From: a virus
Taxonomy: Duplodnaviria; Caudoviricetes
Strand: one strand, 5' to 3'
Virus record (IMG/VR): IMGVR_UViG_3300035517_000076
Location: 61,353 to 125,352 of that record
Length of the DNA stretch: 64,000 nucleotides
This document shows, one piece after another, positions 1-64,000 of this stretch (position 1 is the stretch's first letter; each line of letters begins with the position of its first letter). The notes below the pieces were generated by a model. That model had not been told where the DNA came from. It did not search any database and saw only the letters and a program-made list of their open reading frames with translations. The position numbers and the translations under genes are program-made.

Positions 1-34
1 AATTATAGGCTTATTCATGTAATTGTGTTGTGGT

Positions 35-74
35 AGAGGAGGAGGATTAATTACTTTTTCCTTCTCCTCTTTTT
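35..74 (+). terminator. Rho-independent terminator
   Basis: 12-bp stem AGAGGAGGAGGA (35-46) / TCCTTCTCCTCT (59-70), one G-U pair, followed by a T-tract. Confidence 0.6.
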
Positions 75-135
75 CACTTCCTTACTACATAAGCTTCTTT
101 TCCTTACCTATGATAAACATTAACCTGTTCGTGTT

Positions 136-297
136 ATGAGAACACTTCAAAAGTATATCCTTGTAGAATATCCAGAATGTGAAAACTATATTAGTGAAGG
201 AATAGAAATCTTTCATGATGTAGAAAGACGAGTATGGTTTGTTCCTTATGAGGAATATACAAAAATGACCAAAAGAAAAGATTACATATATGACTAG
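136..297 (+). CDS. small hypothetical protein (53 aa, MRTLQKYILVEYPE...WFVPYEEY...)
   Basis: Translated by hand, below the ORF-track cutoff. Its TAG stop overlaps the helicase start at 290, suggesting translational coupling. Confidence 0.55.
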   Translation: MRTLQKYILVEYPECENYISEGIEIFHDVERRVWFVPYEEYTKMTKRKDYIYD

Positions 298-1498
298 AGA
301 AGAAATTGAAAGACAAGTATTAGATGCCCAAGGCTCTGTCTTGTTAGAATTAGGCACAGGCTATGGTAAGACAAAATTAGCTTTAACTAAAATGGCTAAT
401 CTGTATCAGCCTCATCAAGCAAAAATACTTATTGTTATTCCAAGAAATGTTCTTATTGGAAATCCTAAGGATGAGCAAACCAAAGGATGGATTGGAGAAA
501 TAAGGAAGTGGGGTTATGCAGAATACTTGTCTGATATTACTTTTACTACTTATGTAAGTCTTCATAAACACATTGGACATTGGAACTTGGTAATATTTGA
601 TGAAGCTCATCACTTATCAGAACGCTGCCAAGATATTATTAAACATTACAAAATTGATGTACTTATTGGACTGTCAGCTACATTTAATCCATGCTTAAAA
701 AGTTTTTATGCAGCTACTTTTAGTATTCCAAAGAAGAATATTATTAGAGTAGATACTATGAGTGCTATTGAAGATGGTGTTCTTCCTACTCCTAAGCTTG
801 TATTTATGCCTATTGATTTAGACAATACAAAGCATAACTTTGTTTATACAAGAAAAGCAAAGAAAGGATTTGAAAAGTTGGATACTATTACAATAGATTA
901 TTCAGAAACTTTTAAGTATAGAACTCATAAAGGTGCTATTGATATTAAATGTAGTGAAGCACAATATTATGCTATGATGTCTCAGACGATAGAATGGTAT
1001 GGAGGTAAGTTTGGTAAGTCCTCTCCATACTTTCTTCGTCAGAGCTTGATTAGATTACATTGGCTTGCAGAACGTAAGGAATCTTTTGTTAAAAAGTTCT
1101 TGAAGAAATTTACTGATGTACGTACATTAGTATTCTCTCCTTCTATTCAGTCTTCTGAAAATTTAGGATGTAGTTGTGTTAATTCTAAAGTTGGTGTTGA
1201 AGATCTTAGTGCATTTAATAAGCATGAAATAGATCATATTAGTGCTGTTGAATGTTTAACTGAGGGAGCAAATCTTGAAGATTGCAAGGTTTGTTTATTT
1301 CAAATTATCAATAGTTCTACACGCATTACTGTTCAGAAGATTGGTAGAGGATTAAGACACTCTTCTCCCGTACTAATCTTTCCTTATTATAGATATTCTA
1401 GAGAGGAAGAATTGGTTAAGAGACTTGCAGAGTCTTATGATGCAAATTTAATTTATGAAATTGATAGCTTAACAAAGCTAAAGAAACTGTTATACTAA
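290..1498 (+). CDS. superfamily 2 DEAH-box helicase (ResIII/UvsW-like)
   Basis: Walker A GTGYGKT, DEAH, motif III SAT, motif VI QKIGRGLR. Confidence 0.9.
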   Translation: MTREEIERQVLDAQGSVLLELGTGYGKTKLALTKMANLYQPHQAKILIVIPRNVLIGNPKDEQTKGWIGEIRKWGYAEYLSDITFTTYVSLHKHIGHWNLVIFDEAHHLSERCQDIIKHYKIDVLIGLSATFNPCLKSFYAATFSIPKKNIIRVDTMSAIEDGVLPTPKLVFMPIDLDNTKHNFVYTRKAKKGFEKLDTITIDYSETFKYRTHKGAIDIKCSEAQYYAMMSQTIEWYGGKFGKSSPYFLRQSLIRLHWLAERKESFVKKFLKKFTDVRTLVFSPSIQSSENLGCSCVNSKVGVEDLSAFNKHEIDHISAVECLTEGANLEDCKVCLFQIINSSTRITVQKIGRGLRHSSPVLIFPYYRYSREEELVKRLAESYDANLIYEIDSLTKLKKLLY

Positions 1499-1509
1499 AA
1501 CTAATTATT

Positions 1510-1920
1510 ATGGAAATGAAAGTTGCCAAAAAAGACCTTAAATTGGTTTTCTCTAACCCTGAGTATCATGTTTATGAAACTCGTTCTACTCAAGTAAAGA
1601 CTGTTATTTGTCTTTATAACTGCAAAGTAAAGGCAAGAAGTACACAAGAAACTCTTATGGCTTTTAAAGTTTGTGGAAAGTCTGAGTGTTCTAAACAAGA
1701 TGAGTTTAATGAACTTCTTGGCAAGAGACTTGCAGAGAGCAGAGCTAAACTTCAAGCTTATAAGAATGTAAAACAGTCTATGGCTGCTGATATTAATAAA
1801 CTTGAAGATATTGTTGAAAAAAGTTGTTCAGAGATTGAGTTCTATGACCAGATGAAATATTTAATTCAGAAGGAATCAGAACGAATTGAAGATCTGAAAG
1901 ACGGTAATATTCAACTATAA
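1510..1920 (+). CDS. hypothetical phage protein (possibly N4 gp49/Sf6 gp66-like)
   Basis: 136-aa ORF in the operon. The G-x-S-x-C...F...G-x-x-L-A pattern is only a weak resemblance. Confidence 0.6.
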   Translation: MEMKVAKKDLKLVFSNPEYHVYETRSTQVKTVICLYNCKVKARSTQETLMAFKVCGKSECSKQDEFNELLGKRLAESRAKLQAYKNVKQSMAADINKLEDIVEKSCSEIEFYDQMKYLIQKESERIEDLKDGNIQL

Positions 1921-2483
1921 TGGATCTTATCATTAATAGTAATGAAGCACAGAAGCGAGGACTAAATACTTATGAAGTTCTTGCTTCTCTGCTCATTAAG
2001 GACTATGATTGGGAGAGAGCAGTTAGTGAGTTACTTTTAAAAGGTATTATTGTCGAAGTAGGTAATGGAAAGTTTGAAGTTACACAGCATTGGAAAGATG
2101 AACTTGAAAATATCTTAGCTTGTAGTGTAAAGTCTGTTCCTACTAATGAACAATTAACTCAATTTGCCGAAGAACTCAGAGCAATCATGCCTGCCGGTAA
2201 AATGCCTGGAACTGCTTATTATTGGAAAGGAAACTCTAGAGAAATAGTTCAAAAGTTACAGAAATTTTATAGTGTTTATGGAACTTCTTATAGTCAAGAA
2301 GAGATTAAGAACGCTCTTCAAAGATATGTAAGTAGCTTTAATGGAAACTATAGATACATGAGACTATTGAAATATTTTATCTTTAAGAAAGTTGATTCTG
2401 GAGAAGAAGTTTCAGAGCTGGCTACATTGCTGGAAAATCAAAATGAAGAACAGAGCACTAATTGGATGGATGAATTACGATGA
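1920..2483 (+). CDS. hypothetical replication protein (possible initiator/helicase loader)
   Basis: 187 aa, overlaps the DnaB-like gene start. Function inferred from position only. Confidence 0.55.
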   Translation: MDLIINSNEAQKRGLNTYEVLASLLIKDYDWERAVSELLLKGIIVEVGNGKFEVTQHWKDELENILACSVKSVPTNEQLTQFAEELRAIMPAGKMPGTAYYWKGNSREIVQKLQKFYSVYGTSYSQEEIKNALQRYVSSFNGNYRYMRLLKYFIFKKVDSGEEVSELATLLENQNEEQSTNWMDELR

Positions 2484-3691
2484 ATCTTAGAGAACTTACT
2501 ATTAAGCATCTTAAAGAACAAAGACAAACTATTCTAAATGGTGGTGTCAATTGTATTCCATCTCCTTTTACTCGGTTTCGTCAAGACTTTCCAGGTATTC
2601 AAAGATTCTATTATGTAGTAACTGGTGCCACTAAGTCATCAAAAACTCAGATTACTAATTATCTATTTGTATTCACTCCTATTCTCTTCTGGGCTGCCAA
2701 TCCTACTAAGATTGCTAAGCCTAAGATTTTTTATTTTCCTTTAGAGGAAGACAGAATGAGTATTACACTTAGATTCTATTCTTTCTTACTATTCAGACTA
2801 AAAGGAATTTTTATTAGTCCTACTGATCTTGAATCAATAGATGAACGAAAACCTTTATCTGAAGAGGTACTGAAAGCAATGGATGAACCTGAGTTTAGAA
2901 TGTATGCAGACCTGTTTGAAGAATGTGTAGAGTTCAGAGAGGAAAGAAATCCTACTGGAATGTACATTGTTGTCGAAGATTATATGAAAAAACATGGTAC
3001 TATACATACTAAAGAACAAGAGGTTGTTTACAAAGATGAACTTGGTATTAAGCATACAGAACTAAGACAAGTATTTGACTATTATACTCCTAATGATCCT
3101 AATCAATATGTTATTTCTTTGGTAGATCATGCAGGACTTATTAGTCTTGAAAAGGATACTAAGACTCTTAAAGATGCAATAGAGTTACATTCAAGTAGAA
3201 ATATTATCCTAAGAAATAGATTTGGAGTTACTCCTATTCTAGTAATGCAGCAAAACTCTGAAACTACTAATCTAGAGGCATTTAAGGCTGCGAAGATTCG
3301 ACCAACTAAAGATGGTTTGAAAGATTCTAAGAGACCTGGAGAAGACGCCAGTTGTTTAATTGGCATTACAAATCCTCGTTCTTTTGATCTTCAATCTTAC
3401 TTAGGGTATGATTTATCTAGACTAAAAGATTCTTTTCGTGTACTTGAAATAGTCCTCAATAGAAAAGGTATAGCTAATGGTTTATGTCCTTTATATTTTG
3501 ATGGTGCTATATGTAGATTTGAAGAACTTCCTCTTCCTAATGATTCTCAAATTGAGCAAATGTATGCCTATGCTGAGAATATTAGACAGAGAAGAAGTAC
3601 TCTTATGTTTATGTACAATTTAAGTAAACTATTTGGTAGGAGAAGATTTATACACTATCTTCGTGACCTACTTTCCGTAACAAATAAATAA
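2480..3691 (+). CDS. DnaB-like replicative helicase
   Basis: Walker A-like GATKSSKT, Walker B LVDH, MQQ, LKDS and LNRKG motifs of the DnaB/RecA fold. Confidence 0.8.
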   Translation: MNLRELTIKHLKEQRQTILNGGVNCIPSPFTRFRQDFPGIQRFYYVVTGATKSSKTQITNYLFVFTPILFWAANPTKIAKPKIFYFPLEEDRMSITLRFYSFLLFRLKGIFISPTDLESIDERKPLSEEVLKAMDEPEFRMYADLFEECVEFREERNPTGMYIVVEDYMKKHGTIHTKEQEVVYKDELGIKHTELRQVFDYYTPNDPNQYVISLVDHAGLISLEKDTKTLKDAIELHSSRNIILRNRFGVTPILVMQQNSETTNLEAFKAAKIRPTKDGLKDSKRPGEDASCLIGITNPRSFDLQSYLGYDLSRLKDSFRVLEIVLNRKGIANGLCPLYFDGAICRFEELPLPNDSQIEQMYAYAENIRQRRSTLMFMYNLSKLFGRRRFIHYLRDLLSVTNK

Positions 3692-3697
3692 AACAAA

Positions 3698-4375
3698 ATG
3701 GCAAATTGTGTTGTTATTCTTGGTGCAACTGGCACAGGAAAGTCTACAAGTATCAAAGGACTTGATCCTAAAGAGACTGTAGTGTTTAACATTCTTAAAA
3801 AGAGACTTCCTTTTAAAGGAAGTTTGGGAATGTATAATACTGAGAACAAAAATCTTTTTGAAGTATCTGAGTATCAAAAAATTATTCAGTATCTTCAAAG
3901 TATTAGTACCAAAGCTACTTATGTAAAGAATGTAGTTCTTGATGATTCTACATTTATTATGCGTAAGGAATATTTTGACAGAGCTAAAGAAAATGGATTT
4001 GGAAAGTTCATAGACTTAGCTTTGCATTTTCAGAATATTATTGAAGCTTGTGAGTCACTTCGTTCTGATTTGAATGTTTTCTTTATTCTGCATAGTGAAC
4101 CTATTGTCAGTGATAATACTATTGTTGATTATAAGGTAGCTACTGTAGGAAAATTATTGGATACTCAGTATAACATTCTTGAAGTAGTTCCTATAGTTTT
4201 ATTTAGTACAGTAAAGTTTAATGAAGGAAAACCTGTCTATGGATTCTATACTAATAAAACTATTGACAGAGGTTCTCTTATTCCAGCAAAATCACCTGAA
4301 GGAATGTTTGAAGAAGAGTTTATTCCTAATGATTTAAGTATCGTAGTTAAAGCAATGAATGAATATTGGTCATAA
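3698..4375 (+). CDS. AAA_24 / Sak4-like ATPase (recombinase)
   Basis: GATGTGKST, VVLDD, ILHSE, C-terminal AKSPEGMF. Confidence 0.8.
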   Translation: MANCVVILGATGTGKSTSIKGLDPKETVVFNILKKRLPFKGSLGMYNTENKNLFEVSEYQKIIQYLQSISTKATYVKNVVLDDSTFIMRKEYFDRAKENGFGKFIDLALHFQNIIEACESLRSDLNVFFILHSEPIVSDNTIVDYKVATVGKLLDTQYNILEVVPIVLFSTVKFNEGKPVYGFYTNKTIDRGSLIPAKSPEGMFEEEFIPNDLSIVVKAMNEYWS

Positions 4376-4402
4376 GACCATATAACAAAACAATTAAATA
4401 AC

Positions 4403-4885
4403 ATGGAAAAAGCAGTTTTAAACAGTCGTCAAATTAGTCAGCTTAAATTAGCTGCTAAGAGTGTGGACCTTGAGTATCAGAAAATGATTAAACTCAATGA
4501 GCAAATCTTAAAGCTTGAAGCTGATCGTAATGCCATCAAAGCATTTGTAAATTCAGTAGAGAAACCTTTCCTTGAAAGATTTGGTTATACTCCTACTCAA
4601 CTTATCAAGAAGGAAATTACAGTAGCTGTAGATGCTACAGGTAATACCAAGAGAGACAAGAATGGTTATCCTGTTAAAGTAACTAAGTTTGTACTTCGTT
4701 ATCCTGATACCATTTTCCCTACTGAATCAGATTCTAATGGTTCAGACTTTGATATTGATTCTACTGTAGATAAGGAAGAAGAAGTAGAAGAAGTAAAAGA
4801 AGGCCTTAAAGAAGCAGAAGAGGTAAGAGAAACTATTAATGAAGCAGTTGATACAGCTATTGATCCAGAATTGGAGAAGCTTTAA
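4403..4885 (+). CDS. hypothetical protein (coiled coil, acidic C-terminus)
   Basis: 160-aa ORF, co-oriented in the replication operon. Confidence 0.7.
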   Translation: MEKAVLNSRQISQLKLAAKSVDLEYQKMIKLNEQILKLEADRNAIKAFVNSVEKPFLERFGYTPTQLIKKEITVAVDATGNTKRDKNGYPVKVTKFVLRYPDTIFPTESDSNGSDFDIDSTVDKEEEVEEVKEGLKEAEEVRETINEAVDTAIDPELEKL

Positions 4886-4911
4886 ATAATTAATTTTAAA
4901 CATTTACGAAA

Positions 4912-5883
4912 ATGACAGTTAAAGAAAAGATTGCTAACTTCCTGTTTTTAATGGTAGGTAAGCATAGCGAGTCACATGAATCAACAGTATTCCATCGTTA
5001 TATTGGCATGGGTACTGTAAAAGTATTGGCAGTAAATCCTACAGTAAAGGAAATCGAAAAGTTCATGGGATTTACTCCTAAAGCAGAACCTTCTTATTTC
5101 GGTATTGACACTACTGAGAATGTACATACTGCTCGTATTACATTTATTGTAAGAACTACTCCTGAAGATAATAATGGTATTGAAGTTACAAACTTCCTTA
5201 CCTTTAATATTCGTGGTTCTTTTGTTAAGGGTTCTCAGTCTGGTAAGTATCAAGTAATGGATGACTATGGTCGTGATGCTTGGGTTGATGAAGCAGTAAT
5301 GAAAGCTAAGGGTCAGATTCTTTATAAGAACGGTCCTGCAAACATTAATCTTGACTATCATCCTGTACTTAGAGGAGAGATTGCTTTGACTAACTTTTTG
5401 AGAGTTTATTTAGGTATTCCTAATCCTGCTAATTATATTAATGGCAATTGGGTAGAGAAGACTGGTGATGAACTTGCAGATGCTAAGTTAAAGTTGGAAT
5501 CCTTTAAGAAATACTTTAGCGGTGATGTATCGGAAATCAAGGAAGCTATTGCACTTCAACCTGAAAATAAAGTAACTGTAGCATTTGGTATTCGTACAGA
5601 TGAGCAAGGAAGAGAGTATCAGAGTCTTTATTCGGACACTGTTATTAAGTATGGTGCTCAAAATTATAATGCTGTTATAAGAGACATCAATGAACGTAAG
5701 GCAAATGGAGGTCTTTCTTCAACAGTATTTGATTTTACTCCTCTTCACGAGTACACTACTGCTCCTACTAACTTGGATTCCCCTGTTGATGTAGCAGATC
5801 CCTTTGGAACTCCTACTCCTACTACTGCTCCTATGGAAGCACCTTTAGGACCTGATGGATCTCCAAATGGCCTTCCGTGGTAA
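4912..5883 (+). CDS. putative single-stranded DNA-binding protein (crAss type)
   Basis: VLAVNPT motif and Pro/acidic tail ending LPW (an SSB-like tail). Lies between the Sak4-like ATPase and the primase. Confidence 0.6.
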   Translation: MTVKEKIANFLFLMVGKHSESHESTVFHRYIGMGTVKVLAVNPTVKEIEKFMGFTPKAEPSYFGIDTTENVHTARITFIVRTTPEDNNGIEVTNFLTFNIRGSFVKGSQSGKYQVMDDYGRDAWVDEAVMKAKGQILYKNGPANINLDYHPVLRGEIALTNFLRVYLGIPNPANYINGNWVEKTGDELADAKLKLESFKKYFSGDVSEIKEAIALQPENKVTVAFGIRTDEQGREYQSLYSDTVIKYGAQNYNAVIRDINERKANGGLSSTVFDFTPLHEYTTAPTNLDSPVDVADPFGTPTPTTAPMEAPLGPDGSPNGLPW

Positions 5884-5891
5884 CTTCTCAA

Positions 5892-5932
5892 GACTTCTTT
5901 GACTGAGTAATCAGTTAAAGAAGTTCTTTCTA
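5892..5932 (+). terminator. stem-loop / probable terminator
   Basis: GACTTCTTTGACTGA-GTAA-TCAGTTAAAGAAGTT (GNRA loop), then a T-rich tail. Confidence 0.6.
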
Positions 5933-5946
5933 TAAATCTATATGCT

Positions 5947-6963
5947 ATGATTATTGGTTCTACAACTGAAAGTATTTGCAAAGAAGATATTATTAAATAT
6001 ATTTCTGAAGCAGATATCTTAGGAAAATACTTAGGTATTTCCTCAATTCCTTGTGTGATTAACAGCCCTTTTAGAAGAGATAATAATCCTTCTTTTCTAC
6101 TGTACTCTCCTGACTTAAAGGCAGTAAACTATATTGACTTTGGTACTGGGGAAAGGGGAAACTGTATTCATTTGTTAATGAAATTATGGAATTTAGATAG
6201 AATATCAGTATATAAGAGAATACAAAAAGATTTAACCAAATTCAATACTATTGAATGTAAACAAATACAATCAAGAAAATGTACTGTTTCTGTACTTCCA
6301 CATGATACTCAGCTTAAATGCGAGATTAGGGAATGGAGAAAGTATGATATTGAATATTGGGAATCTTATGGTATTTCTATTGAGTGGCTTAAATACTGTG
6401 AGGTTTATCCAATTAAACATAAGATTATTATCAAGAATGGGAGAGAAATGTCTTTTGGTGTAGATAAATATGCTTATGCTTTTGTAGAAAGAAAAGAAGG
6501 AAAAACTACATACAAGCTGTATCAACCATATAATAAGTGTGGAAGAAAGTGGTGTAATAACCATGACAGAAGTGTACTTGGATTATGGACTAAACTACCT
6601 GAAACAGGTAAAGCAGTATGTGTCTGTTCCAGTGTGAAAGATGCTATCTGTCTAATGGCTAATATTCAAATGCCTTGTATATGTTTGCAAGGAGAAGGAT
6701 ATCCAATTTCAGATACAGCTATTAAAGAACTTAGAAAAAGATTTACTGATATATATGTCTGTTTAGATAACGATGAAACTGGACTACGAGATGCTGAAAA
6801 ACTAGCAGAAAAGCATCAACTAATTAACGTAGTTATTCCTCAATTTGAAGGAGGAAAAGACATTTCAGATTACTACAAACTATACAAACAGAAATCTTTT
6901 CGAGAGTTATTTATACAATTATTTATACAAACAAGAAACAATTGGTATGAAAAACATACCTAA
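5947..6963 (+). CDS. DNA primase (DnaG-like, TOPRIM)
   Basis: N-terminal SPFRRDNNPSF...DFGTG domain, SSVKD, and TOPRIM DNDETG...KDISD. Confidence 0.85.
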   Translation: MIIGSTTESICKEDIIKYISEADILGKYLGISSIPCVINSPFRRDNNPSFLLYSPDLKAVNYIDFGTGERGNCIHLLMKLWNLDRISVYKRIQKDLTKFNTIECKQIQSRKCTVSVLPHDTQLKCEIREWRKYDIEYWESYGISIEWLKYCEVYPIKHKIIIKNGREMSFGVDKYAYAFVERKEGKTTYKLYQPYNKCGRKWCNNHDRSVLGLWTKLPETGKAVCVCSSVKDAICLMANIQMPCICLQGEGYPISDTAIKELRKRFTDIYVCLDNDETGLRDAEKLAEKHQLINVVIPQFEGGKDISDYYKLYKQKSFRELFIQLFIQTRNNWYEKHT

Positions 6964-6995
6964 ATTTAGTATCACATTTTTAAACTTCTAGAACT

Positions 6996-7634
6996 ATGGA
7001 AGAAAGAGTTATTACAATCGTTGATTCTGCTACAAACACTAAGTATCAGGTAACTACAAGTGCAACTACGTTTGGTGAACTTAAAGTAGATGCAGCAGCA
7101 GCAGGTGTTAATTATGAAGGTAAGGATTGGCTTGAGGGCATTACCAAAACTACTCCTGTTAATGATTCAGATTTACTTCCCACCGATGTAAACTGGAGAG
7201 GAACTACCACTAATAATCTTGTTTATATGCTTACTAATACAAACAAGAAGATTAAATCTGGTGCTAATTTATTCACTAGAGCAGAAGTAATACAGGCTAT
7301 TAAAGCTAATCACCTGGAGTATGCAGTTAAAACAAAGTTTGGAAAGAACTATACTAATTGCAGCACAGATGACTTGCGTTCTGTAATCAATGCTCCTAGT
7401 CCTTCTACTAGAACAGCACCTGCTTCTGTTCCTGCTTCTCCTGCAACTCCGTCTGATAGCGATAGGTCTTTGAAGGCTATTATTATTAGACACTTGCTTG
7501 CATTAAAAGAAGAACTTCCTGCTGATATTGTTAAGCAGGTGTTTGAGGGTAATACTGCTGCTTCTAAGTCTACTCTTCCTAAAACTACTAATGTAGAATT
7601 TTCGGATGACGACATTGATGCAATGTTTGATTGA
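6996..7634 (+). CDS. putative ubiquitin-like (beta-grasp) protein precursor with C-terminal extension
   Basis: Residues 1-89 show a beta-beta-alpha (TFGELK) pattern ending KKIKSG. Followed by a small helical domain, a Pro/Ala/Ser linker and an acidic tail. Directly upstream of E2-, JAB- and E1-like genes. Confidence 0.6.
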   Translation: MEERVITIVDSATNTKYQVTTSATTFGELKVDAAAAGVNYEGKDWLEGITKTTPVNDSDLLPTDVNWRGTTTNNLVYMLTNTNKKIKSGANLFTRAEVIQAIKANHLEYAVKTKFGKNYTNCSTDDLRSVINAPSPSTRTAPASVPASPATPSDSDRSLKAIIIRHLLALKEELPADIVKQVFEGNTAASKSTLPKTTNVEFSDDDIDAMFD

Positions 7635-7667
7635 TTGCCATTTTAAGTAATTATATTTGTATGTTTT

Positions 7668-7703
7668 AGGGGAAGGGATAACAATCCTTTCCCCTTTATT
7701 TTT
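7668..7703 (+). terminator. Rho-independent terminator
   Basis: AGGGGAAGGGAT-AACA-ATCCTTTCCCCT followed by TTATTTTT. Confidence 0.75.
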
Positions 7704-7711
7704 GAGTTATT

Positions 7712-8794
7712 ATGAAACCAATAGTTCAAGAAATTTATGACATTTTTAAGGATTACTATGGGGAAGAAAGAGTAGACATAAAGTACAATATTGTAGAGGA
7801 AAATGATAAAAACGTTAATCATTCTATAGTAAAGTTTAATTCAAATACTCATGGTACTTCTTATTATGCTAATTATGATTATTGTATATTGATACATTGG
7901 CCTAAAGTAACTATTACAAATGAACAAAACTTATCTATAGATATATATAATCTCTACTGTGCTGTTTATTTAACTGATACAGGACTTCTTGGTGCCGGAC
8001 CTTTGTTTACCAAATCTTCTTATACATCAAAGCAATGGTCAAGACATTATGTTCATAGTCATGTTCCCGTTCTAAACTATGATATGCCTTCTACATTTAA
8101 GAAAAGCTGTTTAGGTACAGGTCCTTTAGTTCATACAATAAATTTACTTTCCGCTCAGAATGATTTGGACAGATGGAGATTATTTGTTTGGGAATTAGAT
8201 AAATATGTTCATGTAGAATCTTTATCCGGTGTTCCTTACATTAACCTTTCTTCTGTACTTAATGCTTCAGAAAGAGTAGATTACATTAAAGAGGTTATTC
8301 CAACAAACACTTTCAGATGTTCTAATGATAATAATAAAGAACTGCTTAAAAGCTTCTTTTATTATTTAATCATGTCTAATAAGTTTGTTTTTTGTTTTAA
8401 GAATGGCCAGTATTACTTTGGTATGTCTACTACAGAGTTCTTTACTCTAATAAGTAATTTATTTATTGATTGGGTTAATAAAGATTATGAGAAAAGATCT
8501 TATTTTGCTGTTACTCAATTAGTCAAAAAAGTAATTATTTCAGGCAAAATTTATGAACCTGATGATGTAAATAGATACTCAATGAAAGATTTTGTCGGAG
8601 AGTATTTATTTATGTTTAAAGATAAGAAAGTTTGTTTGGAAAACTTAGATAATGACTTTGAAGGAGAAAGAAACTATTTTAGAATGGTTAATTCTATCTT
8701 AGCAGGATATTTGTATTATAAAATTCTTAGATTCGTAAATTACTATTATGGAAATAAAGCTGTTTCCCCTAATAAAGAAATCATCCTCTTATAA
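7712..8794 (+). CDS. putative prokaryotic E2-like (UBC-fold) conjugating enzyme
   Basis: HSH(115-117)...SCLG(C133), resembling the E2 HPN/HPH...CLG signature, plus gene context. Confidence 0.55.
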   Translation: MKPIVQEIYDIFKDYYGEERVDIKYNIVEENDKNVNHSIVKFNSNTHGTSYYANYDYCILIHWPKVTITNEQNLSIDIYNLYCAVYLTDTGLLGAGPLFTKSSYTSKQWSRHYVHSHVPVLNYDMPSTFKKSCLGTGPLVHTINLLSAQNDLDRWRLFVWELDKYVHVESLSGVPYINLSSVLNASERVDYIKEVIPTNTFRCSNDNNKELLKSFFYYLIMSNKFVFCFKNGQYYFGMSTTEFFTLISNLFIDWVNKDYEKRSYFAVTQLVKKVIISGKIYEPDDVNRYSMKDFVGEYLFMFKDKKVCLENLDNDFEGERNYFRMVNSILAGYLYYKILRFVNYYYGNKAVSPNKEIILL

Positions 8795-9926
8795 GATTAT
8801 TGTTACTTCTGCTCTTGAAAATAAGATTAGATTTCTGTGTGAGAAACTTCCTACTAAGGAATATTCAGGCACATTGTTTTATAAGATTTCAGGAACTTTT
8901 GAAAACAATGATTTAGTTGTTGAGGCTGTAGATTTCTTTCTTCAAGACATTGGTGTTAGTGCATATACCGAATTTAAAAATGATGTAAATCTTGCTTCTT
9001 ATATAGTAGAACATGATTTACTTGATTGTTATATGGGTTTAATGCACTCTCATGATGTAATGCCCACTTTCTTCTCTGGCACAGATACTTCAACTTTACA
9101 GTCAGAGGGATCTGAAGCTAATCATTTCGTATCTTTAATTGTAAATAATGCTGGTGAATATTCAGCAGCTATTACAAGAAAAGTACACCAGAAAGGAGAG
9201 GGAAAGTATAAGTGTGACTATAATTCTTTTGAGAATGTTAATAAAACATTTGATGGAGAAGATTACATAGTCGAAAATAAGATTGTTGAATACTTTGATT
9301 TAACAATAGAAAAACAGGAAGCAAGTAAAGCTGAAGAATCTGAACTCAATGAACGCTATGAGTTCTTACTAAAGAGTAATACATCCTTCCTCAACTCTAC
9401 TAAGACTCCTTCCGAGTTCTCCAAACCTGCTACTAAGATTACTGGTTTTGATGAAGATTTTGTAACCCCTGACTATACTCAATGGTTTGAAAACTATCAG
9501 AAGAAGTATGGTAGAAAACAGCTTAGTATTTGGGAATATGATGAAATTCCAATTACAAAGACTTTAGCAAACATTAGTCAAGCATTAATTAAAAGTCAAG
9601 TATCTCAAATCATTACAGGCAATATATTCTCTAGTTATAATACTAAGCTTGACTTAGATAAGTGGGGAATAAATATGGCTAAAGCCTATGATACAAGATT
9701 TGCAGGTAAAGATGGTTGGGATAATTTTATTGTATATGCTGACTCTTTAGTTGAATTTCTTGCAGGTGAAGCTGTACCTACTTCATATCTGGATCCTTAT
9801 AGTGAAAGTACATACTATAAAACCGAAGCTTGGGTAGGAGCAGTTATACGAGAATTAAAGAAGTACAAGTCTAATAAGTATATGAATTACTATATTAAAA
9901 GTATTAAACGATGGCTGACAATGTAA
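8748..9926 (+). CDS. JAB/MPN+ (JAMM) metallopeptidase
   Basis: E38...H100-S-H102-x7-S110-x2-D113 (HSHDVMPTFFSGTD), a complete JAMM motif. Confidence 0.85.
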   Translation: MEIKLFPLIKKSSSYKIIVTSALENKIRFLCEKLPTKEYSGTLFYKISGTFENNDLVVEAVDFFLQDIGVSAYTEFKNDVNLASYIVEHDLLDCYMGLMHSHDVMPTFFSGTDTSTLQSEGSEANHFVSLIVNNAGEYSAAITRKVHQKGEGKYKCDYNSFENVNKTFDGEDYIVENKIVEYFDLTIEKQEASKAEESELNERYEFLLKSNTSFLNSTKTPSEFSKPATKITGFDEDFVTPDYTQWFENYQKKYGRKQLSIWEYDEIPITKTLANISQALIKSQVSQIITGNIFSSYNTKLDLDKWGINMAKAYDTRFAGKDGWDNFIVYADSLVEFLAGEAVPTSYLDPYSESTYYKTEAWVGAVIRELKKYKSNKYMNYYIKSIKRWLTM

Positions 9927-10900
9927 ATATAAATGTAGATGATGTATTGGCAACTTTAAATATTGAAAATACAGAAAATGCTACTAATGTAGACAATGTT
10001 GTTGAAGAAATAGTAAATTCTTCTAATAATTCTGTTAATAATTCCGACTCTTCTTCTACTGCTCCTCAAGAAGTTGAACAATTAGTGAGTGAAGATTCCT
10101 ATAATAGTATAATTGGAGAACCGGAAGAAGAAAAGAGGAGTAAGAAAAAGAAAGAAAATAAGAATACTATTCCTCAAAATATTATAGATTTAGTTAAAGC
10201 CAATACAGCAAGATTTAGTAGTGCTTCTTGGTATGAAGCAGTACAAAAACAAAGTATTATTCTTGCAGGTGTTGGAGGAATAGGCAGTTGGACTACTTTT
10301 CTTCTTTCAAGACTTGATCCAAAACAAATGTTTATCTATGATGATGACAAAGTTGAAGATGTAAATCTTGCAGGACAATTGTTTAGTAGTCAAGATGTAG
10401 GTAAGAATAAAGTAGATTGTATGGCTACGTTTGTTTCTTCCTATTCCATATTTAATAAAATCTTCTGTGTATCAAACAGATATATTGCTGGAGACCCCAC
10501 TTCAAACATAATGATTTGTGGTTTTGATAATATGAATGCAAGAAAGACATTCTTCTCAAGTTGGTTTGATCATGTCATGAACCTTCGAGAGTCTATGCGT
10601 AGAGAATGCTTGTTTATTGATGGGAGGTTAAATGCCTATGAATTTCAAGTATTTGCTATTTGTGGAGATGATGTGAATGGGATTAATACATATTCAGACA
10701 ACTATCTATTTGATGATGCTGAATCTGAAGGAGAAGTATGTAGCTTTAAACAAACTACCTATTGTGCTTCTATGATTGCAAGTATTATAACCAATATATT
10801 TGTAAACTTTGTAAATAATCTGGTACATGATATTCCATTTGATGTTCCTTTCAAGACATATTATAATGCCAATATGATGTACTTTAAAACAGAACATTAA
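9911..10900 (+). CDS. ThiF/MoeB/E1-like adenylating enzyme
   Basis: GVGGIG, DDDKVEDVNLAGQ, GKNK, GFDNMNAR, FIDGR; candidate catalytic C277 (EVCS). Confidence 0.9.
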   Translation: MADNVNINVDDVLATLNIENTENATNVDNVVEEIVNSSNNSVNNSDSSSTAPQEVEQLVSEDSYNSIIGEPEEEKRSKKKKENKNTIPQNIIDLVKANTARFSSASWYEAVQKQSIILAGVGGIGSWTTFLLSRLDPKQMFIYDDDKVEDVNLAGQLFSSQDVGKNKVDCMATFVSSYSIFNKIFCVSNRYIAGDPTSNIMICGFDNMNARKTFFSSWFDHVMNLRESMRRECLFIDGRLNAYEFQVFAICGDDVNGINTYSDNYLFDDAESEGEVCSFKQTTYCASMIASIITNIFVNFVNNLVHDIPFDVPFKTYYNANMMYFKTEH

Positions 10901-11649
10901 TGGCTGCTAATGTATATTACATTAAATACTATTGGGACTTTGGATTGAATAGATATTCCTATACTTCCTCCTCTGTTGATAATAATATGAATGATAAAAT
11001 GTTTCAGGTCAATATAGATAATAATCATCATGTTGTCTGTCCTGTATTTCTAATCACAGAAGTATTTGAACTGTTGAAAGAATATTATCTATATCATGAT
11101 AAAACTGAACTGCATACTATTAATTTCCCGGCAGGTATTAGTACAGGAGGATTCTTTGGAGTACGGTCCACCACTTCTTTATTTAAGAAAGCTAATTCTG
11201 GGGATTCTATACTTACAAAAATAAGATTAAAAGATTTAACTTATTATTGTAGTAAAGGACTTATACTTGATGAACATAAAAATATACTTATGATGTCTTT
11301 ATGTGACTTTAATTTTGATTATGGTAAAGACAAATATTGGAGTTTTAGAGACCATACTAAGTTTAATAAGTGTATTTTTAGAATCAATAGAAAAGTATTC
11401 TGTTTCAATGATCCTGTTTCTAAAATTCTAAAGAGTGGAAAATTACTATCTGATGTAGCTGGAATTGTAAATCCTTTTAATCGAGAAAGATTATTTGGTA
11501 CTTATGATAGTGATATTTCTAATATTAGTATAGAGATTGGAGATTTTAATGATGTAGTTGTTACTCCAGAATTACCTACAGAAGTAGATGGTATAAACAA
11601 TAGTATTAACAAACTTCTTGTAGATAATGTAGATAAAATATTGAAATAG
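10900..11649 (+). CDS. hypothetical protein coupled to the E1-like gene
   Basis: 249 aa; start overlaps the E1 stop; ends in TAG. Confidence 0.7.
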   Translation: MAANVYYIKYYWDFGLNRYSYTSSSVDNNMNDKMFQVNIDNNHHVVCPVFLITEVFELLKEYYLYHDKTELHTINFPAGISTGGFFGVRSTTSLFKKANSGDSILTKIRLKDLTYYCSKGLILDEHKNILMMSLCDFNFDYGKDKYWSFRDHTKFNKCIFRINRKVFCFNDPVSKILKSGKLLSDVAGIVNPFNRERLFGTYDSDISNISIEIGDFNDVVVTPELPTEVDGINNSINKLLVDNVDKILK

Positions 11650-11725
11650 TAGATATAAATGTTCTTATTTTAGTTTTGCTATTCATAATTATACTTTATT
11701 ATGAGTTCGTAGCAAAATAAATATT

Positions 11726-11733
11726 TATATTTG
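11726..11733 (+). promoter_or_regulatory. Bacteroidetes-type -7 promoter element (TAnnTTTG)
   Basis: TATATTTG 26 nt upstream of the 11760 ORF; -33 box is only TTCG-like. Confidence 0.45.
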
Positions 11734-11759
11734 CGGTTCAATGTTTTATATTAAATATA

Positions 11760-12341
11760 ATGTCTATGGAAAACTTTTCTATTTACAAAACCAAGAAAGG
11801 AAGATTAGTTACTATTGGAGATACTATTCTAATTTCTTTGAATAATCCTGATCTATTGTTAGGAGGAGTAAAAGCTGTTACTATTACTAAAAACAATGTA
11901 GATGCTCTTGTTAAACAAGGTTATCTAGTCAAGATGAAACTTGTTGTTGATTGTGAGAATAGTAATAACTCTCCTCAACCTCCCTTTACTGCCCCTGATT
12001 CTATTAGTTACTATATCTATGAATGGGCTGATAAAATCGGCTGTTCAAAAGATTCGGCAGTAAGACTTATTAAGATTCTACAAAAAACTAATCCTGTTGA
12101 GGCCCTCAATATTATTCTTTCAGAAGTAGCAATTGCTATGGGAGTAGAATATGGAGGAGATCAAAGGAACTGGAAAGAAGCTTATTTTATTAGTAATGCT
12201 ACTGGAAAGATTTGTAGATTAAAGAAAAATCCGCTTTTGTATCCTCATCTTATTTTATTTCCTACTTTAGAAATGACTCAAAGAGCTATTGAAATTGTTG
12301 GTACTCTTTATTCAGATCTTTATGGAGAACAAAAAGATTAA
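11760..12341 (+). CDS. hypothetical protein
   Basis: 193-aa ORF. Confidence 0.7.
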   Translation: MSMENFSIYKTKKGRLVTIGDTILISLNNPDLLLGGVKAVTITKNNVDALVKQGYLVKMKLVVDCENSNNSPQPPFTAPDSISYYIYEWADKIGCSKDSAVRLIKILQKTNPVEALNIILSEVAIAMGVEYGGDQRNWKEAYFISNATGKICRLKKNPLLYPHLILFPTLEMTQRAIEIVGTLYSDLYGEQKD

Positions 12342-12759
12342 GAATGCAACTACTACAGTCTATGACAGTATTACTTTTAAATCAAAAATGGAAGTAATCT
12401 GTTATAGACTGCTTAAAGAACAAGGATTCAATCCTCAATATGAGCCTGTCACATTTCCAATTTGTTCAGGCTTTTATCCTCTTGTTCCTTTCTACTGTAG
12501 AAACAAAAAAACAGGAGAATTTGAAATAAACAAAACTAAAATTATTGATATCAAATATACTCCTGATTTTGTTTTCACTACTGCTAGAAATACTACTGTA
12601 TATGTTGAAATTAAAGGAATGGAAAATGATTGTTACTATTTAAAGAAAAAACTTTTTAGAAAGTACCTTGAAACACTTCCTGGAGTTAATGTATATGCAG
12701 AGATTAAAAGCAAGAGAGAATTGTTAGAGTTTATAGAAATATTAAAAACAAATTACTAA
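12322..12759 (+). CDS. PD-(D/E)XK endonuclease (T7 endonuclease I / DUF1064-like)
   Basis: FKSKME, YTPDF, VEIKG motifs; start moved to ATG 12322 (MENKK). Confidence 0.75.
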   Translation: MENKKIKNATTTVYDSITFKSKMEVICYRLLKEQGFNPQYEPVTFPICSGFYPLVPFYCRNKKTGEFEINKTKIIDIKYTPDFVFTTARNTTVYVEIKGMENDCYYLKKKLFRKYLETLPGVNVYAEIKSKRELLEFIEILKTNY

Positions 12760-13805
12760 TGAAAAGCCTTAGAGAAATTTCACTTCCTATTACTGAAGAG
12801 GAGTATAGAAATGATGGTGCAATGCACTATTCTACTTTAGCTACTTTTGAAAGAGGAGGGTTTAGAAGTATTCCAACTCTCTTCGACAAAAAGGAAAGTC
12901 CTTCTTTACTTTTTGGTAGTATGGTAGATACTATGGTTACTGATGGAATGACTGCTTTTGGTAATACTTACTTCGTTGCTGACCTTCCTACTTCTTCTGA
13001 TGTAATTATTAATATTGTTAAGAGTTTGTTTGCTTTGTATAAAGATGAATACTATTCTCTTAATGATATATCAGATGCTAAAATATTGGCCATAGCCGAT
13101 CAAACAGATTGGGGAAAGACTTGGAAGAGTACAACCAAAGTAAGCAAGATTCGAGAAGGTGGGACAGAATACTATAAACTCCTGTACTTGGCTGGAGATA
13201 AAACAATTGTTTCTTCAGAGCTATATAGTCAAGCTTATGCTTGTATGATGGCTTTGAAAACTTCTCCGGCAACTAAAGAATTATTTGCTGATGATGATCC
13301 TTTTTCTCCTGAAGTAGAACACTTATATCAATTAAAATTCAAACAAGAATTTGAAGGCATTCCTTATTCTTGTATGGCAGATTTAATTGTAGTATTTCAT
13401 GATAGAAAGATTATTATTCCTTGTGATTTAAAGACTTCTTCTCATACAGAGGAAGATTTTTACAAGTCATTTGTTGATTGGTCTTACATGATTCAAGCAA
13501 GACTTTATTGGAGAATCATTAAAAAGACTCTTGAGCAAGATGACTACTTTAAAGATTTTAAGTTACTTGATTATCATTTTATTGTAGTCAATCGCACTAC
13601 CCTGACTCCGCTTGTGTGGGTTTATTCAGATACTCAAGCTTTAGGTACTTTAAGATATGGAATCAATAATCAAATAGAATGTCGAGATCCTTTTACAATA
13701 GGGAAAGAATTAGATTACTATTTGAAGAATCCTAATGTTAAAATGCCTATTAATATCCATGTAGATAAACCAAATAATCTTAAAGACTGGCTTAAAACAC
13801 TATAA
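12759..13805 (+). CDS. PD-(D/E)XK exonuclease (RecE/Exo VIII-like)
   Basis: SLLFGSMVD, MADLI...DLKT, YMIQARLY. Confidence 0.75.
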   Translation: MKSLREISLPITEEEYRNDGAMHYSTLATFERGGFRSIPTLFDKKESPSLLFGSMVDTMVTDGMTAFGNTYFVADLPTSSDVIINIVKSLFALYKDEYYSLNDISDAKILAIADQTDWGKTWKSTTKVSKIREGGTEYYKLLYLAGDKTIVSSELYSQAYACMMALKTSPATKELFADDDPFSPEVEHLYQLKFKQEFEGIPYSCMADLIVVFHDRKIIIPCDLKTSSHTEEDFYKSFVDWSYMIQARLYWRIIKKTLEQDDYFKDFKLLDYHFIVVNRTTLTPLVWVYSDTQALGTLRYGINNQIECRDPFTIGKELDYYLKNPNVKMPINIHVDKPNNLKDWLKTL

Positions 13806-13807
13806 AT

Positions 13808-14871
13808 ATGATAGTAATTAAACGTGATAAAACACAAGAAGAGTTTGATTATAAGAAAGTAATCAAGGCCATGCAAAAAGCTTTTGATTCTTGTAATCAT
13901 TCCTACACTCCCACTTTGAAACTCTTTACCGATTCTTTGCTCAATTCCGGCAAAGATTCTATGACGGTGGAAGAAATTCAAGATGAGGTTATCAAGTTCT
14001 TAATTGATAATAAGCTTTACGATGTAGTTAAGTCTTATATTATCTATAAAGAAAAAAGAACCAATATCAGGGAGTTTGTAAAGAAGAAGAAAGAGTTTAT
14101 CAATAAATATAAAGTGTCTTCAAATACAGCTAATGCTACTATAGATGACAACAGTAATGTATGTAACAAAAACATTGGTATTCTAAACGCTGAAATTCAT
14201 AAAGAGGATAATATTGAAATCAGTAGAGGAATGCTGGTGGATAAGCTTAGAGAACTTTATCCAGATTTTGATAGCAAGCAATATATTAAAGATTTGAATC
14301 ATCATATTATTTATAAACATGATGAATCTTCTTTTGCCGGGGCTATTGCTCCCTATTGTTGCAGTATTACCATGTATCCATTCTTACTTAAAGGAATCAA
14401 AGGAATAGGAGGATTAAGTGCAAGCCCAAAAAATCTCGATTCATTCTGTGGTATGTATATTAATCTTATCTTTGCTACTTCAGCCATGTTTGCTGGAGCT
14501 ATTGCTACCTCAGAGTTCTTTGTTTACTTTGACTATTTTAGTAGGAAAGAGTGGGGAGATGAATACTTTTTGAAACAAGATGCTATCATTACTACAGAAC
14601 ATAGCAATAAAAAGAAAACTATATTAAGTCAAATTCATCAGCATTTTCAGCAGATTATTTATTCAATAAATCAACCTGCTGCTGCTAGAGGAATGCAATC
14701 AGCTTTTGTTAATTTCTCATATTTTGATAAAGCATTTTTTGATGGAATGTTCGGTAACTTTTACTTCCCTGACGGTACTCAACCACAATGGGAATCAGTA
14801 AAATGGTTACAACAAACATTTATGAAATGGTTCAATGAAGAAAGATTAAAAACGATAATTACTTTCCCCGT
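13808..14871 (+). CDS. nrdD: anaerobic ribonucleoside-triphosphate reductase, exon 1 (ATP cone)
   Basis: N-terminal VIKRD ATP cone, PYCCS, NQPAAARG; ends ITFP-GT at the intron 5' splice site. Confidence 0.9.
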
Positions 14872-15701
<830 letters not shown>

Positions 15702-16842
15702 AGAATCGTTTGCACTAGTATATCAAAATGGAGAATTTCTTGATAAAGAATCAGCACAATTTGTAGCTGAAGAATATGCAAGAGGACATAGTTTCTTTAC
15801 TTACATTAGTGATACAGTAGATTCATTAAGTTCGTGTTGTAGATTAAAGAATATGATACAAACAAAAGAATTTAATTTTACTAATGGTAATATGGGTATT
15901 CAAACGGGAAGTAAGTCTGTTATTACTCTTAATCTTAATAGAATAATTCAAGATTGGTATAAAGAAACTACAGATCCAGAAGACCCGGAACCTTATCTTC
16001 CAGATGGTAGAGCTAATAATATTAGTCTATCAGAAAAATGCAGAGCTATTTGGGAACCTTCTTTAAAGAAATACATTTGTAATATTCTTGAAAGAGTGTA
16101 TAAGTATCATACAGCCTATAATGAATTGTTGTGGGATATGTATAATGCTAATCTTCTCCCTGTTTACTCAGCTGGATTTATTGATTTAAATAAACAATAT
16201 CTAACAATAGGACTTAACGGATTAAATCAAGCAGCAGAATTTATTGGTATTAAGTGTACAGATAATGAATATTATAGTAGATTTTGTTCATTTATTTTCA
16301 GTACGATAAAAGAACAGAATCAACTACATAAAACCAAAAGAACCACATACAACACAGAATGTGTACCTGCCGAGTCATTGGCACTCAAAAACTATAATTG
16401 GGATTCTAAAGATAATTATTGGACGCCTTCTGATACTAATCTATATGCTTCCTATATCTATAAACCTAATGAAGATTTATCTATATTAGAGAAGATGAGA
16501 TTGCATGGAAAGAATTATATTGGAGAGTTCTTGGATGGAGGTGCAGCAGCTCATTTAAATTTAGAAGAGCATTTATCTGCATCTCAATATATGAAATTAT
16601 TATACTATGCAGCTAATGTAGGCTGTCAGTATTTTACTTTCAATATTCCTAATAGTGAATGTGATGACTGTGGTTTTATTACAAAAGTTCCAGTAACTAA
16701 ATGTCCTAAGTGTCATAGTGATAATATTACACTTTGGGATAGGGTAATTGGATATTTAACAAAGATAAAGAACTGGTCTGATGGAAGACAAAAAGAACAG
16801 AAGACCAGAGTATATAGTAGTAAATCTAATATAGAATTATGA
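15702..16842 (+). CDS. nrdD: anaerobic ribonucleoside-triphosphate reductase, exon 2
   Basis: SSCCRL catalytic loop upstream of the track's 15853 start, CxxC...CxxC zinc site, glycyl-radical RVIGY. Confidence 0.9.
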
Positions 16843-17102
16843 ATACAGAACTTAAAAAATCAGCAGAATTAATGCTATCTGAAGATTATAAAGATAGGTT
16901 TATTGCTGAATATATGCAGATTGATGCACGTCTTAAAAGCCTTCAAAAAATGATGGAAGATTGGGATTTAGGATTGCTTAATTTTGAACCAACTTGTCCT
17001 AAGGAAACCTATCATATTCAATGGAGAGCAATGAATGATTATAGAAATATTTTGGTAACAAGAGCCAAGATTGAAGGTATAGTATTGCCTGATTATGATT
17101 AA
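16839..17102 (+). CDS. conserved small phage protein (crAss001 gp48-like)
   Basis: YKDRFIAEY..Q...R...PTCP...Q..AM..Y..IL..RA pattern. Confidence 0.55.
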   Translation: MNTELKKSAELMLSEDYKDRFIAEYMQIDARLKSLQKMMEDWDLGLLNFEPTCPKETYHIQWRAMNDYRNILVTRAKIEGIVLPDYD

Positions 17103-17562
17103 ATATGTAGATGCTAAAGTAGTATTTAGAGAAGTTCCTGAAGAAATAACTTTAGCAATATCAATATCAAACTGTCAAGTTAAATGTCCTGGATGTCATA
17201 GTTCTTATTTAGCTGAGGATGTTGGAAAAGTATTGAACTCTTTTTCTCTTCTCGACTTAATCAGAGCTAATTTAGGCATTACTTGTGTATGCTTCATGGG
17301 AGAAGGAAAGGACTGCTATGATTTAATTCCACTCATTAAAACAGTTCGAGAAGAATTTCCTGACCTTAAAATAGCATATTATACCGGACATAATGAATGT
17401 CCTAACGAACTTGTTGAACTAATTGATTATCTTAAAACAGGTCCTTATGTAGAGTCACTTGGACCACTCACAAGTGAAACTACTAACCAAAGATTTTATA
17501 AAGTAGATAATCATAAGCTCGTAAATCTAACTTATAAATTTCAACATGAAACTAAACATTAA
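17095..17562 (+). CDS. nrdG: anaerobic RNR activating radical-SAM enzyme
   Basis: CxxxCxxC (CQVKCPGC), EVPEEITL, YLKTGPY; adjacent to nrdD. Confidence 0.9.
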   Translation: MIKYVDAKVVFREVPEEITLAISISNCQVKCPGCHSSYLAEDVGKVLNSFSLLDLIRANLGITCVCFMGEGKDCYDLIPLIKTVREEFPDLKIAYYTGHNECPNELVELIDYLKTGPYVESLGPLTSETTNQRFYKVDNHKLVNLTYKFQHETKH

Positions 17563-18085
17563 AATTAAAAGATTAAATAAGAATCTACAACTTCCTTTAT
17601 CTATCAACAAGGGAGAATGGGTAGACTTGCGCTGTTCTGAAACTACTAAGTTTAAAGCTCCTCAATCAGGTACTTTGAAAACAAAAAGAGTAGAAGGAGA
17701 AGAAGCACGATATAGAGATGTTACTTTTGATACTAAGTATCTTCCTTTAGGTGTAGCTATGAAACTTCCTAAAGGGTTTGAGGCTCATGTATTACCTCGT
17801 TCTTCCACTCCTCTTGGCATGGGAATTATGTGTGCTAACTCTCAAGGTATTATTGATAATACTTATAGTGGCAATACTGATGAATGGAAGTTTCCTGCAT
17901 TAGCTATCAGAGATACTACTATCAAAGAAGGTGAGAGAATCTGCCAATTCAGAATACAACTTAGTCAGAAGGCTACACTTTGGCAAAAGATTAAATGGCT
18001 GCTTTGTTCAGGTATTTCTATCAAAGAAGTAGAAGAACTTGACGAAGAAAGTCGAGGTGGATTTGGTTCAACAGGAAAGGAATAA
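17546..18085 (+). CDS. dut: trimeric dUTPase
   Basis: DL, PRSS, GIIDNTYSG, ICQ, RGGFGSTG motifs. Confidence 0.92.
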   Translation: MKLNIKIKRLNKNLQLPLSINKGEWVDLRCSETTKFKAPQSGTLKTKRVEGEEARYRDVTFDTKYLPLGVAMKLPKGFEAHVLPRSSTPLGMGIMCANSQGIIDNTYSGNTDEWKFPALAIRDTTIKEGERICQFRIQLSQKATLWQKIKWLLCSGISIKEVEELDEESRGGFGSTGKE

Positions 18086-18101
18086 TCAATACTTATAAAT
18101 T

Positions 18102-18596
18102 ATGATTGTAACTATTATAAGTGTTGCAGTAATTCTCAGTGCTCTTGGTGCTATCTGGTATAGTACCAGGGGCACTTATCTTGTTAGGGTAAAGAAGAAT
18201 CAGATTATGGATTTCAAATCTGCTGTTGAATTAACAGAATTACCTATCGTAACTTTCTATCAAGGAGAGAATAAGTATCACTTTTTGTTAGATACCGGTA
18301 GTAATGTTTCTTATGTTAATTCTACTTCGGATATAAATACTGAATGTATTGAAGGAACTGATTCTTTCTTGAGTGCTGATGGTGTAATTTCTCAGTGTTC
18401 ACTAGCTAATATAAAGCTATATTATAACAAGAAGGAATATAAGTGTACTGTTCGTTGTAGTGATTTAGAAACTGCATTTAAAGAACTTTATAATCATTCT
18501 GGAATTAAATTAACCGGTATTCTTGGTAATGATTTCTTTAGCTCTTATAAATGTTGTTTAGACTTCAAAGAAATGGTTGCTTATAGTAGAACTTAA
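18102..18596 (+). CDS. membrane-anchored retropepsin-like aspartic protease
   Basis: N-terminal hydrophobic helix, FLLDTGS catalytic motif, GILG. Confidence 0.8.
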   Translation: MIVTIISVAVILSALGAIWYSTRGTYLVRVKKNQIMDFKSAVELTELPIVTFYQGENKYHFLLDTGSNVSYVNSTSDINTECIEGTDSFLSADGVISQCSLANIKLYYNKKEYKCTVRCSDLETAFKELYNHSGIKLTGILGNDFFSSYKCCLDFKEMVAYSRT

Positions 18597-18599
18597 AGT

Positions 18600-20663
18600 A
18601 TGATATATTTAGTTACTAGACAAACAGAATTGTTTCAATTTGAAACAGACTTCAAAATTATAGGGGTAGACGAAAGTCTATCCCTATTAAATAAATGTCC
18701 TTACCTACAATATGATTCAGAATCTAATGGAAAGAATACCAGACTAAATAAGATTCTATGTATTCAATTTGGTAATGATGCTTTAGATGTTCGTATTGTT
18801 GTTGATGTTACTACTATAGATATTCAACTTTATAAGACTATCTTAGAAACTAAAACTCTTATAGGACAAAATATTAAATTTGACTTGGAATTACTCTACT
18901 CCGTTGGTATTGTTCCAAGAAAAGTTTATGATACTATGATTGTTGAACAGCTTCTTTATCTAGGCTTTCCACCTAAAGGAAAGTTTGGAGGAATTGGTTA
19001 TAGTCTTAAAGATATTGCTGAAAGAAGACTTGGAGTAAACATAGATAAATCAGTACGAGGAGAGATTATTTGGAGAGGATTAGACAAAGCAGTAGTGCTT
19101 TATAGTGCTGGAGATGTTACTTATCTAGAAAAGATAATGCTTAGTCAAATGGCTGATTGTAGAACTAAAAACTGTATTGTTGGTGCACAAGTTGAATGTG
19201 CAGTAGTACCTGCAATAGCTTATATGGAATGGTGTGGTATTAAACTAGATGAAGCTAAATGGAAAGCTAAGATGGTTAAGGACCAAGCTAACTTAGCTAA
19301 ACGAAAGAAAGACATTGATGCTTTTGTAATTTCTACTCCTTCTCTTTCAAAGTTTATTCAAATTGATTATCAAGGAGATTTGTTTGAGGGCTATAATAGT
19401 GATCCTGTCTGTACTATAAATTGGGATTCTTCTTCTCAAGTAATTCAAGTTTGCAAGATTCTTGGATTTAATACTACTACAGTAGACAAGAAAACAGGAG
19501 AGGACAAAGATAGTGTTCTTGAAAAGCAGCTAAGCAAACAAAAGGGGATTAATGATGAGTTCCTTAAACTATATTTTGATTATAAAGAATCTTCAAAAGT
19601 AGTTGGTACTTATGGTCAAGGACATCTTGATTTAATTAATCCTTTAACTGGAAGATTACATACTTCTTTCAAACAACTTGGTGCCGTCTCTGGTCGAATG
19701 TCTTCTGGTGGAGGAACAGATACTGATTTAGCAAAATATAAAAAGATTCCTCCTATTTCACTTGTAAATCTTCAACAACTTCCTCATGATGAAGAAACAA
19801 GAGCTTGCTTTGTTGCAGAGCCTGGTAATAACTTTGTTTCTTGTGACTTCTCAGCAGAAGAAAGTAGATTAGGAGCTGATGTTTATAATGATATTGAAAT
19901 GAAGAAAGAGTTCACAGAAAGGTCTGGAGATACTCATGCAATGTTTGCATGGGCAGTATTCAGAAAAGAATGTGAAGAATGCGGATGTACTTCAGTATCA
20001 GAAGTAAAAAAGAAAGCTCCTCAATGGAGAAATAAAGTAAAATCAGTAGAATTTGCATACTTATTCGGTGCTGCTGCTCCTACTATTGCCTCTTCTGCCG
20101 GATGTTCAGAACAACAAGCTCAAAAATATATTGATGATTTGGATAAGTTTTTTGAAGGAAGAACTGCTTTTACCAAGAAGGGTAGTAGATTTGTAAGAGA
20201 ACATGGTTATGTAGTAATTTCTCCAATAACAGGTCATAAACTTTATTGGTGGGATTGGGAAGAATGGAAGAAAAGACAAGCTTCTTTTACTAGAGAATTT
20301 TGGGACGAATATAAAGCATATCATAAAGGAACTGATGACAATATTGCTAAGATGGTTCGTACTCATTTTCAGGCAGCAAGCAAGTATGATAGATATGCAC
20401 TTAATGCACCGACACAAGGCCAGGGTGCTGTAATTATGAAAACAGCTCTGACTAATTTATTTAATTGGATTATAGAGAATAATTACTTTGATAAAGTAAA
20501 ACTTTGTGTTGCAGTACATGATGAAATCAATTGTGAATATCCTGAAGAGCTTACTGAATTTCCTGATATACTAGCTAAAATAATGCAGGATGCTGCTGCA
20601 ATTTATTGTAAATCTTTGCCTATCCCTGCTTGTCCAGAAGTAGGGAAGTGGTGGATTCATTAA
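18600..20663 (+). CDS. polA: family A DNA polymerase with 3'-5' exonuclease
   Basis: Exo DSE, GQNIKFD, YSAGD; Pol motif A DFSAEESR, B RNKVKSVEFAYLFG, C VHDE. Confidence 0.92.
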   Translation: MIYLVTRQTELFQFETDFKIIGVDESLSLLNKCPYLQYDSESNGKNTRLNKILCIQFGNDALDVRIVVDVTTIDIQLYKTILETKTLIGQNIKFDLELLYSVGIVPRKVYDTMIVEQLLYLGFPPKGKFGGIGYSLKDIAERRLGVNIDKSVRGEIIWRGLDKAVVLYSAGDVTYLEKIMLSQMADCRTKNCIVGAQVECAVVPAIAYMEWCGIKLDEAKWKAKMVKDQANLAKRKKDIDAFVISTPSLSKFIQIDYQGDLFEGYNSDPVCTINWDSSSQVIQVCKILGFNTTTVDKKTGEDKDSVLEKQLSKQKGINDEFLKLYFDYKESSKVVGTYGQGHLDLINPLTGRLHTSFKQLGAVSGRMSSGGGTDTDLAKYKKIPPISLVNLQQLPHDEETRACFVAEPGNNFVSCDFSAEESRLGADVYNDIEMKKEFTERSGDTHAMFAWAVFRKECEECGCTSVSEVKKKAPQWRNKVKSVEFAYLFGAAAPTIASSAGCSEQQAQKYIDDLDKFFEGRTAFTKKGSRFVREHGYVVISPITGHKLYWWDWEEWKKRQASFTREFWDEYKAYHKGTDDNIAKMVRTHFQAASKYDRYALNAPTQGQGAVIMKTALTNLFNWIIENNYFDKVKLCVAVHDEINCEYPEELTEFPDILAKIMQDAAAIYCKSLPIPACPEVGKWWIH

Positions 20664-20672
20664 GTTAAAACT

Positions 20673-20825
20673 ATGGAAAATAGAAAGTATTTAAAAAGAA
20701 TTTTGAAAATAATCAGCAAGAAAGTAGCTAAATATGAAAAAAGTGTTGTACTTTTGCTGATAATAACATGGGTACTATTGATAATAAACATTGCTTTGGA
20801 AATGATTTATCTAAGTGCTCTATAA
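20673..20825 (+). CDS. small membrane protein (50 aa)
   Basis: Hand-translated: basic N-terminus followed by hydrophobic VVLLLIITWVLLIINIAL. Confidence 0.5.
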   Translation: MENRKYLKRILKIISKKVAKYEKSVVLLLIITWVLLIINIALEMIYLSAL

Positions 20826-20845
20826 CAATTTAAACATATAATATC

Positions 20846-21004
20846 ATGGCAACTAAAGTAATTAGATGTAATTGTACATCTCAGTATCAGGATGAAACTT
20901 ATGGTAAAGGTAACAGATTAGCTAATGAATATGCTAAAGGTTATCGTTGCACAGTATGTGGTAGAGAAACCAAATCAGAAACAGATTCTAAATCCAATGG
21001 ATAA
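20846..21004 (+). CDS. small zinc-ribbon protein (52 aa)
   Basis: Hand-translated MATKVIRCNC...QDETYGKGNR...RCTVCG; stop overlaps the next ATG (20997). Confidence 0.65.
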   Translation: MATKVIRCNCTSQYQDETYGKGNRLANEYAKGYRCTVCGRETKSETDSKSNG

Positions 21005-21287
21005 AGTTAATCATCCCTCACACTATACCTGGCTCAAAGATCTATGTGGTATTGAAGTAATTGATATTACCAGACACATGGACTTTGATTTAGGTAATGC
21101 TATTAAGTATATTCTTAGAAGTGGACATAAATCTGAAAACGGATATACTGATAAAGGTAAGGCTATTGAGGATCTTGAAAAAGCCATTTGGTATATTCAA
21201 GATGAAATAATGTTGCTCCTTAAAGAATATGTTAAACAAAAAGCAGTAGAAGAAAATGGATCAACAATCAAAGAAGAAGATAGCTAA
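20997..21287 (+). CDS. DUF3310 family protein
   Basis: VNHPSHY, GNAIKYILR, EDLEKAIWY; start revised to MDKVNHP. Confidence 0.85.
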   Translation: MDKVNHPSHYTWLKDLCGIEVIDITRHMDFDLGNAIKYILRSGHKSENGYTDKGKAIEDLEKAIWYIQDEIMLLLKEYVKQKAVEENGSTIKEEDS

Positions 21288-21444
21288 ACTTTCTGCAACA
21301 AGAAAGTTAGCTAAGTATATCTGGAAGTTTAGGTTTGAAGAAGAATGTCAAGAGCTTACTCTTTGGACAGATGCTGAGAAAAAGCAACTTGAAGATACAC
21401 TTCAGATGATTAATGATATTTGTAAACGAAATAATAAACTATGA
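21256..21444 (+). CDS. hypothetical protein
   Basis: 62-aa ORF overlapping both neighbours. Confidence 0.6.
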   Translation: MDQQSKKKIAKLSATRKLAKYIWKFRFEEECQELTLWTDAEKKQLEDTLQMINDICKRNNKL

Positions 21445-21827
21445 GTAGTTATTTAAATATCTATGGTATTCCAAGAGAAGACCAGAGTAAGAGAATACTA
21501 ATCATCTCCTTTTCTCGTAGTCAAGACATCTATTCATTTTTTGAAGATTCGTTTATGAATGCTGATAAGGAAATAGAATTGTCTTTACATAAGCTTGATG
21601 AAGTTAAAGCAGAGATTAGAGCAGACCTAACTAGACAAGAAAAGAGGTTAGCATTATATAAAGAGTGTCATAAAACTATGGAAGAGATGGAAGAGATAAT
21701 AAGCATCTCTGAATTTATAGACACTTTAAAAGACACTAGTAATACTGTTGATTTTCTTACACTGCTTGTTAGTGATGCTTACTATAAATTTTCAGGAATT
21801 GAAAAATATGTTTTTAAGATAGAATGA
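21441..21827 (+). CDS. hypothetical protein
   Basis: 128-aa ORF with ATGA overlaps. Confidence 0.7.
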   Translation: MSSYLNIYGIPREDQSKRILIISFSRSQDIYSFFEDSFMNADKEIELSLHKLDEVKAEIRADLTRQEKRLALYKECHKTMEEMEEIISISEFIDTLKDTSNTVDFLTLLVSDAYYKFSGIEKYVFKIE

Positions 21828-22498
21828 ATATTATGCTTTACGGAAAAATAAATACTCTTTTTAAAAGAGATGAAGCTGGTAACATCATTCCAGACCAACT
21901 TACAGAAAAGAACTTTGAACTACTCAAAGATACTAAATGGGAATGTACAGAAAAAGTAGATGGAACTAACATTGCTATTGTACTTAATCCTGATGATACT
22001 GTAGAGTTCTTTGGACATACAGTTAATGCAATAATTCCTCCTCATCTGCTTTCCATGTTAAAAGAAAGATTTACAGCAGAGAATCTAAAGAAAGCTTTTC
22101 ATATAAGTGATTCTGAAAGAGTACCTATTACTTTATTTGGAGAAGGATTTGGTTATAAGATTCAAAAGTATGGAAATAGATACAATAGTAAATCAGCAGA
22201 TTTTATTCTGTTTGATATATTTATTGGTGGATATTGGCTTACTAGAGAGTCTTGTGAATCAATAGCTTCTTTATTAGGAATTGCTATAGTTCCTATTATA
22301 GGTTATTTCACTATACCGGAAGCTATTGAATATGTCAAGAAAGGCTTTAAATCTATAGTTGCAGAAGATCCTTCTCTTGATGCAGAAGGATTAGTTCTCC
22401 GCACTACTACCGGACTTCTTGACAGACAGGGAAAGAGAATAATAACTAAACTAAAAACTTGTGACTTTCGTAAACTCGAAAGAGCACAACAACAATAA
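21824..22498 (+). CDS. RNA ligase (Rnl2-like nucleotidyltransferase domain)
   Basis: Motif I EKVDGTN, FGE, FILFDI, EGLVLR, terminal TKLK. Confidence 0.8.
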   Translation: MNIMLYGKINTLFKRDEAGNIIPDQLTEKNFELLKDTKWECTEKVDGTNIAIVLNPDDTVEFFGHTVNAIIPPHLLSMLKERFTAENLKKAFHISDSERVPITLFGEGFGYKIQKYGNRYNSKSADFILFDIFIGGYWLTRESCESIASLLGIAIVPIIGYFTIPEAIEYVKKGFKSIVAEDPSLDAEGLVLRTTTGLLDRQGKRIITKLKTCDFRKLERAQQQ

Positions 22499-22500
22499 CT

Positions 22501-22821
22501 ATGGAAAATGTACCTTTAGGAGCTAATGAAGATTCAAGAGCACCTTGGAAGAGAGAAACAGAAACGATTACTGTTCCGGTAACTGTTTCTATAACTATGA
22601 GTAAACAATTTGAAGTCTGTGTTACAGTAGATAAAGAAAGATTTAATGAGGATAAGGGAATTGATCTTACTGAAGAAGAATTAAAAAATGCAGTAGGAAG
22701 TCAAATCATTTTACCTCATGAAGTAAATAATTATCTATCGGATTCCGATCCCTCTCTGAGTTTTATTAAAGAGGATCTAAGTGGATGGAATGTAGATGGC
22801 TTTGAAGTAATCAACGAATGA
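22501..22821 (+). CDS. hypothetical protein
   Basis: 106 aa, N-terminal PLGANEDSRAPW. Confidence 0.7.
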   Translation: MENVPLGANEDSRAPWKRETETITVPVTVSITMSKQFEVCVTVDKERFNEDKGIDLTEEELKNAVGSQIILPHEVNNYLSDSDPSLSFIKEDLSGWNVDGFEVINE

Positions 22822-22822
22822 T

Positions 22823-23065
22823 ATGAGAATATTAAAATTCTATGGAGAAACCTGTGGTCCTTGTCAAGTTCTTGAAGGCAATCTAAATTCTTTAAATATT
22901 GAACATGAAAGTATTAATATTGAAGATGAGCAAGCAGAAGAGCTGATTATTAAATATGGTATTCGAGGAATACCAACATTAGTAATACTTGATGATGATG
23001 GAAATGTTCTCAAGAAACATACAGGACTACTTAACATTAACGACCTTAAAACATTTATACAATGA
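22823..23065 (+). CDS. thioredoxin/glutaredoxin
   Basis: CGPC, YGIRGIPTL. Confidence 0.9.
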   Translation: MRILKFYGETCGPCQVLEGNLNSLNIEHESINIEDEQAEELIIKYGIRGIPTLVILDDDGNVLKKHTGLLNINDLKTFIQ

Positions 23066-23937
23066 AATTTATTTTGCCTAGTGTAGAACTTATCAAGCAA
23101 GGTAATACTATTACAACAATACTAAAGCATATTGAACTATGTGGACGTATTGCTTATAAATCTGCTGATAAGATTACTGAAACTTCTTACAATAGATTTA
23201 TTAAAATGCTTGAAGATAATAAACATACCAGTGTTCTTGAGCACGGTACTGTATATCTTAAAGCTGAAATAAAAAAATCTTCAAATGATAATTATAATAA
23301 TTATTTATTGAATGATCCACTATCACATTATAAATATAATAAGTATTCTACATACACACTACTGGTAAATGATCATTCAGAAACTGCTTATGTAACTACT
23401 AATTACAGAGTATTATTTCAGAATGGCTGGTTAGATGATATTAAGTTCATGATTCCGTTTGATAAAGAACATCATGAGCCTAGATATACATTTAAGATTA
23501 TTACATCAAGAAGTATTTCTCACCAACTTGTTCGTCACCGTGTGTTTAGTTTTACACAAAGCAGTCAAAGATATTGTAATTACAGCAAAGATAAGTTTGG
23601 TGGTGAGATTACTTATGTAATTCCTTACTGGGCAAGATCTTCAAAACTTAAAGAAAGTGAACTTGATTATGCTAATGATAATGTAGTTAAACTAATTCAA
23701 CTTTGTAAAGATGCTGAAGATTCTTATTTAAGTATGATTTCCAATGGAGCTACTCCACAAGAAGCAAGAGAAGTTTTACCTAATGCTTGTATGACAGAAA
23801 TTATCATGACTGGTACATCAAAACAATGGGAAGATTTCTTCGTACTTAGATGTGCTAATGATGCCCATCCAGACATTAAGATTCTAGCAGATCAAATTAA
23901 AAGTATAATCTATAAGATCGAAGGAAGAGAGGAATAA
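23062..23937 (+). CDS. thyX: flavin-dependent thymidylate synthase
   Basis: HTSVLEH, RSISHQLVRHR, SQRY, EAREVLP. Confidence 0.92.
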   Translation: MKFILPSVELIKQGNTITTILKHIELCGRIAYKSADKITETSYNRFIKMLEDNKHTSVLEHGTVYLKAEIKKSSNDNYNNYLLNDPLSHYKYNKYSTYTLLVNDHSETAYVTTNYRVLFQNGWLDDIKFMIPFDKEHHEPRYTFKIITSRSISHQLVRHRVFSFTQSSQRYCNYSKDKFGGEITYVIPYWARSSKLKESELDYANDNVVKLIQLCKDAEDSYLSMISNGATPQEAREVLPNACMTEIIMTGTSKQWEDFFVLRCANDAHPDIKILADQIKSIIYKIEGREE

Positions 23938-23963
23938 TTATCCTGTGTTTTATATATATTTTT

Positions 23964-23998
23964 GGGAGGAGAAGTAATTACTTTTCCTCCCTTTCTTT
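23964..23998 (+). terminator. Rho-independent terminator
   Basis: GGGAGGAGAAGT...ACTTTTCCTCCC hairpin followed by TTTCTTT. Confidence 0.7.
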
Positions 23999-24021
23999 CG
24001 TCTTTAATGAAAGTAGTATGT

Positions 24022-24237
24022 ATGAAAGATAATATAAAAGAAAGATTTAGGACAAAGTTTCCTACTTTACCGGAAGAAGAGTTTGATTCTTTATTTAGAT
24101 TTTATAGGTTAGGATATACAGAAGCATTATATGACATATATGAATATGTGTCTTCACAATTTTCAAAAGAGATGACTAATTATGTAGATGAAATAAAAAC
24201 AGCATTAGAAGGAGCTTTTAAAGAAGATTCTTTATAA
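24022..24237 (+). CDS. hypothetical protein
   Basis: ORF downstream of the terminator; start revised to MKDNIK (24007 is an alternative). Confidence 0.55.
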   Translation: MKDNIKERFRTKFPTLPEEEFDSLFRFYRLGYTEALYDIYEYVSSQFSKEMTNYVDEIKTALEGAFKEDSL

Positions 24238-24271
24238 GTTTAACCATAATATGTAAATATTTCCAAAAAGG

Positions 24272-24303
24272 TTTGGCAAATATATATTCTTTCTTTATAT
24301 TTG
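24272..24303 (+). promoter_or_regulatory. Bacteroidetes primary-sigma promoter (-33 TTTG / -7 TAnnTTTG)
   Basis: TTTG 24272-24275, 20-nt spacer, TATATTTG 24296-24303. Confidence 0.7.
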
Positions 24304-24325
24304 CTCGGTATTAAATCTAATTATT

Positions 24326-24469
24326 ATGGGTAACAACACTAAAGTTAATAAGCCTAGACCTCTAGTTGGAGTTACTAGACCTGTTCGTAAGGATGAAAAA
24401 CTTTATGGATGTGGTGGAAAGCTCTATGCTTGTGGAGGTAAGATGAAAACTTCCAAGAAAAAGAAGTAA
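24326..24469 (+). CDS. small basic protein with tandem YxCGGK motifs (47 aa)
   Basis: Hand-translated MGNNTKVNKPRPLVGVTRPVRKDEKLYGCGGKLYACGGKMKTSKKKK, directly after a consensus promoter. Confidence 0.7.
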   Translation: MGNNTKVNKPRPLVGVTRPVRKDEKLYGCGGKLYACGGKMKTSKKKK

Positions 24470-24507
24470 TCCTAGTTTTAAGTATATTCAGTTAATGCTC
24501 TATACTT

Positions 24508-24879
24508 ATGAACAAACATCTATTGAAATTAACTAAAGCATTGACAATGTATTTGCCAATGCTTTTTTGTTTCTTTACAGTAATAGATACTATTTGCATG
24601 ATGTGTGGAGTAGAGTTGAATGTGTTTAATTATTTAGGAGGCTATAGTATTTTAATTGTGATTTATTTATTGGTAAACAGTTTTACCTTTAGATATTGTT
24701 TGTATCATAGAATACCTATTTATTATATGTGTTTTATGATGGTATTAAATACCTTAGAATACTACTTTGAAATCTTTGGTATAACCTACGAGTATGTTTT
24801 TTACTTTAGTACAGGAACTATGATTATTTTGTATTCCTTTCTAAAGTATAGAGATAATATAAAATTGAAAAACAAATAA
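24508..24879 (+). CDS. multi-pass membrane protein
   Basis: About four hydrophobic segments. Confidence 0.65.
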   Translation: MNKHLLKLTKALTMYLPMLFCFFTVIDTICMMCGVELNVFNYLGGYSILIVIYLLVNSFTFRYCLYHRIPIYYMCFMMVLNTLEYYFEIFGITYEYVFYFSTGTMIILYSFLKYRDNIKLKNK

Positions 24880-24890
24880 AACTTTAGTGT

Positions 24891-25079
24891 ATGTTCTTAT
24901 ATTTAATAGGATGTTGTATAGCCTTTTGGGGATTTATGTATATTAATGAAAAAGAAAATATCAGCATTAGTATGAATTTAAGTCCAACAGAGACAGAGAT
25001 GTGTATTCTTCTTGCCTCTCTTTCCTCTTGGCTTGGGGTTCTAGTGGTGGTAATGTTTTTAATAATGAACCAAAAATGA
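24891..25079 (+). CDS. small two-TM membrane protein
   Basis: Two hydrophobic segments, LSSWLG. Confidence 0.6.
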   Translation: MFLYLIGCCIAFWGFMYINEKENISISMNLSPTETEMCILLASLSSWLGVLVVVMFLIMNQK

Positions 25080-25360
25080 ATTATTTAATGCACAAGTTTA
25101 GCAAGCCTTTAACAATCTATAAACTTAAAGATTTTGAAGAGGTATTAAAGAACGAAGGTTATTATTTTCATCATCAAAGAGCTACCCATAGAATATATGC
25201 TAATAAGGAATATAAATATGTTACAGTTCCTATTGGCAAACATGGGGAAGTGAACGGAATGATGTCTACAGTTACACTCCAAAGAATTAAAAACAATCAA
25301 TGTAGAGTATTAGATAAAAATACAATACAAAAGTATAGTTCACAGTTTAAGTTAAGTTAG
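25076..25360 (+). CDS. HicA-like (dsRBD-fold) protein
   Basis: FEEVLKNEGY..HQRATHRIY...VTVP.GKH pattern; start revised to ATG 25076. Confidence 0.6.
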   Translation: MNYLMHKFSKPLTIYKLKDFEEVLKNEGYYFHHQRATHRIYANKEYKYVTVPIGKHGEVNGMMSTVTLQRIKNNQCRVLDKNTIQKYSSQFKLS

Positions 25361-25361
25361 T

Positions 25362-25796
25362 ATGACAAAGCACATATTTGATGAATACTACAAAGAATTT
25401 CCAGAAGTTTTAGCCAGAATGATGTGGCATCAAGCTAAGCAAGGAAGACCAATGACATTTAGTACTGACCTTGATAGTAGAGAATTTAATAAAGGATTCT
25501 CTTGGCAAAAAACTCCAGAGGGTATTTCATTTTGGAGTCATGTAATGAGAGGATATTACATTGCATCAGAAAGAGCTGATGTACATGAATCATTTCCTCA
25601 TTATAGACCTGGAAGTATAGTAAGTATATATTATAATGGTAAGCCTAAAAACTATAGGTTTATTGCATGGGATCTTCCAGGTCATGCTATCATAGTTATG
25701 ACAGAAGTTGCCTATGCTCTGCTTAATAGTAGAGAGCCTTCGTTTACCAATAAAGAAGAGATTAGAAGAATACCTCTTGAAACTCTTATTTGGTAA
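25362..25796 (+). CDS. hypothetical protein
   Basis: 144 aa, FSWQKTPEGISFW. Confidence 0.7.
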   Translation: MTKHIFDEYYKEFPEVLARMMWHQAKQGRPMTFSTDLDSREFNKGFSWQKTPEGISFWSHVMRGYYIASERADVHESFPHYRPGSIVSIYYNGKPKNYRFIAWDLPGHAIIVMTEVAYALLNSREPSFTNKEEIRRIPLETLIW

Positions 25797-26009
25797 ATTC
25801 CCATCAGTACTCTTTTTCTTTTCTTTTCTGCTTTTCATAAGGAGAAGAGAAGAGGAAAAGAGTAATTTTAGAAAGTAAAACAAACAAGAAACTAAAAAAG
25901 TAAAACTTTAAATACACAAAAACAAGACATGGTATTAATTTATGTAGAGAAATTGGTTATAAACAAACAGGCATTTAGCTAATGTGCTTATAACTAGAAC
26001 AATTCTAAC

Positions 26010-26017
26010 TATCTTTG
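26010..26017 (+). promoter_or_regulatory. Bacteroidetes-type -7 element upstream of the RNAP gene
   Basis: TATCTTTG 31 nt before ATG 26049; no clear -33 box. Confidence 0.45.
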
Positions 26018-26048
26018 TACAATAAAAACACTTTAATACTTTGAAAAT

Positions 26049-29000
26049 ATGGATTACTGTTACCTACCAACAAGAAAGGACAGTTTAATAGCTAAAGTCT
26101 ATGCTGATTTTCGTGGAGAAAACGAAAAAGAAAAAAGTATAGGCAGATATGTGGCTACTCTAAGAGGAATGTATGACGAAGCTGTTAGAAAAGCTACACC
26201 TCCTGGAGAAACTCCACAACTTCCTGATTGGGACAACATGAGTATAGTAGAAACTTTGCGTACACTTCAAAGATTTAGAGCAGATCTTAAAAGTGGAAAG
26301 AAGAACTTCTTAAAGAAAGTTGATTCTGCACTTCAAAATGCCATCAATACAGGAAAGGGAATGAGGCGATTACAAAAAGCTTATACTCCAACTACTAGAG
26401 AACTTCGTATTAGTAGAATAACTACAGATGTTTCAAAAGAGATTGATCTTATTCAAGAGAAATTCCCTAATCTATCAAGAGCACAGATAGGAATGGGTGT
26501 AAAAACAGCTGATGGAACTACTAAGTTTGGTGCACTAAATATTTATGATAAACTATTTAATAAGTATTTAGCTAAGGCTGAACGATACGAACATTTAGGA
26601 GAAGAAGAAAAAGCTAAAGAGTATTATAAAATTCTTGATAACTGGGAATCTCTAGTTACTTTGTCTATGCTTAGACTAAGAGACATTGAACAATTAAAGA
26701 TTGGTATTGATGGATCTTATGCAGCAGAGACTGATGAGAATGATTATAATGATACTGACGTAGAGGACTTAGTCAATCTTGAAGAGATGGAGAAAGACGG
26801 CTGGATGGAAGTAGCTGAATCTATGAGTGCTTATGCCAGTATAGGCAAACAAGTTCGTAGAGTATTAGCTATGATACCGGCAGTAGATGAGAATGGCAAA
26901 GTTATTACTGATGATTTAGGAGAACCTATAAATGCAGATCCTGTTAAAGTTCATCAGAATTTAGTAGCTATTACTCGTGGTTGTACTAGTTCTATTACAA
27001 TGATAAAGGCTATTACAGATGCTGCATCTTATAACAAGATGATGTTAAAAGTACTCGAAGTTCTCTGCCCAGGCATAGTTGAACAAAGACCTGATGGTAC
27101 TATCTATATGGACAAGTCTTTTGATGATGCTATGTCAAGAATGTTTAAGAAGTTTCTTGCAGAAAAGCAGATTCCTAATGCTGAAAGATATAAATCATTT
27201 CAAGATTATGAAAACTTTCTTGAACAAAAGATTGCAAGCATTAATAGTCAAATAGTAGAACCTTCAGAAAATGCTACCAAGGAAGAAAGGGAAGCTATTG
27301 AAGAACAAAAAAGTATGTATGCTGAAGATATTAAATTATATAACGAGTTATTAGAAGAAACTAAGGCCGTTGAACAAGTGTATATGGCTAAAGCAGATAA
27401 TGCTATGTCTATGCGCTCAGCATTCTTTCATGATTTGTATTCAAATTTTGCTCCCCTGACTACTCTTGAAAAAGTTACTAATGCAGTTACTGGTATTTCA
27501 AAGTGGGCTGTTAGACTATTAAATAGAAGATCAAATGCCTCTCTTTATCAAAATGCCAAATCACACATGACTATAGGATATAACTATAAAACAAGTGGAT
27601 TTGAAATGCACGAATTTATCTATGATGAAGAGGGTCATATAGATTTTAATGGTCTTAATGCTATACAATATTCTATATTAAATGTAGTAGGTAAAAAAGA
27701 TTTTACTCAGCTTTATAGTAATGCGTATCTAAAAATACAACAAGAACTTAAAGAAGCTCAAAAGATTGTAGCTACTACAACAGAAGAACGAATAGCAAAA
27801 GAGAAGAAAATAGAAGAAATAAAGAAGAGACTTAGTACAGAAGCTGGTGAATTTAATTATAAGAATATTGATGCTATTAAAAGAATATTGAGAGCTTTTG
27901 GTATAGATTCTAAAGATATGAATCTTACTGCTCAGGCTATTTATAGTAATAGAGCAGCACGTATAGAATTTCAAAAAGCTGCAACAAATTTCAATCAGCA
28001 TTTTATTGAAACTGCTTCTGTACAAAGAGCAAAAGCTAATGCTATAGAATATGAAAAAGATTCTGAAGGTAACAATGTTTTAGACGAACGTGGTCAGCCA
28101 ATTATAAGTAAAGATAATCATGGTGGAATAGTCTTCTCTAAAAAATATACTCCTACAATGGAATATTATTTTGGAAAGAAGATTAGTAGTAGTCCATCTA
28201 ATTATACAGAACTTGAAGAAGCTTTAATGAAGTTTACAAGTTTAGTTGCAGAGAATGACCCTAATATTAAACTTGAAGCTAGAGTTCCATATATGGATAA
28301 GCATGGTAATCCTACCAGACTTTCCAGTGATGTAAATCCTTCTTATTTAGGAGATATGGTTCAGCAAATTCAAGGTATTGTTAAGGCAGGAAATAAAACC
28401 TTGCTTAAAGAGTATCTTGAGAATAACTTCTTTAAATGTAGTATGTTTGCTGACATTCTTAGAATTGAAAGAAGAGAAGTTACTAAAATAGTAGGAGGAA
28501 AGGAAGTAAAAGTTCCTACCTATGTTCCTGTTTATGGTAATATTAGAAACTATTGGTTAAGAAAACTCTATGAACAATGCTTAGATAAGGATGCTTCTCT
28601 AACTATGCCAGATGGTTTTGCTGCAAATGTTAGTTGGAATAGACTTATTGGAGATAATAAGAATGCAGAGAATGCGCAGCGTTTTGAAGATTATTCTATG
28701 AAACAACACGCTCTTGCAATGCTTACTGCCTATGCTCAGAATGCAGAAAATAGTTATGCAGATTATCCTGTATTTATTCTTGGCGATAGTGGGGTAATGA
28801 AGTTCATGAGAGGACCTATTCTTAGTAGAGAAGAAATTATTGATGAACTTGTAGACAATGTGATTAATCAAGAGCTTACTAGATCTAGATTAGCATCTGG
28901 AACTAAGAGAATACTTGAAGATCAGAATATGCCTATTATTGATAATTTCTGCAAGAATGCCAATAAGTTTTCTATACTTCCCTTCTTCAATGAAAACTAT

Positions 29001-32000
29001 GAAATCAAAGTAGTAGACAAACTAATTAATGGTACTCAAGTAGATCCTTATGTAGCTATTGTTGAGAAAGGAACTGATAACATAGTTACACGAGATGAAA
29101 TCAAAAGAGTTATTCAAGAAAACTTTGAACAAAAAGAACAAGAATATTATGACTTCATAAGTAGTAAAGGACTTCTAAAAGAAGTTAATGGCAAGTATCT
29201 TTATATTGAAGATAGTGTTGCAAAACGAATGACTAAGTATATCAAAATAATAGATCAGCAAGACCCGGTTACTAAGAGATTCTTTAAAGGCGAAGCTAAA
29301 GATGTTTCTGAAGTAATTGCCTTAGTTAAAAGAGAACAGGGCAGAGAAATTACTGAAGAAGAAGCTAAAGCTATTAGTAAGGAAGACATTAGAAAAATGG
29401 TTGCTAGAGAATTAGTTAAAGAGATGTACTATAACACAAGATTTGCTACTATAGAACAAATTCAATTAATGACTACTGACCCAAGCTTCTATAAGAATGT
29501 AGTTGATTTACAGAAGCGTTATAAAGAAATTCATGCTCCAGGAAAAAAACTTGATGTTACTGCATGGGACAAGTTTAATCATAGACTGTTTACTGATCGT
29601 ACAGTAAGACTTGGAGATGGAAATGTGGACTATAAACGTGACTATAATGAAAGAGTTGTTTACTTTGATGATATTTCTATTCCCGGTTCTGAAGTAGGAG
29701 TTAAACGAGGATCTCTTGAATCTGAATTTACTTCTGTTATGGAATCAATATTTGGAAAAGATTCAGCTGAATATAAGGAATATGAAAAAGGTTGTACTCT
29801 AACAGATGGTCAAGGTTATAGAACACTTAAAGGCTTTCGTAGAGTAATGGGAATGGCAGGAAAGTGGACAGAAGAACACGAAGCTGTATATAAGAAAATC
29901 TTACAGTATAGTGATAAACTTAAAAACAGAACTGTTTCTGATGAAGAGAAGCAGTCTTATATTAAGGAAATTGTTAAACTGTCTACAGTAATGCAGCCTG
30001 TTAAACCTTATCTTTATAGTAAAGAAAGAATAAATGGATTCAATACTAGAAAAGATATTACTGATGAACATAATCAGAAAATCTCAGAGCAGGCAGCTCC
30101 AAACTACATTGATATTCCTGTACAACACAAGTATGCTGAAGTAATACTTATTCCAGAACTTCTTCCCGAAGGTTCTCGTCTTAGACAGCTTGCTGAGCTT
30201 ATGGATAGAGATGATGAGGGAATTAGAACTAAGAATGGTATTGCAGTAACTAAGTATGGTATAGACTTAGTATGTTCTACTAAAGCTGTTAAAGTAGGTG
30301 GATTTGGATCTATTGCATTTGACTTTCAAACTAATGATGAAGGTTTATATGTAGATGCTTCAGGCAATGTTATTAAAGATGCTTCTGGAAATAATCCTAA
30401 AACTAGAGATGATCAAAAACGAAATAGTGAGTTTAGAAAGCTTGCTGTTCCTGTAAATAATGTTACATTTGCTAAACAATTTGACAAAGCTTATGTACAT
30501 AAACTTAGTTATGAAGATTATCGTATTCAAACTAATGTACCTAATCACATCAATCATGATGCTTTGTTTGGTACACAAGTAAGAAAACTAGTTTTAGCAC
30601 ATCTTAAAACAGATGAAGGTTATGCAGGTTATCGAAGATATTTATCTAAAATAATTGAAGGAGAATCCGAAGCAGTTGGTGTTAATTTAACTGGAGAAAT
30701 AGGAGGAGAAAAGACATTACTTGATGGTAATGGATTAATGACTTTCTATAATCAGTTGATTTGTGCTAACATTCTTGAAAGTTATGAAAGCTTTAAGAAA
30801 GCTGTAGCAACTCTTCCTTCTACAAGTAGGTATCTAATTCAACAAGCTATTAGTAGTTCTAGAGAATCTGAGGATAATATCTTAGCTTATTGTCTTACAG
30901 GTGATGCTGATTTTCTTCTTCCACTCTTTGAAAACTCCACCGCACATGATGCCTCTGCTTCTCTGTTTTCTATATTTAAGAAAGCAGTAAACAAGCAAAG
31001 AATTTCTGGTGGTGCTGCTGTTCAAGCTTCCTCTTGGGGTATTACTAAAGTTGAACATGGTTCTGACTATGGTAATCTTGAATATCATGGAGAAGTTGCA
31101 AGAGATGAAAATGGTAAAGTTATCTATGATTCTAATGGAAAACCTAAGTATGACAATATTCTTTATGGCGATTGTGAAATTCCTTTTAATCTACATTATT
31201 CTTATGTAGACAAGAGAGGAAATGTACGAGAAGTAAAATTAAACTTTGAAGATTATTGTAATCCTGATGGTACTCTTAAAGAGTCAGGAAGACGTATAGA
31301 TATAAGAGCTATTGCTGAAGGTGATTCAAGAGTTGTAGATCCAAATACACCATTAGGAGGATCTATTGTAAAAGAAGCTCTTATAGAAAAACATTTCCCA
31401 GGAATACTTGATATAATTGCATATCGTATTCCTTCAGAATCTGCTTATTCAATGCTGAATCTTAGAGTAAAAAGATTTAGTAAACCTACTGAAGGTGGTA
31501 CTATTAAAGTTCCTCCGCAGGGTACTGTACAAGCAGGATTTGACTTTGATATTGACAAGCTTTATTTAATGCGAAAAGAATTTCGTTTAAGTAATAAAAG
31601 ATTATCAAAAGAACAAAGAAGAAGAGTATGGCAATCATTTTGGAGTGATCCTAAAAATAAAGACATTGTTACAGCTCTTAAAGATGCTAAGAAGAGTGAG
31701 GAAAGCTTACTACCAATGATTGATAAATTACTTGATAGTATAGGAGTAACTGATGAAGAAGATACTGAATCAGGAAACTCAACATCACTACTTAACTATT
31801 GGGAAGCTGCTGGACTTGATCCTAAAATGTTGCCTGTTTTTAGGGATTTAATTTTAAACTATGGATTTGGTTTTGATGAGTATGACTTGGATGCTCCTGT
31901 GAATGCTTTTGATAAAACTATTAATATTCCTATATTCCAGAAGGAGGGAGTTTATAGTGTTTCTACTAATGTTGTTAGTAGTACCATAAATAGACCTTCT

Positions 32001-35000
32001 TACTATGAAGGAGATGTTACTCCAGAGCCTAATACTATAATGGTATTTGGTAGTAATGTTGAAGGAAGACATGGTAAGGGAGCAGCGTTATTCGCTAAAA
32101 AGAATTTTGGTGCTCGTTATGGTATAGGTGAAGGCCTTACTGGAAATGCTTATGCTCTTCCAACAAAAGATTTGAGAGTAAAGGAAAATAATAGTCTAAG
32201 AAGTATTTCAAAGGAAAAGATTATTGAGAGTATTAAGAAACTATATGACACTGCCGAACAGCATCCTGACAAACAATTTAAAGTTGCTTACAGAAATACT
32301 GAAACAGAATCTTTAAATGGTTATACAGGAATTGAGATGATTGAAATGTTTAAGGCAGCTGGTAATATACCTAGTAATATAGTCTTTAGCAAAGAATGGG
32401 TAGATACTGGAGCTTTTGATGTTGAGTCTAATGTCTATTCTTCTGAAGTATTCAATACTCTCTCTTCTGATCTCGTTGAAACTGAGGAATATGAAAAGCC
32501 TTGGAAGGAAGATCCAGACCGTACTAATAGAGCGGTGAAGATTTATTTGAAGGGAGAAAGAGAAAAGGGGTACTTTGAGGTGGTGAAAGACGAAGAGAGA
32601 GAATATTACTCTGTTCATTTTAAACCTGCCAATAAGAATAATCCTAAGTCTTTTACTAAGAATGAAAAGGCTATTCTCTTTCAAGCTGTTGCAGATATTC
32701 TTCCTGCTGGTTCTAAGATTTCTACCCACGGGACTATTACTAGAGGTGGAGTTGCTGGTCTTGAAAGATTCAGAACTTTACAAAGTCAAACAGGTAGATT
32801 TATAGATACTGGAGAAGTTCGTACAGTCAATAGGAATACTAATTTCATGGAAGGTAATTCTAGAATTGCTAGAAATAATATGTTAATTCATATTATTAGG
32901 CAGCGTTTGATGGATAAAGAAACTATGAAAGAAAGATTCACTCCCGGTGGTTTTGATCATCCAAAAGCTGCTGCTCGTAGAATGAGACAACTAGCATTTG
33001 GAGAATATGAAATTACTGAGAAGCCTATTCCAACTAGTAAAGAAGATCCTGATTGGTCTGAAAAAGACAAAATTATTGAAGAAAGAAAACAAAATTTCCA
33101 AAAAAGAAAGGAACTTATAGACAAAGACAGTAAGGAAAAGCCTGATCCTCTTCCTGAATATGATTATAGTGATCCTATGACTATGTTGATATTTAATCAA
33201 CAGAATCAAGTTGCAGGAAAACTAATTGGTATTTATGCTAATCAGAATGCTAATACGGCACTAACTTCTTTAGTAAAGGAGTATAAAACCAGATTCCCTA
33301 TTGCATTTGGTAATCATATTTCTGATGGTGGATTATCAAACTTGATGAGTGAAAATGCTTCAAGAGCTACTGCTGAATTATTGGCTTCTTCTGTAGATGC
33401 AGTAAAAGACCCTGTACTTAATTACCTCAACTTAAATATTACAACAGCTAATGATGGAGCAGTATTGGCCCGTCTTGGTTATTCTTTTGAAGAAATTGGT
33501 GCTTTATTTAATCAGCCAATTATCAAAGATTTATGTGAGTATATTCAAAATACAGGAGTTACTTTTGATGAAGCCGTAGCCCAGATGAAAAGAGAATACG
33601 CTTCTTCTGTTAATTCAAATGTGATGAGTTCATTAGATAGACAACTTAGATTCAGTACTGAAGCTCTTGAGAGTTTTATTATTGAAGGAAAGCAAGATCA
33701 TTCTAAATACTCTGATCTATTTAAGGCTTATCAGTTGGAGATTCTCAATCTGTATAATGGTATTCATCAGGTAGGAGAAGAAGTTAATGACTTCATTAAT
33801 GCTACTAAATTCTCTGCTTCCAATTCTGTCCAGTCTACATTTGGAAAGATGATTGTTCAAGGAAACAAAGCTAATAAGTATATTAAAGGAGCTACCGATG
33901 CAAGAAGTAAAACTATCCTTGTATTCAAAGATCATAAGAGTGAGATTGTAAAAGACGATAGACATGGTGGAGTTATCAGAAAAGAAATTGGTAAAGCCGC
34001 TATCGAAAGACCATTATTAGGAGATTATAAATCTTATATTAAGCGTGTTTGTCTAAACAATCCATTTGCTTATGAGCAGTGTATGTATGATTGTAACTAC
34101 TATGCTGTTCAAGCTATTGCTCAAGATAAATTCCCTTATTTTACTGAATTATATGAGGAAATGAGAAGTTGTCTTGGTATAGTTTCTACTGGATCCAATG
34201 GAGATGTTATTGATCTTGCTCATGCTGATTTTCAGAATTTTATTCTGAGCTATCTTCCTTATAGTGTATTTAATGGAGAGTCTGAGATGGAATACCGTGT
34301 CGTAGTAGAAAATGGAAAAAATACTGCTATTGAATACGGAAGTCTTGCAGATGACAGCAGTCTTTTTGCTGATGTATCAAATAGACAATTCTATCTAAAC
34401 TACTTTCCTGATATGCTACTTAATTTGAAAAAGACTCTTAATAAAGCTCTTCATGGCGAGTCTGTACAAAGCGAAGTTCGTATTGGTGCAGTAAAGCTTA
34501 CTAGAGAAGAAGCTTTAGACCTTGAGAAACTTTTAAGTAGAATTGAGTATTCTAATATTAAATATACAAATGAAGAAGGAAAGCAAGTAACCAGAAGAGC
34601 ATTGGCTATTAATACAAGAGATTTATTGAAAGATGAATTGGCAGGACTACAATCAGAATTTGAAGCAGTAGCTAATGCTACTAATCCAATATCTAATCAA
34701 GTAGTATCTGATTTGTTTATTTATGATTTCTTTGAAAATGGCCAAAGCATGAATGGTAAATCTTTTAATATGCTTATTCCAAAGATGTTTAAAGCTAAAT
34801 TCATTATAGGACAATACGAGGATGAAACTACGGGTACTTTGAGAACAGTTCGTTATAGAGACATACTCAAAGCAGTAAATAGTGGTTCTGTACTTACTGT
34901 TAATCGTGGAAATACTATTAACAGATTCCTTGAAGAATTTTCTTTAAATCACACTGACCTTCCTGGTGTATGTAAAACTTTTGATCTAAGTAATCTATCT

Positions 35001-35693
35001 GCTAGAGCTAATGAAAATAGGACTAGACTTGATAGAGGACTTTGGATTAAAGTTAATGCTGAAGGTATGGATGCTTATAGAGCAGCAGGAAGCATGGATA
35101 ATATCAATTATACTCCAATAACTAAGTATGTTGATTCATTTACTATTAAGTGTACAATGATTGACAAGGGAGAAGTTATTAAGTCTCCAATCTGTAAGAA
35201 AATTATAGATATTATGGACTATAGTCAAGACCCTCCGGTCAAAGCTCAATTGTATAACTGTTATCCTATTTTGAATATCAATGGTGTTTATTATAGAGCT
35301 TATAATGAAGCTAATGAATCAAGATCAGAAGATGAGGAAATGAATGACAGTGGATTAGTATTTAATCAATCTACCAGTTTATCTGGAGATAATGGAGAAA
35401 TTACCTATGTTAGAGTAACTAAAAGAGAGACTAATGCTTACAATGACAGAGGTGGACTATTAGGTTCTGAAAGAATTAATAACTTTGGAGAAGTAGAAGA
35501 AGGTAATGAAGAAAGCTTTACTCTCTCTGAGGATTATGAAAGAAGACTAGTGGTTAATCAACTAAGTAAACGTACACAGGAAATCTTTAATGAAACTGAA
35601 AATGCTGATGAACGTATTCAACAAATTCTTGAAGACCCTGAAGTACAAAACTGTGAATGCATTGATCCTAATACAGGTGAAAAACTTTGTTAA
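26049..35693 (+). CDS. giant virion-packaged DNA-dependent RNA polymerase catalytic subunit (crAss-like, two-barrel)
   Basis: 3214 aa; TDGQGY, YRIP, catalytic GFDFDIDK (31536-31559), VDAVKDP. Confidence 0.9.
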   Translation: MDYCYLPTRKDSLIAKVYADFRGENEKEKSIGRYVATLRGMYDEAVRKATPPGETPQLPDWDNMSIVETLRTLQRFRADLKSGKKNFLKKVDSALQNAINTGKGMRRLQKAYTPTTRELRISRITTDVSKEIDLIQEKFPNLSRAQIGMGVKTADGTTKFGALNIYDKLFNKYLAKAERYEHLGEEEKAKEYYKILDNWESLVTLSMLRLRDIEQLKIGIDGSYAAETDENDYNDTDVEDLVNLEEMEKDGWMEVAESMSAYASIGKQVRRVLAMIPAVDENGKVITDDLGEPINADPVKVHQNLVAITRGCTSSITMIKAITDAASYNKMMLKVLEVLCPGIVEQRPDGTIYMDKSFDDAMSRMFKKFLAEKQIPNAERYKSFQDYENFLEQKIASINSQIVEPSENATKEEREAIEEQKSMYAEDIKLYNELLEETKAVEQVYMAKADNAMSMRSAFFHDLYSNFAPLTTLEKVTNAVTGISKWAVRLLNRRSNASLYQNAKSHMTIGYNYKTSGFEMHEFIYDEEGHIDFNGLNAIQYSILNVVGKKDFTQLYSNAYLKIQQELKEAQKIVATTTEERIAKEKKIEEIKKRLSTEAGEFNYKNIDAIKRILRAFGIDSKDMNLTAQAIYSNRAARIEFQKAATNFNQHFIETASVQRAKANAIEYEKDSEGNNVLDERGQPIISKDNHGGIVFSKKYTPTMEYYFGKKISSSPSNYTELEEALMKFTSLVAENDPNIKLEARVPYMDKHGNPTRLSSDVNPSYLGDMVQQIQGIVKAGNKTLLKEYLENNFFKCSMFADILRIERREVTKIVGGKEVKVPTYVPVYGNIRNYWLRKLYEQCLDKDASLTMPDGFAANVSWNRLIGDNKNAENAQRFEDYSMKQHALAMLTAYAQNAENSYADYPVFILGDSGVMKFMRGPILSREEIIDELVDNVINQELTRSRLASGTKRILEDQNMPIIDNFCKNANKFSILPFFNENYEIKVVDKLINGTQVDPYVAIVEKGTDNIVTRDEIKRVIQENFEQKEQEYYDFISSKGLLKEVNGKYLYIEDSVAKRMTKYIKIIDQQDPVTKRFFKGEAKDVSEVIALVKREQGREITEEEAKAISKEDIRKMVARELVKEMYYNTRFATIEQIQLMTTDPSFYKNVVDLQKRYKEIHAPGKKLDVTAWDKFNHRLFTDRTVRLGDGNVDYKRDYNERVVYFDDISIPGSEVGVKRGSLESEFTSVMESIFGKDSAEYKEYEKGCTLTDGQGYRTLKGFRRVMGMAGKWTEEHEAVYKKILQYSDKLKNRTVSDEEKQSYIKEIVKLSTVMQPVKPYLYSKERINGFNTRKDITDEHNQKISEQAAPNYIDIPVQHKYAEVILIPELLPEGSRLRQLAELMDRDDEGIRTKNGIAVTKYGIDLVCSTKAVKVGGFGSIAFDFQTNDEGLYVDASGNVIKDASGNNPKTRDDQKRNSEFRKLAVPVNNVTFAKQFDKAYVHKLSYEDYRIQTNVPNHINHDALFGTQVRKLVLAHLKTDEGYAGYRRYLSKIIEGESEAVGVNLTGEIGGEKTLLDGNGLMTFYNQLICANILESYESFKKAVATLPSTSRYLIQQAISSSRESEDNILAYCLTGDADFLLPLFENSTAHDASASLFSIFKKAVNKQRISGGAAVQASSWGITKVEHGSDYGNLEYHGEVARDENGKVIYDSNGKPKYDNILYGDCEIPFNLHYSYVDKRGNVREVKLNFEDYCNPDGTLKESGRRIDIRAIAEGDSRVVDPNTPLGGSIVKEALIEKHFPGILDIIAYRIPSESAYSMLNLRVKRFSKPTEGGTIKVPPQGTVQAGFDFDIDKLYLMRKEFRLSNKRLSKEQRRRVWQSFWSDPKNKDIVTALKDAKKSEESLLPMIDKLLDSIGVTDEEDTESGNSTSLLNYWEAAGLDPKMLPVFRDLILNYGFGFDEYDLDAPVNAFDKTINIPIFQKEGVYSVSTNVVSSTINRPSYYEGDVTPEPNTIMVFGSNVEGRHGKGAALFAKKNFGARYGIGEGLTGNAYALPTKDLRVKENNSLRSISKEKIIESIKKLYDTAEQHPDKQFKVAYRNTETESLNGYTGIEMIEMFKAAGNIPSNIVFSKEWVDTGAFDVESNVYSSEVFNTLSSDLVETEEYEKPWKEDPDRTNRAVKIYLKGEREKGYFEVVKDEEREYYSVHFKPANKNNPKSFTKNEKAILFQAVADILPAGSKISTHGTITRGGVAGLERFRTLQSQTGRFIDTGEVRTVNRNTNFMEGNSRIARNNMLIHIIRQRLMDKETMKERFTPGGFDHPKAAARRMRQLAFGEYEITEKPIPTSKEDPDWSEKDKIIEERKQNFQKRKELIDKDSKEKPDPLPEYDYSDPMTMLIFNQQNQVAGKLIGIYANQNANTALTSLVKEYKTRFPIAFGNHISDGGLSNLMSENASRATAELLASSVDAVKDPVLNYLNLNITTANDGAVLARLGYSFEEIGALFNQPIIKDLCEYIQNTGVTFDEAVAQMKREYASSVNSNVMSSLDRQLRFSTEALESFIIEGKQDHSKYSDLFKAYQLEILNLYNGIHQVGEEVNDFINATKFSASNSVQSTFGKMIVQGNKANKYIKGATDARSKTILVFKDHKSEIVKDDRHGGVIRKEIGKAAIERPLLGDYKSYIKRVCLNNPFAYEQCMYDCNYYAVQAIAQDKFPYFTELYEEMRSCLGIVSTGSNGDVIDLAHADFQNFILSYLPYSVFNGESEMEYRVVVENGKNTAIEYGSLADDSSLFADVSNRQFYLNYFPDMLLNLKKTLNKALHGESVQSEVRIGAVKLTREEALDLEKLLSRIEYSNIKYTNEEGKQVTRRALAINTRDLLKDELAGLQSEFEAVANATNPISNQVVSDLFIYDFFENGQSMNGKSFNMLIPKMFKAKFIIGQYEDETTGTLRTVRYRDILKAVNSGSVLTVNRGNTINRFLEEFSLNHTDLPGVCKTFDLSNLSARANENRTRLDRGLWIKVNAEGMDAYRAAGSMDNINYTPITKYVDSFTIKCTMIDKGEVIKSPICKKIIDIMDYSQDPPVKAQLYNCYPILNINGVYYRAYNEANESRSEDEEMNDSGLVFNQSTSLSGDNGEITYVRVTKRETNAYNDRGGLLGSERINNFGEVEEGNEESFTLSEDYERRLVVNQLSKRTQEIFNETENADERIQQILEDPEVQNCECIDPNTGEKLC

Positions 35694-35715
35694 ACATTAA
35701 AATTAAAATACAATA

Positions 35716-38700
35716 ATGGCAGGAACGTGTCAAATCAAGCCATAGAAACATTAGCTATGGGATGAGATGGAAACAGTATTTGGTAAGAGTAATAGAACTC
35801 AAACTAAATTCTGGTACAAGATTGCACATAATGAAGATTTCCTGAGAATTGCAGGAGATTCTATTAAACTCAATGAGGAAGGCGAACCAACATTCGCCTC
35901 CCTCCTTGAGGCTGCTAAATCTGATAAGTATGAATAGAAGATTTAGCAAGTTCTCCAAGAAGAAATTGGAGGAGAAAAAGAGTACGACTGGAATGAAGCT
36001 GTTACTAAAATAGTACAATTCAACAGAGATACTAATTATAAAAAATTTATGGTAACTGCTGTTCCTACTTCTAAAGGAAAAGTAAAACTACAGATTGTAA
36101 AAAGAAATATAGACAATCAATAGAAACTTGTAGAAGATATTTAGAACAGAAGTTTGCAGTAGCGTATAATCTACTTTTTAAAACAACATGGAGTAGATGT
36201 AACTTTTCTTGAAAATCCAGAATATAACGGTCGTTATAGTACATTTAATGCTTAGAGAACTGAATCAGGATTAATGGCTCTTGTTGAGATTGCTCAGGGC
36301 CGCAATGTTACTCAACCTCTTGCTGAGGAAGCTGGTCACTTTGCCGTCGGTTCTCTTGGAAATCATCCACTAATCAAAAGATTAGAAGCATTAATGACTG
36401 ATGATGTAATTAGACGTATATATGATGGTCATCCAGAGGATTATGATTTGGGTGCTTATCCTGTTAGAGAAGCAATGGGACACTTAGTAGGGAAGATGAT
36501 GTTAGAAAAAGAAAAAGAAACTTCATCTCCTATTGAAAGATTAGCTTAGAGAATTAAATACTTTGCTTGTGTTGCATTTGCTAGAATCTCTAGAAAGAAA
36601 GCTTTGTATGTTAGACTTGAAGCAGAGAAGATAGCTACAAGTATAGCAAGAAGTTTCTTATCTGAAGACTTTGGTGGAACTGTTGAGGATGCAATGATGA
36701 AAGAAGAAACCATGCACAACTCTAAACATATTCCTGAAGTACAAAGAAAATATAATGAAGTTAGAGATAGACTTCAAAGACTAGCCAATCTTCTTAGTAA
36801 GAATAGTACAACTAAGGTAATGTCTAAAAATATTGGTTCTATTATAGACGAAATGGAACTTAATAAAGATTGGGGAGATCCTTTGTTTGTTAGAGACAGT
36901 GCATTATCTGGTATAGTTACAGCCCTAACTGAACTTACTACTTAGATAGGGGATATTAGAGCAAAAATGCAATCTGAATTTGAAAAGGATATGCTTGATG
37001 ATATTGCTTTTCAAAAACATTTCCCTGAGCGTTCAAAACAAATTGGTTAGTACAAAGATGTTGTAGATGCTGTTGTTTAGATTACAAGTTCTTTAAGACA
37101 AGCATTACATGATAAAGCACTTACAGATGATGCTTATAATGTCAATGTTTAGATTTTTGATAGAAGTTCTGGAACATCAAAAACAGTACATAGAAATATA
37201 CAAGACTTGCTTAATTCATTGGATGCTCTTCTTAATGGTGATGGTAACTATTATTAGAAGTTTGATGATGATGGCAATGTTATAGAATCAACACAGATGA
37301 ACTATGGATTAGTTCAAGATGTTCAAGAAAAAGCAAGAATGTTCTTTACTAAATTCTTGGAACTATCCTATGGTAAAGACTATATCATTGTAGCCAAAAG
37401 AGTAGTATTCAACGGAATTAAAGTTCGTAGAATTATGTCTAAGAGATGGAGGATGGATTAGATAGTAGACTATCAAATCGAAAAATCCTCTTGGTGGAAT
37501 AAATGGTATGGTAATGCAGCCACTTGTTCTGATGTTGTTTGTTAGATTGCCTTTAAAGCCTTTAAAGCTGTACAAAGAAGATCTTAGGAATAGACTATTT
37601 CTGTACAAGATTAGTTGAGAGCTTTATGTATCGAGATGAAAAATATAGGAATTTCAGATCCTTCATTTTTTGTAGAACGTAATGAACAAGGAGTACCTAC
37701 AGGTAATTTCCTTAATCTCTATGATATGTATAGATTTGATTAGGACAGAGCAGAGTTCTTTGCAAGAAAGAGGGCAGAGTTCGAGGAGTTGTACAAGGAT
37801 AACTTGGTAGCAAGAACAGGTAATACTGCCCCTCTTTGGAGCAGTGCTCGTGTGGGAATTGAATTTGAAGCTTATATTCATGCTGATTATATATAGTGGA
37901 AAAAAGATCACATGAAATGGAGTGTTGAAAGAAAACAACTCATGCCTAATGAAAGTTACCTTAGTAAAACTTATGCAGAAAAAATTCTTCATATAAATAC
38001 TGCTGCTGCTGACTGGAAAAACCTAGCTATAATTCAAGAGTATAGTCCCGGTCTTTTTACTACGGAATAGAAATTCTTTAATAAATTAACTGCTATCAAA
38101 GAAAGGCTCGATGCTAAACTTCCAGATGGTAGTACATCATATTATAGAATGCCTTAGTTTAGAGAATTAATAGTTAATAGATTTAAGAATAGAATGGGCT
38201 ATGATATTAATCCTCTTACTGCTGTTAGAAAGGTAAATTCTACAATTGGTGAAACATTTAGAAAAGAATTTTCTATGGATGTTACAACAGGTGATTATGG
38301 TAGTGATTTAACTTTTAACTCTGAAGAAGATAGACTAGTATATAATCCTGCTGCTGCTTAGTCTGAAGCTTGTGATCGTATTCCTTTGTATGGTATTAAT
38401 ATGCTTAATATGATGGAAGGAAATACAGCAAGAAGAAATCTATATAGAACTAAAGTTCAAATTGAAAATACTGAGAGTCAAATAGCTTATTTAGAAAGTC
38501 TTCCTTCATTAACTATTAATCAGACTGAAGAGCTTAGAGGATTGAAGGAAAACTTAACTAAATTGAAAGAGAAAGAAACTGAAGCTTAGGAAGCTTATGA
38601 TAAATTTATTAGGGAAGGTAATCCTAATGTTTCAACCGATCTCTTCCACTCTATTCTTGCTTATGCAGATATGGCTAATAACTATAGTGCATTAGATGAA

Positions 38701-41700
38701 ATAGCCGGTACTCTTGAAGTAGGTAGAAAGGTTCTTTTAAATAGAAAGATAGACGGAGTTGAATATATATTTAAAGGTAGTAAAAATACAGGAGTTAAAC
38801 TTAAAGATGTTGCTACTACTGAAGCTGAATATAAAGATAAGAAAGGAGAGGGTACTTATGCCTATTAGAATTATTGCAGCTTTATAGAAAAGAATATCTA
38901 TGGACAAAGCTGGATGAGTGATCCTAATGTAAAACAACATAAGATTCTTACTGCTTTATATAATCATTTACAAAGTGCTGTATCTGCATCATTCTTAGGA
39001 GCTAAACTTTCAGTAACTTTACTAAACTTAGTAGATGGTATTGTAGCTATTACTATACATACATTCCAAGGAAGAGGATATGGAAAGAGACAATTATTCA
39101 AAGCTAATTGTACTTTCTTCTTTAAACTAATGCTCCCTGCTCTCCTTAAAGAAGCTGGATTTAGATTATCAAGCACTAAGTTTAAAGACGATCCTCTTTC
39201 TCTTATAATGCGACAGTTTAATATAGATAATAAAAATGTAGAAAGATTTAGAACATGGGACACAAGAAGCCCTATTAATAAAAGTGCTACATGGAATCAA
39301 TATCTATATGGAGGAATGAGAATGGGAGAAATCTATATGACAGCTATTCCTTATATTGCATCTATGCAAACTAAAAAAGTAATTACAAAGGAAGGTCATA
39401 AAGATTCTTTGTGGAATGTCTACATGAAAGAGAATAAAGACAGCATGAGCTGGTTTAGACACTTCTTCTCAAATCAAATGTTTGGAAGTACAACCAGAAC
39501 TATGGATCTAAAGAATACTTATTTTTCAAGACCTGAAGATAGAAGGCAGTATTTAGCACTTGAATAGGCTGAGGAGATTATTCAAAATATTCTTGACAGT
39601 AATATAGCTTTAGATGATTCTTAGTTTAGAGCAAAAGCTGGAACTATCCTTCCTGTTGTAGAAGATGCTTTAAATATTTATGAAGGAAGTAAAGGACATT
39701 CATTAGGTAATAAACTTGTAAGTTAGACAGTAGCAGCATATCTAAGAACAAAAAGAATTAGTTATACTGATCCTACTACTGGAGATATTGATGTTACAAG
39801 AAAAGGACTTATTACATTAGTAAATAATATTCATATTGCTAAACGTAATCTTACATGGACCTCTTAGGAAGAATCTTCTTTCTTGGAAAAGTGCTGTCTG
39901 GATGCTAACTATATGCACGGTATTTATGACAAAGATCATAAAGGAGACTTGAATAGACATTGGTACACAGCAGCATGGTCAGCTATGAAAGGATATGCTT
40001 TTGGTATGTTTGCTAATTAGTGGTCTGGAACAAGACATGATATATTTAATGAACACATGAGAGTTGATGAAACTGGTATGCCTATGTTCTATACAGAACA
40101 GTTTGATCCTTCAACAGGAGAAAAAGTAGAGGGTTATACAGAAGAAGACTTGGCTGAATTAAATGAAAAGATTGTAAAATGTGTTGATGTTCCTAGTACT
40201 AATCCATCAGATCCAGGATATATAGATGATCCTTAGGAAGGACTTATTTATATTAATAGAGAAGTTATTATTGAAGAAGGTTCTACAACTCCTAGAGCTA
40301 CATGGGTTGAGTATCGCTATGAAAATGGAGAGTTTGTACAGCATCCAGAAATTACTTGGGACCCTTGGGAAACAGGATAGTTCTCTGGAGGTATTAATAC
40401 TGCTGTTAAAGTGCTTATGACTACGTTTAATAAGAAATTCTATTTGAATTTCTTAGCACTAGGATTAGCTGCGATTTCTCCAGTCACTAATACTTAGTGG
40501 AGTAACAGAGTAGGTGGAAAAGTTTTATCAAAATAGGGATTTGATCAAGATGCTTTTATGAGTCTTAAAAAGTATGTAGGATTTGTATATGCTACAGTTG
40601 CTATGTATGTATTATAGAATCTCATCAAGAATTGGGTAGGACCAGATCCAGATGATGATGATGCAATGAAAAAGCTTACATTTGAGGAACAAGTAGAAAT
40701 CTTTGAAAAGAATACTAAAATGACTAATCCTTATGAGTAGATTAATCTTACTAAGGATGTGCATATTACTAAAAGTGATAGAGAAGTTATTAAGAAACTT
40801 AGAAGAGATTGGGCTAAGGGTATTGCTGCTGATTATAATGCTTTTCAAATGCTGATAGATGCTGGTAAGGTAGATCCTAAAGCATTAAGTAAAATACAAG
40901 CTTTGGCTAATAATTTTAATAATGGTATCAATACTACTATTAAAAATAGACAAATAGACTTTAGAGGAATAGCTTATTATATTGCAGGTAGAGCTTATAG
41001 AGATGTTTATGCTTATACTGATCCTACTCTCGGATTGTTCTTAATGTGGAAAGATTCGCCAGCAAGACAGGAAGGTATTACTCTTTCTAACCTATTACAA
41101 GGTACAACTATTGTAGCAGGATTAGGTTAGTTTGGTGAAGCAGTATCACAAACTTTTGGAGGCCTTGTTTATGATGATGTTAATGAACAAGGTACTTTAT
41201 TCTATGATGTAATGTAGGAAAAATTACAATATTAGAAAGATGTATATAAAAGTAAAATTAAAGGTACTGCTGATACTCAAGATAATATAGATATGCTTGG
41301 TAATATTGTGATTAGAATAAATGCTCATCCAGAAGTTAAAGATGTAAAGGGTCTTACTTAGTATATAACTTCTGAACAAGCAGAGTTCTTAAATAAGATG
41401 CACATAAGACCAGATGATTTATTTGAACTTGCAGCAAGTTGTACTTCTGATGCTGGAAATACTGGAAAGTTTGTTGAGTGGATGATAGATAAAGGTTATA
41501 CTAAGCACCAAGAATGGAAGGATGTTATGAAGCAATACTTCTATCAGAAAAATAATACTGATAAAGGTATTGTTGTAGGAGATCCAAAATATAAACAATC
41601 ATGGAAAATGATTATACCATTATGGGACATGAAGAATGAAAATCTTCTATACAGTCCTTGGGCTGCATATACTGGATATTTATTTGCTTTGAGAGCACAC

Positions 41701-41706
41701 TCATAA
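35716..41706 (+). CDS. giant virion cargo / RNAP-associated protein, 1996 aa (TAG read as Gln)
   Basis: Track fragments 36274, 36604, 38386, 38671, 38914, 40759 and 41398 share one frame. All end in TAG except the last (TAA). N-terminal MAGTCQIKP..LNEEGEPT, zincin-like EEAGH, hydrophobic C-terminal helices. Confidence 0.85.
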
Positions 41707-41722
41707 TGTTATTACAAAAATT

Positions 41723-41761
41723 AAGGGTAGGGAAGTAATACTTCTCTACCCTTTCTTTTTT
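41723..41761. terminator. terminator between convergent gene blocks (probably bidirectional)
   Basis: AAGGGTAGGGAAGT-AAT-ACTTCTCTACCCTT with a T-tract on the right and an A-tract on the left. Confidence 0.8.
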
Positions 41762-41765
41762 AGGT

Positions 41766-44700
41766 TTAACAACCACAATGAATAAATCCTTCTCTTTCTG
41801 CCTCACTAAGTCTGTCCCAAGCATTATCATCTTGCTACATTCTATTGTATCTTAAAGCTACTTGATAATCTATAGAATTATGTGAAGCTAAGTATCCTAA
41901 ACTAGTTTTAAATCCATTAACTCTAGTGAACTTTTTCTTTTCATTAAGAGTAGATTCTTTCATAGCCTATTTACTAAGTTTCATATAATTTTCTTTAGAA
42001 ACAGAAGCTTTAATTACTCCTTCACTTTCTGAATAGCTTCTAACAAATCCAGCTTCAAGTTCAATAGGATGATTGCTAAGAAGTTCTTTCAAAGACTAAT
42101 TCATTACTATAGGACTATCATAGAATGAATGTTGTCTATAAGATAGAACATCAAATAAATCCTATTCAAAAATCTAAGCATAATAAACAAGGTTTTGTTT
42201 AGCATACTACATTTCCTTAATAGCATCTTCAAGCTGTTTCTATTCTTGCTAAGTCAGTTCATCTCGTTTAATTCCCTGATTTAATCTATCCTAGTATCTA
42301 TTGATACAAGCATCAAGACCTTCAGGATCTGTAAACATATTAATAAGATGAGCAGGCATATTGTATTCTTTAGATAAAGCATATAGTAAAGCTTCCTCAG
42401 ATTCCTTCTATGCTCTAAGTCTATTCTCTGCTTCTTGTTTACTTCCAACAAATTCAGATTTTCCAAGAAGAGGATCAATATCAAGACTTGTTCTATAAAC
42501 TACTTTAGGTTCATGATTTTCATCAAGAAGCATTTCAGTAGTAGGATTAGTTTCCCATTCACCAAACCAAGCTCTGAAAGAGGGAGTACGAGTGATTAAC
42601 CATTGCTCCTAAGTAAGGTTAGTGACTTTTTGTACTGGTGATAATAAGTAATTTTTAGCCTTAACAGCTTTTTCATATATTCTATTATACTTAGGCTTCT
42701 TAACTAAAATTCTACTTACATCATCATTAGAATCATCACGTTCCCAATCAACTCCACTTTCATCAAAGTCAAATCCTAATGGATCTTCTTCAATAGGAAT
42801 AGCAGGTTCTGTACTTCCCTATTCTTCCTCAGAACTATTAGTATCATTATTTTCAGAAGCTGTTGGCTATTCAATAGGAGCTGTTGGCTAAGTAGTTTCA
42901 GGTTCTACTGAAGTAACTTCTCCATTATCTTCATTAATATCAGCTCCTGTCTACTAAGCTCTTACTACCTCATCAACTCTTTCGCTACTTCCTGATGTTT
43001 CCGCTGGTTGCTATTCATTTTGATTAGCATTTTTCCATCTTACTTGATTCTACTATTCATCAGATAAAGTTTCATAATCATAATCAGTATCAAATGCTCT
43101 GGCTAAAAAGATTCCTTTGCCATGACTATTCTTTTGGAATGAAGCTTTAACTCCAGCTAAAGGATTTCCAGATTCAGTAATTAATCTTCCAGAAGTATCC
43201 ATAGAAATAGTTGCAGGATTATGTAAATCACCATAGTCAAATAGTAATTTCATAGCTCCGCAAATTTGAATAGGATTCTAAGAAACTTCTGATAAAGCTT
43301 CTTCAATTCCTTTCTTCTGTGTAGATAGTTTCTTACTAATTGCTCTTCCTCTTTCAGCAACAGTACCAGGCTCCATGTCTATATAGATAATACTTAGATT
43401 ACCATTCTAATCATAGAATAGCATATCTAATTCATCAGCCATATTTAATTCTCCTTCTTGTTCTTCTCCATTTACTGTTCTTGTAACTTTTACAGTAGTG
43501 TGGGAAAGAGTAGGATCAGTATAAAGTCTTTGTCCTGAAGCATAGTAAGAAAGAACTTCATCATAAATCATTTTAGCAATTTCTTTATAAGATTTTGATG
43601 ATACATAATGATCTTCTTCTTTAAATACTCTACTAAATATAGAATCAAAAGATTCATTTCTTTCAAGAGCAGTTGCTAATTCTTTAATGAAGTTTTTAGT
43701 AAACTATCTTGCTTCTTTAGCTACTTCGTCTTGAACTGTAGTATTTGTATTTTCAATTAAATCCTTATGGAATCCTTCAGAGTTATTAAATGCTTCTATA
43801 CAATAATCTTGTTCTTTTAATTCAAATTTAACTTTGCCATTTTCAAATCCAAGAATCTTTACAGTAACAGTATTTGAAGCTCTCTGAGAAGCACTTTGCG
43901 AAATTAACTGAATAACATCACCGGCTTTATAACCTTTTCTACTAAAATAATCTGATATTTCTCTAGCAGTACCAGCCATTACAATAGAAATCGATTCCTC
44001 TCCAGATTGTATAGATTGTTTAATAGTATTAAAGGTTTCTTCTTTAATTACCATTGGATTATGTTTATTAAACAACTATGCCTATCCTGCTTTATATTCA
44101 CTGAATATTAAGTTTGCAGGAGCATTGTAGTTTCTAAGTAAACTATCCAAACTGTTCATTACAGTCTAATCTAGAGTTTGTCCTCTTTGTACAAGTACAC
44201 CAGAGAATAATCTCTTAATAGCGGAGATGACAGTATCTAATAAAGAATGTTTCTAAAGTATTTCTCTGAACTTAGGATTAGCCATTTCCGAAACCATTTC
44301 AGCAACACTGGCTAAGCCATAATAGTCTTGGTCAGTTTCTACTTTTGATTTATCTTCTTGACTAATTAGTTGTTTATAACATTCTTCAAGAGTAGTAACC
44401 GCCTCTTGTGCTTCTCTATTCAATCCTTCTTTATTCTAAATAGCATAGATAGTCAAGGCATGAATAGCCTCGTGAAGAACTAATTCTCCAACAGTTCTAT
44501 CATTTTCAGAAGCAAGTCTATTGATGTTTGCAGATATAATTACAGAATGCTCTCTCGGTCTATATACACCAGCTACTTCATTATCAAGAGTACCATATCT
44601 AAATCCAATTCCAGACTATGCACATAGATCAAATACTCTATCTGCAAGTTCTTTGTATTGATTACGTTCATCTTGACTATAAATACTCTTCATCTACTAC

Positions 44701-47700
44701 CACTAAGCAGTGGAAGAGGAGTTGGTATTTGGAGTAGATTTCTAAATTGAAGCTTGGTAAGCCTAAGAAATACTTGTATATACTTGGCCTGAAGGACTAG
44801 TATAATTTCCTTTAGTATCAACTGTCCAACCACGTAGTAGTAACTATGCACACCATGACCTTGCTCTGGCTTGGTTCTCTCTAACTCTATCACCATTTAA
44901 GGGCTAGGGACGAGAGGCAGTGCCATCGAGAGCTAATCCTGATGAAGGATCTACAGTAGCACCATTATAAGCAGTTGTTCCTGGTTGATTAGTAGTATCT
45001 TCTGATTCTAATCTAGATTCAAGTTCTTGTGCTCTACCTTCAAGATTAGGGTCCATAATACTTACATTAACAATATGTTTAGGCTAAGAATACATTACAT
45101 TAGTCATTATAAGACCATCATCATATAATGTCTTTATATATGCCTATGAATCTCTAACAGCCTAAGCAACATTCTCATTAGTATCAGCCAGTCTTCTCTA
45201 CTCTTCAGTAAGAGCCATAATAGACTATTTATCAACTTGCCATTTTATTCCATTAAGTATCTAACCTTGTGCAAGTAAACTACCACCATTAGAAAGTAGA
45301 TTACAAAGCATTGAATTTACAAGATGCTGTCTATAAGCAGGATCATTAATCTAAGCAAAATCAATAGGACCATTGGTTAATATAGATATTTGTCTAAGAC
45401 CCTACATTAAAACGATTTGTCCATTTTCTCTGACTTTAATAGCACCATCAGTTAAATAGAATCCATTACTATTAAATATAGACTTGTATAAAGTCTTTTC
45501 AAAAGTTTCTATCTAAGCAGGATCATTAACATTAGTCTTACTATAAGCATCAATAGCATTAAGCATTCTAGTACCAATAGACTAGAATCTACTATTAAAC
45601 TTCTTTGCTCCATTTATTCCTAAAGTAAACAAAGGTGCTTCATTATTTCCAGAGAAGAAGTCTTGTATAGTTTGTATTAGAGATCTTCCTGTTCTAGGAT
45701 TAATAGTTTCTGCTACTTTAATTATAACCGCTGTAAACCATTTTCCTTCAGTTCCACCAAGACCGGGAATACGAGAGGAGAATAATGGTGCATTTTGGTT
45801 TCTAGTGCTGGCACTACCAAATGTTACTCTCATGTTTTTAGCAAATTCCTCTCTTCCCTTAGCAGCATCAGCGTGCTATTCATTAATTAAAGTAAATATA
45901 GGTCTATTGGTAGCTCTCTATACAGGAGACTAAGTTTGCTCAAAGTTACCATAAGTAGCTGAATAAATTCTAGAAGATATTATACCATTGGCATCTGTAA
46001 TTAAATGGTCTGTACTCTAAGACATTCTTTGAGCTGACTATCTAATTCTGTAGGTTCTTCCCATTCCTGCTGATCTCTCAGTCCAGAATGAGTTTTCTCT
46101 AGATTCTCTATTAGAATAATTAGCATTATTACCATTATAAGAATTAGGAAATAATCCTATTGGCTGATAACGCTTTCCATCAATTTCTACAGTGCCATTC
46201 TCAGATTCTACTACAGCTACAAGTGGAGAAGCTACAGAAGCATCATAGTTAGCCCCTTTTCTACGCTGTGTTTCAGCAGCAAGCTCTGAGGGAACATAGA
46301 AGAAAACCTTCATTCCTGCTAACTATTGTTCTGAAGTACGCTCTAAGAAAGCTTGAATATGATGGTCTGCAAAGTATTTAGCTAATGCTGGATTCTACTA
46401 TGCAAATGTAGAGTTAGCTATACTAGGCCAAAACATAGTAGTCATTTCATCTTTATCTGCCCATCTTTCTACTTGTTCCTAATTATACCAAAATGCTCCT
46501 CTACCATTTCTTGTAACCATTTTTGCTTTTTCCCACTCAGTAGCTAAAAACATAGCTTTAGACATACCTATCAGGTAAGAATTAGTAGAATTACGATCAT
46601 TCTCAAACATCTGGCTAACAGGAGCTTTAAGTAATTTTCCTTCTTCTGTTTTCTCTTCTTCTGTAGTAGCTCTATCTTTTTGTTGATAGTAAGCCTATGT
46701 ATCTCTAATCATATCTTGAAGGACTCTAAGCTCTGAATACATATCCGGGGTAGGATTCTATGCAATAAGTTCTTTTATCGTATCTGATAAAAACTTGCTA
46801 ACATCTTCCTTATTTTCAAGATTTAATTCATTTGCTTTAAGTCTTTCAAAAATATCTAAAAGTTTATTATAAGCAGAAGCAGTATATTTTTTTCTATCAG
46901 AAGTAGCTTCAATAAGAGCTTTTCTTTTAAAGGTAGCTAAAGCATAATTAATTACAGAACGAAGTTCTTTAATTACTCCAGCAGAAATATCAGGCCTTGC
47001 TTCTTCAATTTCATCAGTAATAGCATTGGTTTCTTCAACAGAAGATTCTGCAATCTCCTCTTGCATCTATCTCTACTATTTAGCTACCTTCTCTCTTTCT
47101 GCCTATTCTTTTTCTCTCTATGCTTTAGTAAGATCATCCTTAGCTTTATTTACATCCTCCTAAGTAGAATTACGATCATTAATAACAGCTCTAGCAGCAT
47201 CTATATCTTGCTAAGCTTTAGCAATTCTATCATTAATTATCTATAAGTCTTGCTTAGCTTTCTCTACTCTTTGTCTCTAAGCTTCCGATGCTGCCTAAGT
47301 TTCTTGTCTTTGTGCATCTCTTTCAGCTTTTCTTTGAGCAATTAATTCCTCCCTCTACTACTATTCTGCCTAAGCTGCAACATCTGGAGTTGCAAGTTCA
47401 GCAGCAGGTACTTCAGGCTAAGTTTCCTACTCAGCTTCAAGCTCTGCTTCAGTACGAGGATCAGAGTCTTGGTGAGCAGGACCTTCTTCAGAAGAGGGAA
47501 TATAATCCACATCTTCAGAAACTCTTTGATCTTGAGACTACCTTGCAGACTAATCAAGCCTATCCTGATAATAATCAAGTGCTTTATTGATAGTATTCCA
47601 AATAGTTTCAATACCACTAAAGGTTATTTTATCTTCCTTTTCTAAGTATTGATTCTATTCTTCTATAGCTTCTTCTATAGCATATTTTCCAGAATCACTT

Positions 47701-50700
47701 CGTTTTTGTAAAGCTAAAGCCACTGCATCTTTATTTAAAATATCTACACCAGTAGACATTAAATAATTAATAGCAATAAGAACTTCATCTCTTTGTGACT
47801 AAGTTAAGTCATTAAACTATAATCCCTTTGTAATAGCATCAATAACTCCACTCTTAGTAGTTTTGTTATCCATGAATGTTTTAAAGAACTTGGGATTATA
47901 TTCCTCCATAACTTTAGCAAACTCTATAGCATCAAAGTTATATGGATCTGTATTCCACATAAAGTCTATCTGCTTAGCAAATTCAGTATAGTCTTTAATC
48001 TAAGCTAAGTGAATATATTTTTCTTTATTAAGTGCTCTACGTGTTCTATTTTTAATGTCATTTATTCTAGCATTAAACATATTACCACCATGGAGAATAT
48101 CAGTATATTCTTTATCAACAGATTCAATGTTACCTCTTATTTCAGCAAGGTCTTGAATCTTCTCCATAAATCCAGCATCTTCTGTAAGCCCCTATGTTTC
48201 TATGTTTTGAATTACAGCTAATTGTTCTGGAGAATACAATCCTCTATTATTTGGATTTAGCATTCTAGCTCTAGTAGCTTCATCCAAAGCCATAATTTCT
48301 TCTTCATTAAGAACAGCATTAAATGGATCTGATGAATCATCATCATCGTCTTCAACTCTATGTTTTCTTCTACGAAGTCTTAATTCAACATCATCCTCAG
48401 AAGATTCAGATTCGGAAGATCCAGAAGATTCTGTAGAAGAGGAAGAAGTTGAAGAGGAAGGAGTACTGCTTTCTCCTTCGTCTTCTTCATCTCTTATTCC
48501 AGCTTTCTCTCTGGCTTTCCTATCCATATACTTCTCTCCAAGAAGCTTTTTATATTTTCCTTTTTCGATTTTATAATCATAAGAATTTTGAACGATAGAT
48601 TCATTTAGCTATCTTACTCTTCGAGTAGTTTCAATAATCTACTTTTGATATTCTGCTATTACTCTAGGGTCCTATTCATCTTCGCTTTTCTTCTACTCTT
48701 CTTTTAGATTCTTTTCCAGTGCTCTAAGGTTTTCCTTCTCTGTTTCAAGTTTTTCCTTATCAACTTCTATTCTCTTTTCAAGACTTCTAACATAATGTTT
48801 GAATTTTCTTTTTGAACCATATCTGGCAATAACAGATTTAACATCATCAGATGCACCACTTTCTGCTCTACTAACTCTAATCTTTCTTTTAGTCTCTTCA
48901 ATCTCGTTAGAGAGCATAGTACCTCTACTCATCCAATCTTGTTTAGCCATCTTACCATAGATTAAAGAGCCTAAAATATCTTCATCAACATCACCAAGTT
49001 CATCTTGAATTTCTTCACGATACTATTTAACTTGGTCTATTCCAGTAAGCATAGTTTCAGCTCTTTTCTATAGTAACTGCCCAATTTCTTCATCAGTCTT
49101 TCCTTGATAATCTTCAGTAACTTTTGCTTCCTATATATATGCAGCTTTCTATTCAGCTGTTAGAGAACTAAATCCTCTAAGTTTCTCAAGCTATTCAAGC
49201 CAAGCTTTTCCTGTTTCAGTCTCTGCAATCTTTTCAAACATTAAACAGTCTCTTACAAACTTACCTAGTTTAGCATCTCTAAAAGTTTTAGCAGTTCCAC
49301 TTGTAGCTTCGTCTCTCATACTCATTAAGAAGTTTAGCTAAGCACAGGTACTTCTAAATAAGTCAGCATTTCCCGGAGTACTAATCCATTTATTAAAATC
49401 ATCTGCTGCTCTTTTTCTGGAATCTCTTTCTGACTTCCATTCCATATAGCCACTGATAGGACCAAATCTCCAAGGAAGAATATCTGCAATAACTCTTAAA
49501 TTTCTTTCAGCTTTAGATTCTCTTGTTCCATCTTCATAGGTATATCTTTCTATACCTCTAACCATTTTAACATTACCATTCTCATCACGAATGACATTAC
49601 CTGCTTTATCTCTAGCTATTCTATTTTTTCCAAATACTCTAGCAAGTGTTTTAATACCAGGCAATTTTACAGAACCAAAGGCAGAACCAGCAGCACCATA
49701 GAATCCTGCTTTCCAAGTTTCTGGATCAACAAAAGCCTTTCCTGCTTCCCGAAATCCTGCACCAATATCAGCTAAGTCTTGTGGAATCCAACTATACCAA
49801 TGGTCTATTTCTTTAGCTCCATTTGGGTCATAAGTAGTTTCAACAAAGTGTTCAATATTGTGCATAGCAGAGCCGTAAGAGAAAGCGTCGGTAATACTCT
49901 GAGCAAATTCTTCTCCAAATTCTCCAGCCATTTCCTTACCTGTATAATAAGCTATTGCTCTCTTAGGCATATTTTTATAGAAAGCTCTAAATCCTCCACT
50001 AAGTGCTTCTCTATATTCTACCTCTGTTACTCCAGTGAATTTAGCAAATTTTGGTTTGAGTTTATTCAAAAGTTTATTGGTTCTAATAAACTCTCTTGAA
50101 GAAACATTCTAAAGACCTGCTTTTAAAGTAAGATTAAGGGTACTATTAATTAAGGAGTTCCATAAGAAGTTATCTGCTCCTGCCTAAGCAGCAGCATATT
50201 CAACTTCTTTTACTCCTTTCTAATAGCGTTCATCATTACTCTTTATTTCTTGAAAGAGCTATTCCATAATCTAATCATCATTCATAGATTTAACTTTAGC
50301 TCTTTCTTCATCTGAATTACATAGACTAAGTAACTACTACCTTCTAGAATCTGCTGATTCTGATGCAAGTTCTTGATATTGTTGCTATCCAAAATATCTC
50401 CAGTATTCCTATTCAAGAAGTTGCATACCGTCTTCCTAAGTACGTTCTTGTGTAGAAACTCCTTCAAGGATTCCTTCTGAACTACCAACAATAGTTGGAA
50501 CTAACCAAGTGTCACTTTTTTTAATTATGGCATTTGTAATCTTTTCAGTTCTTGCTAAAGCTTTATTTAACTTAGCTAAATCTTTAGTTTTTCGTAAAGC
50601 AAAGAATCCTTTTACTCCAAATCTAGGTAAATATTTTACTGGCAGATTTATTAGCTTAGAAGCCCCCCAAGAAGTGGCCATGGCACCAGTAGTAAATCCT

Positions 50701-52076
50701 GACTATCCTAGTAATTCACTTCCCATGTGTTTACCAACATTTGACCAGCTATAGTCTTCTACATCATCAGGATTTTGAAAAGCGTTTAAACCAGTTTCAT
50801 CATAATCATATTTAACTCCAAATAGATTTTCTAGCTACTTTTTGACTTTTTCATCCATATTTGGATCAATTTTATGTGCAATTAAGTCTGCTATCTATCC
50901 ACCAAGTAATATTCCAGTTAGTCCTGTATTTCCATCAAATCCCCATCCTCTTTTTGATATTTCATTAGCATACTGAGAATAAGCATTGTTATTCATGAAA
51001 TAACCAAAAGCATCACCAGCACCTCCAAGTCCTTCAGGCATATCTCCTCTATAATTTCCAATAGTAACTGCATAAAGAAGAAAGTTTGCAAGACCTACTG
51101 CACAACCTTGAGCAGCATAAAGAGAAGAAGTAAGACCTGTCATAAAAGAACCAATACCATGACCATAAGCTTCTCCAACACTCATCTTCTTATAGTAAAT
51201 CTTCTATACAGAGTTCTATAATTTAAGATTAGCTTGATATAAAGCTTCATCATCACCACCCTTAACATTAGCCAAGGAGTTTGAATAATACTGATAAGCA
51301 GCTTGATAATCATAAAGAAGATCTTTCCAATCTTGTTCAGTTAATTGTCTTTGCTTATCATTTTTATATCTTTTATAAAAGCCTGAGTTTTCCTCTACCA
51401 TAGACTTAATAGCCTACAAGTCTTCTGTTTCTGCATCTGGATGCTGTTTATAATATTCAATTATATTATTATTTCTAGCCTCTTCTATACCCTACTAAAC
51501 ACCTGTAGTCTTATTGTTTAATTGTCCCTGTCTTTCGTATGCTCTTTCTGTAGTACTTACTAACATATCAGATGATTGTGATTGAGGATCCATAGATAAT
51601 CCCTATAACCAGCTAAACCATTTAGATACATTAGAACCCTAATCAACAGAAACATCATTTCCTTCAGCTGCGTGCTATTGTAGCATTTTTATCTACTCAC
51701 TTCTTTCATAGGCATCTTGTGAAAGGTGTTGTTGTGGAGAAAGAGCATTATCAATAGTTTTATCTACAATATCACCAACATCATTTTCATCTCGATAACC
51801 TACTGAATTACTTCTAGTAGCATTAACAGATGGTGCAAAATCTGAAAGTTTCTTTTCTCCATTAAAAACTTTTAGTTTATCTTCAATAGAAACATTATTA
51901 TAAGCATTAGGATTATCTTTTGCTACAGTAGTATTAAACTTATATTTAATAAATGTTTGTCTTTTGGTTTCATCGTCTACATCAGCAAGTTCATCTTTAT
52001 ACTGTTTTTCCCAAGTATCATAATCTTGCTTTGAAACACCTTTTAAACCAAATATATTATTAACATCATTACCCAT
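41766..52076 (-). CDS. giant polyvalent virion/ejection protein, 3436 aa (TAG read as Gln)
   Basis: Twelve track fragments from 43053 to 52076 lie in one frame. Starts MGNDVNNIFG, ends FIHCGC-TAA; contains a zincin HEAIH motif. Gaps were spot-checked, not read in full. Confidence 0.8.
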
Positions 52077-52099
52077 ATAAATAAATATTTAAATTAATT

Positions 52100-53203
52100 T
52101 TATTTTTCAGAGGTTCCTGAAAATACATTTCCTGTCTATTGAGGATCTTCTATATCTTTTTCACTTCTAGGAAGTACTCTATATAATAAACCATCTGCTC
52201 CTTGATACATCCAAGTATAAACATTATCAGGATTTCCATAAATATATCTAAGCCTATTTCTTATTTCTGTTGAACCATCTGACTTAGTATATGTAAACTA
52301 TTCATATAACTTATTAAGAATGTTATCAGGAAGATTAGCAGCTACAACCATTGCATCTGTTATTGTTTGATGCCCTTTAGTATTAGTTTTACCCTCTTGT
52401 ATCTCTAACTACTTATTTTGATAAGGAGTTATATAACTTGGATCTTGAACTATCTTATCTGTATTCTTATATGAAGAAACAAGACCATTTCCAATAGCTC
52501 TCCATATTCTTTTTTGTCCTTCTGCATCATAATTTTCAATACCTAAATCTTTAGCAAATTTATTCATGTGCTAAAGAATTATATTGCCTGTCTGTGTATC
52601 TCCATACTAAGAAGCGGCAGCGATGAGAGCCTCACCAGGGTCTAATCCTTTTGTATGTTGAAGTTTATATCCAGCTAATTGAATATTTTTAAATTCAGGA
52701 TTTGAATCATTAAGAAGCTCATTAAGACCAGCAAAGTACAGAGCAGAAGAGGAAGTTATTCCTTTTTCACTTTGATATTTAATATCTGGCTTAATACCAT
52801 TATAGAAATCATCAACAGTATAATTCCTATCATAGATAGCATCAGCTCCCAGCTCATTACGTCTATCTACATATTTATTATAACTCTCAATAGCTTTCTT
52901 AATAGGGGCAAGTTCTGCCTTGCCCCTAACAAACATTTTATTTAAAGCTGATTTATTCTATGGTGTCATACCATAAGCAAAATCATCAGAATAATTTTTT
53001 AAATCTTGATTATACTAATCAAGAACAGGTTTATATATTGAATTTTCTGGTAATGTCATATTACCATACTCTTCAGAATACTTTTCTAACTTTTCCTATT
53101 GCTTATCATAGTCTTCTTTTATTAAAGAAAGAGGAGCCATTTTTTCAGCAAAAGTAAAAGGCTTAAAGTCACCAAAGTCTGCAACTATATTATAATTAGC
53201 CAT
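52100..53203 (-). CDS. virion cargo protein, 367 aa (TAG read as Gln)
   Basis: Starts MANYNIVADFGDFKPFTF, includes the 52607-52936 fragment in frame, ends GTSEK-TAA. Confidence 0.75.
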
Positions 53204-53205
53204 AG

Positions 53206-56200
53206 TCAAAATCCGTATTTATTATTTCTTTTAATCTTTCCTCCTAATGCTGCTGATACAGTACGATTAATTCCAGGAACTCCTCCATGTTCAATAACTT
53301 TATCTATTTGATAATTAGAATAATCATTATTATACATATTGAATAGCTGTTTTCCTATTCCAGATATTCCTGCACTAATAGCTGCTGACTTATCTTCTTT
53401 AGCTTTCTATCTCATCTAATAGGCTGTTTTAAGTCCTTCAAGAGTTCTTGACTATGCTTCTGCTTGTAACTAAGCATTAGTTTTATCTGCATCAAGAAAT
53501 CCATTACTATTAAACTCGTTGGTAGTTCTATTAAAGTCTTCAACATCTTTTTCATGTTGTCTATTAGCCAACCAAGCAGTCATATCAGCTTCTCCAAGTT
53601 TACTATTTAAGTTGTAATCACTTCCAAGTATTCCTGCCATTGCTTTTCCTTGATTTCCTCCACTTAGATTAGCAAGCAGATTTCTTTCAGCAGCCATCTA
53701 ATTTTCAATCTTTCTTCCAGGATAATTAGGATCAACAGGACGATAAGTAAGGTAATTACCAATAGGTCTGAATCCAACTTTATCAAAGTTACCAGCAGAC
53801 TAAGAAGCTCTGATTAAAGCATTAGCATCAGAATTATCTACGGGAGTTAAAGCATTATAAGCAGTTAATCCTGCTTGTAATCCTATTCCTGTCCAGAATG
53901 GCCAGTTTCCTGGTTTCTTGATTGCATCATAGTCTTTATCTCTTTCATTCTTTTCTTCTTCTGTAACTGTATCATCAGTCTATGGAACTCTAGTCAAATG
54001 TTTTCTATGTATTATGTTACCATCATTATCTTTAATATCATCTGTACTAGATATTGTAAAGTATGGATTAATCCATTCTCCATTGTATAAAGAATTTCCT
54101 ATATTAACTTCTTTACCATCTAAGAAATAACCATCTCTTTCTTTTACCTTTTGATCAATTTTAGCCAGTTCGGGAGAGTGTCTTTCTCCCATAATACCGT
54201 CAATTTTTAATCTTTCATTTGCATTATTAGTAAGATAATTAGATGATTCTGTTACCTATCCATTAAGTAATTTATTTTTAAATTCCCAATTAGCATTTTC
54301 TGACCAATCTAATTTACCATCTCCCCAAGATTGTTTAATTAGATTAGCTAATTCTTTTTGTTGAACATCACCTTTACTTAGCTATCTAACCCACTCTCTT
54401 GCTTTTTCTCCAGTTAAATAATCTTTTGGTTGAACTCTACGTTCAAGAAATTTAGATAATTCATCTTTATAGTATTGGTCTAGTTTAGACTAAGCAGTGC
54501 CAGTTTCATCATCTTGATAATACTAAGAAACATATCCACCAGGCCTGTTAATAGTGTTCCATTGATAATTATAATTATCTGGTATATAATCTAAAGCATT
54601 AAGATCTTTAAAAGCATCACCATAATAATAATCCTAAGCAGCGTTTTCTAAATGACTTTTATTTATTAGTTTATCAATTAATTCTGCTCTATAATTAGTA
54701 TTTTTAATATCTGTACTTATACCATTATTTTGTGCAAGAGCAAATAACTAATTATCAGAATATTTATTTAGAAGATTTCTATTTATTTTTTCTAGGTTTT
54801 TATTATAGTTAGCTTTATAAAGACTATTAGCAGCTTCTGCTAACTTAGTTGCCTAATCACTTGAGTTTTTATTTCCAGATGATTCTCTATACTAATAAGA
54901 CTTAAAGGATTTTCCAGTAGCTTCTTTATAAGCTTTTACAGCATCCTCAATTTTAATTCCTCTTTTTTTGCAGTACTCTATAAACTCTCTATAAGGAAGT
55001 TTAGTAGCTTCATTTACATTAAAGTCATACTATGTTCCAGCATATACTTTATGGCCATTAACAATATTACCTGCATTACTATTATGTAGATTCATAGAAC
55101 CACCGAGAGCATAAGCATTTCCTTCCTAAGAAAGTTCTTGATTAGCAGCTGCTTCTTGTGATTGTAATTGACTTGGATCCATATAAGTCTAGTCCATCTA
55201 AGGCTACTATAGCTATTGTTGCTACTGCATCTAAGCTAACTATTCCTAACTAAGCTAATCTTGATTAGTCTATTCTTCAGGACCTTGAGGCTGGATTTCA
55301 TTACCACTTTCGTCTTGCATAGAAGGATTTTCCATTTGAGGCTATTGCTACTACTAATCTTGGTATTGCTGCTATTCTTGACCTTTAATTTCATCCATAG
55401 CATCATCTAAGAAATCTTCTTTTTCTTCACGAGTTCCACGCTTAGCTTTACGAGCCTCTTTAGCTAACTCTCTATTGCCTGTCTATCTGGCATACTGATA
55501 AATCTAATCAATAGCCTAATTAAGCTGAGTAGTAGACATATCCTCAGGAGCAGAGTCCAAAGACGGAACAGAAGAAGAGACTTGATTACTTGCTCTAGTT
55601 GAATATGTTTCTCTAGGAGTTTTAAGCTATGACTAATCCATTTCTTCTGCTTCTTCCGGTGCAATTGTTTGGTCTTGTTCTTGTCCTTGCTACATAGCTT
55701 GCTACTACATTTGTGCCTACTATAGCTACTACATCTAAGCCTATGCTTCAGGACTATTCATCATCTATTCAAGTCCTCCACCATTTGCAAATAATCTTCC
55801 TCCATATTTCATTTGAGGAGACTACATATTCTATTGCTAGGCCTACTATTGTTGTAAAGCAAGCTACTATCTTTGTTCTCTATCCTGCTACATAATTTGC
55901 TGCTACTACTATTGTCTAGCAGCTTCTTCTTGCTACTACTAAGCAGCTTGTTCCTACTACATCTATTGTTGCTGTTCTGGAGACATCTGCTGCTATTGCT
56001 ACATAGCCATCTACTGTTGTTCTTCAGGAGACATTTGATTTGGATCCATTTGACTTTGATCCATTTCTTCCTGGCCAGGTTCACCAGGATATCCTTGCTA
56101 CATTCCTTGTTGCTAAGCTTGCTATTCAGCCATAGCCTACTACATTAGTTGCTACTTAAACTAAGCAAATTCTTCAGGAGACATTCTAGCTATTTGTTCC

Positions 56201-57903
56201 TACATCTAACGTAGTTTCTCAGCTTCTCTTTCTTTCTCTTGAGCCTCTGCAAGAACTTTAAGTTCTGCTTCAAGACCTCTTCTAGCAATATTATCTTCAG
56301 GACGTTCATCTACTCCATTGTTATGTTCAGCTGCTTTAGCTGCCTCAGCAAATGTTTTTCCTGCATATTTTTTAATTACTTTCTCATCATAAGAAAGTTC
56401 TTCTCCCTTCTTTAGTTTCTTAACATCAGGAACAGTAAGACGAGCAGAGAAAACGTAGTCATTATAAATAACTTCATTCTCTTCAACAAGATTAGGAGTA
56501 CCTTCACTATCAGCACCCATAGGAACACCTTCCTAAGGATTCTCTTCATGAGTACCTCCTGCACCAACCTTAGTTAGACCTCCTTCCCAGTCTGCTCCAT
56601 TAGTATGATTTCCGCCAAGGATTCCTCCTTCAGCATATCTATTATTAAACATAGTATTTAAATTATTATCAGTTAATGTGCCACCATAAGCAGCAAAGTT
56701 AGATTGTAAATTAGCATTAGTATTAGCTTGTACTCCAGCAGCAGAATTAGTTAAGTCCCTCCAATTAAAACTATTTGTCTAGTCAATTAGTTCATTAATT
56801 CTTCTTGCTTCTTTTCTTGCTTTTCTTCTGCCAACAATAGTACCCCAGAGAGAAGAACCAGTACCGATTACTCCTCCTATAATTGCTCCTGCTGCACCTC
56901 CTGCTTTAAATCCGGAAGTAGCTCCTTCATTACCTGCTTGAAGACCATTCATTACATCTCCGAAAACAGTTTTATTACGAACATCTCTAGAACCAATATG
57001 ATTCATAGTTCTATAGTTCTTGAAGGCATTCATTACATCATCATTAGAAGAAGTAGCTGATGTTCCTATATGAGTACCACTATTAATAATGCCTGCTTTA
57101 GTTTCAGACATATCATTAATCTTAGCCTACTAAATACCATTCATTACAAGAGCACCTGCTGTTCCGAGAATATCACCACCAGCATCTACTTTTTCCTAAG
57201 TAGATGAACCGCCCAATTTAGTAAAAGCTCCATCAGAGTTCCATGCGTTAGGTTCACTACCAAAGGCTAAGAGATTTCCACCATTAGCGTAGAGACCGAT
57301 TTTCTTTTCTACAGGTTGTCTTTTATCTGTATGAATATCATCAATGGCTTTTCCAAACTAAACTAAAGAATCTACAGAATCTGAAACAGTATCAAATATT
57401 TTATTTCCTGTTCCACCATTTTTACTTCTAGCCTAATGAGCAATAGAAAGATAATCAACTTTGCCTTTACTTAAATCTCTTGCTTGATTATAAGCAGCCA
57501 ATCCTGTGCTAATCTTTCCCATAGTTTTATTGGATATATCAAGATTTGATTTAGGCTATCCTTCGTCTTTTTCTGTGTCTTTATTTTCAGTATTAATTCT
57601 TGGCTACTAAGACTAAGTAAACTTACTGTTATTCCAATTATATCCATTTAACATACTAGCAAGTGTTCCTGAAAGATCATAAGAAGGAGCTTTAGTTCTT
57701 GTATTAGTAGTAGGAGTTGAAGTAGAGGAAGAATCAGAAGAACGAGTAGAGTACATTCCATCTGGTCTAGACCCTATTCCATAGTAATAATTAGTCCAAG
57801 TATTTAAAGAATTTGGAGAGTTAGTATGAAACTAACTAGTGTAATCTCCTAATAGAGATCCAGCATTCCAAAGTAATCTTCTTCTATTTTTTAATATGCT
57901 CAT
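53206..57903 (-). CDS. Gln-rich virion cargo protein, 1565 aa (TAG read as Gln)
   Basis: Read through with no TAA/TGA from MSILKNRRR (57903) to KYGF-TGA. Contains GGTHEENP.EGVPMG...PNLVEE...DYVFS, poly-Q tracts and a Gly-rich hydrophobic segment. An internal ATG at 56652 may also be used. Confidence 0.8.
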
Positions 57904-57932
57904 AATAGAAAATATTTTATTGTTTAATGTTG

Positions 57933-57963
57933 CAAATATACTATGCTTTTTTATAGGCACAAA
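57933..57963 (-). promoter_or_regulatory. Bacteroidetes primary-sigma promoter (-33 TTTG / -7 TATATTTG)
   Basis: On the minus strand: TTTG (57963-57960), 19-nt spacer, TATATTTG (57940-57933), upstream of ATG 57903. Confidence 0.7.
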
Positions 57964-57971
57964 CTATTTAA

Positions 57972-58020
57972 ATAAAAAACAATCCTCATATAAACAGAAT
58001 TGCTTATACAAGGATTGTTT
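57972..58020 (-). terminator. Rho-independent terminator
   Basis: Minus strand AAACAATCCTTGTATAAGCA...TGTTTATATGAGGATTGTTT followed by TTTATT. Confidence 0.7.
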
Positions 58021-58059
58021 GAATTTAAAAATTATACCAATCAGTAAAAATAGTCTACA

Positions 58060-61000
58060 TTAAATTATAAATGCAGATTCAATTGAATGAAGATTAACCA
58101 TATCAGTATTCTCAGTGTTTGTTCCCAATTTAATGTTACACCAAGTATTTCTAATTCTGTCCAACTTGTGTACTCTGTCTCTTGGAATCTAAACATTCCA
58201 TACTCTGAATTTCTTCTTTAGATTTGATGGTTTACATATACTGGTTTCCAGACTTACTTCACCGGTATTTTGATACTCGTTAGTAACCTAAATAAAATCA
58301 AATGGTTTACTACTAGATAAATCATTAATATCCCCTTCTTTCCATCTATCTGCATATATAGAAAGGTTTGTAAAAGTCTTATCTACTAAAGTTAAATCCT
58401 CTTTTCCTACTTTTCCATTCTCTTTAAATGTAATGTCGAAGGGTTTAAATGCACCAAAGAACATATTAAACTTTCCAGCAAACATTTGGTAGAGTGTCTT
58501 TTCTTTAATACAGTAAAAATTCTTACCAATATTAAACATGGAGGGAAGAGAACCATAGGACATAAATGAAGTAAACTCATTTAGTTTTTCTGAAAATACC
58601 AGACTTTCTTCCTAAGCAGTAATATAAACATCATTATACTAAGAATCATAAAATACCTTAGTAGAATAACTATTTGGTTTCCATTCTGTGTTGTCTTGGT
58701 TCTTAAACCACATAGACATATTTTTACCAAAGGAAACATTCTAAGGCTAGGCATTCTAAGCAGAGAGAAGGTAGAGGTCATTACTAGTGGTATCTACAAA
58801 ATAAAGACCATTAGAAGTAGCACATATAGAACTTGGATTGATACTTCCTAATGATGTACTAATGTATTTAACACCATCAACTTTATAGTTGTTAGTAATC
58901 TAAATAGGTACTCCATCAGATGAATTTACTTGTACTCTGGAGTTAAATAGAATATTACTTACTCCCTTCTCTTGGAAACAATACAGTTCATTCTAAAAAG
59001 AATTAATACTGGTAAGCTATCCATAAGAACCATCTATATCATAAGTAGATGCTAGTGTTACTTGTGTCCATGGATCTACTGTAGAAGCAGCTGCTTTTTC
59101 TGTACTCCATGTAAACTCATTAGGAAAAGTAACAAGCTTGTAATAATCTTCATCAAGGATTCTGTAACTATAGTAGTTATTTTTCTAAGTATATACTCTG
59201 TTGATTAGATTAAAATTAGTTGGAGTCATGTAAAGGTTATTAACCTATGCTCTATTTCTATCATATCTACCATCAAGATTAACTCTAGTTTCACAGGGGA
59301 ATGATGCTATTTCAACTACTTGATTTTGATCTTCTGATGTAAATGGATAAGTTTTTAAACAATCATATCTTTGATACCAAGTATCTCCGTATATAAAGTT
59401 TAATTCAAAATCCTAAAGTGTTTCGTCTTTTTTAATAGCTCTTGGTTCTCCTGCTACTAACCACTGATTTGCCTTTAAAGCATCATCAGTCTATCCTCCA
59501 AACATAGTATTCTTTAAAGTTTCTATATCTGTATCTCTATAGATTTCTATGAGTGGGAGAGAATTGAGATTATTACTTAAAATTAAATTAACATTACCTA
59601 TCCAAGCTGTGGGAAGTTTACTACTACTTCCTCCAATATTAAGAACTATATGAGGAGTAGATTTATACTTAATATTTACAGGCTGTTTTTTAACTGCTAA
59701 GTCTATATAATTATCTGCAACATTTCCATCTCCTGCTTCTTTCCATCCATAACCTGGAATCCACAGAGAGATGTTAGACTTATCTTTATTAACTACTCCT
59801 GTTCCACTTTCCCACACATCTAATTGATACCAGTTATTGCTTAAAATAGAGGTTTTACTATTATAGATTGTATTAAACTTTCCACCAGTAAGAGCATTGT
59901 CAGCACAAAAATATTTACAACAATATCCCTAAGGAATAAGTATTTCATTTATATTTCCATAATAGCAATCTGTACCAAATTTTAATAAAGTGACTTCATC
60001 ACTACTAAAAAGCTAGGGAGAATAAGAAGCTGATACAGGCAAAGAACTACTATCAAAAGTTGTTTTACAGTAATGTAAATTTGAAATAATTTTCTTGGAT
60101 AGTACAGCTGTCTAAGTACCCATATCTGAAGGTCTCTAAAAATCATTATTTAAAGAGCCTTGAGTATTCCATAAGTACACTAACCACTTCACCGCTCCCT
60201 TACACTTGGAATATTGATAAATTGAAGAAGAGTTATCATCTGCAATAACATCATCATAAAATAATCCTGAACATAATGTTTCACCATTAGTAAATATAAA
60301 TGACTAATTTACAAATCCAAGTCCTGCACTGCCAAGAGTAGCGGAGGAGGTAGTAATACTAATATCACTAAAAGTCTTAGTACACTCTACTCTACCCACA
60401 ACTCTTGCTTTTAGTCCAGTTAAATCTAATGAATTTATAGAAGTATCAAATTCTATATCAGGAGAATTTAATGTAAGGACATCCCAATCTACATAATATT
60501 TATCTTCATCAGCAAAGTTTCCTTCGATCTCTATAGCTCTACCAAAGTTATCTGAAGAGTGATTGAAATATTTACTACTATCTCCTGTATCACTAAGATC
60601 AGTATTTAATTGTAAATAACTTAAAGCTTCATCATTCTTATACTAAAGATAAGATCCTCCTGTAATCTAAGTTTTCTTTACATAATCTTCATAATCAGGA
60701 TCTTGTACATAGTATTCTTGACCAGGGTTAGAATTACTAAATCTAAAACTCCAAGAAGCTTGAGCATAGATATCTTTAGTATCATTTCTATGCTTCTTAG
60801 TATAAAGAGTAGGATTAGCAATTCCCTGACAGATAACTATTCTATCACTAAGGTCTGGATATACAACTAGTGGTCTATATTTTACATAGCCCTTTTCTGA
60901 CAATGTTTTTAATGGAGTAGTATCGGAATTAGTGCAGTGAAAACTAGGTGTCTATATAGTTACAGTATTTCCACTTTCCACTATTTCCGGCTTGGCTTCC

Positions 61001-62208
61001 TGTTTAAAATCTCCTAACCAAATCGGTTCTGACCACTTTCCGTTTTTGTACTAAAACTATACTCCAAGTCTATACCAATCATTCCATTTAAATCCAGCAC
61101 TCTAAGCAATGTTTAGAGTATTATAATATATATAATCTCCAGTAATCTAAGGAGTATCACTAACAACATTAATAACACTTGACTCTACACTACTCTTACC
61201 ATAAGATTCTTTTATTAAAGTTTTAGTAGCTTTGTCAATTTGTTGTCTATTGATTTTAATATTTCCTAAGAATAATGTTCCATCTTTCTAACAAAGTGTC
61301 TTGGCAAATATTTCTTCTCCTCCTATATACAGTAGAGTAGTTGCATCTATAGTATCACCATTAACACCAGTGTCAGTGTAGTAGACAGTGGTGGTGGAAG
61401 AACTAATAGGAATGTCCTATAGTCTTTTTACTTCTGGATCACCATTTAAACTAGTTCTATAAATACTATAAATACGAATGTAATCAAATCTAGTATCTAT
61501 ATTATCTATTTTAATCTTAAAAGAATTGGCCACTACATCTTCTGGACTTGCTCCTCTGTCTTTATAAGAAATGTACTGAAGAGGGGTAGTATAGAATACA
61601 TTTGATTCCTAGCCATAGAGATTATAATAAGTGAATGAATACTAAATAACTCCAGGGCTAAACTATCCTGAAGTACCAATCATTTTAGTTATGTTTACTT
61701 CTTCTTGTAGTTTAAGATCTTGAACAAAATCAAACGAAGAATCTGTAAATGTTTTATCACTAACTATGTTGATTACTCTAGGCTAATTATAGTTATCAGT
61801 CCAATAAATCTTTTGAATAATTTCACTTTCATAAGAACCTAAGGTATAGATAGGATAACTTACATTGAAGTTTAGATTACCATTATAAAGTTGCTTTAGT
61901 TCTTTAATATTTAAATCAATTCTATATATGTAATCTGGATTAGTATTATTGTGAGTATCTTTAGTAAATATAACTAAATACTAATTTAATGTACAATATC
62001 CTAATATTAAACCAACAAATGTAATAGTTTTGTTTTCTTTATCCTTAACTTCTTCCGGCCCTCTCTCGTTCGTTACTGTGAGAAGAGTTTCATTTTCTCT
62101 TGCAGTAAGTCTAATATTATGAGCATTAGATAGATACCCGCTTTCTTGTAAAGAAATTGAAATATCCTACTAAAGTCCCATAAATACATGGGTAGAATTT
62201 TTAATCAT
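58060..62208 (-). CDS. tail stabilization / muzzle protein (P22 gp10-like), 1382 aa (TAG read as Gln)
   Basis: N-terminal MGL**DIS...AHNIRLTAR..TLLTVTNERG, IYWTD, C-terminal NLKKKFRVW..IPR...DRIRNTW. Fragments 58288, 59491 and 60667 are in one frame. Confidence 0.75.
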
Positions 62209-62927
62209 CGTTCTTGATTTTTAATGTATTCTCTATTTCCTAACTATCTCCATCCATTATCAAAATCTGTAGTTCTTTGAAGGAGAGTGCACCAAGAGTT
62301 CTTTAAAGATTCCATTTCAGACTCTGATGGGATTAAGAATGCTGACTATAACTATCCTGCTTTCCAACTATACTCACTTTGTGTATTTGCAAGAACCTAA
62401 GGAGTAATTTTACCACAGTCAAAAAGAATAGTAAACATTTCTTTCTTGACATAGAGTTCTAATGTTTTTAAGTATAATGCATCATCAATAAGAAGAGGAA
62501 ATCCTTCTTCATCAACAGGAATAGCTTTATATGAAATTACAATATCTCCATGTTCAAAAGAAGTAAAGATTATTGTATTCTAAGTTTTAAAAGTCATTTC
62601 CTCAGCAAATCTTAATCCACCTGATCCATAGCGAACATCTTGTTTATGATTAGGATTAAATGTATCAGTCATACTCCTTAAACATATTCCCGACTTTAAA
62701 TCTTTAACTTGATTTATAGAAATTAAATCACATGGAAGTTTTCCTCTAAAGTTTTTAATTTCTACAACTACTTCTTTATCTTCAAATATCTAAGGAATAC
62801 CAAAGATAGTGATAAAGTCAATTACGTGTTGTACTACAGATTCTAACGTACATCCCTAAAGAAGAGGATGTCTTAAAATTCTATCCAGTAATACTTGTAG
62901 TCTAATGTATTGTTTATTTCTTATCAT
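62205..62927 (-). CDS. tail ring / tubular protein, 240 aa (TAG read as Gln)
   Basis: Absent from the ORF track. MIRNKQYIRL..LDRILRHPLL...RGKLPCDL...ISYKAIPVDEEGFPLL; overlaps both neighbours. Confidence 0.75.
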
Positions 62928-63480
62928 ATTTCCTAAGTAAAAAAGCATCAACGTGTCCTGCTTGAATTTGTCTTTTTAATGACTTTCTAACAGAACGATT
63001 AGTTTGAAATTCATAAAATGTTTTATTTGTATATAAAGCATTTTGTCTATTGTAAAATACTCTAAAGATCTCATCACTTTCTATTCTAATTAATGTTCTA
63101 TTAGTATAAGAAGATGGATCTTCACACCATAGCTTTAATGTAGCATTCCAGTCAATAGGAAGATTAGTATGTAGTTTACCATTAACTATAGATAATCTCT
63201 TAGGATCTTTTCTTAGTTCTAAAGATCCCATACTTAATGGTAAGTCTATAGCTTTTCCTTGACTTAAATTTAAAGCAAGATAATCATTTACTTTTCTAAT
63301 AATTGTATAAAACTCATGCTCAGTTAAACGTCTTCCAATATCAAACCATTTATTCTTTCTAATATATTTATAGGCATCATATACACCATAAGAATTTTTA
63401 ACTTTATGATTTCTACTACTGTGGACACCCATAATATCATCAGTAAATTTTTTATAATCTTCTTCAGTATAAGTATTCAT
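62914..63480 (-). CDS. IHF/HU-like domain protein of the crAss structural module
   Basis: 188 aa, LPLSMGSLELRK, PIDW..T..LW. Confidence 0.6.
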   Translation of the reverse strand: MNTYTEEDYKKFTDDIMGVHSSRNHKVKNSYGVYDAYKYIRKNKWFDIGRRLTEHEFYTIIRKVNDYLALNLSQGKAIDLPLSMGSLELRKDPKRLSIVNGKLHTNLPIDWNATLKLWCEDPSSYTNRTLIRIESDEIFRVFYNRQNALYTNKTFYEFQTNRSVRKSLKRQIQAGHVDAFLLRKYDKK

Positions 63481-63481
63481 A

Positions 63482-64000
63482 TTAAGAAAGTTCTTTACTT
63501 AATTTTGATTTAGCATTCAATTTAATATATGTAGCCAAGTCTGATAAATCATCAGAAGCATTATTAGTATCATCAGCAGGAGCATGGGTAACAGGAGATA
63601 ATTCTGCAACTATATACTTAATTACTTGTCCTACTAATTCATCTTCAAGAGGAAATGTTTTATCAAGAATATCACAGGATTCTTCAGTATTAGATTCTTC
63701 TTCTCCACACACATCATCACTGCACTCTAACTCTGCCGCTGTTTGATCATCTTCAAATACTCCGGTTAGTTTTGCTGATTCAAGGTAAATAAACTAAGGA
63801 TTAAAGGACTTTAAATACAAATGCTTATTATGAATAGAAGCATAAATAATATTTTGTAAATACTTATTAAATCCAACATATCGCATTCTATCTTTACTAA
63901 TTAAAGTAATTTCTCCTTTATAATAATCCTAAGCATAAACTCTTGTAGAACCTATACTCATTAGTGTAGGAATTTCTTCTTCAGATCTTAAATAAACTTC
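63482..64000 (-). CDS. tail ring protein, partial (5' end beyond the window; TAG read as Gln)
   Basis: Frame continues to the window edge: RMRYVG.NKYL..IIYAS...LYLKSFNP*FIYLE..KLTGVFED...CDILDKTFPLE. Confidence 0.7.

Follow-up and report, generated by a model that had tools for sequence, protein, structure and literature searches.

A candidate ubiquitin-like conjugation cassette beside the primase gene of a crAss-like gut phage

We found that a crAss-like gut phage carries, adjoining its DNA primase gene, a cassette of five co-oriented genes that we interpret, with moderate confidence, as the phage's own pathway for activating and conjugating a ubiquitin-like (Ubl) modifier. Earlier work on comparable kits has dealt solely with systems by which bacteria defend themselves against phages; here one is borne by a phage. 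The cassette occupies positions 6996-11649 on the + strand of the analysed window, a 64,000-nt stretch of a 125,352-bp phage record (IMGVR_UViG_3300035517_000076).

Gene layout and co-inheritance of the cassette

The original prediction described four genes, encoding a Ubl (6996-7634), an E2-like protein (7712-8794), a JAB peptidase (8748-9926) and an E1 (9911-10900). Their open reading frames, motif positions and overlaps were all recovered, and we confirm that the cassette is real, but the open reading frame list places five genes in the interval rather than four, since a previously undescribed gene (10900-11649, 249 aa) is also co-oriented. Starts and stops overlap along the chain from the E2-like gene through the JAB and E1 genes to the fifth gene, by 47 nt, 16 nt and 1 nt, respectively. 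The DNA-metabolism neighbours of the cassette are the primase, a PD-(D/E)XK exonuclease and NrdD. The Ubl gene is separated from the enzyme genes by a terminator-like hairpin (7668-7695, + strand; 12-bp stem then TTTATTTTT) with a folding energy of -19.7 kcal/mol. A hairpin followed by a T-run is present in all 63 related loci in which the gap between the Ubl and E2 genes could be scored, crAss001 included, while the stem sequences differ among these loci and the energies range from -11.8 to -25.2 kcal/mol.

The anticipated co-inheritance of the genes proved strict. The order primase-Ubl-E2-JAB-E1 is fixed in 82 of 82 related loci, the E2, JAB and E1 genes share an identical set of 74 out of 50,697 phage records, and in the same collection Ubl homologues are confined to genomes with all three enzymes. 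The carriers belong to the Steigviridae, with crAss001 and DAC15 among them, or to the FpV-type phages of Flavobacterium. The fifth gene evolves fast: tblastn at 1e-4 finds it in just 16 of the 82 loci, it has no match in Pfam, NCBIfam, PHROG or PADLOC, and its Atlas scores are at noise level. A gene nevertheless stands in the same position in crAss001, the bajarodcaudo virus, FpV4 and DAC15, and hhalign links the fifth gene to crAss001 gp75 (probability 99.9, E 6.5e-35). Its product is a candidate adaptor, E3-like factor or target.

The modifier precursor and its enzymes

The Ubl gene (+ strand) encodes 212 aa, of which the AlphaFold model assigns aa 1-83 to a beta-grasp core (ubiquitin-type fold to about aa 86), with pLDDT above 90 at aa 1-80 and below 50 at aa 85-91. 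Foldseek against the PDB gives ubiquitin-superfold domains throughout among the matches listed (probability ~1, E 5e-3 to 3e-2), and all 50 rows listed by a VIA search are beta-grasp proteins (Z 6.0-7.5), including the bacterial BilA (8tyz_B, Z 6.0). The predicted beta-grasp fold therefore stands for aa 1-86. The matches are mainly ubiquitin-type domains; MoaD is present, not at the top. The core is followed by a flexible tail (aa 84-89, K84-K-I-K-S-G89), which is the most conserved segment of the protein (entropy 0.63) and ends in Gly89 (codon at nt 7260-7262), the proposed site of cleavage and activation. Gly89 is invariant in 120 of 120 homologues, and K-S-G is retained in a remote homologue, gp53 of the Flavobacterium phage FpV4. 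The homologue in crAss001 is gp79, which shares the conserved Ser-Gly. The alignment columns after the tail are half gaps, an indel-prone junction. Downstream lie a three-helix domain (aa 95-132), a variable linker and an acidic C-terminal helix (aa 204-211); conservation extends to the three-helix domain and to an F-S-x-x-[DE]-I-D-x-M-F motif in the acidic C-terminal part, but not to the true C-terminus. These parts after Gly89 indicate that the 212-aa protein is a precursor. Since the modifier is internal and ends in Ser-Gly rather than Gly-Gly, its activity would depend on the putative cleavage.

The JAB/JAMM metallopeptidase gene (+ strand) encodes 392 aa, and the predicted JAMM motif is intact: E38 (nt 8859-8861), H100-x-H102 (nt 9045-9053), S110 (nt 9075-9077) and D113 (nt 9084-9086) are kept across 18 divergent homologues. 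Pfam Prok-JAB matches with an E-value of 0.0016 (18.7 bits, under the cut-off of 25), the PADLOC JAB model of CBASS with 3.3e-4, and the profile search against the PDB returns archaeal JAMM1 (5lda, E 0.0085) with an alignment running across HxH...S..D. The homologue in crAss001, gp77, is annotated as a 'metalloprotease'. The C-terminal domain of the protein is conserved and has no assigned fold.

The E1-like gene (+ strand, 329 aa) encodes a variable, low-complexity N-terminus (aa 1-85) and a single ThiF-type adenylation domain (aa ~99-329). Pfam ThiF matches above its cut-off (E 4.8e-15; 55.8 versus 28.1 bits), and PHROG 15670 matches with E 5e-36. The best PDB matches are MccB, UBA5 and PaaA, the best single-sequence matches are ThiF, MccB, PaaA and TcdA-type enzymes, and PADLOC returns Cap2 'E1-E2' (1.2e-8) and, weakly, BilD (7.9e-8, 29 bits). 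The alignment identifies R101-F-S, G120-V-G-G-I-G125 (nt 10268-10285), D144/D146, N152, K167, D206 and R211 as motif residues; GxGGxG, K167, D206 and the candidate catalytic C277 (nt 10739-10741) are invariant, so that both the assignment to ThiF/E1 and the conserved cysteine are upheld. An invariant glycine (Gly155) replaces the ATP-contacting arginine of the NLxRQ motif found in MccB and other E1-like enzymes. The single-domain enzyme is probably homodimeric, and its spacing would place C277 on the crossover loop. For the proposed complex with the modifier, a prediction with E1(85-329) and Ubl(1-89) scored 0.41 against 0.00 for the best of three controls, which is graded as 'weak support'; at least 91% of the contacts recur from run to run, with a partner pLDDT of at least 87. 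Of 80 solved complexes 58 reach the mark, and of 110 mismatched pairs 2 do so; those that reach it with scores of 0.60 or less are just 7 of the 80 and both of the mismatches. Because solved E1-Ubl complexes exist, the pass may reflect likeness only.

The product of the E2-like gene (+ strand, 360 aa) is probably an E2-like transfer enzyme, which is the weakest assignment of the cassette. Its N-terminal domain (aa 1-185; model pLDDT 82.6) adopts a UBC-type fold in the model. In a wide VIA search the majority of rows are E2, UEV or RWD domains, and in a second search nearly all of the 50 rows listed are E2-type chains; the matches include Tsg101 UEV (Z 5.7), an L. major E2 (Z 5.5), Ubc9 (Z 5.3) and Cap2 (7to3, Z 4.7) in the former and, at the top of the latter, UbcH8 (Z 5.8, rmsd 3.9, 130 residues aligned). 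For Z of 5-6 the tool cautions that a match may stem from a common arrangement. The best matches span 120-140 of the ~150 E2 residues. Cys133 (nt 8108-8110) sits in the loop that joins strand 4 to helix 2, the place of the active cysteine of E2s, and H115-S-H117 (nt 8054-8062) lies 15 residues before C133-L-G. N70, E71, Y113, H115, S116, H117, C133, G135, P138, E169 and S170 are invariant in 81 of 81 homologues. The predicted UBC-type fold and the conserved cysteine are thus supported, at modest Z, but the E2 assignment finds no E2 family match in Pfam, NCBIfam, PADLOC or PDB-profile searches. H115, H117 and C133 could alternatively form a metal site. A C-terminal domain of ~170 aa (aa ~200-350) has no assigned fold. 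Across the cassette, the invariance or conservation of the key residues in the homologue alignments indicates that the motifs are not chance features.

The proposed pathway and its alternatives

From the folds, catalytic motifs, invariant residues and fixed linkage described above, we predict a pathway of cleavage, thioester formation and conjugation to a target. The Ubl gene would be transcribed in excess, with the hairpin attenuating read-through toward the enzyme genes. By analogy with BilC/BilA and BubCD/BubAB, the JAB would cleave the precursor after Ser88-Gly89, yielding an 89-aa beta-grasp modifier and a second fragment with the three-helix domain and the acidic tail. The E1 would adenylate Gly89 and load the modifier onto Cys277, from which it would pass to Cys133 of the E2-like protein. 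Targets may be chosen by the C-terminal domain of the latter, by the fifth protein or by both, and in the replication phase the modifier would be joined to a lysine in a protein of the host or of the phage; the JAB may also reverse the mark. In the original proposal, expression would be early and the targets would be host defence or replication proteins.

A different role, unlikely but the foremost of the alternatives, is that the cassette acts on host Bil, Bub or CBASS Cap2/Cap3 immunity instead of attaching the phage Ubl to targets, with the JAB stripping host Ubl or CD-NTase conjugates off proteins of the phage or the host and the phage Ubl, E1 and E2 serving as decoys or competitors. Ubl systems of bacteria act against phages (PMC10557695; PMC11601596), a Ubl/JAB/E1/E2 operon of class 6d is listed for Bacteroides thetaiotaomicron (Iyer et al., 2006; PMC1779556), and the profiles closest to the E1 and JAB are those of Cap2 'E1-E2', BilD and the CBASS JAB. 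These matches are, however, weak (18-32 bits) and confined to generic catalytic cores, and such a role would need just a deconjugase, whereas the activation glycine of the Ubl and the cysteines of the E1 and E2-like proteins are kept in all relatives, which speaks for a forward reaction carried out by the phage.

Also unlikely, and ranking next, is activation without conjugation, in which a carrier system like ThiS/MoaD-ThiF/MoeB or PdtFGH would be made up of the Ubl, E1 and JAB. The acyl-adenylate or thiocarboxylate that it produces would then be used in the replication module to modify a small molecule, a nucleotide or DNA, while the 'E2-like' protein would be an accessory with an unrelated UBC fold or a metal-binding role. 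Bacteria commonly have sets of JAB, E1 and ThiS/MoaD-like genes that do not carry out conjugation (classes 4a-4e; Iyer et al., 2006; PMC1779556), and the DNA-metabolism neighbours, the best single-sequence matches of the E1 and the weak E2 assignment fit this reading. However, the absence of sulfur-transfer clients, claimed originally for the window, extends to the full record, which has no ThiG, MoaE or rhodanese, and no rhodanese domain is fused to the E1. The Ubl resembles mainly ubiquitin-type domains, and a UBC-type protein with an invariant cysteine is strictly co-inherited and translationally coupled.

Many Ubl domains of eukaryotes are non-conjugated. Least likely of all, the 212-aa protein would stay uncleaved, its beta-grasp a docking module (cf. 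Rad23 and UBX) within a protein that associates with the replisome and has a three-helix domain and an acidic tip resembling that of SSB, Gly89 a mere hinge and the enzymes devoted to another substrate; the conserved downstream parts and the position of the Ubl gene directly 3' of the primase gene in every locus suit such a scaffold, but a hinge needs no invariant Ser-Gly after a conserved basic tail, the Ubl gene is always accompanied by those for E1, E2 and JAB in the 50,697 phage records, and no further protein with a Gly end is encoded nearby on which the enzymes could act. We favor conjugation of the phage Ubl.

Comparison with known systems

The cassette resembles Bil (BilABCD; PMC10557695, summarised in PMC11601596) in having four separate proteins in the order Ubl, E2, JAB and E1, in carrying cysteines on both the E1 and the E2, and in lacking an E3 that can be recognised. 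In Bil, the JAB removes a C-terminal extension from the Ubl and so exposes the glycine (Chambers et al., PMC10557695), as proposed for the phage; this extension is a short propeptide in Bil and a conserved 120-aa module in the phage. In place of the multidomain E1 of Bil (BilD; IAD-AAD-CYS), the phage has an E1 with one adenylation domain of ~240 aa. The conserved histidine of BilB follows the cysteine; in the phage protein HSH precedes the cysteine by 16-18 residues, and the 170-aa C-terminal domain is additional. The phage cassette also has a fifth gene, and it resides in a phage of lytic type, whereas Bil is cellular. Type I Bub (BubAB, BubCD and BubE; formerly 6E.1; PMC11601596) shares a single-domain E1, which in Bub is of the homodimer type and bears its catalytic residue on the crossover loop, as predicted for the phage, and an extra component beside the Ubl, E2, JAB and E1 genes. 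The Bub peptidase cuts a Ubl fusion (Ye et al., 2024; PMC11601596), and in both systems the Ubl is the N-terminal part of a larger protein freed, in the phage by proposal, by the JAB of the operon. However, Bub has Ubl-E2 and JAB-E1 fusions where the phage has four separate proteins, works through oxyester intermediates on Tyr/Ser where the phage has an invariant cysteine on both enzymes, and includes a DUF6527 serine protease, to which the phage has no match.

With type II CBASS (Cap2/Cap3) the cassette shares E1, E2 and JAB chemistry in phage-bacterium conflict, the best PADLOC matches of its E1 (1.2e-8) and JAB (3.3e-4), and the Cap2 E2 domain (7to3_A) among its E2-like fold matches (Z 4.7-4.8). 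CBASS has no Ubl, its substrate being the CD-NTase C-terminus; its E1 and E2 are fused, and the system needs a CD-NTase and an effector. The phage cassette has none of these. The TAPI-TAPK pair of lambdoid phages and T1 (class 5; Iyer et al., 2006; PMC1779556) likewise includes a phage beta-grasp protein with a conserved glycine ending the Ubl domain, a further C-terminal domain and an adjoining JAB predicted to cut there, but that pair sits in the tail module and has neither E1 nor E2, both of which accompany the crAss-like phage Ubl, in the replication module. A small ThiF-type E1 with a Gly-ended beta-grasp protein is also found in ThiS/MoaD-ThiF/MoeB and PRTRC systems. The phage genome differs from the former in having no ThiG, MoaE or rhodanese, and membership of the latter was rejected: the originally suggested PRTRC link fails because, of the PRTRC models, PRTRC_ThiF alone gives a match, scoring 28.8 bits where the cut-off is 144.75. 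We read the cassette as a new, phage-borne form of prokaryotic Ubl conjugation that lies outside PRTRC, Bil, Bub and CBASS.

Organization, linkage and putative expression signals of the gene cassette

The window corresponds to bases 61353-125352 of an IMG/VR record of 125,352 bp that is rated complete. Protein searches place the phage in the Crassvirales, family Steigviridae, with relatives including crAss001, DAC15/17, Kolpuevirus and cr106_1. The phage is divergent: protein identity to Steigviridae relatives is just 30-52%, the closest E2-like protein is at 39% identity, and a megablast search of the 4.65-kb cassette interval against 50,697 phage records gave no nucleotide-level match. GC content comes to about 0.32, with a switch in strand polarity near 42 kb. 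The cassette lies on the + strand and consists of ORFs for a ubiquitin-like protein (Ubl; 6996-7634, 212 aa), an E2-like protein (7712-8794, 360 aa), a JAB protein (8748-9926, 392 aa), an E1 (9911-10900, 329 aa), and a fifth protein (10900-11649, 249 aa). The successive overlaps are 47 nt (E2/JAB), 16 nt (JAB/E1), and 1 nt (E1/fifth gene), and we count the fifth gene in the cassette because its start overlaps the E1 stop. The original prediction described four adjacent co-oriented conjugation genes; those four ORFs are present, with every motif at the residue given, but the predicted interval also takes in the fifth co-oriented gene. A Toprim/DnaG-type primase gene (5947-6963) lies upstream of the cassette, and genes for a DUF1064 protein, a PD-(D/E)XK-like exonuclease, and an anaerobic ribonucleotide reductase lie downstream. 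The reductase gene, NrdD (13808-16842), is split into a part containing the ATP-cone and NRDD profile positions 8-204 (13808-14890) and a part containing NRDD positions 275-560 (15853-16842), with an HNH/NUMOD4 homing-endonuclease ORF (15007-15543) between them. An Rfam group I intron match at 15532-15650 falls below threshold (E 0.0022; 23.2 bits vs a gathering score of 50), and an intron carrying a homing endonuclease probably splits the gene.

We compared 80 IMG/VR loci retrieved by the E2 profile together with those of crAss001 and a bajarodcaudo virus. In these 82 loci, the genes for primase, Ubl, E2, JAB, and E1 follow one another in an unvarying order wherever the contig is long enough. 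The E2-like, JAB, and E1 proteins each match 74 of the 50,697 GenBank phage records with an identical organism/host breakdown (45 Crassvirales-type and 29 Flavobacterium psychrophilum phages), so the expected co-inheritance is borne out by a fixed gene order in related loci and by enzyme genes found in the same record set. The tblastn search with Ubl recovers 45 records, with a breakdown equal to the non-Flavobacterium part, and the Ubl of the Flavobacterium phage FpV4 was recovered by profile. This protein, FpV4 gp53, is a remote Ubl homologue (hhalign probability 97.9, E 5e-13) that retains K-S-G plus the downstream K-N-Y-T domain. The E2-like family comprises 3,063 clusters at 50% identity within 1.84 billion proteins, and a scan of 185,579 species genomes, which rested on one peptide pattern, gave three matches, all of them MAG contigs. 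We rejected a cellular reservoir of the family: at least one of the three contigs (94,451 bp) coincides with an IMG/VR phage contig.

Between the Ubl gene and the enzyme genes lies a terminator-like hairpin (7668-7695; -19.7 kcal/mol) that has a 12-bp GC-rich stem and is followed by a T-run. All 63 scorable related loci, crAss001 among them, have a similar hairpin and T-run whose stem sequences are unrelated. We infer that the Ubl modifier is produced in excess over the enzymes. A second terminator-like hairpin (5892-5925; 15-bp stem) lies between a 323-aa ORF (4912-5883) and the primase gene, and such punctuation may be a general trait of this replication operon. The 8-mer TATATTTG, a Bacteroidota -7-like word of the form TAnnTTTG, occurs upstream of the E2 gene and gene 11760 and is not enriched (8 found vs 7.6 expected). 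In-frame TAG is absent from the cassette genes, and the standard code serves for the whole stretch, cassette included, up to the 3214-aa RNAP-like ORF (26049-35693). The large late genes in the region 35716-62951 (35716-41706 on the + strand; 41766-52076, 53206-58011, and 58060-62208 on the - strand) are open only with TAG as sense; they contain 35-111 in-frame TAG codons apiece, and TAG was tried as Gln. No tRNA genes were found within the window. Judged by codons, the TAG-free cassette fits expression preceding any late recoding, without proving it.

Folds and conserved residues of the encoded proteins

The AlphaFold model of the Ubl protein was built on an alignment of 120 homologues. Residues 1-80 have pLDDT values above 90 and follow the order strand-strand-helix-strand...strand, and residues 85-91 are disordered, with a tail pLDDT below 50. 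The leading Foldseek PDB matches all have the ubiquitin superfold (ISG15, ubiquitin variants, UBX, DIX, MoaD, SUMO-3, and NEDD8; probability near 1, E 5e-3 to 3e-2). In VIA-align, 50/50 rows are beta-grasp proteins (Z 6.0-7.5, rmsd 2.1-3.8), spanning 69-81 residues in every row except one and including the bacterial Bil Ubl 8tyz_B. The model and both structure searches thus agree with the beta-grasp fold originally proposed for this product, which has no named family in Pfam, NCBIfam, PHROG, or PADLOC. The tail K84-x-x-x-S88-G89 is the best-conserved segment of the protein, with G89 invariant in 120/120 and S88 present in 114/120 aligned homologues, while the columns directly past G89 are half gaps and indel-prone and the true C-terminal residue is variable. 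Because Gly89 is internal, its exposure requires cleavage. Past the junction lie a conserved three-helix domain (95-132), which we read as putatively HeH/SAP-like, a variable Pro/Ala/Ser linker, and an acidic C-terminal helix. As modelled, the product would have the anatomy of a Ubl precursor needing a cut after Gly89. Eukaryotic ubiquitin is likewise made fused to ribosomal proteins.

The JAMM residues of the JAB protein (E38, H100-x-H102, S110, and D113) are conserved in 17-18 divergent homologues, and the motif E...HxH-x7-S-xx-D aligns with that of JAMM1 5lda. The JAMM motif noted in the original prediction is intact. Three independent profile libraries concur on JAB with scores that are all weak or sub-threshold: Pfam Prok-JAB gives 18.7 bits, under its 25-bit cut-off, the PADLOC JAB model gives E 3.3e-4, and the family profile searched against the PDB matches JAMM1, the JAB that processes SAMP in archaea, across the motif at E 0.0085. 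Residues ~195-392 (9330-9923) form a variable linker followed by a conserved C-terminal domain of ~110 aa (~285-392), which carries Q-L-x-T-G-S and R-F motifs with R317/F318 invariant. This domain gave no family match, and it may be a candidate docking module for the Ubl precursor or E1.

The E1 clearly exceeds its profile threshold, with Pfam ThiF at 55.8 bits vs a cut-off of 28.1. The ThiF domain occupies residues 99-329 behind a variable, low-complexity N-terminus. Residues R101, GxGGxG (120-125), D144/D146, N152, K167, D206, R211, and C277 are invariant, in agreement with the predicted ThiF/E1 carrying GVGGIG and a candidate catalytic C277; D206 is the candidate Mg-binding Asp. The closest solved relatives are the single-domain homodimeric E1-like enzymes MccB, UBA5, and PaaA, and the top defence-system profiles are CBASS Cap2 and BilD. 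The NLxRQ motif reads N-L-[SA]-G-Q, with an invariant Gly155 aligned opposite the MccB Arg, the residue that canonically contacts ATP. This substitution speaks against the adenylation site being fully canonical, although R101, R134, K167, and R211, all basic and invariant, might stand in for the absent Arg. Spacing would place C277 on the crossover loop. Residues 1-85 (9911-10165) are Asn/Ser/Glu-rich and highly variable, with a length of 10-190 residues among homologues; to our knowledge, such an N-terminal extension is absent from cellular ThiF-type enzymes.

Modelling of the E1:Ubl(1-89) pair was among the checks suggested with the original prediction. The predicted complex of E1(85-329) and Ubl(1-89) scores 0.41 against 0.00 for the top of three controls, graded 'weak support', with at least 91% contact agreement between runs and partner pLDDT of at least 87. 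In the benchmark, 58/80 solved complexes and 2/110 mismatched pairs attain such a mark, but the score lies within the range of both mismatches (scores up to 0.60 comprise 7/80 solved complexes and both mismatches). The pass may stem from likeness to solved E1-Ubl complexes.

The E2-like assignment is the weakest link of the cassette. In a model built from a 30-sequence alignment (pLDDT 82.6), the first 185 residues form a helix, four strands, a long loop, and two helices, which is the UBC element order. The top of an exhaustive VIA-align search contains Tsg101 UEV (Z 5.7), a Leishmania E2 (5.5), Ubc8 (5.4), Ubc9 (5.3), Ubc13, RWD domains, and the Cap2 E2 domain (4.7), and a second-look search returned almost purely E2 enzymes, with UbcH8 first (Z 5.8, 130/150 residues aligned). 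E2/UEV/RWD chains dominate both lists at Z 3.8-5.8 over 106-142 residues (rmsd 3.3-5.1), values below the Z of 8 under which, as the tool warns, matches may reflect a common arrangement. We accept the UBC reading because the lists are homogeneous and the E2 domain is almost fully covered; the model supports a UBC fold similarity, with homology unproven at these modest Z values. The predicted UBC fold therefore stands in element order and structural matches but lacks a sequence-family match. The protein and 30 homologues gave no match at E <= 1 to Pfam UQ_con, Prok-E2_A-E, or the PADLOC BilB/Cap2 E2 models, NCBIfam and PHROG offered no named family, Prok-E2_D (PF14460) found no candidate in the phage's own genome, and Foldseek of the full two-domain model against the PDB returned nothing at E <= 1e-3, so that VIA-align alone brought out the fold. 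One Atlas match (score 0.89, under the tool's 0.9 bar) points to a cluster in which 15% of the members are Prok-E2_D, and stray F-box-like_2 matches occur in three homologues (best E 0.0058). The sole match of the family profile to PDB sequences, YabO (E 0.2), was dismissed as chance.

H115-S-H117 and Cys133 of the E2-like protein sit in the strand 4-helix 2 loop and are invariant in 81/81 homologues, as are N70, E71, Y113, G135, P138, E169, and S170. In E2 enzymes, an HPN motif lies ~8 residues upstream of the catalytic Cys, both in that loop. Cys133 is 5 residues ahead of helix 2 and HSH is 16-18 residues upstream of it, so by sequence HSH appears in place of HPN at a wider spacing. The two His and the Cys could instead form a metal site. 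The C-terminal 170 residues make up a domain of their own, for which no match is convincing.

The fifth protein is a fast-evolving homologue of crAss001 gp75 (hhalign probability 99.9), with tblastn recovery in just 16/82 loci, and it has no named family in Pfam, NCBIfam, PHROG, or PADLOC. Its best Atlas scores (0.78-0.84, including NleG and Baculo_RING clusters) are at noise level and were not taken as evidence. The hhalign comparison with FpV4 gp49 gave a 26-residue local match (probability 3.9%), which does not establish homology.

A proposed tagging pathway and its alternatives

What we observe is the set of parts, their motifs, and their linkage; we infer the chemical steps from the protein families and from two precedents, namely pre-processing of the Bil Ubl by the JAB of that system (PMC10557695) and release of Ubl from a fusion protein by a Bub peptidase (PMC11601596). 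In the reading with the best support, JAB would cleave the Ubl precursor after Gly89. E1 would then adenylate the freed Gly and accept Ubl on Cys277, from which it would be handed to Cys133 of the E2-like protein. The E2 C-terminal domain and/or the fifth protein would pick the target lysine on a host or phage protein, and JAB could erase the mark.

We propose, tentatively and with somewhat less than even confidence, that crAss-like phages of the Steigviridae and FpV-type phages of Flavobacterium operate a self-contained Ubl tagging pathway of their own while the genome replicates. In this proposal, the modifier is N-terminally fused to a three-helix domain and an SSB-like acidic tip, the E2 is a member of a hitherto unrecognised UBC family that is restricted to phages and carries its own targeting domain at the C-terminus, and the fast-evolving fifth protein is an E3-like adaptor or an arms-race target. 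A pure counter-defence role, with the cassette serving as a deconjugase or decoy, is unlikely and leaves the invariance of all forward-reaction residues unexplained. We consider it quite unlikely that the cassette is a sulfur-carrier or other non-conjugating activation system, since a UBC-fold protein is co-inherited and the genes for sulfur clients, already reported missing from the window, are missing from the whole 125,352-bp genome: ThiG, MoaE, and rhodanese gave no match at E <= 1, while control genomes gave matches. An uncleaved Ubl scaffold is likewise quite unlikely, as it would explain neither the invariant Ser-Gly tail nor the exclusive association of Ubl with the enzymes.

Relation to known ubiquitin-like systems

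We know of prokaryotic ubiquitin-type conjugation (CBASS Cap2/Cap3, Bil, and Bub) characterised so far solely as a bacterial anti-phage weapon, and with this cassette the virus itself would hold the complete chemistry, within a replication module. CrAss-like phages are among the most abundant phage families of the human gut. If confirmed, the proposed tagging pathway would add a new family of E2 and show that a Ubl-fusion precursor can occur outside eukaryotes, and it would offer a way to study the control that crAss-like phages exert over host or replisome proteins. A full-text literature search found no description of the cassette in Crassvirales, and one passage of a 2026 virome preprint mentions a gut-phage protein family resembling UBA5. 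In GenBank, crAss001 gp76 is named 'thiamine biosynthesis protein, ThiF' and gp77 'metalloprotease', and one 2024 record uses 'E1 enzyme family protein'. The cultured phages crAss001 and DAC15 carry the cassette, with four or all five genes still labelled 'hypothetical protein' or 'thiamine biosynthesis protein' in their records. The availability of cultured members makes cleavage, thioester formation, conjugation, and targets open to direct test.

The cassette shares its gene order and separate proteins with Bil (BilABCD). However, the Bil E1 is an IAD-AAD-CYS multidomain protein, whereas the phage E1 has one adenylation domain, small and ThiF/Bub-like, after a disordered N-terminus, and BilB has a His after the Cys, whereas the phage E2-like protein has HSH before it. 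The phage thus has neither the multidomain E1 nor the BilB-type E2 that mark Bil (PMC11601596, PMC10557695). A single-domain E1 and a Ubl made as a fusion precursor are also found in Bub, but Bub has Ubl-E2 and JAB-E1 (or E2-E1) fusions where the phage has four separate ORFs. The Bub DUF6527 protease gave no match, and the Bub oxyester residues are Tyr/Ser, in contrast to Cys at both phage candidate sites. The suggested PRTRC-type link did not hold: TIGR03736 (PRTRC_ThiF) gives 28.8 bits on the phage E1 vs a cut-off of 144.75, and no other PRTRC model matched. Nor is the cassette CBASS. The lambda TAPI/TAPK proteins are a phage Ubl-JAB pair like this one, but without E1 or E2 (Iyer et al. 2006, PMC1779556). 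Because Bil, Bub, PRTRC, CBASS, and TAPI/TAPK each differ, we regard the cassette as a new version of prokaryotic Ubl conjugation that is carried by phages and has E2-like and Ubl families of its own.
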